A stretch of 63,617 nucleotides of DNA, the filler included, from Folioceros fuciformis (taxonomy: Eukaryota), in the NCBI GenBank assembly GCA_049999805.1. It is 19 parts of 19 records of this genome, joined end to end, with 100 filler letters (N's around TTAATTAATTAA, not from the genome) between each part and the next. Parts side by side here need not be neighbours in the genome. Positions count along the whole stretch, not along the records: positions 19,516 to 22,531 come from JBNGIO010006542.1; 18 more parts are not named here. One strand, 5' to 3'. The position numbers were made by a program, and so were the translations under genes. The notes below the pieces were generated by a model. It made no database searches. It was not told where the DNA came from and was given only the letters and a program-made list of their open reading frames with translations. Positions within the stretch are counted from its first letter, which is position 1, and every line of letters begins with the position of its first letter. Shown here piece by piece: positions 1 to 63,617 of this stretch.

Positions 1-1257
1 TCCATCAGAGACATCGACAACTTTCCAAACATCGAGTACACTAAGCCCAGATATCGAGTGTTCGCCAAGAAATCAGACATAGTGGATTCCACACTTCGAT
101 CATGTGCTCGTAAGTTCACAAAGCCTCAACTCAAAGCTCACGGATGCAATATTGAGTCGCATGTCGTTCCGAGTTTTTAGTTTGGGCTAGGTTAATCGTC
201 GTCCAGTGGATGACTCTCGGCCAGAATTGTTGAAGAGCATATCGTTGGGACTGCTGTGACGTCCAGAAGCTTCCCCTTCCTTTATTCCTTGGACTGTTGG
301 CTGGAACTGCTGGCTGTTGAGTGTAGAAGTGTGTGTGAAAAAGAAAGATTGAGTGTAGAAGTGTGTGTGAAGACGAAGATTGAAGACGTGTGTGAGGAGA
401 ATGTGTGAGTGAGCTGAGAAGAGAAGGAGAGAAGGGCGGCCAAGCACTTAACGCTATGCGAGGTGTGAGGCAAGAGAGGAGAAGTATGGCTGATCACTGA
501 ACGCGGTGCGAGGTGAGAGGCAGGAGATTGAGATTGAGGAAAAGAACTAACTGCAATTAACTAAAGAGGATTATTGAGAGATTGAGGAAGATTGTGAAAG
601 ATTGCGGGAGATTGCTGCAAGATTTATGGGCGTTTGTGGGAGATTTTTGAAGATTGCTGGAGATTGGGGAAAATTGCTAAGGGATTGCTGGAGATTTGTG
701 GACATTGCTAGAAGATTGGAGACATTTGGAATTAGCTTCGTGAGAAACGAGTGTGAACCAAAGCTCTTGTGTGTGTTTGCATGTGGAGAGTCTTGCATGT
801 GTGGCTGATTCACGGGGTGTTGTTTCCCAAGGATTGGCATTTGCATATGTGGAGGGCATCCAATAAGGCCAAATCTACGAGTCTGGAAGCCCTTGAGGCA
901 AAAACCCTTGGTGGTGCGTGCGCCGGAAAAAATATTAGTTAGAATTTTGGGCGGGTCCCACCATGGCTGTGGAAACAAACTACCGGTCGTAGAAACAGTG
1001 ACCGCGGTCATGGAGTGGGAACCGGAGTCGTAGAGTAGGGTCCACGATAGCTGGGCTAACTAGGGATAGCAGTAGTTGAGCTGGTGAGAAGTAGGAGCGG
1101 TAGTAGGTGAGTCTTCACTTAGGTAAGGGTCAGTAGTGATAGAAGTTAGCATTCCTTGACACAAATCATTCCCTTGGGAACAAATCATACGACTACAACG
1201 ACATAGAGGATGAATGTGGACCTCACGGTGTCTCTAGACACAAGATTTCACTCCACA
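1..1257 (-). mobile_element. LTR-like element, TGTGGAGTGA family (terminus at 1257, truncated by window start)
   Basis: Minus strand begins TGTGGAGTGAAATCTTGTGTC..GTGAGGTCCACA..GTCGTTGTAG..CCCAAGGGAATGATTTGTG. The same terminal block occurs at 2434, 50078 and 62618. Positions 1-985 recur at 9442-10935. Confidence 0.6.
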
Positions 1258-2433
1258 ATAGGGTACCAACGAGAGGATTTGGTGATGACACTAGTAGTGC
1301 AAGCAGGAAGTGGAGCACCAGATCTCGGGAGAAGAAGCCTAGTGAATTTGGAGGAAGTCTGGGAAGCACACGCTACAAGCCGAGGTAATGACACTTCTTT
1401 GGGAGTGTGGGGCAACATCATACGATGTAGCCAACAGCTACAAAACATCAATTGGGGAGAGGCCCGTGCAATGATTGCAGACCTATTACAGGAGAACATA
1501 AATCGGGTTGGAAACCGGGTACGACTGGAATCGAAAGTGCAAGAATTGAAGAAGGAGCGAGGATAGTATCTCCTTAAGGATGGCGAGCAAAGGCAAGAAT
1601 TGGAGAAGTTGACGTAGCAAGTGACCATGTTGCAAACTTCCCAACAAGGTTTATCACATGAGATCATTGCATGTCGAAGAGACCTTGCCTAGTCTAAGGA
1701 AACTAGGAAGGTGGTGGAGGAACAGCTACGGGAACAAGTCTACCTTGCAAAGGATTTACAAGGCAAGCAAGATGAGTTGGAGATACTGAATGCTAAAGTG
1801 GACGAGGAACTCCAGCAACACCTTGAAGTAGGGCAACAAGAGCCAATGGGGAGGGAATAATTGGCCATATAATTAGAAGACCTTCGGCAGGAGAAAGCAC
1901 GACAAGGAGCTGAGCACCAAGTCAAGATTCACAAGATGCTGGTGGTTCGAGCTCGTAGGTTTTGTGCTGATTATGCCTATGTGACGGGGTGCATGACCAA
2001 GCTTCATGCATCTCATCAAGAAAACCTTGATCTACAGTTGAAGGTAGGGGCAATGGAGGCTGAACGCGATATCTACAAGAGTAGATGCGAGGGTGGGAAT
2101 TGGGTTGTTGACATGGATACCATGGATCTAGCTCAACAACATAGCAACCTCCACCTACACCAACGTCTTCTCGCTCATCACAAGGAAGTGGCAACATTGG
2201 CAAGGCGAAGGTATCTTGGGCCACATGATGACGACCGTGAGGCCCTGGAGGCAGTACCCCTACCAACATACTTTCAAGAGGACAACAGTATGGACCTAGA
2301 GAGGTCGCAATGGGAACTTGAGGAGCTGCCCTAGGCTAAGAAGAGCACGCGACAAGGGGGACGTACTCCCCTAGGCAACCCACCTACGAGAGAAGGGGTA
2401 GGGAACCTACCTACGAGAGAAGAGGTAGGGAAC
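1258..2433 (+). pseudogene. Decayed coiled-coil ORF, probably retroelement-derived
   Basis: ORFs 1210-1566 and 1936-2334 share one frame. It reads as E/Q/L-rich heptads broken only by TAG/TAA at 1564, 1615, 1690, 1858, 1870 and 2332. Confidence 0.6.
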
Positions 2434-2948
2434 TATGGAGTGAAATGTTGTGTCCGGGGACACCGTGAGGTCCACACTTACCGTCTATGTCGTTGTAGCC
2501 ATGGGATTCGCTCCCAAGGGAATGATTTGTGCCAAGTAACGTGGGCTCCTACTAGTATTGACTCTTGCCTATGTCAGGTCTCATCCACTACCGTTTTTGC
2601 TACCTATTAGCTTCCTACCATTGCCCCCAGTTAGCCCAGCTACCCCAGACCCCGTTTGACCACCATGGTTCCTACTCCGCAACCATAGTTTAGGGCTCTT
2701 CTACCGGTAGTCAACCCCATGGCCTAATCAGCGCCTAGTGTTGAAGATGTGATCCTGACCCCAACTTGCAACGCCTAGTGCTAAAGATGTGATCGTGACC
2801 CCAACTTGCAGCACCTAGCTATGAAGATGTGATTGCGACCCAAGTTGCAATGCCTAGCTTTGAGGATGTGATCGTAACCCAAGCTGTAGTGCCTAGATTT
2901 GAAGATGTGATTGTGAGCCAAACTTCAGCTGGCAACTCAAGCTCCACA
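2434..2948 (+). mobile_element. LTR-like element fragment, TGTGGAGTGA family
   Basis: Begins TATGGAGTGAAATGTTGTGTCC..; about 290 nt align to the reverse complement of 960-1257. Possible end CTCCACA at 2948; no target-site duplication seen. Confidence 0.55.
2728..2925 (+). repeat. About 40-bp tandem repeat, 5 copies
   Basis: Unit GCAGCGCCTAGTGTTGAAGATGTGATCGTGACCCCAACTT with variants; no unique spacers. Confidence 0.9.
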
Positions 2949-2949
2949 T

Positions 2950-4245
2950 GAGTTGCAGGTGAGAAATATGAAGAAAGGGGAGGAGGGAGACAAACACAAA
3001 GTCACGACTATTGGGGTTCATACTCTCATTTGACCAATCTTGCTATCTCATATATTGGCACACACAGATACCACAAACTAGAATCGTTGCAAGAGTATTG
3101 GGCAAATCCCAAGTTTAACTCACATTACTCTCAAATTTAGCTTACATTGCTTACTCACAAAGCTTACTACTTACACACATAGTAATAGGTAGGCTATGCA
3201 TGCATACATACATACATACATAGCCTTCACGCTAAACAATGCTACAATAGGGAAGAACCTTATCCCGATTGCTATCTAACTTTAAGATATATAAACTAGA
3301 TTCTACTATAGATGTATTGCATAAATCCTTTGGATTTCTAACACTCCCACTCAATACAAATTAATTCTAGTATTCCCTCTTAATAAATACAAGTTATGTG
3401 AGTCCAATCTTGAGAGTATAGTTCTTGAGCTTCTCTTTCTTTAGTAAGAGGTTTCATAAGAGCATATGCTTGTCATCTCAGAGGTACTACAAAATTCAAG
3501 TATTGTTTTCTTATCTCCATGCTTCTCCCTAATGAAATGATGACGAATCTTTACTTCTCGCATGAAATATTACATTTTTAGCAAGATAAATAACACTTTG
3601 GCTATCGCTAGAAATAATAGTAGGTCCAACTTGTTCTTGATGAATGTCTTTCAATAACTCTCGCAACCATAAGGCTTCCTTGGTTGCTTCTGTTGCAACT
3701 ACGTACTCCGCTTCCATAGATTACAACACCATTGTAGGTTATCGTTTACTTTGCAATGAAATTGCACCACCATTATACAGTATGTAAACAAATATCCAGT
3801 TGTTCGTGTATTCGAGTCTCCACCTCAATCAACAAATGTGAATCCCTCAAGCTTCATCAAACTTTTCGAACTTCCTCCGTACCTTAATTTCAAATTGCTT
3901 TTGTCCCTTGTAAATATTGTAACATTCTTTTTGCAGCAATCCAATGTCGTTCTTTAGGATTCTCTAAATATTGACTCAAAGCTCCCATTGAAGCACAAAT
4001 GTTAGGCTTAGTAGATAGCATCAAATACATGATGAAGCCAACTAGACAACTAGTTGATAGTAAGGGACTCCTTTCATGTAATGTTTCTCCTCATGTGTCA
4101 TGAGATACATCTCCTTGGATAAATTCTCGGTAAAGTAGGGACAATTGGTATGGTCACATGCTTACAATGCATAAGCCCAAACTTCTTGAGTAAGTTAAAT
4201 ACATATCTATCCTATTCTAGATAAATCTCCTTCTTTTTCCTTGTG
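2950..4245 (-). mobile_element. Degenerate Ty1/copia 3' end (RT-RNaseH, PPT, 3' LTR start)
   Basis: EAEYVVATEATKEALWLR..DSQSVIYLAKNVIFHARSK at 3529-3717. Purine tract GAGTGGGAG precedes TGTTAGAAA at 3343. Many stops and frameshifts; left boundary approximate. Confidence 0.85.
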
Positions 4246-5093
4246 ACATGTGGCATTATAATAGAGAGCTTGTAATTGGGGGCAAATGAGATATTTTTAT
4301 ATCGCTTTACCCTATCAAAGACATTATCCAGCAATGTATAAGGTTCCTCCGTTTGCTAAAGATATTGAAACAGGAGTATAAATATCCATCATGTTAGTGC
4401 CCACCAAAATGCCTCTTCAAAGTATAAAGATGAGAAATTACTCTTTAAGTACAGTATTTCTTTCTAGTTGTTGTTATCCTTGGTCAATAAAAAAAAAAAA
4501 ATCAAAATCTTGAGTTAGTTAAAATAACTCAAGATTTAGTTAAGAGATGCTTCTCCATTGCCAATGAGCTACTTAGCCCCAATAATACACGTATTATATT
4601 AGAATTTAATTCTATATATCTATATATATAAAAACCATCATCGAACAAAGTTTTCATGTTATGGAAACTTTCGGGGGTGCGAAGTGTATATATGTGTATG
4701 CGTATTCCTCTTGAACTACGCGATGATTCAGGGTTTTGTTGATGATTTAGGGTTTTGTTTTCATTCTCCAGCAGAGACGTCTCTATCGGAGAGTTGGAGC
4801 TGGAATTCGAGGTGGGCTTTGAGTTTTTTTTTTCAGTGGTCTCAAGTATATTGGGAACTAGAATTGGGCCTTGACGCGTGCAGAGGTTCTGGTTTTTGTG
4901 GTTAGAGGTAGAGCTAGGCCTCGGGGTGTAGAGAAAATCGGTTTTTCTTATCCAATGTAGCTACAGCTAGAACTAGAGCTGGGCTTAGAGACGCACAACC
5001 CTTCTGCTGAAGGGTAGAAGTGAGGCCCGGTTTCTGGCAGACACATGCAGTTGGTGGTGAGAGACCTGGGGAGTAACAGCCGGCCAAAACTGG

Positions 5094-5861
5094 ATGTCAA
5101 GGAAGGCCAGCACACGTGTCGAGCAAGAGGAGAAGAAAGAAGTATCACAGCCCAAAGGATCCAAGAACAAGCTGCCCAGAAACAGGAAGGCAGGTCCTGG
5201 GCTTCTCATGGCATCTAAGGACGAGGCTGCACAGGTAGGGGTAGGGGATGTTGCCCACCATGGTTTGAGTTTGGAGCATCCCTTTGCTAAAGCTGAATTC
5301 GAAATCGAGAATGCCCCGCTTGCTGAGAGTACCGGTCCCAAGAAGCACGGGAAAAAGAGGAGGATGAATGAAGACATGCAGGATGATGGCGCTTTGCATC
5401 GCCAGATTAGACGAAGGGGTGTAGAAGCACCTGGCAATGATAACGAATGCGTAGTGGACCTTGTTGAACATGTTCGGGCAGAGAATGAAGTTGTTTTCAG
5501 AGCGTTGTGTGGAGACGAGAATATGTGGGATTGCAAACAAAGTTACATTAGGACTGGTGGCCAAGTTGTTTTCAGAGCGTTGTGTGGAGACGAGAATATG
5601 TCGGATTGCAAACAAAGTCACATTAGGACTGGTGGCAACTGGGAGCTGATTGATATGGAGATGGGTGATTCTGAGCCCAAAACACGGCATATGGACAGGG
5701 GACCGGGTTCTTCGTCTTTTGTTGCAGAGCAGGCGAGTTTGACGTTGTGTGAAGGTGGTGGTGAGCGGGATGTGGTCCCCGGTGTCTCGGAAGGCACAGG
5801 TCTAAAAGGAGATGCTGCAGCTTCGGCTAGTCTGATGAATGAAAAAGCCGCAGGTCCTGCC
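5094..5861 (+). CDS. Low-complexity protein with degenerate AT-hook-like motif, partial, unknown function
   Basis: 256 open codons to the contig end; SQPKGSKNKLP resembles GRPKGSKNK. Ends in LMNEKAAGPA, the repeat family seen in contigs 2, 3 and 4. Confidence 0.45.
5488..5636 (+). repeat. 75-bp in-frame tandem duplication
   Basis: VVFRALCGDENMxDCKQSxIRTGG occurs twice. Confidence 0.95.
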
Positions 5862-5961
5862 NNNNNNNNNNNNNNNNNNNNNNNNNNNNNNNNNNNNNNN
5901 NNNNNTTAATTAATTAANNNNNNNNNNNNNNNNNNNNNNNNNNNNNNNNNNNNNNNNNNNN
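5862..5961. other. Artificial contig linker N44-TTAATTAATTAA-N44 (first of 18)
   Basis: Identical 100-nt linker with stops in all six frames. Others start at 7581, 9300, 10981, 14132, 19416, 22532, 25125, 27250, 29096, 30690, 31887, 38435, 40413, 45857, 51832, 56193, 62152. ORFs containing XXX..LIN are artefacts of it. Confidence 0.99.
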
Positions 5962-6796
5962 GAGCCAGTACTGGTGATGTCCAAGGCCAGCATTTGGATG
6001 TCCCTTTGGAGGGGTGCAGAGAAGGAGATTCGACATCCCCAGCCAATCTGATGAATGGGGAAGCTGCGGGTGCTCATGTGAGGATTCCTCGGCGTCGTGG
6101 TCGACCCAAGGCACTAGGGGCCCCGTCCGGAGCCAGTACGGGGAATGTCGAAGGCCAGAATTTGGATAGTCCCAAGGCAGTAGAGGAAGCGGCCGGAGCC
6201 ACTGGGGATGTCGAAGGCCAGCGTTTGGATGCCCCCTTGAAGGAGTGCACCAGAGGTTCTGAAGGGGCTGCCACAGCCATCCCGGGGAATGCAGACGCCG
6301 CAGCTGCTGCGACGACGATTCCCCGGCGCTGTGGTTCACCCGAAGGGTCCAGGAACAAATCCAAATCAATCGGGGAACTCGCCGGGGCACTGGTATGTCA
6401 AGGGCCAACATTTGTTTAGTCCGAAGGCTATATGTAGGGGAACCCGGCGGGGCCACTGGTGATGTCGAAGGGCAGCATTTGGAGATAGTTGGAAGGCTGG
6501 AGGGGAACTCGCCGCAGGCACTGGTGATGTCGAAGGGCAGCATTTGGATAGTTGGAAGGCTGGAGGGGGACTCGCCGCAGGCACTGGTAATGTCGAAGGG
6601 CAGCGTTTGGATAGGCCGAAGACACAAGTGGAACCCGTCGGAGGCACTGGTGATGTCGAAGAGGCCAGCGTTGGGATATCCGCTTGAAGAAAGTCTTCTC
6701 CCCTTCAGGAGTTTACCCTTGAACTGGGCTGATCTGGTTCTTGAAGCTCAGGGAGGTATGACCGCCAGAGTAGGGACGGGTATGTATTCATTGTAG
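5962..6796 (+). pseudogene. Repeat-rich AT-hook-like coding remnant (second copy 7681-8515)
   Basis: RIPRRRGRPK and RRCGSPEGSRNKSK motifs; recurring ACTGGTGATGTCGAAGG(G/C)CAGC unit (TGDVEGQ); in-frame stop at 6417-6419 and a later frameshift. Confidence 0.5.
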
Positions 6797-7229
6797 TCAT
6801 TAGCACATCATTGCTCGATCACGTTCTATCGTGATACCCCTGTCCCATCTGTCTCTGAACGTCCGCAACATCTGAGATGAAGGTTTCGGCATACATACTA
6901 ACCACAATGCTACCGGCAAATACATCTGTCTTTGCAAAACTCCAGCCAGCGACCGTGCAGCATGTACTTGCTTCCCATTCTGCAGCAACTCTCGTTCCCC
7001 GTCTTTTCCACGTCCAGAGACGGTCTGGTAGGCTCGCCTGCATGCGCCGGGTTTTTTACAAGCCTTGTCCACAATCGATGCATGCTCAGGGGAAATAATT
7101 TGTTCAGCCCCACATGAACTTCAGCCCTTCTCCGGAACCAGGACTCAGATGGAAACCACTCACAAACGAGTTTCGTTCATGCCGCTCCATTTCAAATCTT
7201 CCTGACAGCCACTCCACCGGGTATCACCG

Positions 7230-7580
7230 CAATTGCGGGACAGATATCGACACCCACGAGAGTGTGAAAGCAACAGTTCACCTATGCTTCGTCCGTTTTC
7301 ACAAAGCTTTCGGCACAGTACGTGGGCACAAACTGTGGGAGGTCCTGGAGGAAATTGGGGCATAAGGCATGTAATACGGGCAGCCCAACCGCCATACCAA
7401 TACCATGCACTGCGCGCGGAAGTAGGAGGATAGAACAGGGCCAATATAAGGCACTGGTGGGGTCAGAAAACGGTGCCCGTTGAGCTTTCTCTGTTCTGCC
7501 TCTATGTACAACGATCACACCGGCATCTGGAACAGATGCAGGGCACGCACACTGCTGATTGAGGGGATCACAACATATCA
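7230..7580 (+). mobile_element. Degenerate non-LTR retrotransposon RT fragment (second copy 8949-9299)
   Basis: HLCFVRFHKAFGTV..HKLWEVL resembles FVDFxKAFDxV; GVRKRCPLS/LFCLYV resembles GVRQGCPLSPxLF. Confidence 0.75.
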
Positions 7581-9399
7581 NNNNNNNNNNNNNNNNNNNN
7601 NNNNNNNNNNNNNNNNNNNNNNNNTTAATTAATTAANNNNNNNNNNNNNNNNNNNNNNNNNNNNNNNNNNNNNNNNNNNNGAGCCAGTACTGGTGATGTC
7701 CAAGGCCAGCATTTGGATGTCCCTTTGGAGGGGTGCAGAGAAGGAGATTCGACATCCCCAGCCAATCTGATGAATGGGGAAGCTGCGGGTGCTCATGTGA
7801 GGATTCCTCGGCGTCGTGGTCGACCCAAGGCACTAGGGGCCCCGTCCGGAGCCAGTACGGGGAATGTCGAAGGCCAGAATTTGGATAGTCCCAAGGCAGT
7901 AGAGGAAGCGGCCGGAGCCACTGGGGATGTCGAAGGCCAGCGTTTGGATGCCCCCTTGAAGGTGTGCACCAGAGGTTCTGAAGGGGCTGCCACAGCCATC
8001 CCGGGGAATGCAGACGCCGCAGCTGCTGCGACGACGATTCCCCGGCGCTGTGGTTCACCCGAAGGGTCCAGGAACAAACCCAAATCAATCGGGGAACTCA
8101 CCGGGGCACTGGTATGTCAAGGGCCAACATTTGTTTAGTCCGAAGGCTATATGTAGGGGAACCCGGCGGGGCCACTGGTGATGTCGAAGGGCAGCATTTG
8201 GAGATAGTTGGAAGGCTGGAGGGGAACTCGCCGCAGGCACTGGTGATGTCGAAGGGCAGCATTTGGATAGTTGGAAGGCTGGAGGGGGACTCGCCGCAGG
8301 CACGGGTAATGTCGAAGGGCAGCGTTTGGATAGGCCGAAGACACAAGTGGAACCCGTCGGAGGCACTGGTGATGTCGAAGAGGCCAGCGTTGGGATATCC
8401 GCTTGAAGAAAGTCTTCTCCCCTTCAGGAGTTTACCCTTGAACTGGGCTGATCTGGTTCTTGAAGCTCAGGGAGGTATGACCGCCAGAGTAGGGACGGCT
8501 ATGTATTCATTGTAGTCATTAGCACATCATTGCTCGATCACGTTCTATCGTGATACCCCTGTCCCATCTGTGTCTGAACGTCCGCAACATCTGAGATGAA
8601 GGGTTCGGCATACATACTAACCACAATGCTACCGGCAAATACATCTGTCTTTGCAAAACTCCAGCCAGCGACTGTGCAGCATGTACTTGCTTCCCATTCT
8701 GCAGCAACTCTCGTTCCCCGTCTTTTCCACGTCCAGAGACGGTCTGGTAGGCTCGCCTGCATGCGCCGGGTTTTTTCCAAGCCTTGTCCACAATCGATGC
8801 ATGCTCAGGGGAAATAATTCGTTCAGCCCCACATGAACTTCCGCCCTTCTCCGGAACCAGGACTCAGATGGAAACCACTCACAAACGAGTTTCGTTCATG
8901 CCGCTCCATTTCAAATCTTCCTGACAGCCACTCCACCGGGTATCACCGCAATTGCGGGACAGATATCGACACCCACGAGAGTGTGAAAGCAACAGTTCAC
9001 CTATGCTTCGTCCGGTTTCACAAAGCTTTCGGCACAGTGCCTGGGCACAAACTGTGGGAGGTCCTGGAGGAAATTGGGGCATAAGGCATGTAATACGGGC
9101 AGCCCAACCGCCATACCAATACCATGCACTGCGCGCGGAAGTAGGAGGAGAGAACAGGGCCAATATAAGGCACTGGTGGGGTCAGAAAACGGTGCCCGTT
9201 GAGCTTTCTCTGTTCTGCCTCTATGTACAACGATCACACCGGCATCTGGAATAGATGCAGGGCACGCACACTGCTGATTGAGGGGATCACAACATATCAN
9301 NNNNNNNNNNNNNNNNNNNNNNNNNNNNNNNNNNNNNNNNNNNTTAATTAATTAANNNNNNNNNNNNNNNNNNNNNNNNNNNNNNNNNNNNNNNNNNNN

Positions 9400-10935
9400 G
9401 GCCTGAAATGTATCTGACCCTTGGCCTTTATACCGCCGTGGTCCATTATAGACATCGACAACTTTCCAAACATCGAGTACAGTGAGCCCAGATATCGAGT
9501 GTTCGCCAAGAAATCAGACATAGTGGATTCCACACTTCGATCATGTGCTCGTAAGTTCACAAAGCCTCAACTCAAAGCTCACGGATGTAATATTGAGTTG
9601 CATGTCGTTCCGAGTTTTTAGTTTGGGCTAGGTTAATCGTCTAGTGGATGGCTAACAAGCGGCATGACTCTCAGCCATAATTGTTGAGGAGCAGATCGTT
9701 GGGACTCAGAAGGTCTCTTGGAAGTCAGGACGAGCTCTGGGAGAACCTGGTGTGCTTGCAGATTACTTGATTCTCAAGTCAGGGATGACGGCCTTGAGAC
9801 CCATCCACCACCGTCCTCAACAGGATGTCATGATCCATGTAAGTCTGCCCAATGGCATATTTCCAGTCATCCAGACAACGTTCTCTTACGATTGGTCCGT
9901 GATCTTGGATCTCGCTGACGATGTGGTTTTCGTGTTTCCCGTTCAGATGGAACCCAAGGTGGTTGCTCTCAGAGACGAGTGAGTATACGAGACTTGCTGT
10001 TGAGACGTGCTCATCTATGCTCAGGGAGTACCGTTATGCATTGAAGACGGTTGCAGGTACGGCATCTGGTTCATGTCGCATTTGCTCCTCTTGGGGTACA
10101 TCGGAATAATGGTGGCATCTCCGATTTCACACAACACGGACTTCCTCTTTGCAGCACAGCTTTTGAAAAAGGAGGAGATTTCAGCTGCAGAAGTTCAAGA
10201 CATTTTTCAGCCAGCTCCGGAGCTTGCTAGTAAGGCCTGCTGTGACGTCCAGAAGCTTCCCCTTCCTTTATTCCCTGAACTGCTGACTATTGAGTGTAGA
10301 AGTGTGTGAAGACGAAGATTGAGTGTAGAAGTGTGTGTGAAGACGAAGATTGAAGATGTGTATGAGGAGAATGTGTGAGTGAGCTGAGAAGAGAAGGAGA
10401 GAAGGGCGGCCAAGCACTTAACGCTATGCGAGGTGTGAGGCAAGAGGAGAAGTATGGCTGATCACTGAACGCGGTGCGAGGTGAGGGGTAGGAGATTGAG
10501 ATTGAGGAGAAGAACTAACTGCAACTAACTAAAGAAGATTATTGAGAGATTGAGGAAGATTGTGAAAGATTGCGGGAGATTGTTGCAAGATTTTTGGGCG
10601 TTTGTGGGAGATTGGGGAAAATTGCTAAGGGATTGCAGGAGATTTGTGGACATTGCTAGAAGATTGGAGACATTTGGAATTAGCTTCGTGAGAAACGAGT
10701 GTGAACCAAAGCTCTTGTATGTGTTTGCATGTGGAGAGTCTTGCATGTGTGGCTGATTCACGGGGTGTTGTTTCCCAAGGATTGGCATTTGCATATGTGG
10801 AGGGCATCCAATAAGGCCAAATCTGCGAGTCTGGAAGCCCTTGAGGCAAAAACCCTTGGTGGTGCATGCGCGGGAAAAATATTAGTTAGAATTTTGGGTG
10901 GGTCCCACCATGGCCGTGGAAACAAACTACCGGTC
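9400..10935 (-). mobile_element. Longer paralog of the LTR-like sequence at 1-985
   Basis: 9442-9700 matches 1-250 and 10238-10935 matches 251-985. About 0.55 kb extra lies between, holding a decayed minus-strand frame. Confidence 0.7.
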
Positions 10936-11080
10936 CACAGCTCCAGCCAATCTGATGAATGAAGAAGCCGCAGGTGCTGCNNNNNNNNNNNNNNNNNNNN
11001 NNNNNNNNNNNNNNNNNNNNNNNNTTAATTAATTAANNNNNNNNNNNNNNNNNNNNNNNNNNNNNNNNNNNNNNNNNNNN

Positions 11081-14000
11081 GACAGGTTCAGGTCTTGGAG
11101 GTCGGTGATCTGTGCGATGCTGGCGGGGATAGAGCCCGAGAACTTGTTGTAAGACAGGTCCAGGATGTTCAGCCCCTTCAGATCACCCACAGACGGAGCG
11201 ATCGGTTCCCGTCAACCCATTTCGCGCCAGTACCAGGCCAGAGGTGGCGGACAAGGCGTATTGAATATCCCTGAGGAAGGCAAGTTTTCCACAACATAGT
11301 AGTCCAAGGAGTAGAGAAGGGCTCCGGCAGTGTAGGATGCTGCGCCGCCCGCGACTGCCAAGCCACTGAAGCCTTGCACCAGCTGCTGGAGTGGCAGATT
11401 ACCTCCGAGGTCGTTGCTGGCGAGGTCCAAAATTTTGATGCTGTCGCTCAAACTGCTCAAGGACGCCGGCACGCTGCCAGAGATGTTGTTGAAGCTCAAG
11501 TCCAGAACTTGAAGGCCCTGAGATGCACCTTCCGGAGTGAGGGGTTGTTCACACTGACGTCGAACAAAATTGACTGTTCGCACTTAGCTTTTTCAAATGG
11601 AAGAAAGGAGAAGAGGGCCTGGGGGAGATGGGTACCGTGAAGGAGGTGATGGCAACAGGAATCTGGCCGGTCAGAAAGTTCCCGCTCACATCGCAGACCA
11701 GCAGGGAAGAACAGGATGTGAAGTCCACTCCGCTAGGCAGAACGGACCCTGTGAGCTTGTTGTTTTCCAGAACGAGAGCCTGCAGACTCAAACAGGTAGC
11801 ACTGAAGTCGGGGATGGCACCTTCCAATTTGCTGTTTCCCAGATTCAGAACCTGCAAGGACTGGGCGTTTGTGAACAGGGAAGCAGGGATGGAGCCGCTG
11901 AGCAGATTGTTGGACAGGTCGATGTCGCCGAACGGACTGTTGCTGGCTGTAGTTGCGGGGATGGCTCCCGTCAGTTTGTTGTTGCTCAGAATGAAGAAGT
12001 TAATGGACTGGCTGCCGAAGGAGTCGGAGGGGGATGACACCGCTGAGCTGGTTGTCTGCGAAGTTGAGTCCGCGTAGAAATGGACCTCCCCCAAGGCCGA
12101 CGGGGATGGAGCCTGTGAATTGATTCTGGTGCAGATCCAGGTAGGAGAGTGGAAAGATTTGAGTAAAAGCCTGGGGAATCGTCCCTTTCAATGCATTCAC
12201 CGAGGCGTTAAAGTAGCTCGTGGACATCCGGGTGCCGTCGAATGCAGGCAGCTGAGTGAGGTGGTTGTCGGATATGTCGATGGTGAAGGAGTTCATCTGG
12301 AACACCCATGCAGGCACAGGACCTGCGAGAGCCGGGAACTATATCATCACACTATGTCCTCAGGTCAAGCGATGCATGCGTTTCCTTTAAGTTTCCAAAA
12401 GCAAGAAGCCTGACAGACAAAGAAACCGGCAGACCATTTGACTCGTGCTTGACAACACACCTGTCAACTGGTTGGAGTGCACATCAAAGTCCTCCACACC
12501 CACTCCTGTGACGCCGCCACCAGGAATGCTCTCAGTGTCCAAGCTGGTGAGCTTGTTGTTGCTGAGTGTGAGATGTCTGAACCCCCATAGTGACTTCGGG
12601 TTCAGGGCTCCCGTGAGCTGGTTGTAGGACAGGTCAAGGTAGCGGTCAGCTTCGGAGATAGCGAACCCGAGGTCTTGCGGAATGTCACCAGTCAGCTGGT
12701 TTTGGGACACGTTCAGCAGGGCCAGGTGCAGCTGGGACAGCGAGGGAGGAATTGCTCCTGCGTTAAACCCATTTTGGTATCCAACTTTCTTGTAAGCTTT
12801 CAGCAAGTTGCGGGAAAACAAAAAGATGACGGGCAGATAGATGTGATGCAATGTCCTTGACTTGCGATACCTGTGAGGTCATTGTTGCCGGCGGCAAAGG
12901 TGAGCAGCGGCTTGCCAGCGCCTCCAAGAGATGCAGGAATGGGTCCGCTCAATTTGTTGTTATCCAAGGCGAGGTTGACAAGAAGTCCGCTTGCTCCCAG
13001 AGTAGATGGAATAGGTCCAGTGAGCTGGTTGTCGCTAAGCAACAGATCTGTCACCAGCAACCTGGTGAAAGACGAGGGAATGCTGCCGGAGAAGGATGCT
13101 CCTCGGAGAACCAGCACCTGAACGTCCGGGAAAGACAAAGGAAAGGAATTCATGCCCTCCATCAGGATACTCCTCCCATGGGACAATCCAAGAGACATCA
13201 ACTCCAGCACAGTCTGCAATGCTAGTGATGATGAGATGGCACAATGTAGAAAGAAGGAGAAGATAGTACCTGCAATTTGGGAAGCAATCCGAGAGAGGCA
13301 GGGATGGGTCCTCCCAGCGGGCTCCTTCGGAACAACCCGTCGATATCATACAAGCCTCCGATCCGCAATTCCTTGAGGGAAACAAGGTTCCCGAACGACG
13401 CAGGGATGGAGCCGGTGAAGTTGTTCCCCTCCAAGTAGAGTTTCTCCAACAACGGAAGCTCCCCAGGGTTGATGAGCGGAAGAGCGCCGGTGAGCCCGGC
13501 ATTGGTCAGCGTCAATGCGTCGATGTTGAAGGGCCCGGTGAGCAGCAACTCCCGAAGGTTCTTGAGCTGCTTCAGCCCGGCGGGAATCCTCCCGTTGAAG
13601 CCGGTGGACTGCAAGTCAAGCACCTGGAGCTGCGTGAACTGCGCGAAGCAGGCCGGGATGGCGCTGGCCTTACTGCCGTCTCCAAACCCGATGCCGGATA
13701 GGTCCAGCGTCTGCAGGTTCCTGAGCTTGCACAGGGACTGCGGCAGCGGGAGCGAGATGTAGGAGCTCCCTTCGAACGACAAATGCTGTAAGGACGCTAT
13801 GTTCCCAATGTCGGCCGAGACGGGCCCCTTGAGATCGGCTTCTATCAACGACAGCACCTGGAGGGTCTTGATGGCGCTCAGGCCCGTCGGGGTGACGTCG
13901 TGCAGCAGGAAATTGGTGAGATTGAGCACCCGCAGCGCCAGGAGATTCTTCAGCGTGGTGCCTACCAGGTTGGCCGAATTCGGGTTCCCGTACTTGCTAT

Positions 14001-14131
14001 GCACGCTGCCGCAGAGCTCCTCGTCGCACTCTTCGTCGATCACCGCCTGGAATGTCACATTCACCACCTGCCCCGTGTCGTCGCAGGTGACCCCCTCGAA
14101 TGAGCAGCAGTTCCCGCTGCTGTTCCATGTC
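11081..14131 (-). pseudogene. Extracellular plant LRR protein (PGIP/RLP-like), gene body with introns
   Basis: Many LxxLxLxxNxLxGxIP repeats. GT-AG introns near 13269-13119, 12870-12760, 12460-12323 and 11635-11575. Frameshifts near 12030, 11530 and 11205-11240. Confidence 0.85.
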
Positions 14132-14231
14132 NNNNNNNNNNNNNNNNNNNNNNNNNNNNNNNNNNNNNNNNNNNNTTAATTAATTAANNNNNNNNNNNNN
14201 NNNNNNNNNNNNNNNNNNNNNNNNNNNNNNN

Positions 14232-14427
14232 AGGTGACCCCCTCGAATGAGCAGCAGTTCCCGCTGCTGTTCCATGTCGCCAGCTGCCCGCCGGTGTCCA
14301 GCAGCCCGGCCTTGAAAGCCAGCAACGCGTTCTTGTCCCGCTGCACACACACCGGGGTGGCTGCGGTACCGCCCACCAAAAGGAGCAGTAGCAGGAGCGT
14401 CACTCTCTGGAATGAAACAAGCCCCAT
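14232..14427 (-). CDS. N-terminus of the LRR gene (signal peptide and LRR N-cap)
   Basis: MGLVSFQRVTLLLLLLLVGGTAA-TPVCVQRDKNALLAFKAGL..WNSSGNCCSFEGVT; joins 14131 through an exact 47-nt overlap. Confidence 0.9.
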
Positions 14428-15267
14428 CGCGTTAGGCTTTGGACCGTTACCGCCCACGAACACCTCTCCGGGAGTCCTGAACGGATCGAAATGGGCGGGG
14501 ATGAAAGGTGGGGCGGAGAGTGGGGATGGGAGCACTGATCGGATGAGATGGAGAATGCGCTGGGCACCCTGAGCTGAGATGTGGAGTTGCCTGCTATATA
14601 CCCGGGGTGGAAGCTTCAAAGGAAGGACCCACCACCAGATGAGACCTCTGTGGTGCCGTGGTATGCGTTGTCCGGATTCAGCTGCTATCTGGGACCGCTC
14701 TGTGGCCGGAAGCCCGGCGCCGGGTTCGGGTCAAGAGGGAAGGCCACTGGACAGTGCCGCAGTTGAGTCCCGCCCACAACCCACGCCAGGACACCACCAC
14801 AGCGTCGTATGGACCACCTTTGCCCTTCCATTCTAGGCTGGCAGGTCCTGGTAACTTTGACTGAAAGGAGTTCTTCTCGGGATCCTGGCAGGGCACATCT
14901 CCAGCTATAGCAAGCGTGTTATTAGGATAAGTGCTAGTGGATAGTGGAGAGGCAAGCGTGCCGGTCTCCTCTTGACTACTGGGTAGCCATTTCATGAAAG
15001 AGCAACGGCCGTCCATGGATGAGCACCAGGGGTGGACAGCGCATCACCTGCATCTGATTTCCTTTCCGTCAGTAGAACTTTCTGGGGGATACAAGCAGCC
15101 TAAAGCTCTCGGAGCACCGACAACGCACCTACTGTACCTGTCTACCCAACACGAGGATGGGACTCGACTTTCATGCCCCACCACGTCCACCTGTGCAGTA
15201 TTATCTTTTGACTGCAGCCTGTCTTCCACTATCCTTGGGCTGCCGATGTCCTGTACCAGCCCTTCCC

Positions 15268-15460
15268 AATCTTGTAGCTTCCTGTTGCGACATGCCCAGC
15301 TCGTAGCATCCTGTTGCAGCTCACACGCCAACTCCATCCCGTTGCTGCAAGATCTTGTAGCTTTCCTGTTGCGATATGCCCATCCAGTAGCACCCTTTTG
15401 CATCCCATCCTCATTTTCCACTCACCCTGTGGCTGCAAGAGCTTGTAACTCCCTGTTGCT
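15268..15460 (+). repeat. Degenerate 30/60-bp tandem repeat
   Basis: Recurring CTTGTAGCTTCCTGTTGCGA.ATGCCCA / GTAGCA.CC.TGTTGCA. Confidence 0.7.
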
Positions 15461-17984
15461 TCCAAGTTCCCACCCTTGAAAAAATGCAATACTGCTTTCC
15501 CTATAGTACTGTATCCTGTGAAGATGATGAGCGTCCCGGACCCCACGCCCAGGTGACTGGGCGCATCTTGTTTTTTTGTCCAAGCTGCCATGATTCCAAC
15601 ACGTTCACAAAACTGTGGTGTCACCAGAAGCAGCCAAAGCATACACGTCACCACATATTTTCTAACACGAGAGCTGTGCTGTACCGCAGAAAAGCAGACA
15701 CGTGACCGCAAAGCTCTCCGATGAGAGCAAGTTCCTCAAACAATCTGCAACGCGCCGCACTTTGCGAAAGTCCATCCACCGTTACAGCAAGGACGAAAAG
15801 ACATGACCGTAACGAAGGTCACAAAGCAGATCGAGGAACCTGTTTCTATACCATAGTGAGAGTCGAGAGTGAGGTCGGATCCGCCGCATCATTCCGATGC
15901 ATCGTCCCGGGTGCCGGTGCTCCCCACCTGCTACCGGGAGCGTGATGGTACATCCTGTGTATATCCTGCTGGAGGCTTATCGGGAGCTAGTGACACAGGG
16001 TAGCCTTGATGTTCGTCTGGGGCCATCTTTTGGGAGCAAGCGTTGAATTCACATCAGCTACGGAGATCAACTTACCAGGCTGGAACAAGCAAGGGAAAGC
16101 ATCCAAATCGGGCACAAGCTGTTGTCGGAGATTCTGGCTGGCCTCGAGATGACGTACGTGCTTTCCGTTCCGTGTTCCAGTGTGCGGAATAACTGTCTCA
16201 AGGATTTGGAAACCCTAAACCTTATGCTGAACAAGACCGGTGACGCTCGGCGGACCCTGACATCGATTGAGACTTCCGATTGATCCTCGAGAGTAGAGCA
16301 CCCCGGAGACTTTTGGATGTGGGGAACCTTTTCTGACCACTGTTTGTTACGGGGGAGGGCTGAATCATGCGCAAGCCTGTCGATCCTTGTGCTAAAGGGA
16401 CAAGGATCGATTGATTCAGACGGGCATCAGGGAAGGGCACCAGATCATCAAGGTACCAGGATAGTTGTGTAATGGTGACGAGTTTGAGTTTAAATGCATC
16501 TGTAGGTGTTAATTTTGTGGTTTGTTCCTTTTAGAGTTGCTGATGTAGATTCTGACACAGTTGTCAAGATAGAGTACGTATCCTATGCCATCGACTCAAA
16601 AGAAGGCAAGAAAAATACTTCATCTAGGCAATTTGTCAGCACCCACGACAGTAGCTTTGCAAGGAGAAACCAAAAATGAGAACTTGCAGATGCTATCGAC
16701 GTCTGGAAGTGCAGATGAAAGAGATCGCTTATGGGAGGAATGGTCTCTAGTGTAACTGGTTTTCTTCCTGGCTGCTGTTAGAACCTCCATGCAGCGAAGC
16801 AAGTTCCCACGGAACAGGTATATCTTGATCGTTTAATGGGCATTGTTTTTTTCACACTGGCACGGACGGCTTATTCGAGGCTCTCTCGTTGGCCACATTT
16901 GTGGGGAACAGTTCGTGTGTGAAATGCAATCATTGCAGCTGAACCTGTGGGAGAGCTTTGCGCACTGCAACCGTACAGTCAAGCGGCACCTCGTTGTTGA
17001 GGCTCTGTCCCAGGGTATTGGTTGAGGGTCTTTCCAGGGTATTAAGGTGCCCATTACGAAAAGGCCCGGCTGTGCTATATCCGTGAGAGGAACAAGCAAT
17101 TTCTCTGGGTTGACCAGTGCATCTGAGTGTGTCAAAATTCTCTTCAATGCCTTGTCATGCTTCCCCTGCGACTGCCAAAGTTGTTTATCCAGGGTAGCCT
17201 GGCAAAGGTAGGCCATGACACCCATGAATCAGTTCTTGTATAAATTGCCACACAGCAATGTACCCTCCATGTCTGTCTATGTCCGTGATGGTTAGCTTTT
17301 TACAGCGAGCCATGCCAATGATGCAGGGTTGGCGGGCATGAAGCCATGCCGGAAGTGAAAAACACTGAGATGGTTTTGACACAAGGCAGTGATCCCGTCC
17401 TTGCTCTAACTGCCACGAATGGGCCATTTACGGATTTGGCACCAACGGTAAAGGTCTTGAACCCCCTACTGTTTAGAGGATCCTGGGATGTGATCAGTCT
17501 GGTGCTCTTGTTCTGCAACATTATGGTCAGTATACATACATGTTATATGCAGAGCAGAGAGAGAGTTATACGAGCCGGTGCTTGAGCTGGTTTTGGTAGT
17601 TCTGCCACCGGATGCAGTAGCATGCAGGCACTTCGGGAATGGAATGAGTTGTATGGTGTCAGTGTTAAACAGTGAAAGACCCTTCGCAGCCTATGACGCA
17701 GAAATGCACACTACTGTACAAGTTATGGTGTTGGTGTTAGATGGTTAAAGACCCCTCACAGCCTCGTCTATTGGAAATGCATACTAGTGCACAGACTAAG
17801 GTATTGGTGTTCGACGGTTTTCACATCAAATGTTGTTGACTATGCACAAATACCGTGGTACATATATAGCCTTTTGTTTGCGAACTTTGCATGTCAATCC
17901 CTTTGCGGCCTCTCCTGACCAGTCCGTGAAAACGGGGTCAAGGGATAACTCTGGCTTCATGAAAAGGACGACGACAAAGTCCCT

Positions 17985-18049
17985 GCACCATTTCTAACCC
18001 GCCGTGGCACGCATCGTAGATGCATGCCACAGCGGGTTAGAAATAGTGC
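17985..18049. repeat. Inverted repeat, 31-bp arms with 3-nt loop
   Basis: GCACCATTTCTAACCCGCCGTGGCACGCATC-GTA-GATGCATGCCACAGCGGGTTAGAAATAGTGC; 3 mismatches. Confidence 0.9.
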
Positions 18050-18311
18050 TGGTCATCTTTTCTTTCATACCGCTATCCCTTGGCTTCATAACATCCTGCT
18101 TCCGTACAGAAATGATATGAGCAATTCAGATTCGTCCCACCTTTTTCTTGTGTTATCTTCGTCTATGAGTGATGAATCACCTTGATTTGAAGCTTGAACC
18201 CTAGACCTTTTCTTGCCCTCAGCACGGTTGGGATTCACAAACAGGTTTTGAGGACCTTGGCTTTCCAGCTCAGTCTGAAATTGTGGCGTTCAAGCTGCGG
18301 AATAGCTAGGA

Positions 18312-18799
18312 ATTTGGAAGTGTGCTGCTACATTATCCCCGGTGTGGGTTTTTTGGAAGTGTGCTGCTACATTATCCCCGGTGTGGGTTTGAAGGAGCAA
18401 AGGACTTGCTCCCTTGCTCATGCTCAAACCTGGAGCTACACCATAAGATAAATGTTGAGATTGATACACGTTTCTGTTAGCAATGTCTTCACAGTTTGTA
18501 GCATGCTTCACACTTGATAGCAATGTCTTCACAGTTTGTAGCATGCTTCACACTTGATACCTACGAGATATGCTTGGCACATTGAATCTAATTGGAGGTC
18601 TTGCTGAAGTCGATAGTAGAACAAAAGAGTCTATTTGGACAATGCATACGGGAGTCCATTTGGACAATGTATACGGGCCCTGTCCTCAACGCTAGAACGA
18701 TTCATGTAAAGAGGGCAACTTGCAGCGGTCATGGAAATGGTAAAAAAATGGGCGATTCCTTGTCCCCATGACAAAAAAACGGGCGATTCCTTGTCCCAT
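18312..18799 (+). repeat. Cluster of four short two-copy tandem duplications
   Basis: 39 bp near 18312-18390, 40 bp near 18478-18558, about 25 bp near 18634-18677, about 31 bp near 18742-18799. Confidence 0.9.
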
Positions 18800-19256
18800 A
18801 TGACATCCAACTTGGATTGTAGATAACGTCGTTCCGTTATTTCAGACTACACCGGTTATCTCTGGGTCGAGAAATCCAAGTGTACCTAAAAATAAACCCG
18901 GCCAAAACCTCCGACGCAGAGTGCTCAGCCCGGCCGTAAACCATTAATGTTCATTGTCTTTTGTACAACGTGGCTAGAAATCCTCCGGGTACGGATCCTA
19001 CACCGTACCGCACTCCCGCACCACCTCGCTTCTGAACAGCATTAGCACTGTACACCACTGCCTCCCGCCGCGGACAAGAAATAGCAGGTGCCTGGCACAG
19101 CGCCTCCATCTTCCTCACACCGACACCATATGGCTTTGGACAAAGTTTGCCGACTCTGTCTTCGGTTGCAGTCTACTCCAAATGCAAATCCTTCAGCACT
19201 CTTACCCACAGGAAACAGAGATGGCTACAATAGCTATTCACCACGCCTATGGGGAC

Positions 19257-19415
19257 CTAGGAGCATTTCTTGGGCAGAGGAGCGCCACACAGGCCGGAGT
19301 TCCCAGCGAAATCAGCGGCCGGGAACTTGCTAAGTTGCGAGGGCATGTGGCCTGTCAACAGGTTGTAGGACAGGTTCAGGTCTTGGAGGTCGGTGATCTG
19401 TGCGATGCTGGCGGG
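19257..19415 (-). CDS. C-terminus of the LRR gene
   Basis: ..DLQDLNLSYNLLTGHMPSQLSKFPAADFAGNSGLCGAPLPKKCS-stop. C-cap with no transmembrane or kinase domain; continues from 11081 through a 47-nt overlap. Confidence 0.9.
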   Translation of the reverse strand, partial: PASIAQITDLQDLNLSYNLLTGHMPSQLSKFPAADFAGNSGLCGAPLPKKCS

Positions 19416-19515
19416 NNNNNNNNNNNNNNNNNNNNNNNNNNNNNNNNNNNNNNNNNNNNTTAATTAATTAANNNNNNNNNNNNNNNNNNNNNNNNNNNNN
19501 NNNNNNNNNNNNNNN

Positions 19516-20649
19516 CCCATGATTTGCATACCCAGCAATCAGGGACGTCCATGTCACCACATCCTTCGTGGCCAAGCTGTCAAAAACCCTGCATGCATCT
19601 TCAAGTTCGCCACATTTTGCATACATGTCCACCAGGCAGTTGCCAACAAACAAGTTCTGAGAAACACCACTGTGCAACACGTGATAGTGCACTTCTCTGC
19701 CAGATTCCAAATCCGCAGCCAAGGCACAAGCTTGCAGGGCTGCTACATACACATGAGCATCCGCCTTCACACCCGAGCGTCGCATCTGATGGTACAGTTG
19801 TATAGCGTCCCTAGGTTTCCCATGTTTAGCATGCGCAGATATTATGGAACACCACAAGAAGGCATTTGGTTTCTCCACTCTGGTGAACACATCCATCGCC
19901 TCCTCCAGTCTCCCTCCACACGCATACATGCGCACGATGTTGTTCCCCAAGTACGCACTTGACTCGTAGCCGAGTTTGACGGTGAGATGATGAACTCGAC
20001 GGCCCGCCACCAAATCTTTCTTACATGCACACAACTTCAGCACAGTATACAAGAGAGACTCCGAAACAAGACCATTTGCGTGAGCCAGACATTCCAGGGC
20101 TCCAACGGCCTCTGTAAGCTTCCCCTGCTGACATAACATGCTCACGGTTACAGCTGTTACTACGCCCATCTCGGATCCTGCACGCCTGCTACATTCCGGT
20201 GAGCTGAACTTCAAACGCGAGGCACCATATCTCATCTGCATATCCGAAGAAACGAGCTGATTATCCACCCAAGCCGGCTTAAACATGTTGTCTAACCAGA
20301 GGACCTCGCGGGCCCCCTTACGCGTGAAGTCAGGCGAACGAGAGCTCTTCTTACCTCGCCTGTTATCCCACCACATGGCAGGGTCCAGCAAGAATTGTCG
20401 CCACAAGACTTCCTTCTCCTGCTCCTGCCGCTGCTTCGGGCCCCGGACCTGGCGACCACAGTCGCTGGAAAATGCTTCCCCAGCCATCCAATTGCTCTGA
20501 AGTGCTGCGTTCCTGACACAGCCGCACCTGCACACCTGGTTGTTTGTCAGCCACTGAGTCCCTGAGTCGAGCTGAGCTCCTCGCAGAATCCCTCCACAAC
20601 CACCACTCCGTAGCGGACACAACGGCTCGGATTGCCAAACAGTGGCCAT
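19516..20649 (-). CDS. PLS-class PPR protein, N-terminal half (putative transit peptide, PDF-like motif, first PLS triplets)
   Basis: Open frame from ATG 20649 (true start uncertain). WWDNR..PDF..LWL..PAWV motif, then P-L-S repeats to the contig edge. Confidence 0.93.
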
Positions 20650-21002
20650 CTTCGACACGCCGCTCTCGGAAGATAGAGATCATAGAGCATGCCAGAAATC
20701 ACCCTTAGCAAATGCAGTGCACAACGTGTATCGATGGTCAAGTCACCAAAACGAGATCACTCGGTCCGACGATCACAACAGAGAGCATCGCGGTGCTTGG
20801 CATCGTTGTACTGAGAGCGTGAAGCATGAAGTGCGAGTGTGCACAGTTCGCTGTCTCGAGGATGGACTGGACGTCGATGGTACTCGAATTACTCCAGGGT
20901 AGTTCAACAGACGTCTTGTTGGAAGAAGACCTATTTTGTCAGATGATCAGCGGTGTTGCGTCGAGCATCCTCTGAGAACTGGCTGGCAGTCCATTTTCGC
21001 TC

Positions 21003-22531
21003 TCACGGTCGACCCTTACAACTACAACAACCAGCCGCGAATCGGTGGACACGATATCCATCCCTTACGACGATGTCTCTCTTTTCAACCCTTGACATTA
21101 TTTCGGTGGAGCTGTGGCAGTCGCTGCACATCCGTAAATTCTTGGTAACCACCAAAGGCGTGCCACTCGGAGTGTTCAAGAGACCAAAAGCCAAAGCCAG
21201 CTTCTCGGCATGCCCACAAAGTGCATCTTCCTTTTCCTTCTCAGGCACTCGCTTTAGCACCAACTTTGTGTGTGGTACGTGGCCCCCTTCCCGCTTCAGA
21301 CGTGCATTCATGCTATCAACCTCAGGCGCAATGTCCGATCTATTTTCTCCCACCAGAAATGTATGCAACTCATTATTCACCTCGATGCCCGCCACTGCAG
21401 GTTTTTTGTTAGCTCCAGCTAACATTCTCTGTGTTTCGACCCTCTCTGCATCAGTCCACATGCCAGCGTCTGCATAGGCGTGGGCCATCAGCACATAGGC
21501 GGATGCACCATCAGGGTCCAATTTAACCAGAGTTTCATAACACTGGGCCGCCCTCACTATGTCTCCATGATTTTTGCAGGCATTCAGCAATGACGTCAAA
21601 CCCACAACATTGTTGCGGCTCTCGCACGATAATAGCATGTTCTCCGCCTCATCTAAATGGCCTGCACGGCCAAGCAGATCAACCATGCTATTGTAATGGT
21701 CAATAGTGGGTTGAATGCCATGCTGTTCAACCATGGCATCAAAGTGCTTGCGTCCCTCATTTACCAGGCCCGCATGACTGCATGCTGCTAAAAGGCAAGT
21801 GAATGTGATATCATTAGGCTGAAAACCTCCGACCAACATCTCCTGGAAACAAGCCAGCGCGCTGTCACCTTCGTCAGCGGCACCATATCCAGCTATCAGG
21901 GCATTCCACGTCACCACATCCTTTGTGGTCAAGCTCTCAAAAACACAGCGTGCATCTTCCAGTTTGCCGCATTTCGCATACATGTCCACCAGGCAGTTGC
22001 CGATAATTATGTTACGCAGATGTCCTCTTTTTACAATCTGCGAGTGCAGCTGCCTGCCCTTTTGTAAGGCACCGGCACTTGCACAAGCCTTTAGTAGGCA
22101 AGCAAAAGTAACATCGTTTCCCACAATCTGGCCCTCCTGCTCCATTTGTTCATACAGAGCAAGCGCCTCTCGGCCCGAACCTTGCTGTGCATACCCCGCA
22201 ATGAGGGAATTCCATGTCACCACATCCTTTGTCGTCAAGAGATCAAAGACCCGGCGTGCGTCTTCCAATTCACCACACTTTGCATACATGTCCACAAGGC
22301 AATTGCCTATGAATATGTTATCTACCTGTCCCCTTTCCACAATTTGTGAGTGTAGCTGCCTTCCCTTCGTCAAGGCGCCCGTGCTTGCACAGGCGTTCAG
22401 AAGGCAAGCAAACGTGACATGGTTACCCACAACAAACCCCTCCTGCTCCATTTCTTCATACAGGACGAGCGCCTCTTGGCCAAACCCATGATTTGCATAC
22501 CCAGCAATCAGGGACGTCCATGTCACCACAT
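21003..22531 (-). CDS. PLS-E1-E2-DYW:KP (GRP-type) PPR protein, C-terminal half; candidate U-to-C editing factor
   Basis: KKPAVAGIEV in place of the PG box, HAEKLA..LRMCSDCH deaminase motif, terminus HRFAAGCCSCKGRP instead of DYW. Confidence 0.95.
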
Positions 22532-22631
22532 NNNNNNNNNNNNNNNNNNNNNNNNNNNNNNNNNNNNNNNNNNNNTTAATTAATTAANNNNNNNNNNNNN
22601 NNNNNNNNNNNNNNNNNNNNNNNNNNNNNNN

Positions 22632-25124
22632 TGCTGTAAGACAGGAATTTTACACGTTGAAGATGAGAGAGGGGGAGAAGATGGCTGCTCACATCACCAA
22701 GTTTCGTCAACTCCGATCTCAACTCTTGAGCATGGGTACGAAAATGGATGAGTTGGATGCAGCCGCTCACCTCCTCACAACGTTGCCACCGTCGTACCAA
22801 GGCTTCATCACTACGCAGAATATTCCCTACCTGACTGCCTCAGCTGGCCGGACCTCCACCTATACAGTCGACACCCTCATCGGAGCACTGTTTCAGGAGG
22901 AACAAGCCAGGAGTCACTCATCTGGGGGCTCACGCTCCAAGGGAGACAAAATTCTGTCGGCAAGGCATACACCTAATAGAGGCAAGGGTAAGTTTCAGGG
23001 TACCCAGAAGTCTGATTCCAGTTCTGGTAACCCACCTAAGCGGACAGGGACTTGTAACTGGTGCGGGATTGCTGGGCACTGGGCCCGTGAGTGCAAGAAA
23101 AAGAGGGCTGGTGAGCCGCAGCGAACTCCTAAGAATTCGGCTAGTGTCGTTAAGGAGAAATCCAGCGACACTAAAAATGTGGTCAAGATACTTACAGTTT
23201 GCTTGACAAGTTCTTGTCTGGACATGGAAAGCTGGTACCTTGATTCTGGTGCCACGGCTCATATCTGTCGGAACAAGACTCATTTCATCTCACTGACCTT
23301 ATGTTGTGAGAACGACAAGGTGTTTCTAGGAGATGAACAACTTGACAGCAGCCTGCAAGTTAAGGGACAAGGCAAAGTTACTTTCAGACTGAAGGACGGT
23401 TCAGATCTTACTCTTGAACGCGTTTTGTACGTACCTGACATGGCTAAAAATCTGTTGTCCATGAGCCAGCTTCTCAAGCTACGGACGATTGAAATGAGAG
23501 CCACCGGTGATACGTGCACCTTCTACAGGAAGGCAGCGCCCGACATTTCTATCTTCCAGGGTTTCCTTGAAGATGATCTGTATTGCCTTGACCTCTTACC
23601 CGTTAAGACTGCCACAGTCCACAGTACTGGATTAGCTAATATGGACACCAAACAGTTGGCTATGTTATGGCATGCGAGACTGGGACATCCCAACAAACAG
23701 AAATTGTTGGACATGTCTGTTAAACAGTGTTTTAGGGAACCACTTCCCCGCTGTTTTAAGGACTTACCATCCTGCGAGGCATGCATAATAGCCAAACAAA
23801 AGGAGCACCCTTTTCCTTCCGCGCCTGCTTACAGAGCCACCTCTGTTCTAGGTCTGGTCCATGCGGACATCTCCGGACGGATACAAGTGCCCTCAATCGG
23901 TGGTTCCAATTACTATCTCACCTTGACGGACGACTACAGCCGATATACCTGGACGTTTCCCATGCAGAGAAAGAGTGACGTTCTTGAAATCTTCAAGGAA
24001 TGGCTCCCTGCAGTGCAACGTCAGACAGGTTTGTTATTGAAGTACCTGCGTACTGATAACGGGGGTGAATTCGTCAATGATGCTTTTGATGCATACCTTG
24101 CTGCGGAGGGGATCCAGCGACAGTTGACTCTTCCTTATACACCCCAGCAGAACGGGGTCTCGGAGAGGAAAAACCAGTCTTTGCTCTCTATGACGCGGAG
24201 CATGTTACTCTGGTCGGGTCTACCTCAAGTGTACTGGGCAGAGGCCATCTCTGCTGCGACGTATGTTCTGAACAGAATTCTTACGAGCTCTGTCCCGAAC
24301 CAGACTCCTTATGAGGCCCTCCATAAGAAGAAACCCAGCCTGCTGCACTTACGAGTTTTTGGCTCTCGTGCGTATGCTTTCATTCCTGCAAAGAAACGCC
24401 AGAAGTTAGACCCACGAGCTCAAGCCCTAGTTTTTGTGGGGTATAGTGAGCAGGCCAAGGCATATCGGCTGTATGACCCAACTACAAGGAAGATGTCCCT
24501 TGCACGCAGTGTCACCTTCATCGAACCTCACTCTCCATTGCTTGCTCAAGCTCCACAGACAGAGGGAGTTACGGCTGTCCCTGAGGAGACAGAGGGAGCT
24601 ACTACGTACCCTGTGCCTGAAGACCAGGTTACCCATCACATGTATCCTCAAGACACCGAACCGGCTGTGAGACTTTTGGATGCCGTTGTGGAGACTGACG
24701 CACTGCCTGCTGACCCTCCTGCAACGGAACCACTCGCTGCATTAGAAATTCAGGCGGCCCCGGATCCTGCAGCCCTAAATGCCCCTTCTTCCCCTGCTCA
24801 GGCTGACGAGGACTTCCCAGTAGTAGCCGATGAGCACGACTCAGACTTCATCGCGGATGAAGACATACCTGAGGACGTCCAACTACCAATAGTCCCTCCC
24901 GTTGAGATTACCCGTGATCCTGAAGTAGTTGCTCCTCGCCGCTCAGGACGCCACCGACCACCACCTGATCAATGGGCCGAACCACGCTATCAGTCTATTG
25001 ACTTTCGTCACCGGGCAGCCCCAGCTACTACTCACACTGCTCCATCAGCCATACCAGATGAGCCACGCACCTTGGTTGAGGCTTACAACGGACCTGATAG
25101 CAAGCAATGGTATGCGGCTGTTGA
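22632..25124 (+). mobile_element. Ty1/copia gag-pol fragment (gag, Zn knuckle, protease, integrase)
   Basis: Uninterrupted frame: CNWCGIAGHWAREC, WYLDSGATAH, WHARLGH..CEAC, DDYSRY/TDNGGE/ERKN. Clearly related to 33149-37639. Confidence 0.97.
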
Positions 25125-25377
25125 NNNNNNNNNNNNNNNNNNNNNNNNNNNNNNNNNNNNNNNNNNNNTTAATTAATTAANNNNNNNNNNNNNNNNNNNN
25201 NNNNNNNNNNNNNNNNNNNNNNNNTGGGAGACGCACCAAATTGATCAAACACGAACAAGTTTGGCGTCCAGTCCACTGTAAAGTGTATTTCTCAATATTG
25301 ATAGAACATATTTACATTGGAAGACGCCTGGTAGTCGGTAACCACTGGGTTATATACTATCTAGCGCATGTTATGGG

Positions 25378-25954
25378 TTACATGCTATCCGGCGGTAAAT
25401 CCGGCGCATCATTCTTTAACAGTGCGCCCTCTTCCTCTGTTTCGTGCACTGTGAAAGGACCACTTCTTGGCAGCACTTTCACCTTCTCAGCCTCCTGAGA
25501 TATTGGAAGAACGTTTCTTGGTGGCACATCTTCCCCTTCTTGCTCACATGCTGTCGGAAGATCTTCCGACAAAACCTCACACCACGTCTTCTTTTCCTTC
25601 TCCTGATCGGTCACCACAACAAGGTTCGTCTCTCAGCTCCTCACCACTCGTTTTTTGTGTCCCCTCAGAACAAGCTACAACTGTGCTACCGGGCACCGCA
25701 GGTAACATAGGTGGTCCGCACACACTAGCTACAGCGTCCCTCAACCTCTCCAACCTGGGACTCAAACTGCGCCGGAGTCTTTCCAACTCTGATGCCTGTT
25801 CTTGAAGCTGTTGCAAGAGCTGGGCCTTTGTAACCCTACGCACTGGCGATGCCCCCGAACAACCTTTTGCCTTCTTCTTGGTTCGTGCCCTAGAAGTTCT
25901 TGAACCCCCTATGAGCTCCTTCCTCTTGCCCGCCATAGCTGCACCTTTCATCAC
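25378..25954 (-). pseudogene. Basic and coiled-coil ORF in two overlapping frames, unknown; possibly retroelement-associated
   Basis: K/R-rich start, then KAQLLQQLQEQASELERLRRSL; ORFs 25577-25954 and 25378-25617 overlap. Confidence 0.3.
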
Positions 25955-28434
25955 CTTCTCTACTCCACAAAGTCCTCCTTACACATTGCACTGGTACTCC
26001 ACGCTTCATCGCCTTAAATTTCTTCTTAAGTACAACAGTGCTACCTCTCTCTCTCTTCCTCTTTCAACAAAATGAAATAAAGGCTCGCGCACCTTCTAAA
26101 TCAGTACATTTCAACCTTCATAACTTTTGTTCTTACACCAGAATCTTCCAAAAACTTGCCTCTCTAGCACTCACCTTGATGCCTCTAATCTTCTTAATAC
26201 CTGGCCTTATGCTTGAACCCAATTCGCAAATCTTCTGAACACCTACCCACTTTTCCCGAACCTTACTCTGCGGAACATTCAATCACAACAATAAACAATT
26301 CTAACATTCTCTCCTTAACTTACAAGTTCTTGTCCATAACCTTGTGAAACCTTAAAATCAAACACTCATCAATCCTTTTTAAGTTACAACATGATTACCC
26401 ACTTTGATCATATAAACTAAAACTGAGTAAAACTCAACAGCGACACCTCTTGCCTTTCACTTGGTTTCTCCTTCACAAACAAAACACCTAGGCTCCAAAA
26501 TATGAAGCATTCAAACACACGTCCAATTCATGATCTCCAGCATTCTTTTGATAATAACAAGTTTTAAGATGTCAATCCAACGGGCCTCTGTGTCATGCCA
26601 TTGCAACGTTCTCATATACAATGATACATGTAAACGCAAATTTGTAACACAAAAGCTTTGATTGAATTGTTCAGTTCGCTACAAGCTTTTTAATTCAAAT
26701 CGATTGGTCATGAGCACTCCGTTCATTGTCTCTACATCAAGCTTTCTAAGCGAACTATCAAAAGAATGCTCATTCATCCTTATATACTTGCAACATTCCG
26801 TTGCCGACTACATGGGTGAGCATTCTTAACCCATATAAACTGTTCATAAAGTTAACTACCAAAATAATTGTGCTCTCCAACCCTCCTTTTGTGAGAACTT
26901 TTCATCCACTAGCTACCTCTTTAGTCAAAATGCAATAGATTTATCTTCACTACACACTTGTTTGCTATGAGTGATCAGCTCATATGATATGGATTGGCAC
27001 TGCAAGTTCACACGATGCAATACTCTAACAGACTTTCTAAGTCATGACATCCACTACTCGGCTTTGCCATTTAACAAGTCTATCTTGAACTAGCCTTAAG
27101 TCACTTTAACGTTTTTAACTGCAGATCTTCTCATTTTAAATAGTTTACCACTTCAAAATTAAAAACTTCTTTATTAAAACTTTTGAAGTTTAATTGAAAA
27201 TGAAGTTGACTGGGGAGGGATAAAGATCCCTTAAACATGTGGGACAAAANNNNNNNNNNNNNNNNNNNNNNNNNNNNNNNNNNNNNNNNNNNNTTAATTA
27301 ATTAANNNNNNNNNNNNNNNNNNNNNNNNNNNNNNNNNNNNNNNNNNNNCCCTCAATCACTACATGCTAGAAATACTTAAGGCTCGACGTTGTTTTTAGA
27401 GCATGAAGCTATGCATTGCCTTCACTTTTTCACCATCTTAAACCACTCCACAAAATGTACACTACAAAGTTGCAGTATCTCTAGGTCTTCAAAATCATCA
27501 ATTCTCCTTCTCCTCCACATGGTTTGAGGGGGCGCCCTCTTTCACTCATGGCCCTAACTAGGGGCATGGCAGCACACATGCTAGCACCTGTGTAGATGGG
27601 TAGATGGGTGAAATGATAATAATAACCCATTTTCCCCTCAGGTTGGGAGCGACGCGACGAAGAATTATGAAGTCCATAAATGAGTGGTGAACACTCTACT
27701 CCCCTCCACGTCTCACCACGACATGAGAATCAAGAGTTGGCAATTATGTATTGCTCGACGGACGTGTGGGCCTACACGGGTAGAAATGGACAAATCGACC
27801 TCATCTCCGCGGAGCTTCTGGCCGCTGGGGCCCTGGGGGCATGACAATGCCTATAATTAGTGAATATCTGCACCCCGGACGGGGATCAATGATAGCACTC
27901 AGAAGGATCCCTGTTCACTGTCGTGGACAGCAGTGGTAGGGACCGGTAGCCTGCAGGGCTCCAATGTTCGAAGTGTGGTAGGGACGGCTGCTTACACGAA
28001 CTCCCACGACACGTGGTAGGCCACAGTACAAGGCTGTAAGCATCTTGCACTGCAACATAATACAAAGTTGTCGGCATTTTCACCGTCTATTTGACATAAA
28101 ATTATGTTACTCAACAAAGTACGTAAGCATCCGACATCACTTTCGTTGCTGGTGGCTGCAGGAGTGTTTCAATGGTGTATGGGCTCCAAGCAAATTCCTT
28201 GCACAGTCTAAGCAAACCTCTCGTCCCTTCTATTCAGCGGGATCATCTGTAGCTGCTAATTCCCAAGTGATCACTTGCAGACGTGGTCCACAAGGGACTG
28301 CCGTCTCTGTGTTCACCTCTCTACAGCTTCAGCAGTTACTGCAAATTCGTGGGTCAACATGATGAGGAGGCGAGCAGGATTTAGAGCTGATTTGTGTGTC
28401 AGAAGCTGTATTATTTATTATTAGCTTGCAGTGT

Positions 28435-29095
28435 TCACTTCTTGTCGCGTTTCTTCTTGTCATCACCTTGTTTCTTCTCGGGAGGAGGGGGTTTGGGCCA
28501 GAATTCCGTGGTCTTTTTGGATGCCTTGCGTACAATCGTGAGAACGTCGTCAGGATTAAGACTCTCGCCGCTCACAATCACCTTCCTCAGCTGCCTGTCC
28601 ACTGTGTAGGATTTGAATGCTGCCACACGTTTTTTGGCACACACAAAGCAAGAGTCAGCGATCTTGGAAATTTCCACAGCGGCAGCTAGGGAGCAGGGGG
28701 GGCCTCCAAGTCTACCAGATTGCCATTGCCAATGACCAAAAAAGGAATCGTCTCCTCACCGGAATAATCAAAGAGCGCGCTCCTCACCCTCTTTTCGCAG
28801 GCGTCGCAGCACATGAGGCACTTGAGCTCCACCGTCTGCACAGGCAAATAACCTCAGTTAGGTGTCATGAAAAACTTTTTGCTGGAGCCGGGTCTTGTTC
28901 GTTCCAAATCCAAATGCTCAGGAAAGATTTGAGGCGATTGCGTTACCACAGTCTTGGACTTGTTTCCTTCCGTTTTCTTGCCATCAGCTGAGCTCTGGCT
29001 CTTGCCTGAACCGGAGCCCGAGCTAGAGTACGCCGGAGGGTCAATCCAGCGGGCCGCATGGACATTCTCACACGATCCATAGAAGAACTGGCACG
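28435..29095 (-). CDS. Heavy-metal-associated (HMA) domain protein, HPP/HIPP-like, 5' incomplete
   Basis: Exons 29095-28947, 28835-28760 and 28619-28435 splice (GT-AG) into ..KTV-TVELKCLMCCDACEKRVRSALFDYS-AFKSYTVDRQLRKVIVSG..EFWPKPPPP..; no C-terminal CaaX. Confidence 0.85.
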
Positions 29096-30789
29096 NNNNN
29101 NNNNNNNNNNNNNNNNNNNNNNNNNNNNNNNNNNNNNNNTTAATTAATTAANNNNNNNNNNNNNNNNNNNNNNNNNNNNNNNNNNNNNNNNNNNNCCAGT
29201 TGTGGCGTGTGGACAGATAAAGACACTGCCTCCCGTGGACGACTTTCCTTCCCACCGGCACGCGCTCATCATAGCCCCTCGGCGCGATAGTGACCTCATC
29301 CCACATGCTCATGCAACAGCCCGGGTAGCCCGGGCAGCAACGGGCTGCCCGCTCTGCTGCCCGTGCGCACCGGCGCTGCCCGGGGGGTGGACACCGTGGA
29401 GGGGAAAGAGGGGCCTCGTACCCTAATCGAACCCGGATTACCACCCTCCCCGTAGGCGCCGGACGGCATCGGCATCGGGATCGGGGACAGCGTTCATTTC
29501 CTGTAAGAAGGCGCCGGATTCGGGCCTTCCTTCTTTCGTCTGCGGACAAAGTTTGTATGTATGTCTGCAATGTGTTTCCTGTGCAGGCAGAGCGCGCCGC
29601 GACTGTGGAGTATGGGGGAATCCGATGACGAAGCCACTATACATATGTTTCTTGTGTTTCAACATAGATGTATGCGATGGCGATGGTGATGGTGATGGTG
29701 ATGGCACACCTACGCACAGCAGCTGCAGCCTCTGCCAGGAGCAAGGAATGTTGATGAAAAATAATATGAAATGTCTGGCGTGGCTCGGTGGAGGCGGGGC
29801 CACCATTTGAGCCGCTGTGGCGAGTAACAGAACCGGGTGATGTTGTGGCAGGCCCTGAAGTTATGAGGCAAGTACACGACACACTCTTACCTACGCAGAC
29901 GTGCCAGGCCGGGCCGCAGAGTCATGAGTCAGTGGATCATCAGCCAGCAAACGGGCATCCTGCAGCTGCAGCTGCTGCTACTGTTGTTGCTGCTGATAAG
30001 CCGAAATTTGCTCAGATGCTTCCGCCTCCAGAGCACAGCTTGCGGCTGGCTTATTGTGACACACCTACTGTATGTATGCCACATTACCAGGCTTGAATCC
30101 GGGAGAGTGATAAACGTGGCAGTGGTAGCGGAGCTCCGTTGAAGACATCCAATGCACAAGCAAGACAAGACATATGTACATACATGCGCCGGCCTCGTCC
30201 TGTTGCACTTCTGGGTTCTTGGCCACAGTGTCGGTGCTTCTTGCTTCTTCTCCCCTCGACTGCCGCGCTGCGGATGATGCTGATGCTGCTGTTGCTTCTG
30301 CTACCATGGTCCGATGCTTGCCATCCTTCTCCTGCCGCGGTGCTGACCTAAGTAAAGAGGAGTCAAGTCTTGTCTTGCAGCGGGCACGCGGGCGACTGTA
30401 GGGCTTTCGGGAAGGGATGATGTCAAATCCTGGCAGCAGCTAAGGATCTGCCAGCAGGAGGAGCCAAGTACCGAGCAGCTCGGCCATAGAAGAGCATATA
30501 AAAGAAGTTGCGGGAGGCATCGGGGCAGGGCCATCGAGTGGTGAGTGCGGCCCTGCGATCGAGCATTGAAGCCAGCGCCGGTACCAGCACGGCTCTGAGA
30601 GGAGGCCGGAGCAGCAGCGGCCGGAGCAGGAGCATAGTATGTATGTACATACAGCGCGGCATCAACCTCACCTCGAGCCGTGGTCAGGANNNNNNNNNNN
30701 NNNNNNNNNNNNNNNNNNNNNNNNNNNNNNNNNTTAATTAATTAANNNNNNNNNNNNNNNNNNNNNNNNNNNNNNNNNNNNNNNNNNNN

Positions 30790-31886
30790 GGGGTACACCC
30801 CGGAGCGAACAAAAGAGAGCAGACGAAGTCTGGCTGGGCTGGGGGTGAGGAGGAGAGAGCGAGCAGGACCTTGTGCGAAATCGGCGCTGCTGCTGCGGCG
30901 CTCCGAAGCGGAGGAGGCAGGGCAAGAGGAAGAGAAAGAGGAGGGGAGGATGGGGAAGGAGAGTGACGCCAGAGCGGCCTGATATACAGCCCCAGCCAGC
31001 CGCGGCGGCGCAGGCTGCTGGTCCGGCGAGTCCAGTCGCTGTTGGCGCTGCCCGAGCGAGTGTGTTGTGTCGTGTGTCGGCCTGAGGCCTGAGTCGAGGA
31101 TTTGTCCTCTTTCGGCACACCCAGTTCCGAGGAATCTCTGGCAGCTCTCCCAGTTAGGAGGCGACTGAGGGTGGAGAGCAGGCACCGTCCCACGCCTTGG
31201 CCGGGCCACGGCCGCCATGCCCTGCTCCGGTGTACGACGAGCTGGGGCGAGCCGGGCTGGGCTAGGTTGGGCCGGGCTTTCAATTTTTTCACGCCCGGAG
31301 CCAGCAGCGGCTGCAGCCTGGAGCGTGAGCGGGCGGGGGTGCCGGGGCTCAGGGCTGAGGCCGAGGCCGAGGCCGAGAGACTCGAGAGACTCGAGAGACC
31401 GAGGCATAGACCGCGGAACGGGGCGTAACTGCGCACGCCTCTCCAGGCTCCTATGGCGGCATTGAGCATTTTTTCCCTTGCCCCCACCCACTCACCAGCC
31501 TTGGCCTTGGGGCCTAGGCCGTGCCAGATCGGAACATTCCCGTTCCGTTGAAGGGAAGGCCGGGCCCGCGACTATGTGCGACCAAGCCTCGCCCTTTTTT
31601 TTTTAAATATCAACGCACCATGTCATAGTGGCGGTGGCCCAGGCCCAGGCCCCGCCTTGATTCAGCTTTCACGCCCCATGTTGTTCCAGCTCATTGGTCG
31701 TGTATCAGGCAGGGCCCCTGCTCTGCATTCTCCCCATTCACTGCAATCTGCAGTTTGCAGTCCGCACTGGCAGTGCACACCGCAACTACCTCCACCGTCG
31801 TTTGCCTGCTCCAGCGCTCCAGCCTCCAGCCTCATTGCCTGGTGCTGTGCCCCAGCAGAGCAGAGCAGTGCAGTGCAGTGCAGGGC
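30790..31886. repeat. GC-rich region with several microsatellites, promoter/5'UTR-like
   Basis: (GAGGCC)n near 31357, (CTCGAGAGA)n near 31375, (GCAGT)n at the contig end; GGCCCA motifs near 31636-31651. Confidence 0.5.
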
Positions 31887-32033
31887 NNNNNNNNNNNNNN
31901 NNNNNNNNNNNNNNNNNNNNNNNNNNNNNNTTAATTAATTAANNNNNNNNNNNNNNNNNNNNNNNNNNNNNNNNNNNNNNNNNNNNTACAAGAATGTAGC
32001 CAGAGCGTGTGTCTCTCTCTGCCATGTTATTCA

Positions 32034-32045
32034 TGGTATCAGAGC
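32034..32045 (+). promoter_or_regulatory. Primer binding site, tRNA-iMet
   Basis: TGGTATCAGAGC directly after the LTR terminal CA. Confidence 0.97.
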
Positions 32046-32076
32046 TTCGGAATGCTCCATCATCCCTCAGGCCACA

Positions 32077-32691
32077 ATGCCTGGTCGAGGAGGCTCTCGT
32101 ATAGGCAGAGATCGCAGCAGGAAAAATAAAATTTCTCCTGCTGCCCTAGACAATATCCTGGATCTATACGAACCTAACTACCCAGAGTTTTGGCTTAGGA
32201 AAGTGGTAGATGCGCGTTCAGGGTGTAATTCTGGTAGAGCTAGATCAGCACATAGGCAAGGAAGGAATTACAAATCACATGTCCCTTACCATGCACGCTA
32301 TCTGGGTAGAAACCAGAATCCTGATCCACTCTACAATCCAACATCTAGGCAGATTTCCCCAAACACAACTATCTCACAGCCTTCTGGTAGAGCAATTCCC
32401 CTGATTCCCATTGTGGACAATCCTGTTTTTGTCCCCAAACAGCAAAAAGATCGGGATTACTCGCCATTAAACCAGATACTTGGAGAAAGAATTGAGAGAA
32501 ATCTGCAGAAGGTGTTGGCAAATCAACTTATCTTGAGGGATGGAGTAGCCCGCGCCCAACTCGCCCTTACACGAGAAACCGGCAAAATCAATGATACAGT
32601 TTCCAGGCTCACAGAATTGCTGCAAGAAATGGATCTTTGCCAGGGCTTCCCAATGGAATCTTCTCCATCTAGGAGAGACTCCATCCTGTGA
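32077..32691 (+). CDS. Extra 204-aa ORF between PBS and gag (basic N-terminus, C-terminal coiled coil)
   Basis: ATG 31 nt after the PBS, uninterrupted; heptads ERIERNLQKVLANQLILRD..VSRLTELLQEM. Confidence 0.6.
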   Translation: MPGRGGSRIGRDRSRKNKISPAALDNILDLYEPNYPEFWLRKVVDARSGCNSGRARSAHRQGRNYKSHVPYHARYLGRNQNPDPLYNPTSRQISPNTTISQPSGRAIPLIPIVDNPVFVPKQQKDRDYSPLNQILGERIERNLQKVLANQLILRDGVARAQLALTRETGKINDTVSRLTELLQEMDLCQGFPMESSPSRRDSIL

Positions 32692-33148
32692 CCCGACTTC
32701 CGCTGGTGGAGAGAGCACGAGACACGAATCGACAGCAAGGACAGTGGCGACCCACAGTGGAGACATCAACCGGCATGATGAGCTTGCCGCCCCTTGCTAA
32801 GCTTGTGTCCTCCTGCTTTGGATTGGCTCAACTAACCCCGTCGTTTCAGACGAAAGGGACATGTTAGTTGAAAAACCCTAAAAACTTTTTTTTCCGAAAC
32901 GTTGCATGAGTTGCTAGCATTACTGACCTGTACCAGGAAGGTCGATGAGGGAGGAGGCCTGCTAGAAGTCAGACATCGTTGTCTGCCCCCACCAGGCTTA
33001 CCCCCCCCAGCGAACCTCCTGCACATACATTGTCAGTCCTAAGCATGCTCATGAACATACAAAGTGATTCGGTAGACTGACATGCATTCGAACTTAGCTG
33101 TTTTTTACACCCTGCCCATAGAAAAGGGTGTAACCTCAGCTAGGTTGC

Positions 33149-36100
33149 ATGTCCAGACTTGTTGTCCCTGATAGTGAGGATGAGGAAGACTTTGACTCTT
33201 CAGATGAGGAGGAAGGTGAGATAGACTTAGCGTCATATTTTGCTTCATCTTTTTGGCAGTATAACCCTCCTATCATACAAGTACAACACCCTCTACCAGT
33301 CACACAGGTTGTTAGAGCAATGGCAACCCCATCTTTCACATCAGACCTTAAGGAAAAAGACAGGTTTAATGGAACCAAGTACCCAGTCTGGAGGGTGCGT
33401 ATGAAGGCCATTCTGATTGCACGGGGTTGCTGGAGTGTTGTGGATGGTTCCTTCCCAGAGCCAGATCCCATCACTGGTTCTCAAGCTGACAAGGAGAAGT
33501 GGGCCTCCATTAATGAAGTGGCTGTTGCAGTTCTCATCAATGGATTGGCCACAGACCTTGTACCTGATGTGGAATACCTGACAAAAGGCATTCAAATATG
33601 GAATCAGCTCGAGAAGACGTATCAGGTCATCAACATCATGACTAAATGCGCAGTCTGGCAGGAATACTATGCTTTGCGAATGAAGGAAGGAGACAAAGTT
33701 GGAGTTTTTACCAGCAAATTTCGTCACCTCCGGTCGCAACTTGCTTCCTTCAACATAAAGATCGAGGAGGAACATGCTGTTGTCCAATTGCTAAGCAGTC
33801 TCCCAGCCACCCTCCAGCAGTTTGTCAGTTCTTACAATGGACCACTGAATGCATCTCAAGCTGCGGTAACTGCTGGGACTGCCAGTACATTGACAGTGGA
33901 TGACATAGTTGCTGCCCTGCATCAAGAGGAGCAGAGTAGACTGTTTTCCGTTGGTGGATCTAAGCCCAAAGCAGAAAAAGTCCTAGCTGCAAGGTTTAAA
34001 CCAATTAGGCAAAAAGGCAAGGCTCACCCTCAGGGGTACAGTGAGCCTGGGCAATCTTCTATCACGAAGAAAACAGGAAATTGTAACTGGTGTGGTATCC
34101 CAGGGCACTGGGCTCGCGACTGCCGGAAGAAAAAGGCAGGAGAACCCCAGAAAAAGGCTTCCACTAATGTTGTTGTTAAGGAGAAAGGCTCGAGTGACCA
34201 CTCGGCACCTACAGACAACAAAGGAACGGTTAGAATATATACTATTTGCCTTTCCAATTCCAAGCACGATAGGGACAGTTGGTACTTGGACTCAGGTGCA
34301 ACTGCTCACATTTGCAAAGACAAGGATTTGTTCTCATACCTGGACACTTCTCATACGGTTGAGAAGGTGTTGCTTGGGGATGAGAAAAATGAAACTGGCC
34401 TCCGCATTGAAGGACAGGGTAAATGTACCTTCATTCTGCATGACAGAACTGACCTGGTTTTGGAAGATGTTCTGTATGTACCCAGGATGGCCAAGAACCT
34501 TGTGTCTTTGAGTCGATTGCTTGGTACGAGGGCATACAGCATGTTTGCAGACCAAAGCTCCTGTTCCTTTTACACTACCACTGTTCCATACAGATTAGTG
34601 TTTAAAGGAATTCCAGACAGTGACCTGTATTGTCTTGACATCCATTGTAAGCCTGAAACTGTTACTTTGTCAACAACCCCAGGTCAGATGGATACAAAAG
34701 CCCTAGCTTCCCTTGGGCACGCCAGATTAGGTCATGCCAATAGGGCTAAGCTAATCGATATGTCGGTTAAGGACTGTTACAGAGAGCCCTTACCACAGTG
34801 CTTCAAGGACTTGCCTATTTGTGAGGCTTGCATCCTGGCGAAGCAGAAGGAGCAGTCATTCCCCACCACACCTGCACACAGAGCCAGCCACGTCTTAGAG
34901 TTAATACATGCGGATATCTCAGGAAAAATACATGAGCCGTCACTTGGGGACTCTAGATATTACCTCTCTTTTACAGATGATTTCAGTCGTTATTCCTGGA
35001 CCTTCCCCATGCAACTTAAGAGTGACACCTTTCGACTGTTTACTGAATGGCTTCCTGTAGTGCAACGTCAAACAGGACAGTTGGTCAAATGGCTGCGGAC
35101 TGACAACGGCACGGAATTTGTGAATGCCCAGTTTGATTCCTACCTACAAGGGCATGGAATTCAGCGTCAGTTGACAGTCCCCTACACCCCTCAACATAAT
35201 GGAGTTGCTGAGCGGAAGAATCAAACCTTGCTCGGCATGACACGCAGTATGCTCCTCTGGGCTGGTCTTCCTCAGGGATACTGGGCAGAGGCTGTTGTAA
35301 CTGCTACTTACATCCTTAATAGGGTGTACACAAGTGCTGTGAAGGGTCAAACACCTTATGAGGTCTTCTGGAAGCGTAAGCCTAGCATTCTTCACCTTCG
35401 TGTTTTTGGTTCTCGAGCCTTTGCCTATATACCTGCCGAAAAGAGGAGGAAATTAGACAATAGGGCTCAGGGTCTTATTTTCGTCGGATATAGTGAAACT
35501 GCTAAGGCCTACAAGCTCTATGACAAGCACAGGCACTCCATAATGTTGGCACGAAGTGTTACCTTTTTGGAACCTCATGCACCTGTCGGCGAGCCAGCCT
35601 CAAAGGTAGTTACTGCAGAAGCAGAGGGAGTTGACGACGATGCAGACACAGATGCTCATGCTCCTGGAGACTATCCACAGGATGACACTGAAGCGCTCGA
35701 TGATGACCTCCTTCGACCTGTCCCTGATGTTCAGGCACCACCAGATGAGTTGATTCAGGCTGGTGATCAGCAAGATGCGCCTCCTGTTGAGGGATCCATG
35801 GATATTCTAATTCTACACCAGGGTAATGAGAACGTTGACCAAGGCCCTTACCTGGATGAGCACGAGGTCGAAGACATATCCGAACCTGCAGACCCATCAC
35901 TTGTTGACGAGACAGATGCAATAGGTCCACCTGAGCCAGAGCTTCGACGTTCTGCAAGACATAGGCTAGAGAGGTCAGCATGGAAGGAGCTACCATATCA
36001 ATCCATTGATTTCAGGCACTCCTCCTCAGCAGTCACAGTCCCTTTACCTGATGAGCCCAAGACCTTATCCCAAGCTTTCAATGGTCCAGAATCTGCACAA

Positions 36101-37639
36101 TGGCGTGCAGCAGTAGAGGACGAGTACCAGTCCTTGGTTAAGAACAAGACCTGGACGCTTGTTGATTTACCATCTGGGAGGAAGGCAATCTCCTGCAAAT
36201 GGGTCTTCAAGTTAAAGTTGAATGCAAAAGGCGAAGTAGCAAGATTCAAGGCACGACTAGTGGCAAGAGGCTTCACTCAAGTCGAGGGTTTGGACTACCA
36301 GGAGACTTTCTCACCTGTCGTTAGAGCACAGTCCATCAGAGTAATCTTGGCCCTGGCAACTCAGTACGATCTCGACCTGGAACAGATGGATGTGTGTACA
36401 GCATTCCTCTATGGGGCTTTGGATGAGGACCTTTATATGGAACAGCCAGAGGCCTATGTAGACAAGCAGCACCCACACAAGGTGTTAAAATTACTCAAGT
36501 GTATATATGGTCTCAAACAGAGTGGTAGGGTCTGGTATGTAACCATACACATTTTTCTGTTGAGCATTGACTTCCTACAAAGCACAGCGGATACAAACGT
36601 ATACAAACTTACCAGAGGGTCTCAGTACGTGATCCTTGCCTTGTACGTAGACGACGTCATACTGGCTACTAACAGCCAGCCTCTGCTTTCTGAGGTCAAG
36701 GCCCTATTAAGTAGTAAGTTTGAAATGAAGGACATTGGCGAACTCAGGTTCTGTTTGGGAATACAGATTATCCGCAACAGACCAGACAAGTTGATGGTCA
36801 TTCATCAGCAAAAATACATAAATGAGATCCTAAGAAGGTTCAAGCTGGAAGACTGTCGGCCAGCTACTACACCTGCAGCCGTTGGGGTAAAGCTGACTAG
36901 CCTCATGTGCCCACAGAGTGCCCAAGACAAAAAGGATATGGAAAATGTGCCATACAGGCATGCAGTAGGCAGTCTTATTTTTGTCGCTAACTGGACTAGA
37001 CCAGATGTGCAATATGCTGTTAGCACAGTGTCACAGTTCTTGGAAAATCCAGGGAGGGGGCACTGGGTGGCCGTAAAACGGATATTCAGGTACCTTAAGG
37101 GTACCATTCATCATGGATTAGTATACAAAAGTAATGGGGAGGATAGACTTACTTTACGGGGATTCACAGACGCTGACTGGGCCTCAGACTTTGATTCCCG
37201 CAGGAGCCTATCCACATACTGCTTCTTGTTAGCATCTGCAGCTGTAAGCTGGAGCAGCAAGAAACAAAGTTCAATCTCTTTATCCTCAACCGAAGCGGAA
37301 TACAAATCTCTTACAGAAGCCGCAAAGGAGGCTGAGTGGGAGAGGAGATTCTTACAAGATCTTGGTCAGGAGCAAGTTGAACCGACCCTAATTTCTTGTG
37401 ACAACATGTCAGCCTTGGCGCTGGTAGCTAATCCTCGTTTCCATGCAAGAACCAAACATATCGAAATACAGCATCACTATATCCGTGATGCTGTGGATAG
37501 AAGAGTAACGAAGGTGGGCTTTATTAAAACGGAGGACAACTCTGCTGATATTCTAACAAAAGCTTTGCCAAAGCACAAGCACTATCAGCATGTGGAGGGC
37601 CTAGGTGTTTGTGACTTCTCAGTACACACTGAACAGTGA
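33149..37639 (+). CDS. Copia gag-pol polyprotein, 1496 aa (gag probably from ATG 33320)
   Basis: Order gag, CCHC, PR (DSGA), IN, RT (FKARLVARG, QMDV..AFL, YVDD), RNaseH (DADWA, EAEY, ADILTK). Confidence 0.99.
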   Translation: MSRLVVPDSEDEEDFDSSDEEEGEIDLASYFASSFWQYNPPIIQVQHPLPVTQVVRAMATPSFTSDLKEKDRFNGTKYPVWRVRMKAILIARGCWSVVDGSFPEPDPITGSQADKEKWASINEVAVAVLINGLATDLVPDVEYLTKGIQIWNQLEKTYQVINIMTKCAVWQEYYALRMKEGDKVGVFTSKFRHLRSQLASFNIKIEEEHAVVQLLSSLPATLQQFVSSYNGPLNASQAAVTAGTASTLTVDDIVAALHQEEQSRLFSVGGSKPKAEKVLAARFKPIRQKGKAHPQGYSEPGQSSITKKTGNCNWCGIPGHWARDCRKKKAGEPQKKASTNVVVKEKGSSDHSAPTDNKGTVRIYTICLSNSKHDRDSWYLDSGATAHICKDKDLFSYLDTSHTVEKVLLGDEKNETGLRIEGQGKCTFILHDRTDLVLEDVLYVPRMAKNLVSLSRLLGTRAYSMFADQSSCSFYTTTVPYRLVFKGIPDSDLYCLDIHCKPETVTLSTTPGQMDTKALASLGHARLGHANRAKLIDMSVKDCYREPLPQCFKDLPICEACILAKQKEQSFPTTPAHRASHVLELIHADISGKIHEPSLGDSRYYLSFTDDFSRYSWTFPMQLKSDTFRLFTEWLPVVQRQTGQLVKWLRTDNGTEFVNAQFDSYLQGHGIQRQLTVPYTPQHNGVAERKNQTLLGMTRSMLLWAGLPQGYWAEAVVTATYILNRVYTSAVKGQTPYEVFWKRKPSILHLRVFGSRAFAYIPAEKRRKLDNRAQGLIFVGYSETAKAYKLYDKHRHSIMLARSVTFLEPHAPVGEPASKVVTAEAEGVDDDADTDAHAPGDYPQDDTEALDDDLLRPVPDVQAPPDELIQAGDQQDAPPVEGSMDILILHQGNENVDQGPYLDEHEVEDISEPADPSLVDETDAIGPPEPELRRSARHRLERSAWKELPYQSIDFRHSSSAVTVPLPDEPKTLSQAFNGPESAQWRAAVEDEYQSLVKNKTWTLVDLPSGRKAISCKWVFKLKLNAKGEVARFKARLVARGFTQVEGLDYQETFSPVVRAQSIRVILALATQYDLDLEQMDVCTAFLYGALDEDLYMEQPEAYVDKQHPHKVLKLLKCIYGLKQSGRVWYVTIHIFLLSIDFLQSTADTNVYKLTRGSQYVILALYVDDVILATNSQPLLSEVKALLSSKFEMKDIGELRFCLGIQIIRNRPDKLMVIHQQKYINEILRRFKLEDCRPATTPAAVGVKLTSLMCPQSAQDKKDMENVPYRHAVGSLIFVANWTRPDVQYAVSTVSQFLENPGRGHWVAVKRIFRYLKGTIHHGLVYKSNGEDRLTLRGFTDADWASDFDSRRSLSTYCFLLASAAVSWSSKKQSSISLSSTEAEYKSLTEAAKEAEWERRFLQDLGQEQVEPTLISCDNMSALALVANPRFHARTKHIEIQHHYIRDAVDRRVTKVGFIKTEDNSADILTKALPKHKHYQHVEGLGVCDFSVHTEQ

Positions 37640-37808
37640 TGGAACACTGGACTTATCTGGTGGTGTGGAAGAACAAAACCCAGCACCCATGAATGTTGGC
37701 CATGCAACCAGAGTCCTGTCCAGACGATACAGTGTGGCGTTAGAATCATGAACAACAAAAATAACAATAACAGAAGTCAGCATCGAGTGGATGAAGCTCA
37801 CTGAATAC

Positions 37809-38321
37809 CTAGTCACTTGAATGCTGACGATTCTCAACTGAGTTGGCAGCAGACTCGGATTTCTTCCCCAGAAGCTTAGCCAGCTTGGTGGTCTCCTGGA
37901 CCAGTGCTAGAAGATCAACTCTACTCTCCAGCTCTTCCAGAACCTGCGCGTCAGTGTTGCTAACTGTCGGGAGATTACTCTGCCAGTCTATGGTTAGATT
38001 GATGGACATCTTCCAGCCACCAATCCTGATACACTGTCCCACTGAGAGCCTCTCGTCCCAGTCGTCCCCCTTCATATCTGTCTGGCTCAAGAGGGAGCTT
38101 CGCCCAAGCTGATTCTTGGGCAATCCCTCCACAGCAGAAGATTTGCCCATACCATCGCCACAGCCCTCATTGTTTTTCGATGTCATGTCGGAAGAAGGAG
38201 CAGAGCGAGCTGAACGGTGGCTGTAACACTCGTGACCCTGTGTGCCATACTTATACTCCTTCCTGCGATCGAGTGAAGTTGGTGGGTCATTTAATGGTAA
38301 GCTTGAGAGGACAAGAGACAA
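37809..38321 (-). CDS. Antisense ORF between pol and PPT (up to 170 aa, coiled-coil tail)
   Basis: Open frame ending AQVLEELESRVDLLALVQETTKLAKLL..; ATG start probably internal (MTSKNN). Confidence 0.4.
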   Translation of the reverse strand: MSLVLSSLPLNDPPTSLDRRKEYKYGTQGHECYSHRSARSAPSSDMTSKNNEGCGDGMGKSSAVEGLPKNQLGRSSLLSQTDMKGDDWDERLSVGQCIRIGGWKMSINLTIDWQSNLPTVSNTDAQVLEELESRVDLLALVQETTKLAKLLGKKSESAANSVENRQHSSD

Positions 38322-38380
38322 GAGGACCCCGTGGTCAGCAAAGGATTGCAGTAGAACTTGGCGTGCAACTCGTTACGCTC

Positions 38381-38389
38381 GAGAGGGAG
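38381..38389 (+). promoter_or_regulatory. Polypurine tract
   Basis: GAGAGGGAG immediately before TG of the 3' LTR. Confidence 0.9.
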
Positions 38390-38534
38390 TGTTGAGAATG
38401 AAGACTCTGAATAAAGGCCTAACGGGGCTCGCTTNNNNNNNNNNNNNNNNNNNNNNNNNNNNNNNNNNNNNNNNNNNNTTAATTAATTAANNNNNNNNNN
38501 NNNNNNNNNNNNNNNNNNNNNNNNNNNNNNNNNN

Positions 38535-40290
38535 CTCCCACATTTTTCATTTCATCTATTCATTTCATTTTTCATCTATTCATTTTTCATTTTTCGTTTT
38601 CCCATTCTTATTTTCATCATACTAATACTTACCCACTCCCACTCCCACATTTTTCTTGTCATCTATTCATTTCACTTTTCATCTATTCATTTTTCATTTT
38701 CCCATTCTTATTACTTATTACTTAAGTACAAAAATGACAATACAATTCTATTGTATACTCTGTATACTATGCATACTAAATATTTGTACTATTTATGCAT
38801 TAATATTGTGCACTTGTACTTATTACTTATTACTATAATCACTTATTATTTATTACTTAAGTACAAAAATGACAACACAGTTCTATCGTATACTCTGTAT
38901 ACTAAGTATATTAAATATTTGTACTATTCATATACGAACATTGTATACATTACATTAATACCTTAGGGTATCCCAGAGGCCCCCTGGCCTAATTTCGGCA
39001 CCAGGAATCCAACCGCGCTGTCCGTTCGTCAATCCAACTTCCTGATCTCCTTTTGCGCATTAATCCACTATACATTAATACACTAATACTTTCAATTAAT
39101 ACTTCATTACACTCATATTTCATTCTCATACTTTAGAACATTAGTGCTTCATATTAATGATTTATTATATAAGTGATTTTTATCTTATATGTTATTCATT
39201 TTGTCCTTTCAAAAGATTCCTCAAACAAAACAAAACAAAAGTTATAGACTGTAGATCCTAAGTTTAGATCTTAGTAATAAAAAAAAATAGACAATAAAGG
39301 CCTAGATGACATCCATTTTATTCTCAGTATGATAACTAGCATGTGCAATAATTAGTATGTCAATAATTAGTAGTATAGTCATTAGTATGTGCGGTAATTA
39401 ATATGACAATAAATACTATGTGCAGTAATTAGTGTGGCAGTAAATACTATGGCAATGAATACTATGTGCAATAATTAGTGTGGTAGTAAATACCATGATT
39501 CATCCTAATTAATATATCATTATAATTATTATTCCAATACATCAATACTTCATTCATATAAATACTTAATTACATTAATACCTCATCTTAATTAATACTT
39601 CATCCCAATTAATGATTCACCCTAACTAATATTTCATTCTAATTATTACTTCAGTATATTAATACTTCATCCTAATCAATACTTCATCCATCCAAATGCT
39701 TCTACCTACTAACGGATGGGGTTTAGGTAATTGGAAGGATCAGGCAATACTTGTACGGCCCATTTTGGTCCGATAAGGTAATTTGGGTGCCAGGAATCCA
39801 ACCGCGCAGTCCGTTCGCCGATTCGACGGTCGGATCTCCTTCGGCAACCTTGGCACATTTGTTAGTGTGATCAGCGGACGAGCGGGGCCCACCCCTAGAT
39901 CCGCCCGCACCTTAGGGTATCTTAGGGGTCCCCTAGGCTAATATCGGCGCTACGAACCCACCCGCGCTATCCGTTCGTCAATCCGACCGTCTGATCTCCA
40001 TGGGCATTTTCCATGGTTTGCCAGATTTACTAAGGGACGGACCATCTCATCGCCCATGTGGGAAACAGTACCTTAAGCAATTTTAGGGATCCCCTCAGCT
40101 AATTTCGGTGCCAGGAACCCAACCGTGCTGTCCGTTCGATGATCTGATAGTTTTGGGCGGGAAGTTCAAATGAATTCAAAAATGCCTTAATTGTAAATTT
40201 ACTATGGGATCCAATGTAGTATCCAAATTAAAAAAAGTCAAACTCAGTCAAGGAAATTTAAAAACAATGCGGGCAGTCAAAATTTCAAAA
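38535..40290. repeat. AT-rich subrepeat spacer downstream of 5S, with four about 90-bp GC-rich elements
   Basis: Elements near 38962, 39776, 39911 and 40072 share TAAT.T.GG.GC.A.GAA.CCA.CCG.GC..TCCGTTCG; AT-rich local duplications lie between them. Confidence 0.75.
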
Positions 40291-40291
40291 G

Positions 40292-40410
40292 TGGATGCAG
40301 CACCGGGACTTCCCGGGAGGTCACCCATCCCAGTACTATTCCGGCCCAAAGGCGCTTAACTTCAGAGTTCTGATGGGATCTGGTGTAGTAGCCTTGGTAT
40401 GACCGCATCA
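40292..40410 (-). rRNA. 5S rRNA, seed-free-plant type
   Basis: 119 nt TGATGCGGTCATACCAAGGCTACTACACCAGATCCCATCAGAACTCTGAAGTTAAGCG..GTGCTGCATCCA followed by CTTTT (Pol III terminator). First base is T rather than the usual G. Confidence 0.96.
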
Positions 40411-41205
40411 CGNNNNNNNNNNNNNNNNNNNNNNNNNNNNNNNNNNNNNNNNNNNNTTAATTAATTAANNNNNNNNNNNNNNNNNNNNNNNNNNNNNNNN
40501 NNNNNNNNNNNNCCTCCACTTCCTCAAACCTACATTGGCGTGAACTCGTCCAATCAAACGCCTGTGATGCCTGCAAGCTGCAAGGATCGTTGCCAGCATT
40601 CAAAATTCCGCTTGCACACCTCCAAGAAAACCGGGAAGACCAAGGATCCTTGGCGACCTCTCGTGCTGTGGCTCTTCCAGCATGCAGGACGGTGACGGAT
40701 CAATCTCGATTCATCAACAGCGTGTGCAGCTCTTAATCGCGAAGCGCTCACAAGGCCTTGCGTGTCAGAGGGAGCAAGAATACGTGTATCTTGATAGATG
40801 CAGCTGCAGAGCTTTCTTGCTGCAAGTTGTGTAACGCATTCGTCAGGAACGCCTGCCCTGCTCAGTGATCGCTTTGCTGTTCCGAGCTCTGAGACAGGAC
40901 GAGCAGAAGCGGCTGAGTGAACAGGCCGGACGGGAGTCCGGGTCATCATGACGCAGAGGGGCTGACCGCAGTCACTTAGGCTTCAACCTGCCAAGAAAGG
41001 ACCAGGTCGTTACGTCCACCGTTTACTCAGCCTCCATTGGAATTGGCTTACAATACATACATCGCCGTAACTGAAGATCAAAGCTTTGCTTTGAGGTCGT
41101 CAAATTCAACAGTGGACAGGACGTGGCTATACTAGATTGGAAAATGGGCAATTTCCTCCTTCTCCGCGTTGAAGAAGTCGGGACGCTTGAGCTCAGACCT
41201 TGGCT

Positions 41206-42420
41206 ATGGCTGACTGGTCGGCAAGGTGGATGTTGATGTGCCTGGTGCTCACCAATTGCGGTTTCCTGTTTGCTGGTGGTCAATCCCCCAGCACACCTGC
41301 CATTGACGCATTCTTGCAGGAGAAGGAGTCTCAAGTGCAGCTGATAGCGCAACAGGCTACGATAAACCACGAAAACACCTGCGGTAAGAAGCATCCGGCA
41401 TGCGTGCCGACCAGAATGTGCCCAAGCTCACATCCTGACTGGGGAGTTAACACCTGCGGGATGTGGAAACTGCAGAGCTGATGGCAACATGTGATGCCCC
41501 GGAAAATTGCACTAGAGGAGCGTGCCAGTATGTGTCAGGGGACCTACTGTACCTGCAGTGTGTGACAATTCAGAACCACACAGGTTGCCGAAGTGAGAAT
41601 GACACCGTGTGCAACTCTGGGCTGGTGACTTACGACATGAGTTATGTGAGGTGAGATATAAGGTTTCGTGTACCGGGTTTCTCTGCTTCACCAGACTATT
41701 CGCCCTTGCTGATTCCGTAAATACAGGGCGCACATTGCTAGAATAGGTGGAGTTTCTACCGAAGTGAAGAACGCCATCTGCTCTCAGCGTGCGCTGGATA
41801 GCACTGTTTCAAGAACCTGAGGCAGAACGGAACAGATCCGTTTTTCAATCATGCCCTGGGCACCGTAGAAGGTCCCCATCGCTTCTATCCTGGCAGGGTG
41901 AGATAGCATGTCCTAGGCAACACCTTGTAAGATACGCTTTCGCCCTTGACCTCTTGCAAAAGCTCATCGCAGGATGGTTTCCTTCCCAGGCACTGCTAGA
42001 TTGCGACAGTTACGATGTAAGACAACGGCCCTGGTAAGAAACGAGTCTGGATGTGTTGTGCTGAGACTTCGGTTGCACTTGAATTATGTGCCATCGGAAA
42101 CATGGGTTTACGTTTACGTTGGACAGGTACAATGCAGGAATTGGTGTGAAGAAGAGTCTTGTCATCCTAATCGACTCCAGTTACTCCATGGGTAACTGGC
42201 TTGCTGCTCTTCATGTGGAGGGATCGCACCTGGACACAACACAAATGCTATTATCCATGCACTCGGGGGTGCACTTGTACCGGCGGGGATCCTAATCGCG
42301 GTGTGCATTTTCCGACGGGAAATTGAAGAGTGCTGCTCGAAAACAATCAACGACGAAGGGCGGGGAACCAGTGTATGGGCTCTGTCAGAAAACAATAGTA
42401 ACGAAAAACTATGATATGGC
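41206..42420 (+). pseudogene. Internally deleted copy of the vWA-Cache gene
   Basis: Colinear with 43033-44004, then jumps (TAAC filler at 42193) to the equivalent of 45249; further small indels. Confidence 0.9.
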
Positions 42421-43032
42421 CTGCGACAATTTGCCATCGTTCAAAATGAACCCATCAATAGCAATGGCAATGACAAAGGTCAGTCACACTGGATATCTTA
42501 CAAGTTCACACCCTAAGAGATTTCTTTCCAGTGTAGATACCAATTATCACGAGTGATCCCAATCATCACAGGTCCTTCAAAATCATGTCCCGAGTTAGCC
42601 TGGACTACAGGTTCCACCACTGCAAATCGTAAAAAACACTCTCCAGGGGGAATCGCTGATGTACTCCTTGAGCTCATCGCTCTGCTGGTCGTCAACCTGC
42701 CAAGGAAGGACTTGGTCGTGACATCCACCTGTTCACTCAGCCTCCGCTCAGCTTCAAATGCACTTCACCGCACGCCCTTCAAATCGCCGCAAGTGATGAT
42801 CAAAGCTTGCGTTAAGGTCCTCAAAGTCAACAGTGCACAGGAAGTGGATATACTAGATTGCAAAGCGAGTGGACTGGGGGTGGAAATACTAGACTAGGAC
42901 GTGAGTGGCTGGAAGTGGATATACCAGACTAGAACGTGAGTGGCTGGAAGTGGATATACTAGATTGGAAAATGAGAAATTTCGACCTTCTCCTCTTCGAA
43001 GAAATCGGGACGCTTGAGCTCAGACCTTGGCT

Positions 43033-45475
43033 ATGGCTGACTGGTCGGCAAGGTGGATGTTGGTGTGCCTGGTGCTCACCAATTACGGTTTCCTGTTTGC
43101 TGGTGGCCAATCCCCAAGCACACCTGCCATTGACGCATTCTTGCAGGAGAAGGAGTCTCAAGTGCAGCTGATAGCGCAACAGGCTACGATAAACCACGAA
43201 AACACCTGCGGTAAGAAGCATCCGGCATGCGTGCTGACCAGAATGTGCACAAGCTCACATCCTGACTGGGGAGTTAACACCTGCGGGATGTGGAAACTGC
43301 AGAGCTGGTGGCAACATGTGATGCCCCGGAAAATTGCACTAGAGGAGCTTGCCAGTATGTCTCAGGGGACCTACAGCACATGCAGTGTGTGGCAATTCCG
43401 AACCGCACAGGTTGCCAAAGTCAGAATGGCACCGTGTGCAACTCTGGGTTGGTGACTTACGACAGGAGTTATGTGAGGTGAGATATGAGATTTCGTGTAT
43501 CGGGTTTCTCTGCTTCACCAGACCATTCGTCCATGCTGATCCTGCAAATACAGGGCGCCCAATGGTACAAGAGGTGGAGTTTCTAACGAAGTGAAGAACG
43601 CCATCTGCTCTCAGCGTGCACTGGATTACACTGTTTTCAAGATCCTGAGGCAGAACGGAACAGAACCGTTTTTCAACTATGCCCTGGGCACCGTAGAAGG
43701 TCCCCATCGCTTCTATCCTGGAAGGGTGAGATAGCATGTCCTAGGCAACACCTTGTAAGACACGCTTTCGTCCTTGCTCATCGTAGGATGGTTTCCTTCC
43801 CAGGCACTGCTAGATTGCGACATGTACGATGTAAGACAACGGCCCTGGTAAGAAACGAGTCTGGATGTGTTGCTCAGACTTCGGTTGCACTTGAATTATG
43901 TGCCATCGGAAACATGGGTTTACGTTTACGTGGGACAGGTACAATGCAGCAATTGGTGTGAAGAAGAGTCTTGTCATCCTAATCGACTCCAGTTACTCCA
44001 TGGGAAGAGTGGGAGCAATCACCATCGGATCTTCAGTCTTGCACATGTGCCTAACTACGACTAACAATCTGCTAAACACTCTGTCAGCAACAGATGAAGC
44101 CTCGGTGATTACCTTCGACGGGACTAACACAGCCATGCAGTTGGGTGCAAAGGCAAGCTCTCACATTGCACGGTTACTTCAGAGCTGGTTAGGGTCATAG
44201 CTTTGCTCAAATCTCTAACCACCTCTTGGCCCTCCCCCAGTTCACTGTTCCACCCACAGGTCCGGATCCAAGCAACCCGCAACTGCTCAATCTGCTCCAG
44301 GCCGTGGAAAGTCTAAACGTTTCCAGCAACCAAGGAGCAGCCAATTATACTGCTGGGTTGTCTTCAGCTCTCTCTGTGTTTGAAGCAGCTCCAGACGATG
44401 CAATGAAGGTAACAAATCCCCAACCACACAGTTTTCGTAAGCTGGCAAAATGGTCCTTCTACCGAAACCGTCTTTGCCGGTAGAATTCTCATTCCGAGAT
44501 CACGTACAACAGGTGGTGGTCGTACTGACGGATGGAAATTTCGGGGACCATGTCCAAGTGGAGGAGCTGTATCCCGTCCTTCAAGAGATTGCGGAGAAAC
44601 AGGTGAAAGTCCTCATGTACAGTGATGGAGTGATCAGCTCTTCCGCCATGCAAAATCTCACAGACTTTGCCTGCAAGGCAAATGGTTCTTATGAACTAGT
44701 CGATCTGCAAAATCCTCTGTTTGGGATCCGATCTCTATTTTCCTTCTTTGCTCGAGCCCACATTGCAGCTTTCCCTAAGTCCTACTGGCTAGGGAGATAC
44801 ACCAACTACGACGGACTGGGGGACGTCATAGAAGTCACCTACCCAGGTACTCTTATTTGTCACGCAGGCTCTTTTCTCTTGATTCATTGTGTCGAAGGTC
44901 TCATCCAGCTTCACTACAGTTATGACAAGAGATGGCATGGACTTGATTGGGGTAGCTGGCATCTTGATCCAAAAGTCGTCCCTCAATCTTCTGTTCCAAG
45001 GCTCGATTGATACTGCTCTACAGAAGAGGCAGGGGGGGGTTGTAGTTAAGAATCCTGCTGCCACAGGCGCTAATCTATCATGCACAATACCTGTAAGTTG
45101 AATCCAGAACAATTCAACGTGTACCTTTCTGCTTACCTTGTCCTGAACAGCTCCGTTTTGCAGGCAACCGGCCCAACGACTACCTGTGGCTATGGCACGT
45201 CCACTGGAATTTGTGCTTCGACAGTCTCAAAGCATAGCTATGCCGATATGGCTTGCTGCTCTTCATGTGGAGGGATCTCACCTGGACACAACAGAAATGC
45301 TATTATCTTTGCAGCCGTGGCTGTAGGGGGTGCAGTTGTACTGGGGGGGATCGTAGTCCTGGTGTTCATTTTCCGACGGCAAATTGGAGAGTGTTGCTCG
45401 CGAACAATCAAGGATAAAGGGCGGGGAACCAGCGTATGGGATCTGCCCGAAACGAATGGTAACGAAAAACTATAA
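43033..45475 (+). CDS. Alpha2delta/CACHD1-like vWA and Cache type I membrane protein, multi-exon
   Basis: Signal peptide; Cys-rich region; RFYPG..YDVRQRPW|YNAA..KSLVILIDSSYSMG (MIDAS DxSxS), VLTDG, YWLGRY..GLGDVIEVTYP, LIGVAGI; TM AIIFAAVAVGGAVVLGGIVVLVFIF-RR. Exons assembled by hand; one donor near 44153 appears to be GC. Confidence 0.8.
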
Positions 45476-46565
45476 TAGGGCCTGCGACAACTTGCCATGG
45501 TTCAAAATGAACCCAGCACTAGCAATGGCAATGACAAAGGTCAGTCACACTGGATATCTTACAAGTCCACACCCTAAGAGATGTCTTTCTAGTGTAGATA
45601 CCAATTGTCACGGATGCACCCAGTCATTACAGGTGCTTCAAAATCATGTCAAGAGTTAGCCTCGACAACAAGTTTTACCACTGCAAATCGTGAAAAAGAC
45701 TCTCCAGGGGAAATCGTTGATGTACTAAGAGAGAAAACATTGTCGATTGCTTATTAATCACCGTTGCCTACAGTTCGTAATTCTCCGCCTTCGTTTCTAC
45801 AATGAACTCCCTCCACTTCCTCAAACCTACATTGGCGTGAACTCGTCCAATCAAACNNNNNNNNNNNNNNNNNNNNNNNNNNNNNNNNNNNNNNNNNNNN
45901 TTAATTAATTAANNNNNNNNNNNNNNNNNNNNNNNNNNNNNNNNNNNNNNNNNNNNAAAAACTATTTTACCTCATATGTAGATATTAATTTCATTGTAAT
46001 GGTTCTTGTTTCTAGCTCCATACTACTATTATATGGCTGGTTGTAAATGGGGGTTTGGGGTTTAGGGTTTGATACTATATACTTCGAGAAAAGAATCTCG
46101 CTAATTCATACAATTATGCTATATATGTGTATGCATACACAACCTTCAAGGGCATCTACAACAAGAAAAGAACCTACCTCTTCTATGCAGTGTATGCTAT
46201 TTATGTGTATGCAAACACAACCTTTAGGTTTAGGGGCATCTATTATACGAAAAGAACCTACTTGTTTCATACAATTTTGCTATATACATGAATCATCACA
46301 CACCACTTGATTGAGCTCTAAACCTAGTAGCCTGCGCAACTACTTCAAGAGCAAATTTAGCAATTTCATACAAGTGCCCCATATATTTGCGTGGTAAGCC
46401 TAATTCTTGATTAAGTTGAAGGAGCTTTATGTGCAACTACTTCAGTCCTCTAAGATCCATATTTCCAACTCACTTATCAAATCTTGTAGTGGTGAAGCAG
46501 GAGAAATTGTAGGAGCAAGGTCTACAGTGAATAAGGAGGAGACTAGTATTAGTGTAAGAGCTACA

Positions 46566-63617: not shown

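Follow-up and report, generated by a model that had tools for sequence, protein, structure and literature searches.

Contig 19516–22531 in our window of Folioceros fuciformis sequence (the whole 63,617-nt stretch of DNA analysed, in which 19 contigs are joined by N44-TTAATTAATTAA-N44 spacers) begins and ends with the same 47 nt. That identity is the overlap length of the assembler and not a feature particular to this locus. Sequence evidence supports the view that the contig carries true candidates for U-to-C RNA-editing genes, of a type known from hornworts. We consider it somewhat probable that these are two adjacent paralogous genes of the GRP-type DYW:KP class that share one exact 47-mer, and that the 874-aa open reading frame (ORF) obtained by closing the overlap is a virtual chimera.

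Terminal identity and the assembly graph

The contig is 3,016 nt long, and direct comparison of its ends bears out the identical termini reported in the first-pass annotation: positions 19516–19562 recur unchanged at 22485–22531, leaving a unit of 2,969 nt, and no longer prefix equal to a suffix was found in this contig. The 47-mer falls in the most conserved PPR motif, its minus strand encoding the start of a P1 motif (VVTWTSLIAGYANHG). An exact match of 47 nt is far more than chance would give; it is systematic rather than biological. Elsewhere among the 19 contigs of the window, contig 40513–45856 also overlaps itself by exactly 47 nt; the two members of each of the pairs 11081–14131/14232–19415 and 45957–51831/51932–56192 overlap at either end, again by exactly 47 nt; and two contigs that are 99% identical (5962–7580/7681–9299) have their final 47 nt in common, with the last mismatch directly before those 47 nt. 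Apart from the contig under study, the window thus has one self-overlap of exactly 47 nt, four such overlaps between contigs, and one 99% pair with identical 47-nt ends. Because this overlap length recurs at other contigs, we interpret 19516–22531 as a self-loop edge of a k = 47 assembly graph, with the 47-mer as its node. Contigs in the window with a common end 47-mer stand side by side; the 47-mer considered here is absent from the other 18. Two contigs in the window share a 282-nt prefix, so the contigs go beyond pure unitigs and a degree of path resolution has been applied, and the assembly holds variants 1% apart as separate contigs.

The contig resembles the ‘circular’ contigs of de Bruijn graphs, in which the terminal identity likewise equals the overlap length at other contig ends. 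For a plasmid, virus or organelle such a contig is a true circle, whereas depth and context here point instead to a nuclear repeat node. The case is a caution for reading sequence on its own, as identical ends of length k do not show circularity.

Reading frames and spacer

Two open frames lie on the minus strand. The C-terminal gene part (21003–22529; gene X if there are two genes) comprises 508 aa and a stop codon, is open at the contig edge, and carries nine PPR motifs (P1 L1 S1 P1 L1 S1 P2 L2 S2) followed by E1, E2 and a DYW:KP domain. The N-terminal gene part (19516–20658; gene Y if there are two genes) comprises 381 aa and is also open at the contig edge; its 5′ end is complete, and an in-frame stop precedes the GTG at 20658 by 8 codons. 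Profile search and hand segmentation place the first six PPR motifs (P-like, L1, S1, P1, L1, S1) and 15 aa of the next P1 at 19516–20163, minus strand. Between the two parts, the spacer from the GRP stop to the next start (20659–21002) is unique and of low depth in public runs, and measures 344 nt to the GTG or 353 nt to the first ATG at 20649, in line with the gap of about 350 bp given by the first-pass annotation. Its estimate of an intronless ORF of about 870 aa also held: when the overlap was closed by script, an uninterrupted, in-frame ORF of 874 aa (871 aa from the ATG) resulted, with 15 PPR motifs, E1, E2 and a 133-aa DYW:KP domain. PLS triplets repeat with a periodicity of 306 nt at 21884–22531 (2.1 copies, 79% matches). 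No poly(A) tract was found after the GRP stop or in the spacer; the missing A-run after the stop rules out a retroposed copy with a poly(A) tail. An exact 49-nt word from the spacer had no match in metagenome_contigs.

Candidate U-to-C editing genes

The gene identity proposed earlier (PLS, E1, E2 and DYW:KP with a GRP end) is supported by Pfam matches, by alignment to solved DYW domains and by the KPAVA, HAE, CSDCH and GRP signatures, which can be read directly. PPR motifs are 31–36 aa long, with nine and six complete motifs in the two parts by hand segmentation, and the P/L/S array ends in P2-L2-S2, as is characteristic of the family. Pfam scores for the C-terminal part were 6.3e-59 (PPR) and 3.5e-54 (PPR_2), and 7.3e-22 (PPR) for the N-terminal part. 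The E1 and E2 motifs, 34 aa each, occupy 21405–21608 on the minus strand (Pfam E_motif, 3.4e-08, 34 bits against a cut-off of 27.3, residues 321–383). They are followed by the 133-aa DYW:KP deaminase-like domain (21006–21404, minus strand; stop codon at 21003–21005), which has a KPAVA box, HAE, Lys88, CSDCH and a GRP end and matches DYW_deaminase (PF14432) at 4.5e-33 in a search with the C-terminal part. Searches with phmmer against solved DYW domains returned 9kfx (8e-39), 7w86 (7e-30) and 7o4e (5.5e-29); in the alignment, HAE and CSDCH stand opposite HSE and CGDCH, preserving the HxE(x)nCxxC zinc site. KKPAVAGIEV is aligned with KEPGCSWIEV of a PG-type protein, so that KP replaces PG; Ala stands for Ser in HxE, and the C-terminal triplet is GRP in place of DYW. 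With counting begun at the K of KP, position 88 falls on the K of TKNLRMC, on the assumption that the numbering of PMC11845758 applies without alignment to KP6.

According to PMC9478123, the GRP variant is one of two DYW:KP variants in hornworts, in which the C-terminal triplet is GRP or DRH. DYW:KP domains are linked to U-to-C editing (PMC9478123; PMC11845758), and Lys88 of the 132/133-aa domain is conserved and essential for that activity (PMC11845758). The GRP-variant PPR-DYW:KP proteins of hornworts likewise combine PLS triplets, P2-L2-S2, E1, E2 and a 133-aa domain with HAE, CxDCH, Lys88 and GRP, and we found nothing in the present genes that departs from this family. The closest database proteins are 55–61% identical, among the matches listed. 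On the strength of family membership, each gene would encode an organelle-targeted PLS-class PPR protein, the P and S motifs of which would read an RNA sequence, and the GRP-type DYW:KP domain (HAE...CSDCH zinc site, Lys88) would change a particular U of a plastid or mitochondrial transcript into C. The runs listed with this contig include none recorded as RNA. What the contig contributes is one or two natural GRP-type DYW:KP genes, in a family that hornworts were already known to have. Such natural genes have practical interest, as demonstrations of U-to-C activity to date concern consensus designer proteins and no natural ones (PMC11845758); hornwort GRP variants (Gerke et al. 2020, as cited in PMC9478123) were the basis of the designer proteins KP2 and KP3.

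Independent assemblies and depth

Contigs assembled at k = 31 were examined in three public runs (X1, X2 and X3) from two samples and two studies. Those of 675, 830 and 831 nt (X1, X2 and X3, respectively) span 20514/20359–21188 with zero differences. The head-to-tail layout described earlier is thus real across the spacer, and a mis-join inside it is ruled out by the three independent assemblies that cross it. X3 is only guessed to be RNA, and we do not take its spacer contig as evidence of transcription.

Exactly matching contigs have depths of 6.4–11.3 in X1 (8 pieces listed), 10.4–16.1 in X2 (8 pieces) and 7.5–12.7 in X3 (5 pieces). Variants found on a single paralogous contig have depths of 8.4–12.9 in five of eight rows in X1 (the other three being 19, 67.5 and 67.5) and 9.3–17.1 in most rows in X2. 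The exact pieces are as deep as single paralogous PPR contigs, so that the unit does not exceed single PPR paralogs in abundance; these are per-contig k-mer depths without a single-copy baseline, not copy numbers, and one copy is indistinguishable from two. The range of 6.4–16.1 for exact pieces over the three runs gives no sign of a multiple of single-copy depth, a weak line of evidence. Some runs have no exact pieces listed at 19516–19626, 21189–21261 and 21997–22201.

The 47-mer node lies on the most repeated sequence of the contig; the summed depth of look-alikes in the bins at 19516–19717 (7,000–22,000 across X1–X3) far exceeds that in the unique spacer (6.4–11.3). Each run of organism A has 1,840–2,498 contigs that match some portion of 19516–22531 at ≥90%. 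Judging by loose ends at 19527/22496 (X3 and X1), at least 36 nt of the 47-mer are common to paralogs. In X1, a 114-nt contig covers 22401–22514 and stops exactly 30 nt (k − 1) into the 47-mer, the mark of a graph that branches at the left edge of that 47-mer; were the loop unbranched and its start arbitrary, start and contig end would by our estimate coincide like this in about 2% of cases. A 135-nt contig of X3 starts at 22401 and continues across the entire 47-mer and 4 further letters, passing this boundary. Among the contigs listed, none spans the whole stretch or bridges the N-terminal part via the 47-mer into the C-terminal part.

Two neighbouring genes or a repeated unit

The most likely arrangement would be two head-to-tail neighbours at about single-copy depth, with the contig as a single edge of the k = 47 de Bruijn graph that leaves and re-enters one 47-mer node where a P1 motif begins, in the most conserved stretch of the PLS array. 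The upstream gene X would be visible from this P1 motif to its GRP stop, followed by the 344-nt spacer; the downstream gene Y would be visible from its start through a presumed transit peptide, a PDF-type motif and six PPR motifs up to the 47-mer. Other graph edges would carry the absent 5′ portion of X and 3′ portion of Y, and the closed 874-aa ORF would join the head of Y to the tail of X. In Anthoceros angustus, about 7.9% of all genes are PPR genes (PMC7027989), and four hornworts have between 1,583 and 2,308 of them each (PMC13386178); because they are so numerous, neighbouring PPR genes are expected by chance. Several observations count against two neighbours. A self-loop of exactly k requires a shared match of exactly 47 nt, which by our estimate is true for about 10–15% of shared runs of at least 47 nt, and an unbranched cycle would yield the k overlap automatically. 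The 47-mer is missing from the other window contigs although contigs that share ends adjoin; the postulated other edges may be below an apparent 1-kb length cut-off or outside the window. The 135-nt contig of X3 passes the boundary, and the closed ORF is perfectly in frame and, with its 15 motifs, has the architecture of the related protein P0107.

The in-frame closure also speaks for a true, perfect tandem duplication. In this unlikely alternative, the locus would read flank-(47mer-L)n-47mer-flank with n ≥ 2, at least one complete 874-aa gene would stand between two partial or variant copies, and the duplication could have originated by unequal recombination between identical 47-nt P1 segments. 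Closure gives a plausible 15-motif PLS-E1-E2-DYW:KP protein with a complete N terminus; two relatives, P0005 (950 aa) and P0107 (828 aa), match the architecture of the closed ORF and both have a PDF-type N terminus. Among the matches listed, both halves have their nearest homologues in P0038 and P0050 (58% and 56% for the N-terminal part, 61% and 58% for the C-terminal part). These half-by-half searches covered the best 120 of 501 and the best 120 of 7,852 matches, ranked by summed repeat scores. They listed no near-identical full-length protein that shows the sequence past the 47-mer, although short near-identical fragments could be hidden, and an exact look-up of both partial proteins in three start variants found them absent from the protein collection. 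The graph topology of the duplication would be identical to that of n = 1. Against it, depth is that of a single paralog in three runs with no hint of twofold coverage, and the copies must be identical over 2,969 nt, given that the assembly separates variants that are 1% divergent.

Far less probable is an extrachromosomal 2,969-bp circle with one editor gene, assembled as an unbranched cyclic unitig. Its one support, a terminal overlap of exactly k, is common to other contigs of the assembly; the node is also not shared with neighbouring contigs in the window, as a circle would have it. Depth, however, does not rise above that of single nuclear paralogs and agrees between the three runs of the two studies, the k = 31 contig that stops at 22514 speaks for a branching node, and the other cycles in the window include ordinary nuclear repeats (two copia-type retroelement ORFs and one LRR ORF). 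An ORF and Pfam scan of the 2,969-nt unit found no replication or mobility function. It is also possible, but quite improbable, that the loop closes solely through an unlinked paralog or through graph simplification (for example, pruned low-coverage flanks), in which case the contig is silent on what follows the 47-mer in either gene. The thousands of look-alike PPR contigs per run, the sharing of at least 36 nt of the 47-mer by paralogs and the path resolution evident from the 282-nt shared prefix all favour this; it differs from two neighbours only in where the other edges are placed, and its predictions for the present data are identical. The ‘compact tandem array or circle’ of the first-pass annotation is not upheld, given that the 47 nt are the assembler overlap, that depth is that of single paralogs and that no bridging contig is among those listed. 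The outcome it had set against its own proposal, two adjacent paralogs at about 1–2× depth, fits the evidence best, without being proven.

Conjectured recombination and the spread of PPR genes

We regard as doubtful a real loop, that is, at least two identical head-to-tail copies of a complete 874-aa GRP-type editor gene, or an excised 2,969-bp circle, produced by very recent unequal recombination between identical 47-nt P1 segments of neighbouring PPR genes. The emergence of new specificities through recombination between PLS triplets is conjecture. If such a loop were real, it would catch in the act a shuffling of PLS triplets from which editing factors of new RNA specificity arise. An array or circle, if true, would show the copying and recombination of PLS editing factors in lineages that have thousands of them. 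In PMC13386178, the expansion of hornwort PLS genes is attributed mainly to dispersed duplication with retroposition; to this now-favoured route, a real loop would add a tandem or recombinational one.

Angiosperm restorer-of-fertility-like genes, which are P-class PPR genes, occur in tandem clusters. There, too, paralogous PPR genes are adjacent and unequal recombination can shuffle their repeats, but those clusters are P-class, large and diverged, whereas only two neighbours are in evidence here.

A PDF-type motif at the N terminus

The N-terminal part carries at residues ~72–145 (20224–20445, minus strand) a PDF-type motif like that of plant OSB single-stranded-DNA-binding proteins (motif definition, PMC6963530), with Pro-Asp-Phe present. 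OSB proteins combine a repeated C-terminal PDF motif with an SSB/OB fold; the present protein differs in having one copy, N-terminal in a PPR editing factor and without an OB fold. Pfam found no family in the N-terminal 175 aa, and a homology search of this segment against longer proteins gave 448 candidates, none at E ≤ 1e-5. We found no description of a PDF-type motif on PPR editing factors in the literature searched. The OSB-type motif also occurs in PPR proteins of a moss, a lycophyte and two ferns, and its presence on PPR editing factors of several non-seed plant lineages may merit separate study.

Gene content of the contig

Exactly one of the 19 contigs (1.1–6.4 kb each) that make up the stretch, which is not a single molecule and is joined by N44-TTAATTAATTAA-N44 spacers, is concerned here: 19516–22531, 3,016 nt in length. 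All of the items listed for it in the first-pass annotation were found in the sequence. Its first and last 47 nt (19516–19562 and 22485–22531) are identical, with no longer prefix equal to a suffix. On the minus strand, an ORF of 508 aa (22529..21003), open at the contig edge, matches PPR, E_motif and DYW_deaminase and reads KPAVA, HAE, CSDCH and, at its terminus, GRP; hand segmentation gives the order P1 L1 S1 P1 L1 S1 P2 L2 S2, E1, E2 and a 133-aa DYW:KP domain. From its stop, the stretch to the next start (here, the spacer) measures 344 nt if a GTG (20658) is taken as the start and 353 nt with the first ATG (20649), with an in-frame stop 8 codons upstream of the start of the second ORF. This N-terminal part (minus strand, 20658 to 19516; 381 aa) is open at the opposite contig edge and holds 6 PPR motifs and 15 aa of a seventh, also by hand segmentation. 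Closing the overlap by script yields an unbroken 874-aa frame with 15 PPR motifs, the PLS triplets having a DNA period of 306 nt and ~79% identity.

Domain matches and KP-type residues bear out the assignment to the DYW:KP type of candidate RNA editor, an unremarkable find in a hornwort-type genome. The domain at the C terminus aligns with the solved DYW domains 9kfx (8e-39), 7w86 and 7o4e, and departs from PG-type domains at precisely those positions by which DYW:KP is defined: the box reads KKPAVAGIEV rather than KEPGCSWIEV and is followed by a short deletion, HAE stands in place of HSE and, unlike in the PG type, the C terminus is GRP. Among the matches listed, the closest database proteins are 55–61% identical, several with a GRP ending, and named lycophyte and fern proteins reach at most 51% identity. 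The N-terminal motif of the N-terminal part recurs in one database protein of 950 aa (P0005). Designer KP proteins require Lys88 of the 132/133-aa domain for U-to-C editing (PMC11845758), and residue 88 of the 133-aa domain described here is Lys, assuming the numbering of that study.

Domain content and catalytic residues are what is directly seen of function. Judging from the family, the protein would be imported into the plastid or mitochondrion, its PLS array would bind RNA sequence-specifically, and its DYW:KP domain would convert U to C through a Lys88-dependent reaction. The pairs of fifth and last residues in the P and S motifs (N/N, C/D, N/D; T/N, N/D, N/N, N/D, N/N, N/N), read through the PPR code, suggest a pyrimidine-rich target, although the string is not one reading if the halves come from different genes.

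Meaning of the 47-nt overlap

A 47-nt exact self-overlap recurs in the contig 40513–45856. Two pairs of contigs, 11081–14131 with 14232–19415 and 45957–51831 with 51932–56192, show mutual 47-nt overlaps at both ends, each pair forming a two-edge graph cycle, and in the pair 5962–7580/7681–9299 the last mismatch lies exactly 47 nt before the end. The recurrence of this one figure throughout the record marks 47 nt as the assembler's overlap and the contigs as edges of a k=47 graph, in which the target contig forms an edge that joins a node to itself. Such an edge could arise from an unbranched cycle, that is, a circle or an array with pruned flanks, or from a linear flank-(47mer-L)n-47mer-flank arrangement in which the 47-mer would be the only exact repeat of at least k bases.

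Evidence from public sequencing runs

We compared the target with k=31 contigs of three public runs of one organism (coded X1, X2 and X3), which contain 64–81% of its sampled words. Contigs of 675, 830 and 831 nt (X1, X2 and X3, respectively; two samples, two studies) span 20514 or 20359 to 21188 with zero differences, passing from inside the N-terminal ORF through the spacer into the DYW domain. As these contigs cross the spacer, the head-to-tail arrangement proposed in the first-pass annotation is real. X3 is guessed to be RNA, and the depth of its 831-nt contig across the spacer (20359–21188) is as in the coding parts; if X3 is truly RNA, transcription would run without a break through both ORFs.

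Measured as contig k-mer depths without a single-copy baseline, which speak against many copies and cannot tell one from two, exactly matching pieces reach 6.4–11.3 (X1), 10.4–16.1 (X2) and 7.5–12.7 (X3), and the unique spacer bins 6.4, 11.3 and 11.3. Variants on a single paralogous contig have depths of 8.4–12.9 in five of eight rows in X1 (the other three being 19, 67.5 and 67.5) and similar depths in X2. The node falls within the most repeated part of the target, where the summed depth is 7,000–22,000, and 1,840–2,498 contigs per run fit parts of the target at 90% or more.

Two neighbours, an array or a circle

Hornworts have so many PPR genes (7.9% of all genes in Anthoceros angustus, PMC7027989; 1,583–2,308 in each of four hornwort species, PMC13386178) that PPR neighbours on the same strand should be found at many loci. 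A branched reading requires a common run of exactly 47 nt, which by our own estimate applies to ~10–15% of runs of at least 47 nt at 85–90% identity. In an unbranched reading, we estimate that an arbitrary contig start falls on a VVTW-type motif site, of which there are few, in ~6–8% of cases and meets a k=31 contig end in ~2%. An X1 contig (22401–22514) that aligns over its full length stops 30 nt (k−1) into the 47-mer, which speaks for branching at the node; an X3 contig from 22401 passes the whole 47-mer and 4 letters beyond, which is against a branch or neutral. No piece bridging the junction was among the matches listed from the k=31 contigs, a listing that omits 208 joints and 1,070 loose ends.

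From these estimates, PPR abundance and single-copy-level depth, we therefore lean, by a little better than an even chance, towards a pair of adjacent paralogs (n = 1). A perfect tandem duplicate (n of at least 2) is unlikely and a circle highly improbable, as it would take special pleading to reconcile a circle, or a perfect array of several copies, with single-copy depth; the probability left over goes to a loop closed by graph simplification or by way of unlinked paralogs. The array or circle originally proposed goes back to the assembler overlap, and depth lends it no support. Recombination between near-identical triplets was suggested with it as a source of new specificities. A 47-nt direct repeat on either side of 2.9 kb fits that suggestion, and unequal exchange could act on such a repeat; that it has done so is conjectural. 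Interest is low unless reads prove the loop real.

A PDF-type motif at the N terminus

The N-terminal part encodes an OSB-type PDF motif (20224–20445, minus strand; residues ~72–145), to which Pfam models gave no match. A phmmer search of 1.84 billion representatives returned 482 matches at E ≤ 1e-3, with 84 at E ≤ 1e-10, and many matches carry 2–13 motif repeats. Among 12 chosen matches that were scanned, three have an SSB/OB fold and are OSB-like (one under the Pfam cut-off), six are PPR proteins that carry the motif close to the N terminus, two of these with DYW domains, and three are without family. Named carriers come from a moss (Sphagnum compactum), a lycophyte (Diphasiastrum complanatum) and two ferns (Adiantum capillus-veneris and Ceratopteris richardii), whose PPR proteins, like those of further relatives, have the motif close to the N terminus; a multi-repeat protein comes from the dinoflagellate Effrenium voratum. 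No description of a PDF–PPR fusion was found in the literature searched, and the term PPR does not occur in a 2026 OSB survey.

Neighbouring contigs

The DNA of the window is plant nuclear, and the remaining contigs hold copia-type retroelement polyproteins, an LRR ORF and unannotatable sequence. Gag, integrase and RVT_2 were found across two copia-type LTR-retrotransposon polyprotein loci (22657–25124 and 33149–37639), the second with an intact 1,496-aa ORF. The LRR ORF (13222–14067) lies on the contig pair 11081–14131 and 14232–19415. The contig 40513–45856 (5,344 nt) lacks any ORF of at least 220 aa and carries internal direct repeats of 1,083 nt (92.7%) and 478 nt (86.6%). Contigs 5962–7580 and 7681–9299 (1,619 nt each) are 99% identical, with 16 mismatches and the first 282 and last 47 nt in common, and both contain a 63-nt tandem repeat of ~4.9 copies; they are allelic or repeat variants held separate by the assembler. 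Segments common to contigs 1–5861 and 9400–10980 (1–988 and 9442–10935) are ~91–92% identical, a likeness that indicates a dispersed repeat family.

What the first reader, a model, noticed from the sequence alone, without database searches (positions are those of the whole stretch)
20254..20406. OSB-type PDF single-stranded nucleic-acid-binding motif fused in front of a PPR-GRP editor
Seen: LWRQFLLDPAMWWDNRRGKKSSRSPDFTRKGAREVLWLDNMFKPAWVDNQL between the putative transit peptide and the first PPR. Established: this matches the PDF motif (W..F..P..WWDNR..K....PDFKHK..GEALWL...P.WV) of plant organellar ssDNA-binding OSB proteins, where it mediates ssDNA binding; ordinary angiosperm PPR-DYW editors lack it. 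Inference: a built-in accessory module that could melt RNA, tether the editor to nucleoids or R-loops, or substitute for trans cofactors. It may already be noted in hornwort PPR surveys, which I cannot check here.
Basis: partly seen in the sequence, partly recalled or inferred. Interest (0 to 1): 0.72.

Follow-up and report, generated by a model that had tools for sequence, protein, structure and literature searches.

The report
OSB-type PDF domain on PPR editor
A plant gene for an organelle RNA-editing protein carries, just ahead of its RNA-reading repeats, a small domain otherwise known from organelle DNA-binding OSB proteins, and the same combination recurs in mosses, lycophytes and ferns without, as far as I could find, having been described.

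Summary
The peptide is real, on the minus strand (window 20406->20254). It is a true homologue of the OSB PDF motif. A profile built only from PDF copies of 27 SSB-domain (OSB-architecture) proteins scores it 68.7 bits (E 1.6e-23), against 7.7 bits for the best of 2000 shuffles. It lies in one uninterrupted ORF: disordered N-terminus, folded PDF mini-domain, about 17-residue linker, PLS-type PPR repeats.

The GRP-ending DYW:KP half is on the same 3016-nt contig but upstream. The contig ends share an exact 47-nt repeat, so the join is inferred. A 753-aa relative (P0132) with the collinear PDF-PPR-E-DYW:KP-GRP architecture supports it.

PDF-PPR fusions are not GRP-specific. I saw 22, named ones from Sphagnum, Diphasiastrum, Selaginella and ferns. 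Of 6 with a deaminase domain, 5 end DYW and 1 ends GRP. The only seed-plant case looks like a merged gene model.

The likely role, inferred and not shown, is a sequence-independent single-strand nucleic-acid grip 5' of the PPR footprint. I found no paper describing the fusion, but three key papers were not held. No expression evidence was obtained.

The parts
19516..22531 (-). The 3016-nt contig that holds the finding. It is bounded by spacers in the window.
   Evidence: Spacer map.
20440..20649 (-). First in-frame ATG (20649) and about 70 N-terminal residues. The model shows them disordered. Possibly an organelle presequence, which was not tested.
   Evidence: Upstream in-frame TGA at 20682 and first ATG at 20649. 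pLDDT about 30 over residues 1-69.
20233..20436 (-). PDF domain (P0001 residues 75-142).
   Evidence: 68.7 bits to the OSB-only profile. 522 database hits. AlphaFold2 gives helix, small three-stranded sheet, helix, with pLDDT 81-95.
20182..20232 (-). Low-confidence linker of about 17 residues between the PDF domain and the first PPR helix.
   Evidence: pLDDT 42-45 over residues 143-159.
19516..20181 (-). PLS-type PPR repeats of the N-terminal half (P0001 residues 160-381). The ORF runs off the contig end.
   Evidence: Pfam PPR 7.4e-22 and PPR_2 2.5e-20. Helical repeats with pLDDT above 90.
19516..19562 (-). 47-nt exact repeat, copy at the 3' end of the coding strand. It encodes part of DVVTWTSLIAGYANHG.
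   Evidence: 2 matches with 0 mismatches, 0 expected by chance.
22485..22531 (-). 47-nt exact repeat, copy at the 5' end of the coding strand.
21003..22529 (-). C-terminal half ORF (P0002, 508 aa plus stop): PPR repeats, E motif, DYW:KP deaminase ending GRP.
   Evidence: Pfam PPR 6.3e-59, E_motif 3.4e-08, DYW_deaminase 4.5e-33. Sequence.
21006..21284 (-). DYW-family deaminase domain, KP type (HAEKLA, CSDCH, terminal GRP).
   Evidence: PF14432 over P0002 residues 416-506. Motifs read.
21381..21407 (-). KKPAVAGIE box, the KP box that replaces the PG box.
   Evidence: Regex hit at P0002 residue 375; the same box is in P0132.
20650..21002 (-). 353-nt spacer between the TGA of the GRP-ending ORF and the ATG of the PDF ORF.
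   Evidence: Bridged without differences by a 675-nt contig of run X1 (20514-21188) and an 831-nt contig of run X3 (20359-21188), from two studies.

Best explanation
This is a nuclear gene, very probably of a hornwort, for a PLS-class PPR RNA-editing factor of the DYW:KP/GRP type, the type credited with U-to-C editing. It has an OSB-type PDF domain immediately N-terminal to its PPR array. Shown: the domain is homologous to the PDF motifs of OSB proteins. It is in frame with the PPRs. It is predicted to fold on its own as a helix, small sheet and helix unit joined to the first PPR by a short flexible linker. The same architecture is conserved in moss, lycophyte, fern and hornwort-type proteins. 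Inferred: after import, the PPR array reads its RNA target with its N-terminal repeats on the 5' side (established PPR polarity, recalled). The PDF domain, rich in conserved Trp/Phe and Arg/Lys, would then grip single-stranded nucleic acid just 5' of the PPR footprint without sequence preference. That would add affinity or keep the site unfolded for the C-terminal deaminase. Also inferred: the PDF-bearing ORF continues into a GRP-ending deaminase half like the one on the same contig.
For: Homology: with figures under the observation check. Hits include proteins that sources name OSB3 (Canna indica P0040, Chenopodium P0009, a Lupinus member of the P0006 cluster) and OSB1 (Drosera P0130, a Phtheirospermum member of the P0101 cluster). 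27 of the 150 listed hits have Pfam SSB N-terminal to the motif. One ORF; an X1 contig at 20125-20356 spans the PDF core to the first PPR helix without differences. Fold: motif alone pLDDT 83.7, pTM 0.68; in P0001 the domain has pLDDT 81-95, the linker 42-45 and the PPRs above 90. Conservation in the PPR context: in 13 aligned PDF-PPR proteins, 11 of 16 invariant columns lie in the PDF domain (W86 D98 R100 K103 D110 F111 L120 W121 P128 W130 V131). Recurrence: 12 of the 150 best hits and 11 of 12 long hits carry PPR, always C-terminal to the motif. Named sources are Sphagnum, Diphasiastrum, Selaginella, Adiantum, Ceratopteris and Pteridium. GRP link: P0132 (753 aa, one continuous protein) aligns with P0001 at 52% (82-380 vs 81-363) and with P0002 at 59% (to its GRP end). 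Function lead, from passages read: the PDF motif of AtOSB1 is reported sufficient for ssDNA binding (PMC6963530); GRP-type designer proteins did U-to-C editing at 22-26% in E. coli (PMC9478123).
Against: No binding or editing data exist for any PDF-PPR protein. AtOSB1/2 are reported to prefer ssDNA over RNA and dsDNA (PMC4166229 passage), which argues against an RNA role. The closest relative P0132 has a degraded motif (SRDF for PDF, LCWDIR for WWDNR; 50.8 against 68.7 bits), so constraint may be relaxed in the GRP lineage. The GRP half lies upstream of the PDF ORF on the contig and the two are joined only through a repeated 47-mer. They may be two tandem genes. No RNA run holding the stretch is on record, so transcription and splicing are unverified. 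Targeting was not tested.
Confidence: 0.55

Rival explanations
1. The PDF domain binds organellar DNA, as it does in OSBs, or another protein. It would anchor the editor at nucleoids or transcription sites, or drive oligomerisation, and would not touch the RNA substrate.
For: OSB1/2 are reported to prefer ssDNA over RNA (PMC4166229 passage). AtOSB2 is reported to be a tetramer (PMC6963530 passage). The flexible linker would allow binding to a separate molecule. The motif also occurs on non-RNA proteins such as a kinesin (P0060).
Against: In the PDF-PPR proteins whose motif positions I mapped, the motif lies N-terminal to the PPR region. That fixed place suits joint action on one strand. No data bear on oligomerisation by the motif itself.
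Confidence: 0.25
2. The PDF-bearing ORF and the GRP-ending ORF are two different tandem paralogues. For this locus, 'PDF fused to a GRP editor' would then not be literally true, and the PDF gene may end otherwise.
For: On the coding strand the GRP half comes first, then TGA, 353 nt, then the ATG of the PDF ORF. That junction is real DNA in contigs of two studies. The contig simply starts and ends in the same 47-mer, as expected where an assembler breaks at a repeat. Many paralogous PPR contigs lie on these ends (loose ends at 19525 and 19588).
Against: P0132 has both halves in one protein, at similar identity to each (52% and 59%). Identical ends are also what a collapsed tandem array of like copies gives, in which case each copy has both parts.
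Confidence: 0.25
3. The motif is a functionless leftover of a domain-shuffling event, or the gene is dead.
For: P0132's motif is eroded. No expression evidence was obtained.
Against: All hallmark residues are intact here. Both ORFs are open over 381 and 508 codons. 11 PDF columns are invariant across 13 PDF-PPR proteins from at least four land-plant lineages.
Confidence: 0.1
4. Assembly or gene-model artefact joining an OSB gene to a PPR gene.
For: The contig is short and bounded by repeats. One angiosperm hit (P0201, Kingdonia) combines SSB, PDF and PPR and looks like merged neighbours.
Against: There is no SSB/OB domain here. The ORF is continuous. A unitig without differences spans motif to first PPR. 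The same join is present in P0132, P0104 and 20 other proteins from separate sources.
Confidence: 0.03

Closest known systems
OSB proteins (Arabidopsis OSB1-4 and homologues): organellar ssDNA-binding proteins with C-terminal PDF motifs
   Same: The roughly 50-60 residue PDF motif is homologous, residue pattern included. Proteins that sources name OSB1 or OSB3 are among the hits.
   Different: No SSB/OB-fold domain is present. The motif is N-terminal and single, and is followed by PPR repeats. OSBs have one or more copies after an OB-like domain (PMC13393729 and PMC4166229 passages).
Hornwort DYW:KP PPR proteins of the GRP subgroup (basis of designer KP2/KP3)
   Same: PLS PPRs, E motif, DYW-family deaminase with KPAVA box, HAE, CSDCH and terminal GRP. 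GRP is described as a hornwort subgroup, and designer versions did U-to-C editing (PMC9478123 passages).
   Different: The passages I read describe no N-terminal PDF domain. Designer proteins start at the first P1 motif. Linkage of the GRP half to the PDF ORF is inferred here.
P0132 (753 aa, unnamed assembly contig) and P0104 (401-aa fragment)
   Same: Same order: presequence-like N-terminus, PDF, short linker, PLS PPRs, E, DYW:KP, GRP. Identity is 52-59%. The window's motif pairs with that of P0132 in the motif tree (SH-aLRT 95).
   Different: P0132 has fewer PPR repeats and an eroded PDF signature.
PDF-PPR-DYW proteins of Sphagnum and Diphasiastrum (P0092, P0193, P0191, P0192, P0197)
   Same: N-terminal PDF motif(s), then PLS PPRs, E and a deaminase domain.
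   Different: They end in canonical DYW rather than GRP. P0191 has three PDF copies.
MORF/RIP helper proteins of seed-plant editosomes
   Same: Resemblance of role only, as a hypothesis: an accessory that raises PPR-RNA binding. MORF genes are reported only in seed plants (PMC13386178 passages). The named PDF-PPR fusions I saw are all from non-seed plants, apart from one doubtful Kingdonia model (P0201).
   Different: No sequence or fold relation was tested or claimed. MORFs act in trans; the PDF is built in.

Membership tests
PDF motif (domain family of OSB proteins) | Signature of about 50 residues with conserved W, F, P, WWDNR, K, PDF, LW, P.WV | tested here: met
   The alignment to the OSB-derived profile consensus matches all these positions. 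W86 (given as W17), D98, R100, K103, P109, D110 and W130 are invariant across 38 sequences.
PDF motif (domain family of OSB proteins) | Significant profile similarity to PDF copies of proteins that also carry the SSB/OB domain | tested here: met
   68.7 bits, E 1.6e-23. Best of 2000 shuffles 7.7 bits.
PDF motif (domain family of OSB proteins) | Binds single-stranded DNA | not testable with these tools
   Known for AtOSB1 only from review passages. The primary paper, Zaegel 2006, was not held.
OSB protein family | Central SSB-like / OB-fold domain N-terminal to the PDF motif(s) | tested here: not met
   Pfam finds no SSB in P0001 or P0002 at E<=1. Residues 1-69 are predicted disordered. It is therefore not an OSB protein.
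PLS-class PPR editing factor, DYW:KP, GRP subgroup | PLS-type PPR array followed by an E motif | tested here: met
   PPR 7.4e-22 (P0001) and 6.3e-59 (P0002); E_motif 3.4e-08.
PLS-class PPR editing factor, DYW:KP, GRP subgroup | DYW-family deaminase domain with zinc-site motifs HxE and CxxCH | tested here: met
   PF14432 4.5e-33. HAEKLA and CSDCH are read in the sequence.
PLS-class PPR editing factor, DYW:KP, GRP subgroup | KP box instead of PG box, and a C-terminal GRP triplet | tested here: met
   KKPAVAGIE at P0002 residue 375 and the end ...CSCKGRP. The definition of the subgroup comes from PMC9478123 passages.
PLS-class PPR editing factor, DYW:KP, GRP subgroup | All parts, with the PDF domain, on one polypeptide at this locus | tested here: inconclusive
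   The halves meet only through identical 47-nt contig ends. The collinear P0132 supports the join. Laid contigs did not resolve it.
PLS-class PPR editing factor, DYW:KP, GRP subgroup | U-to-C editing activity in organelles | not testable with these tools
   Only designer GRP proteins have been assayed (PMC9478123).

The most novel reading that the evidence does not exclude
PDF-PPR proteins form an undescribed, ancient class of self-sufficient editing and RNA-processing factors of non-seed land plants. In them a built-in single-strand-binding PDF domain would do what trans-acting helpers such as MORFs do in seed plants, or would couple editing to single-stranded organellar DNA or R-loops at transcription sites. 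The domain would then be a ready-made add-on for improving designer C-to-U and U-to-C editors.
Probability: 0.2. Interest if true: 0.8.

Novelty: new variant of a known kind. Interest (0 to 1): 0.6.

Why it matters
PPR editing factors are usually described as a presequence, PPR array and C-terminal E/DYW parts. A conserved, folded N-terminal nucleic-acid-binding domain would add a part to that picture for hornworts, mosses, lycophytes and ferns, which are reported to lack MORF helpers. It also shows that the PDF motif, treated in the papers I read as an OSB hallmark, is a mobile module found on PPRs and other proteins. This gives a direct handle on what the motif binds, RNA or DNA. For engineering, U-to-C designer editors based on GRP proteins work poorly (22-26% in E. 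coli), and a natural accessory domain of GRP-type proteins is an obvious thing to try adding.

Tried and rejected
1. Translating the given coordinates on the plus strand gave nonsense. The feature is on the minus strand.
2. Word-indexed homology searches with the motif region found nothing: 'near' lengths, 7 candidates, none scored; 'longer', 255 candidates, none scored. This reflects tool sensitivity, not absence. The exhaustive phmmer search and the profile search found the family.
3. No whole genome is held for this window, so PDF-PPR genes in this organism could not be counted.
4. Expression and splicing: no RNA holder is listed. All laid runs were short assembly contigs swamped by PPR paralogues. 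X3 is only guessed to be RNA, and its depth over the spacer and the coding parts is alike, so I treat it as uninformative on transcription.
5. Pfam has no model that hits the motif, either here or in the OSB-like hits.
6. Solved structures: the sequence profile A1 against PDB gave 0 hits at E<=1. Foldseek against PDB gave 0 matches at E<=0.001, best 3.7. VIA-align against 48,161 chains gave none at Z>=5; the best was Z 4.9, rmsd 4.5, 62 aligned, a generic helical match. This does not show that the fold is new.
7. The motif tree (80 rows, 68 columns, quick method) is too short to settle one or several fusion events. The PPR label needs 5 changes, but starred branches force only 1.
8. Literature. 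'PDF motif'/OSB/pentatricopeptide, 'PDF motif'/ssDNA/organellar, organellar ssDNA/DYW/PDF, 'PDF domain'/PPR/OSB and OSB-like/PDF-like/PPR-DYW/PLS-class turned up no paper describing a PDF-PPR fusion. Term searches inside PMC13393729 (0 occurrences of PPR), PMC13386178, PMC7027989, PMC11897456 and PMC9459714 (0 relevant PDF/OSB) were also blank. Not held, so unseen: Zaegel 2006 and Gerke 2020. Gutmann 2020 was not looked up. No supplements were opened.
9. Earlier notes of this scan: nothing near the place or by sequence.

Full report
WHAT THE WINDOW IS

The 63,617-base window is not one molecule. It is 19 contigs of 1.1-6.4 kb joined by N44-TTAATTAATTAA-N44 spacers. Other contigs carry Copia-type retrotransposon ORFs and LRR fragments, so it is nuclear DNA of a plant. 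No whole genome is held for it.

The finding lies on the contig at window 19516..22531 (3016 nt), and the gene reads on the minus strand. The plus-strand translation of the given coordinates is nonsense. The minus strand gives exactly the quoted peptide, residues 85-135 of P0001.

ANATOMY ON THE CODING (MINUS) STRAND

The parts, in order:
- 22529->21006: an ORF open at the contig edge (P0002, 508 aa). It has PLS-type PPRs (Pfam PPR 6.3e-59), an E motif (3.4e-08) and a DYW-family deaminase (4.5e-33).
- That deaminase carries KKPAVAGIE, HAEKLA and CSDCH and ends in GRP.
- TGA at 21005-21003, then 353 nt of spacer.
- An in-frame TGA at 20682, then the first ATG at 20649.
- An ORF (P0001) that runs to the other contig edge.

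The AlphaFold2 model of P0001 was built with 12 PDF-PPR relatives as alignment. It shows:
- residues 1-69 disordered (pLDDT about 30);
- 74-142 folded (pLDDT 81-95) as a helix, a small three-stranded sheet and a helix;
- 143-159 a low-confidence linker;
- PPR helices with pLDDT above 90 from residue 160 on.

The motif segment folded alone with a 38-row alignment gives the same unit (pLDDT 83.7, pTM 0.68).

The two contig ends are the same exact 47-mer, inside the PPR segment DVVTWTSLIAGYANHG.

IS THE MOTIF A PDF MOTIF?

Yes.
- phmmer with 71 residues against 1.84 billion representatives found 522 proteins at E<=1e-3, many with several copies, up to 13.
- Only the best 150 are listed. Pfam at E<=1e-5 gives these counts: 27 of 150 with an SSB domain N-terminal to the motif copies, which is the OSB architecture; 12 with PPR; 1 with kinesin; 2 with probably spurious DUF hits; 108 with nothing.
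- Sources name several hits or their cluster members OSB3 (Canna, Chenopodium, Lupinus) or OSB1 (Drosera, Phtheirospermum).
- To avoid circularity with the PPR-borne copies, I built a profile from 52 motif copies of the 27 SSB-bearing proteins only. It scores P0001 residues 75-142 at 68.7 bits (E 1.6e-23). The best of 2000 shuffles scores 7.7 bits, and P0002 is not hit.
- Every hallmark position is matched.
- Pfam has no model for the motif.

It is not an OSB protein, because there is no SSB/OB domain.

IS IT REALLY FUSED TO A PPR-GRP EDITOR?

PDF plus PPR is shown directly. They share one ORF. A contig of run X1 at 20125-20356 spans the PDF core to the first PPR helix without differences.

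The GRP part is less direct. On the contig the GRP half precedes the PDF ORF. The stop-spacer-start junction is genuine DNA, seen without differences in contigs of two studies (X1 20514-21188; X3 20359-21188). So there are at least two such genes in tandem, or a collapsed array. The PDF ORF is joined to a GRP half only through the 47-nt repeat.

Support for the join comes from P0132, a continuous 753-aa protein from another assembly. It matches P0001 at 52% (82-380 vs 81-363) and P0002 at 59% through to its own ...GGRP end, with the same KKPAVAGIE box. I put about 0.75 on the PDF gene here ending in a GRP-type deaminase.

HOW WIDESPREAD IS IT, AND IS IT TIED TO GRP?

Besides the 12 of 150 above, a profile search restricted to proteins of 712-2030 aa gave 12 hits at E<=1e-5, 11 of them with PPR domains. 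Together that makes 22 distinct PDF-PPR proteins.
- Named ones come from Sphagnum (2), Diphasiastrum (6), Selaginella (1), Adiantum (4), Ceratopteris (1), Pteridium (1) and Kingdonia (1).
- The Kingdonia protein also has SSB and is probably two merged genes.
- The other six are unnamed.
- Six have a deaminase domain: five end in DYW and one (P0132) in GRP.

So the domain is a feature of a subset of PLS PPRs of non-seed plants, not of U-to-C editors in particular.

In 13 aligned PDF-PPR proteins, 11 of the 16 invariant columns fall in the PDF domain. That argues for selection on the domain.

In a short motif tree the window pairs with P0132 (SH-aLRT 95). The pair sits in a starred clade of 9 PPR-borne motifs that includes fern proteins. 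A single origin of all PPR-borne motifs is neither forced nor excluded. For the tree I left out P0201, motif matches covering fewer than 45 profile positions and matches with domain E above 1e-5.

MECHANISM

Shown: homology, reading frame, an independent predicted fold, a flexible tether and conservation.

Established elsewhere:
- The PDF motif of AtOSB1 is reported sufficient for ssDNA binding, and OSB1/2 prefer ssDNA over RNA and dsDNA (review passages in PMC6963530 and PMC4166229). The primary paper was not held.
- GRP is a hornwort DYW:KP subgroup, and designer GRP proteins do U-to-C editing at 22-26% in E. coli (PMC9478123 passages).
- MORF helpers exist only in seed plants (PMC13386178 passages).
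- From recall: PPR arrays bind RNA in parallel, with the N-terminal repeats on the 5' side.

Inference: the PDF domain sits one short linker upstream of the first PPR, so it would contact single-stranded nucleic acid just 5' of the PPR footprint through its conserved aromatic and basic residues. That would add sequence-independent affinity or keep the site open.

The main rival is that it binds organellar ssDNA or a protein and positions the editor at nucleoids. The erosion of the motif in P0132 is a point against strict necessity in the GRP lineage.

NOVELTY

None of the five literature searches, nor the term searches within five papers, turned up a PDF-PPR fusion (34, 36, 41, 71, 72).
- The 2026 OSB survey required both OB and PDF domains and never mentions PPR.
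- The 2026 survey of editing factors has no occurrence of PDF or OSB, and its domain-fusion section is titled for fusions among PPR, MORF, ORRM and OZ.
- Zaegel 2006 and Gerke 2020 were not held and Gutmann 2020 was not looked up, so all three are unseen, and no supplements were opened. The claim 'not described' is therefore limited to what I searched.
It agrees with this report but is not independent evidence.

VERDICT

I rate it a new variant of a known kind, with interest 0.6.

Noticed in passing
whole window; spacers e.g. 19416-19515 and 22532-22631: The window is 19 separate contigs joined by N44-TTAATTAATTAA-N44 spacers. Neighbouring features on different contigs are therefore not genomic neighbours.
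   Followed up: yes
window 5962-7580 and 7681-9299: Two contigs of identical length (1619 nt) are 99% identical in the same orientation. They are probably alleles or a recent duplicate.
   Followed up: partly
window 22657-25124 (+) and 33149-37639 (+): Copia-type LTR retrotransposon polyprotein ORFs with gag, Pol beta-barrel, integrase and RVT_2 domains. The second is a full 1496-aa open frame.
   Followed up: partly
window 13225-14067 (-) and about 19300-19415 (-): Leucine-rich-repeat gene fragments (Pfam LRR families). The one next to the finding's contig is on a different contig.
   Followed up: no
P0004 (730 aa) and cluster members P0180-P0184: A protein with 9 PDF-like copies is recorded from the dinoflagellate Effrenium voratum. 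Reviews say the motif is confined to green plants (PMC4166229). This could be transfer from a green lineage, contamination or a wider distribution.
   Followed up: no
P0102 (390 aa): An SSB domain plus two PDF copies in a transcriptome protein of the prasinophyte genus Pyramimonas. This is an OSB architecture deep in the green algae.
   Followed up: no
P0060 (1526 aa, Coptis chinensis); P0003 (1160 aa, Kingdonia uniflora); P0201 (999 aa, Kingdonia): PDF copies occur on a kinesin-motor protein. One protein without any Pfam family has 13 copies. One model has SSB, PDF and PPR together and is probably two merged genes.
   Followed up: no
P0132 residues 80-144: The closest full-length relative has an eroded PDF signature (SRDF for PDF, LCWDIR for WWDNR) and scores 50.8 bits against 68.7 for the window.
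   Followed up: partly
window 20363-20683 (-), other frame: A 106-codon ATG ORF overlaps the 5' part of the PDF ORF in another frame. No evidence was sought that it is used.
   Followed up: no
P0194 and P0195 (JGI metagenome proteins): Two PDF-PPR clusters stand for 46 and 60 member sequences from metagenome contigs of about 3 kb. This suggests abundant plant, perhaps moss, DNA in those samples.
   Followed up: no

What the first reader, a model, noticed from the sequence alone, without database searches (positions are those of the whole stretch)
43033..45475. Alpha2delta/CACHD1-like vWA-Cache surface protein in a land plant, with an altered ligand motif
Seen: signal peptide, Cys-rich segment, YDVRQRPWY, a vWA insert with DSSYS and TDG, the second Cache half (WLGRY..GLGDVIEVTYP..LIGVAGI), one TM helix and a short tail. 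Established: a vWA domain inserted into a dCache_1 domain is the architecture of animal Cav alpha2delta subunits and CACHD1, whose amino-acid pocket is YxxxxRxW..Y..D; flowering plants lack Cav channels. Here Y, R, W and Y are kept, but the final Asp position reads L (GVAGIL), and the MIDAS Thr seems to be Ala. Inference: a short, channel-independent small-molecule sensor that may bind a carboxylate other than an alpha-amino acid, amplified in tandem like an immune or symbiosis receptor.
Basis: partly seen in the sequence, partly recalled or inferred. Interest (0 to 1): 0.72.

Follow-up and report, generated by a model that had tools for sequence, protein, structure and literature searches.

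The report
Hornwort Cache-vWA receptor with altered pocket
This is a real, spliced gene for a cell-surface protein of an already described family of non-flowering plants related to animal calcium-channel alpha2delta subunits, in which the one residue needed to grip amino acids has been replaced, so it probably senses something else or nothing.

Summary
Confirmed. A 9-exon, 589-aa gene at 43033-45475, with 7 of 8 introns joined in RNA-type contigs and the eighth seen indirectly. It encodes a Cache module split by a vWA domain, one TM helix and a 33-aa tail. The family is known: Gumerov 2022 lists single dCache_1+VWA proteins in charophytes, a hornwort, moss, liverwort, Selaginella, ferns and a cycad. 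A folded homologue matches alpha2delta-1 (Z 29.4). The motif Asp really is Leu444: 74 of 81 well-aligned relatives keep Asp, and its small clade shows Leu, Glu, Val and a transcribed Trp form. So it is not an amino-acid sensor of the dCache_1AA type. Two first-reader points fall. The MIDAS Thr loss is family-wide (Thr in 14 of 81 rows). And 'channel-independent' is unproven: the same, probably hornwort, assembly holds a four-repeat Cav-like gene on a plant contig. Best guess: a kinase-less receptor-like protein for an amine-free carboxylate (0.37). No ligand was tested.

The parts
43033..43210 (+). exon 1: putative signal peptide and Cache stalk helix (aa 1-59)
   Evidence: intron 1 joint; helix 44-67 in the homologue model
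43303..43477 (+). exon 2: Cys-rich insertion (C65, C71, C76, C88, C97, C105), all aligned to Cys in the folded homologue
43554..43725 (+). exon 3: N-terminal half of the Cache distal module
43804..43847 (+). exon 4: YDVRQRPW, motif residues Y183 (43825), R188 (43840), W190
43939..44152 (+). exon 5: Y191 and start of vWA, MIDAS DxSxS (D206 43985, S208, S210); followed by a GC-AG intron
   Evidence: (VWA_2 E 4e-4, below the curated cut-off); GC donor also in the C1440 paralogue
44241..44408 (+). exon 6: vWA middle, A295 (44340) at the MIDAS Thr position
44513..44846 (+). exon 7: vWA end (D324 of TDG) and return to Cache, motif Y413 (44798)
44920..45092 (+). exon 8: last Cache strand, L444 (44964-44966) at the motif Asp position
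45164..45475 (+). exon 9: Cys-containing stalk, TM helix (about 45299-45373), 33-aa tail, stop
41111..42665 (+). broken tandem copy, 93% (5' part) and 87% (3' part) identical: 1-nt loss in exon 3 (stop at codon 149) and a deletion of about 1.24 kb joining the start of exon 5 to exon 9
40513..45856 (.). the 5344-bp contig that holds both copies (G000:C6551), bounded by N-TTAATTAATTAA-N linkers; the rest of the window is unrelated contigs

Best explanation
A kinase-less, single-pass surface receptor-like protein of the streptophyte single-Cache+vWA family, most likely from a hornwort. Shown: the gene is intact and spliced, belongs to this family, and has Leu instead of Asp at the amino-group-binding position. 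Inferred from homologue structure and published mutants: the membrane-distal Cache pocket keeps the carboxyl-binding half (Y183, R188, W190, plus Y413) but cannot bind an alpha-amino group. Inferred, untested: it binds an amine-free carboxylate with a hydrophobic part (organic, hydroxy, fatty or aromatic acid). With a 33-aa tail and no catalytic domain it must signal through a partner, such as a kinase-bearing family member or another membrane protein. It sits in a young, fast-turning subclade in which this one pocket position varies (Leu, Trp, Glu, Val).
For: Motif spacing fits the published definition: n1 221 (215-245) and n2 30 (27-34), only D missing. Homologues listed in Gumerov's Dataset S3 as Y....R.W(Y/F) Y D (P0097, P0100, P0102, P0113, P0121) carry D in the column of L444. 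So does alpha2delta-1 (GVMGVD). PctA D173A and D173N abolish binding and alpha2delta-1 D491A abolishes the gabapentin effect (PMC8915833). The mirror case exists in bacteria: amine sensors keep D173 and lose R126 (10.1101/2023.04.06.535858, passages), and new specificities arise by distal-pocket substitutions (PMC11844446, passages). R188 is invariant in 66 of 66 rows with a residue. Window (L), C1440 paralogue (E) and P0004 (V) form one clade, SH-aLRT 98 in a quick tree of 47 rows. A second transcribed form reads Trp444, at depth 88.6 of 165.2, one contig. Purifying selection against the C1440 paralogue: dN/dS 0.41 overall, 0.30-0.33 in the two Cache halves. Kinase-bearing members exist in liverwort and mosses.
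Against: No binding was tested and the window's own protein was not folded, only a homologue 150/476 identical. R and W are near-invariant across the family, so their retention may be structural. Four different residues at one position, including bulky Trp, fit loss of constraint as well as retuning. Asp loss recurs in other plant paralogues (7 of 81: N, N, V, V, H, E, T). No kinase-bearing member was found among 8 loci in this assembly, though 3 are cut by contig ends. Of the 13 codons changed by the 14 exonic RNA variants I evaluated, 11 change the residue (only 40 of 81 variants were shown).
Confidence: 0.37

Rival explanations
1. The pocket no longer binds a small molecule. The protein acts by protein or cell-wall contacts through its vWA and Cache surfaces, as a scaffold, co-receptor or decoy for family kinases.
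For: The position tolerates L, W, E and V. CACHD1 is solved bound to FZD5 and LRP6 (entry titles 8s7c and 9eq6). DxSxS and D324 are kept here and in the C1440 paralogue, while the second MIDAS position is Ser in only 15 of 69 rows. Motif-less eukaryotic paralogues are already recorded (legend of Fig. S16).
Against: Y183, R188, W190, Y191 and Y413 are all kept, and the Cache halves have the lowest dN/dS of the protein.
Confidence: 0.25
2. A decaying young duplicate on its way to a pseudogene.
For: 2 of the 4 subclade copies in the assembly are broken. dN/dS 0.41 is moderate. The window carries residues absent from both the paralogue and RNA forms (D355, S407, N415).
Against: Open frame over 9 exons, spliced transcripts, 15 of 15 compared ectodomain Cys aligned to Cys in the folded homologue, dN/dS below 1 in all six segments.
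Confidence: 0.15
3. An alpha2delta-type auxiliary subunit of the four-repeat Cav-like channel encoded at G000:C6328, docking by its MIDAS on the channel's repeat-I loop.
For: Fold and ancestry shared with alpha2delta-1. The assembly has a gene with four S4 segments, four pore loops (filter positions A, E, D, D) and an IQ motif in order over about 7 kb; its best PDB match is Cav1.1 (E 8.5e-27), and it is flanked by a PPR gene and a gene nearest to streptophyte clusters. An acidic pair (QVEDIG) lies in the repeat-I S1-S2 loop; that alpha2delta binds an Asp in this loop is recalled, not from a call.
Against: Half the size of alpha2delta, with no second dCache. No named plant member has a full MIDAS. 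The family is expanded and kinase-fused like a receptor family, and is present in the conifer Cryptomeria. No co-expression or interaction data. The repeat-I loop gave no PDB sequence match.
Confidence: 0.12
4. It still binds amino acids or amines, with another residue or water replacing Asp.
For: Four of the five motif positions are intact; the nearest paralogue has Glu.
Against: Even D173N abolishes binding in PctA. Leu and Trp offer no polar group. The acidic residue two after the motif Tyr, Asp in 76 of 129 rows, is Asn here.
Confidence: 0.08
5. Artefact or non-plant contaminant.
For: The gene lies on a 5.3-kb contig with no other gene.
Against: The best matches of the model include liverwort and fern proteins. 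It groups with own-genome, hornwort and liverwort sequences (97). Paralogues lie on four other contigs with like intron positions. GC 0.50 and CpG ratio 0.66 match other contigs. Transcripts are spliced.
Confidence: 0.02

Closest known systems
Streptophyte single dCache_1AA proteins with VWA insertion (Gumerov et al. 2022, PMC8915833; e.g. Physcomitrium XP_024386779.1, Psilotum c29167_g1_i1, Nothoceros TRINITY_DN6104, Selaginella XP_024517781.1)
   Same: Same length (about 590 aa), Cys pattern, split Cache module, vWA insert, single TM and short tail; about 26-33% identity over most of the length to the best long hits; 427.7 bits to the family profile.
   Different: Motif Asp is Leu (Trp in a second transcript); DxSxS is better kept than in most plant members.
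Streptophyte Cache-vWA Ser/Thr receptor kinases (e.g. Riccia KAL2612061.1, Physcomitrium XP_024368103.1 and XP_024373479.1)
   Same: Same ectodomain and TM; the Riccia kinase is the best hit (33%, E 4.5e-83).
   Different: No kinase domain: the tail is 33 aa against about 360-390 aa. They keep Asp.
Cav alpha2delta-1 (CACNA2D1)
   Same: vWA inserted in the first Cache module; family profile E 1e-47 over residues 131-475; homologue model Z 29.4, 396 residues, rmsd 3.9.
   Different: About half the length, no second dCache_1. The homologue model shows no strands of a membrane-proximal Cache module between the last distal strand and the TM. Asp and MIDAS Thr are changed.
CACHD1
   Same: Single-pass vWA-Cache protein; profile E 1.7e-25; Z 24.3.
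   Different: CACHD1 has two dCache_1 domains with the intact motif in the second; this protein has one split module.
Bacterial dCache_1AA (PctA) and its derivatives dCache_1AM, PU, UR
   Same: YxxxxRxWY half-motif (PctA E 2.6e-7); pocket substitutions change the ligand class.
   Different: vWA insertion; the change here (R kept, D lost) is the mirror of the amine sensors. I found no characterised sensor with this pattern in the passages read.

Membership tests
Streptophyte single dCache_1+VWA family | Full-length homology with the split Cache and vWA in the same order | tested here: met
   427.7 bits, profile positions 9-559 of 579; shuffles at most 2.8; blastp E down to 4.5e-83
Streptophyte single dCache_1+VWA family | Cache+vWA fold like alpha2delta | tested here: met
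   On a homologue only (P0100, pLDDT 82.8, pTM 0.80): Foldseek E 3.8e-21, Z 29.4. The window's own spliced protein was not folded.
Streptophyte single dCache_1+VWA family | One TM helix after the Cache module | tested here: met
   Hydropathy peak 2.82 in the window starting at aa 538; 87 aa from the motif column to the TM, as in relatives
Streptophyte single dCache_1+VWA family | N-terminal signal peptide | tested here: inconclusive
   No predictor available; hydropathy cut-off not reached; aligned with the hydrophobic N-termini of homologues
dCache_1AA (amino-acid sensor) | [YFWL]xxxx[RK]xW[WYF] | tested here: met
   YDVRQRPWY, aa 183-191
dCache_1AA (amino-acid sensor) | [YF] at n1 of 215-245 residues | tested here: met
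   Y413, n1 = 221
dCache_1AA (amino-acid sensor) | Asp at n2 of 27-34 residues | tested here: not met
   L444, n2 = 30; Asp in 74 of 81 well-aligned rows
dCache_1AA (amino-acid sensor) | Binds amino acids | not testable with these tools
   needs thermal shift and calorimetry
dCache_1 (double module) | Membrane-proximal Cache module after the distal one | tested here: inconclusive
   Homologue model shows helix 464-475, then coil with Cys and no strand of 3 or more residues before the TM, pLDDT 70-80; that part was not folded or searched alone
alpha2delta / CACHD1 orthologues | Two nested dCache_1 domains, about 1100-1270 aa | tested here: not met
   589 aa; the profile covers only alpha2delta-1 131-475
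alpha2delta / CACHD1 orthologues | Binds and traffics a Cav alpha1 subunit | not testable with these tools
   A candidate alpha1 gene exists in the assembly; the interaction was not tested
vWA with canonical MIDAS | DxSxS ... T ... D | tested here: not met
   D206, S208, S210 and D324 present; the Thr position is Ala295
Cache-vWA receptor kinases | Cytoplasmic Ser/Thr kinase domain | tested here: not met
   Stop 33 aa after the TM; no Pfam match for exon 9

The most novel reading that the evidence does not exclude
An Asp-less hornwort subclade of Cache-vWA proteins senses organic acids and couples, like alpha2delta, to a four-repeat Cav-like channel kept in a land plant. That would be a ligand-regulated plant calcium-channel complex, for instance in swimming sperm (sperm chemotaxis to malate in ferns is recalled, not from a call).
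Probability: 0.06. Interest if true: 0.85.

Novelty: new variant of a known kind. Interest (0 to 1): 0.4.

Why it matters
No plant member of this family has a tested ligand or function in the papers I could find. This assembly holds Asp-bearing (C1466, two on C4645) and Asp-less (Leu, Glu; Trp in RNA) paralogues side by side, a ready set for testing whether the eukaryotic Cache pocket changes ligand class as bacterial ones do. The Cav-like gene in the same plant assembly matters separately, since a review states that voltage-activated calcium channels are absent from land plants (PMC5767606, passage). It makes the question of whether plant alpha2delta relatives have a channel partner testable.

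Tried and rejected
Word-index homologue searches with exon 7 alone and a five-row exon-7 alignment found nothing; the full HMMER scan found 93 proteins. The window's own protein did not appear among the 20 hits, so it could not be folded whole; a homologue was folded instead. No complex prediction was sent: the vWA and the channel's repeat I are each split over several exons and no whole protein was available. The Pfam GPHH search of the own genome was blank and its control also blank: uninformative. The metagenome scan gave 4 loci of 146 candidates with only 15-residue matches: not used. Runs X2 and X3 laid no contigs: no evidence. P0090 was dropped from the alignments as a spurious repeat-rich hit. 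Of 138 aligned proteins, 98 have a residue in the Asp column (82 Asp); 17 rows without the G-[VI] context, mostly intron read-through fragments, were set aside to give 74 of 81. These rows include near-identical cluster members; counting only the 50%-cluster representatives gives 44 of 50. The tree is the quick version without bootstrap, and one 13-residue piece of the C1466 row was read in the wrong frame. A strict link between the family and flagellated sperm was rejected because Cryptomeria has a member. N415 was not treated as a special loss: that column is not Asp in 53 of 129 rows. Paper searches for a four-domain channel in bryophytes or Marchantia sperm found nothing relevant; I recall a report of a Marchantia sperm voltage-gated channel that these searches did not return, so the channel may be known. 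The library lacks most subscription papers. Figures of PMC8915833 (Fig. 6, S16) could not be seen and may show more on plant members. Earlier scan notes: none.

Full report
Setting. The window is a chain of short unrelated contigs separated by N-TTAATTAATTAA-N linkers. The gene lies on a 5344-bp contig, window 40513-45856, G000:C6551, in an assembly of 87.2 Mb and 7240 contigs. Other contigs in the window carry copia elements, PPR genes and an LRR ORF, and rRNA genes. One PPR protein ends in a KP...GRP DYW domain, a variant described for hornworts (PMC9478123, passages). One own-genome paralogue is sister to a Nothoceros protein at SH-aLRT 99. I therefore take the assembly to be a hornwort; this is inference.

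Gene. Nine exons give 589 aa without a stop. In run X1, 29 contigs were laid; joints match introns 1, 3, 4, 5 (GC-AG), 6, 7 and 8 at the modelled places, and intron 2 is seen through the upstream copy. The run is labelled RNA only as a guess, but the spliced joints show transcripts. The protein has a probable signal peptide (inferred only), a stalk helix, a Cys-rich insertion, half a Cache module ending in YDVRQRPWY, a vWA domain, the rest of the Cache module, a six-Cys stalk, one TM helix and a 33-aa tail.

Family. A full HMMER scan with an exon-7 profile gave 93 proteins. The 30 looked up include Riccia, Marchantia, Physcomitrium, Ceratodon, Nothoceros, Selaginella, Psilotum and Cryptomeria proteins plus unnamed records; one search added Sphagnum. 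Of the 35 long ones scanned, 4 had a kinase domain. The model scores 427.7 bits to a profile of 52 such proteins. That profile finds alpha2delta-1 at E 1e-47, CACHD1 at 1.7e-25 and PctA at 2.6e-7. The Psilotum homologue folds with pLDDT 82.8 and matches alpha2delta-1 first in three searches (Z 29.4, 396 residues, rmsd 3.9). Gumerov et al. 2022 already describe single dCache_1+VWA proteins across non-flowering streptophytes, some kinase-fused, and absent from angiosperms (PMC8915833: parts 1-4 of 5 read; Dataset S3 searched and its last part read; SI text searched). The architecture in a plant is thus known.

Pocket. By the published definition the protein meets Y183, R188, W190, Y191 and Y413 with correct spacings and fails only at Asp, where it has Leu444. 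Asp is kept in 74 of 81 well-aligned rows, 44 of 50 among cluster representatives; no other row has Leu. In the same assembly C1466 and both C4645 copies keep Asp, while the nearest intact paralogue on C1440 (67% identical) has Glu. That pair joins an unnamed protein with Val in a clade of support 98. An RNA contig reads Trp at this codon at about half the depth; it may be an allele or an unassembled copy, and the run differs from the assembly at other sites too. Published D173A, D173N and D491A mutants lose binding or drug response, so canonical amino-acid binding is unlikely. Scattered losses also occur in liverwort and moss paralogues (N, H, E, T), so the change is recurrent, not unique.

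MIDAS. DxSxS and D324 are present and the Thr position is Ala. The family column is mostly Ser (54 of 81; Thr 14, Ala 7). A complete MIDAS occurs in 7 of 64 long rows, none a named plant protein. This is a family trait.

Copies. Eight loci on five contigs were found: the window gene, a broken tandem copy upstream, an intact and a broken copy on C1440, one on C1466, two on C4645 and one on C5099, the last three cut by contig ends. None showed a kinase. dN/dS against C1440 is 0.41 overall and lowest in the Cache halves. The picture is birth and death in a young subclade under moderate constraint.

Channel. An Ion_trans search of the assembly gave 16 matches, five in a row on C6328. That region holds four S4 segments, four pore loops with A, E, D, D at the filter positions and an IQ motif, in order on one strand. 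Its best PDB match is Cav1.1. A PPR gene and a gene nearest to streptophyte clusters flank it, and its composition is like that of the other contigs. I did not build the spliced model or test expression.

Mechanism. Most likely (0.37) a receptor-like protein whose pocket holds an amine-free carboxylate through R188, W190 and Y183, the mirror of bacterial amine sensors, and which signals through a partner. Rivals: ligand-free scaffold or decoy (0.25), decaying duplicate (0.15), alpha2delta-type channel subunit (0.12), residual amino-acid binder (0.08), artefact (0.02). The gene, the family and the Asp loss are shown; ligand, partner and role are inferred.

Verdict. A real gene, a member of a published family, and not a member of dCache_1AA by its defining test. 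It is a new variant of a known kind, interest 0.4. I found no paper on a function or ligand of the plant members (open-access library only). Other papers seen as passages or term searches only: PMC11844446, 10.1101/2023.04.06.535858, PMC9478123, PMC5767606, PMC11479355, PMC8618852, PMC8075897.

Noticed in passing
G000:C6328, about 335400-342800 (+); L038:1400-8820: Four-repeat voltage-gated cation channel gene (four S4, pore positions A/E/D/D, IQ motif; best PDB match Cav1.1) on a plant contig between a PPR gene and a streptophyte-type gene. A review says such channels are absent from land plants; deserves its own study.
   Followed up: partly
window 21003-22583 (-): PPR protein with a DYW:KP domain ending in GRP, the hornwort-type candidate U-to-C editing factor; a second PPR ORF at 19468-20679 (-) on the same contig.
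   Followed up: partly
window 44153-44240; L008 introns 5 and 6: GC-AG intron 5 is conserved in the C1440 paralogue, which also has a GC donor at intron 6.
   Followed up: yes
window 44964-44993 and 45216-45225: Run X1 holds a second form with mostly residue-changing differences, including Trp at codon 444; a DNA search found no matching copy in the assembly.
   Followed up: partly
family-wide (homologue model, residues 476-543): The plant proteins seem to lack a membrane-proximal Cache module; a Cys-rich stalk of about 60 aa and a Cys-rich N-terminal insertion stand in its place.
   Followed up: partly
P0076, P0081, P0092: Unnamed relatives that join the Cache-vWA module to a C-type lectin domain.
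   Followed up: no
window 56313-62140 (-) and 40292-40410 (-): A full 18S-5.8S-LSU rRNA unit, and a 5S rRNA gene at the end of the preceding contig.
   Followed up: no
window 33134-37639 (+) and 22588-25176 (+): A complete copia gag-pol ORF (1501 aa) and a partial one.
   Followed up: no
window 5862-9299: Two neighbouring contigs of about 1.7 kb appear to be near-duplicates of each other (repeat families D1, D2), probably assembly redundancy.
   Followed up: no
window 46404-49359 (+): Two long low-complexity ORFs (359 and 635 aa) with a 520-bp duplication and 63-bp repeats, no Pfam match.
   Followed up: no
G000:C4162:438-1406 and C1708:6056-9009: Other Ion_trans genes: a long intron-free ORF on a 2.9-kb contig, and a multi-hit locus that may be a two-pore channel.
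   Followed up: no
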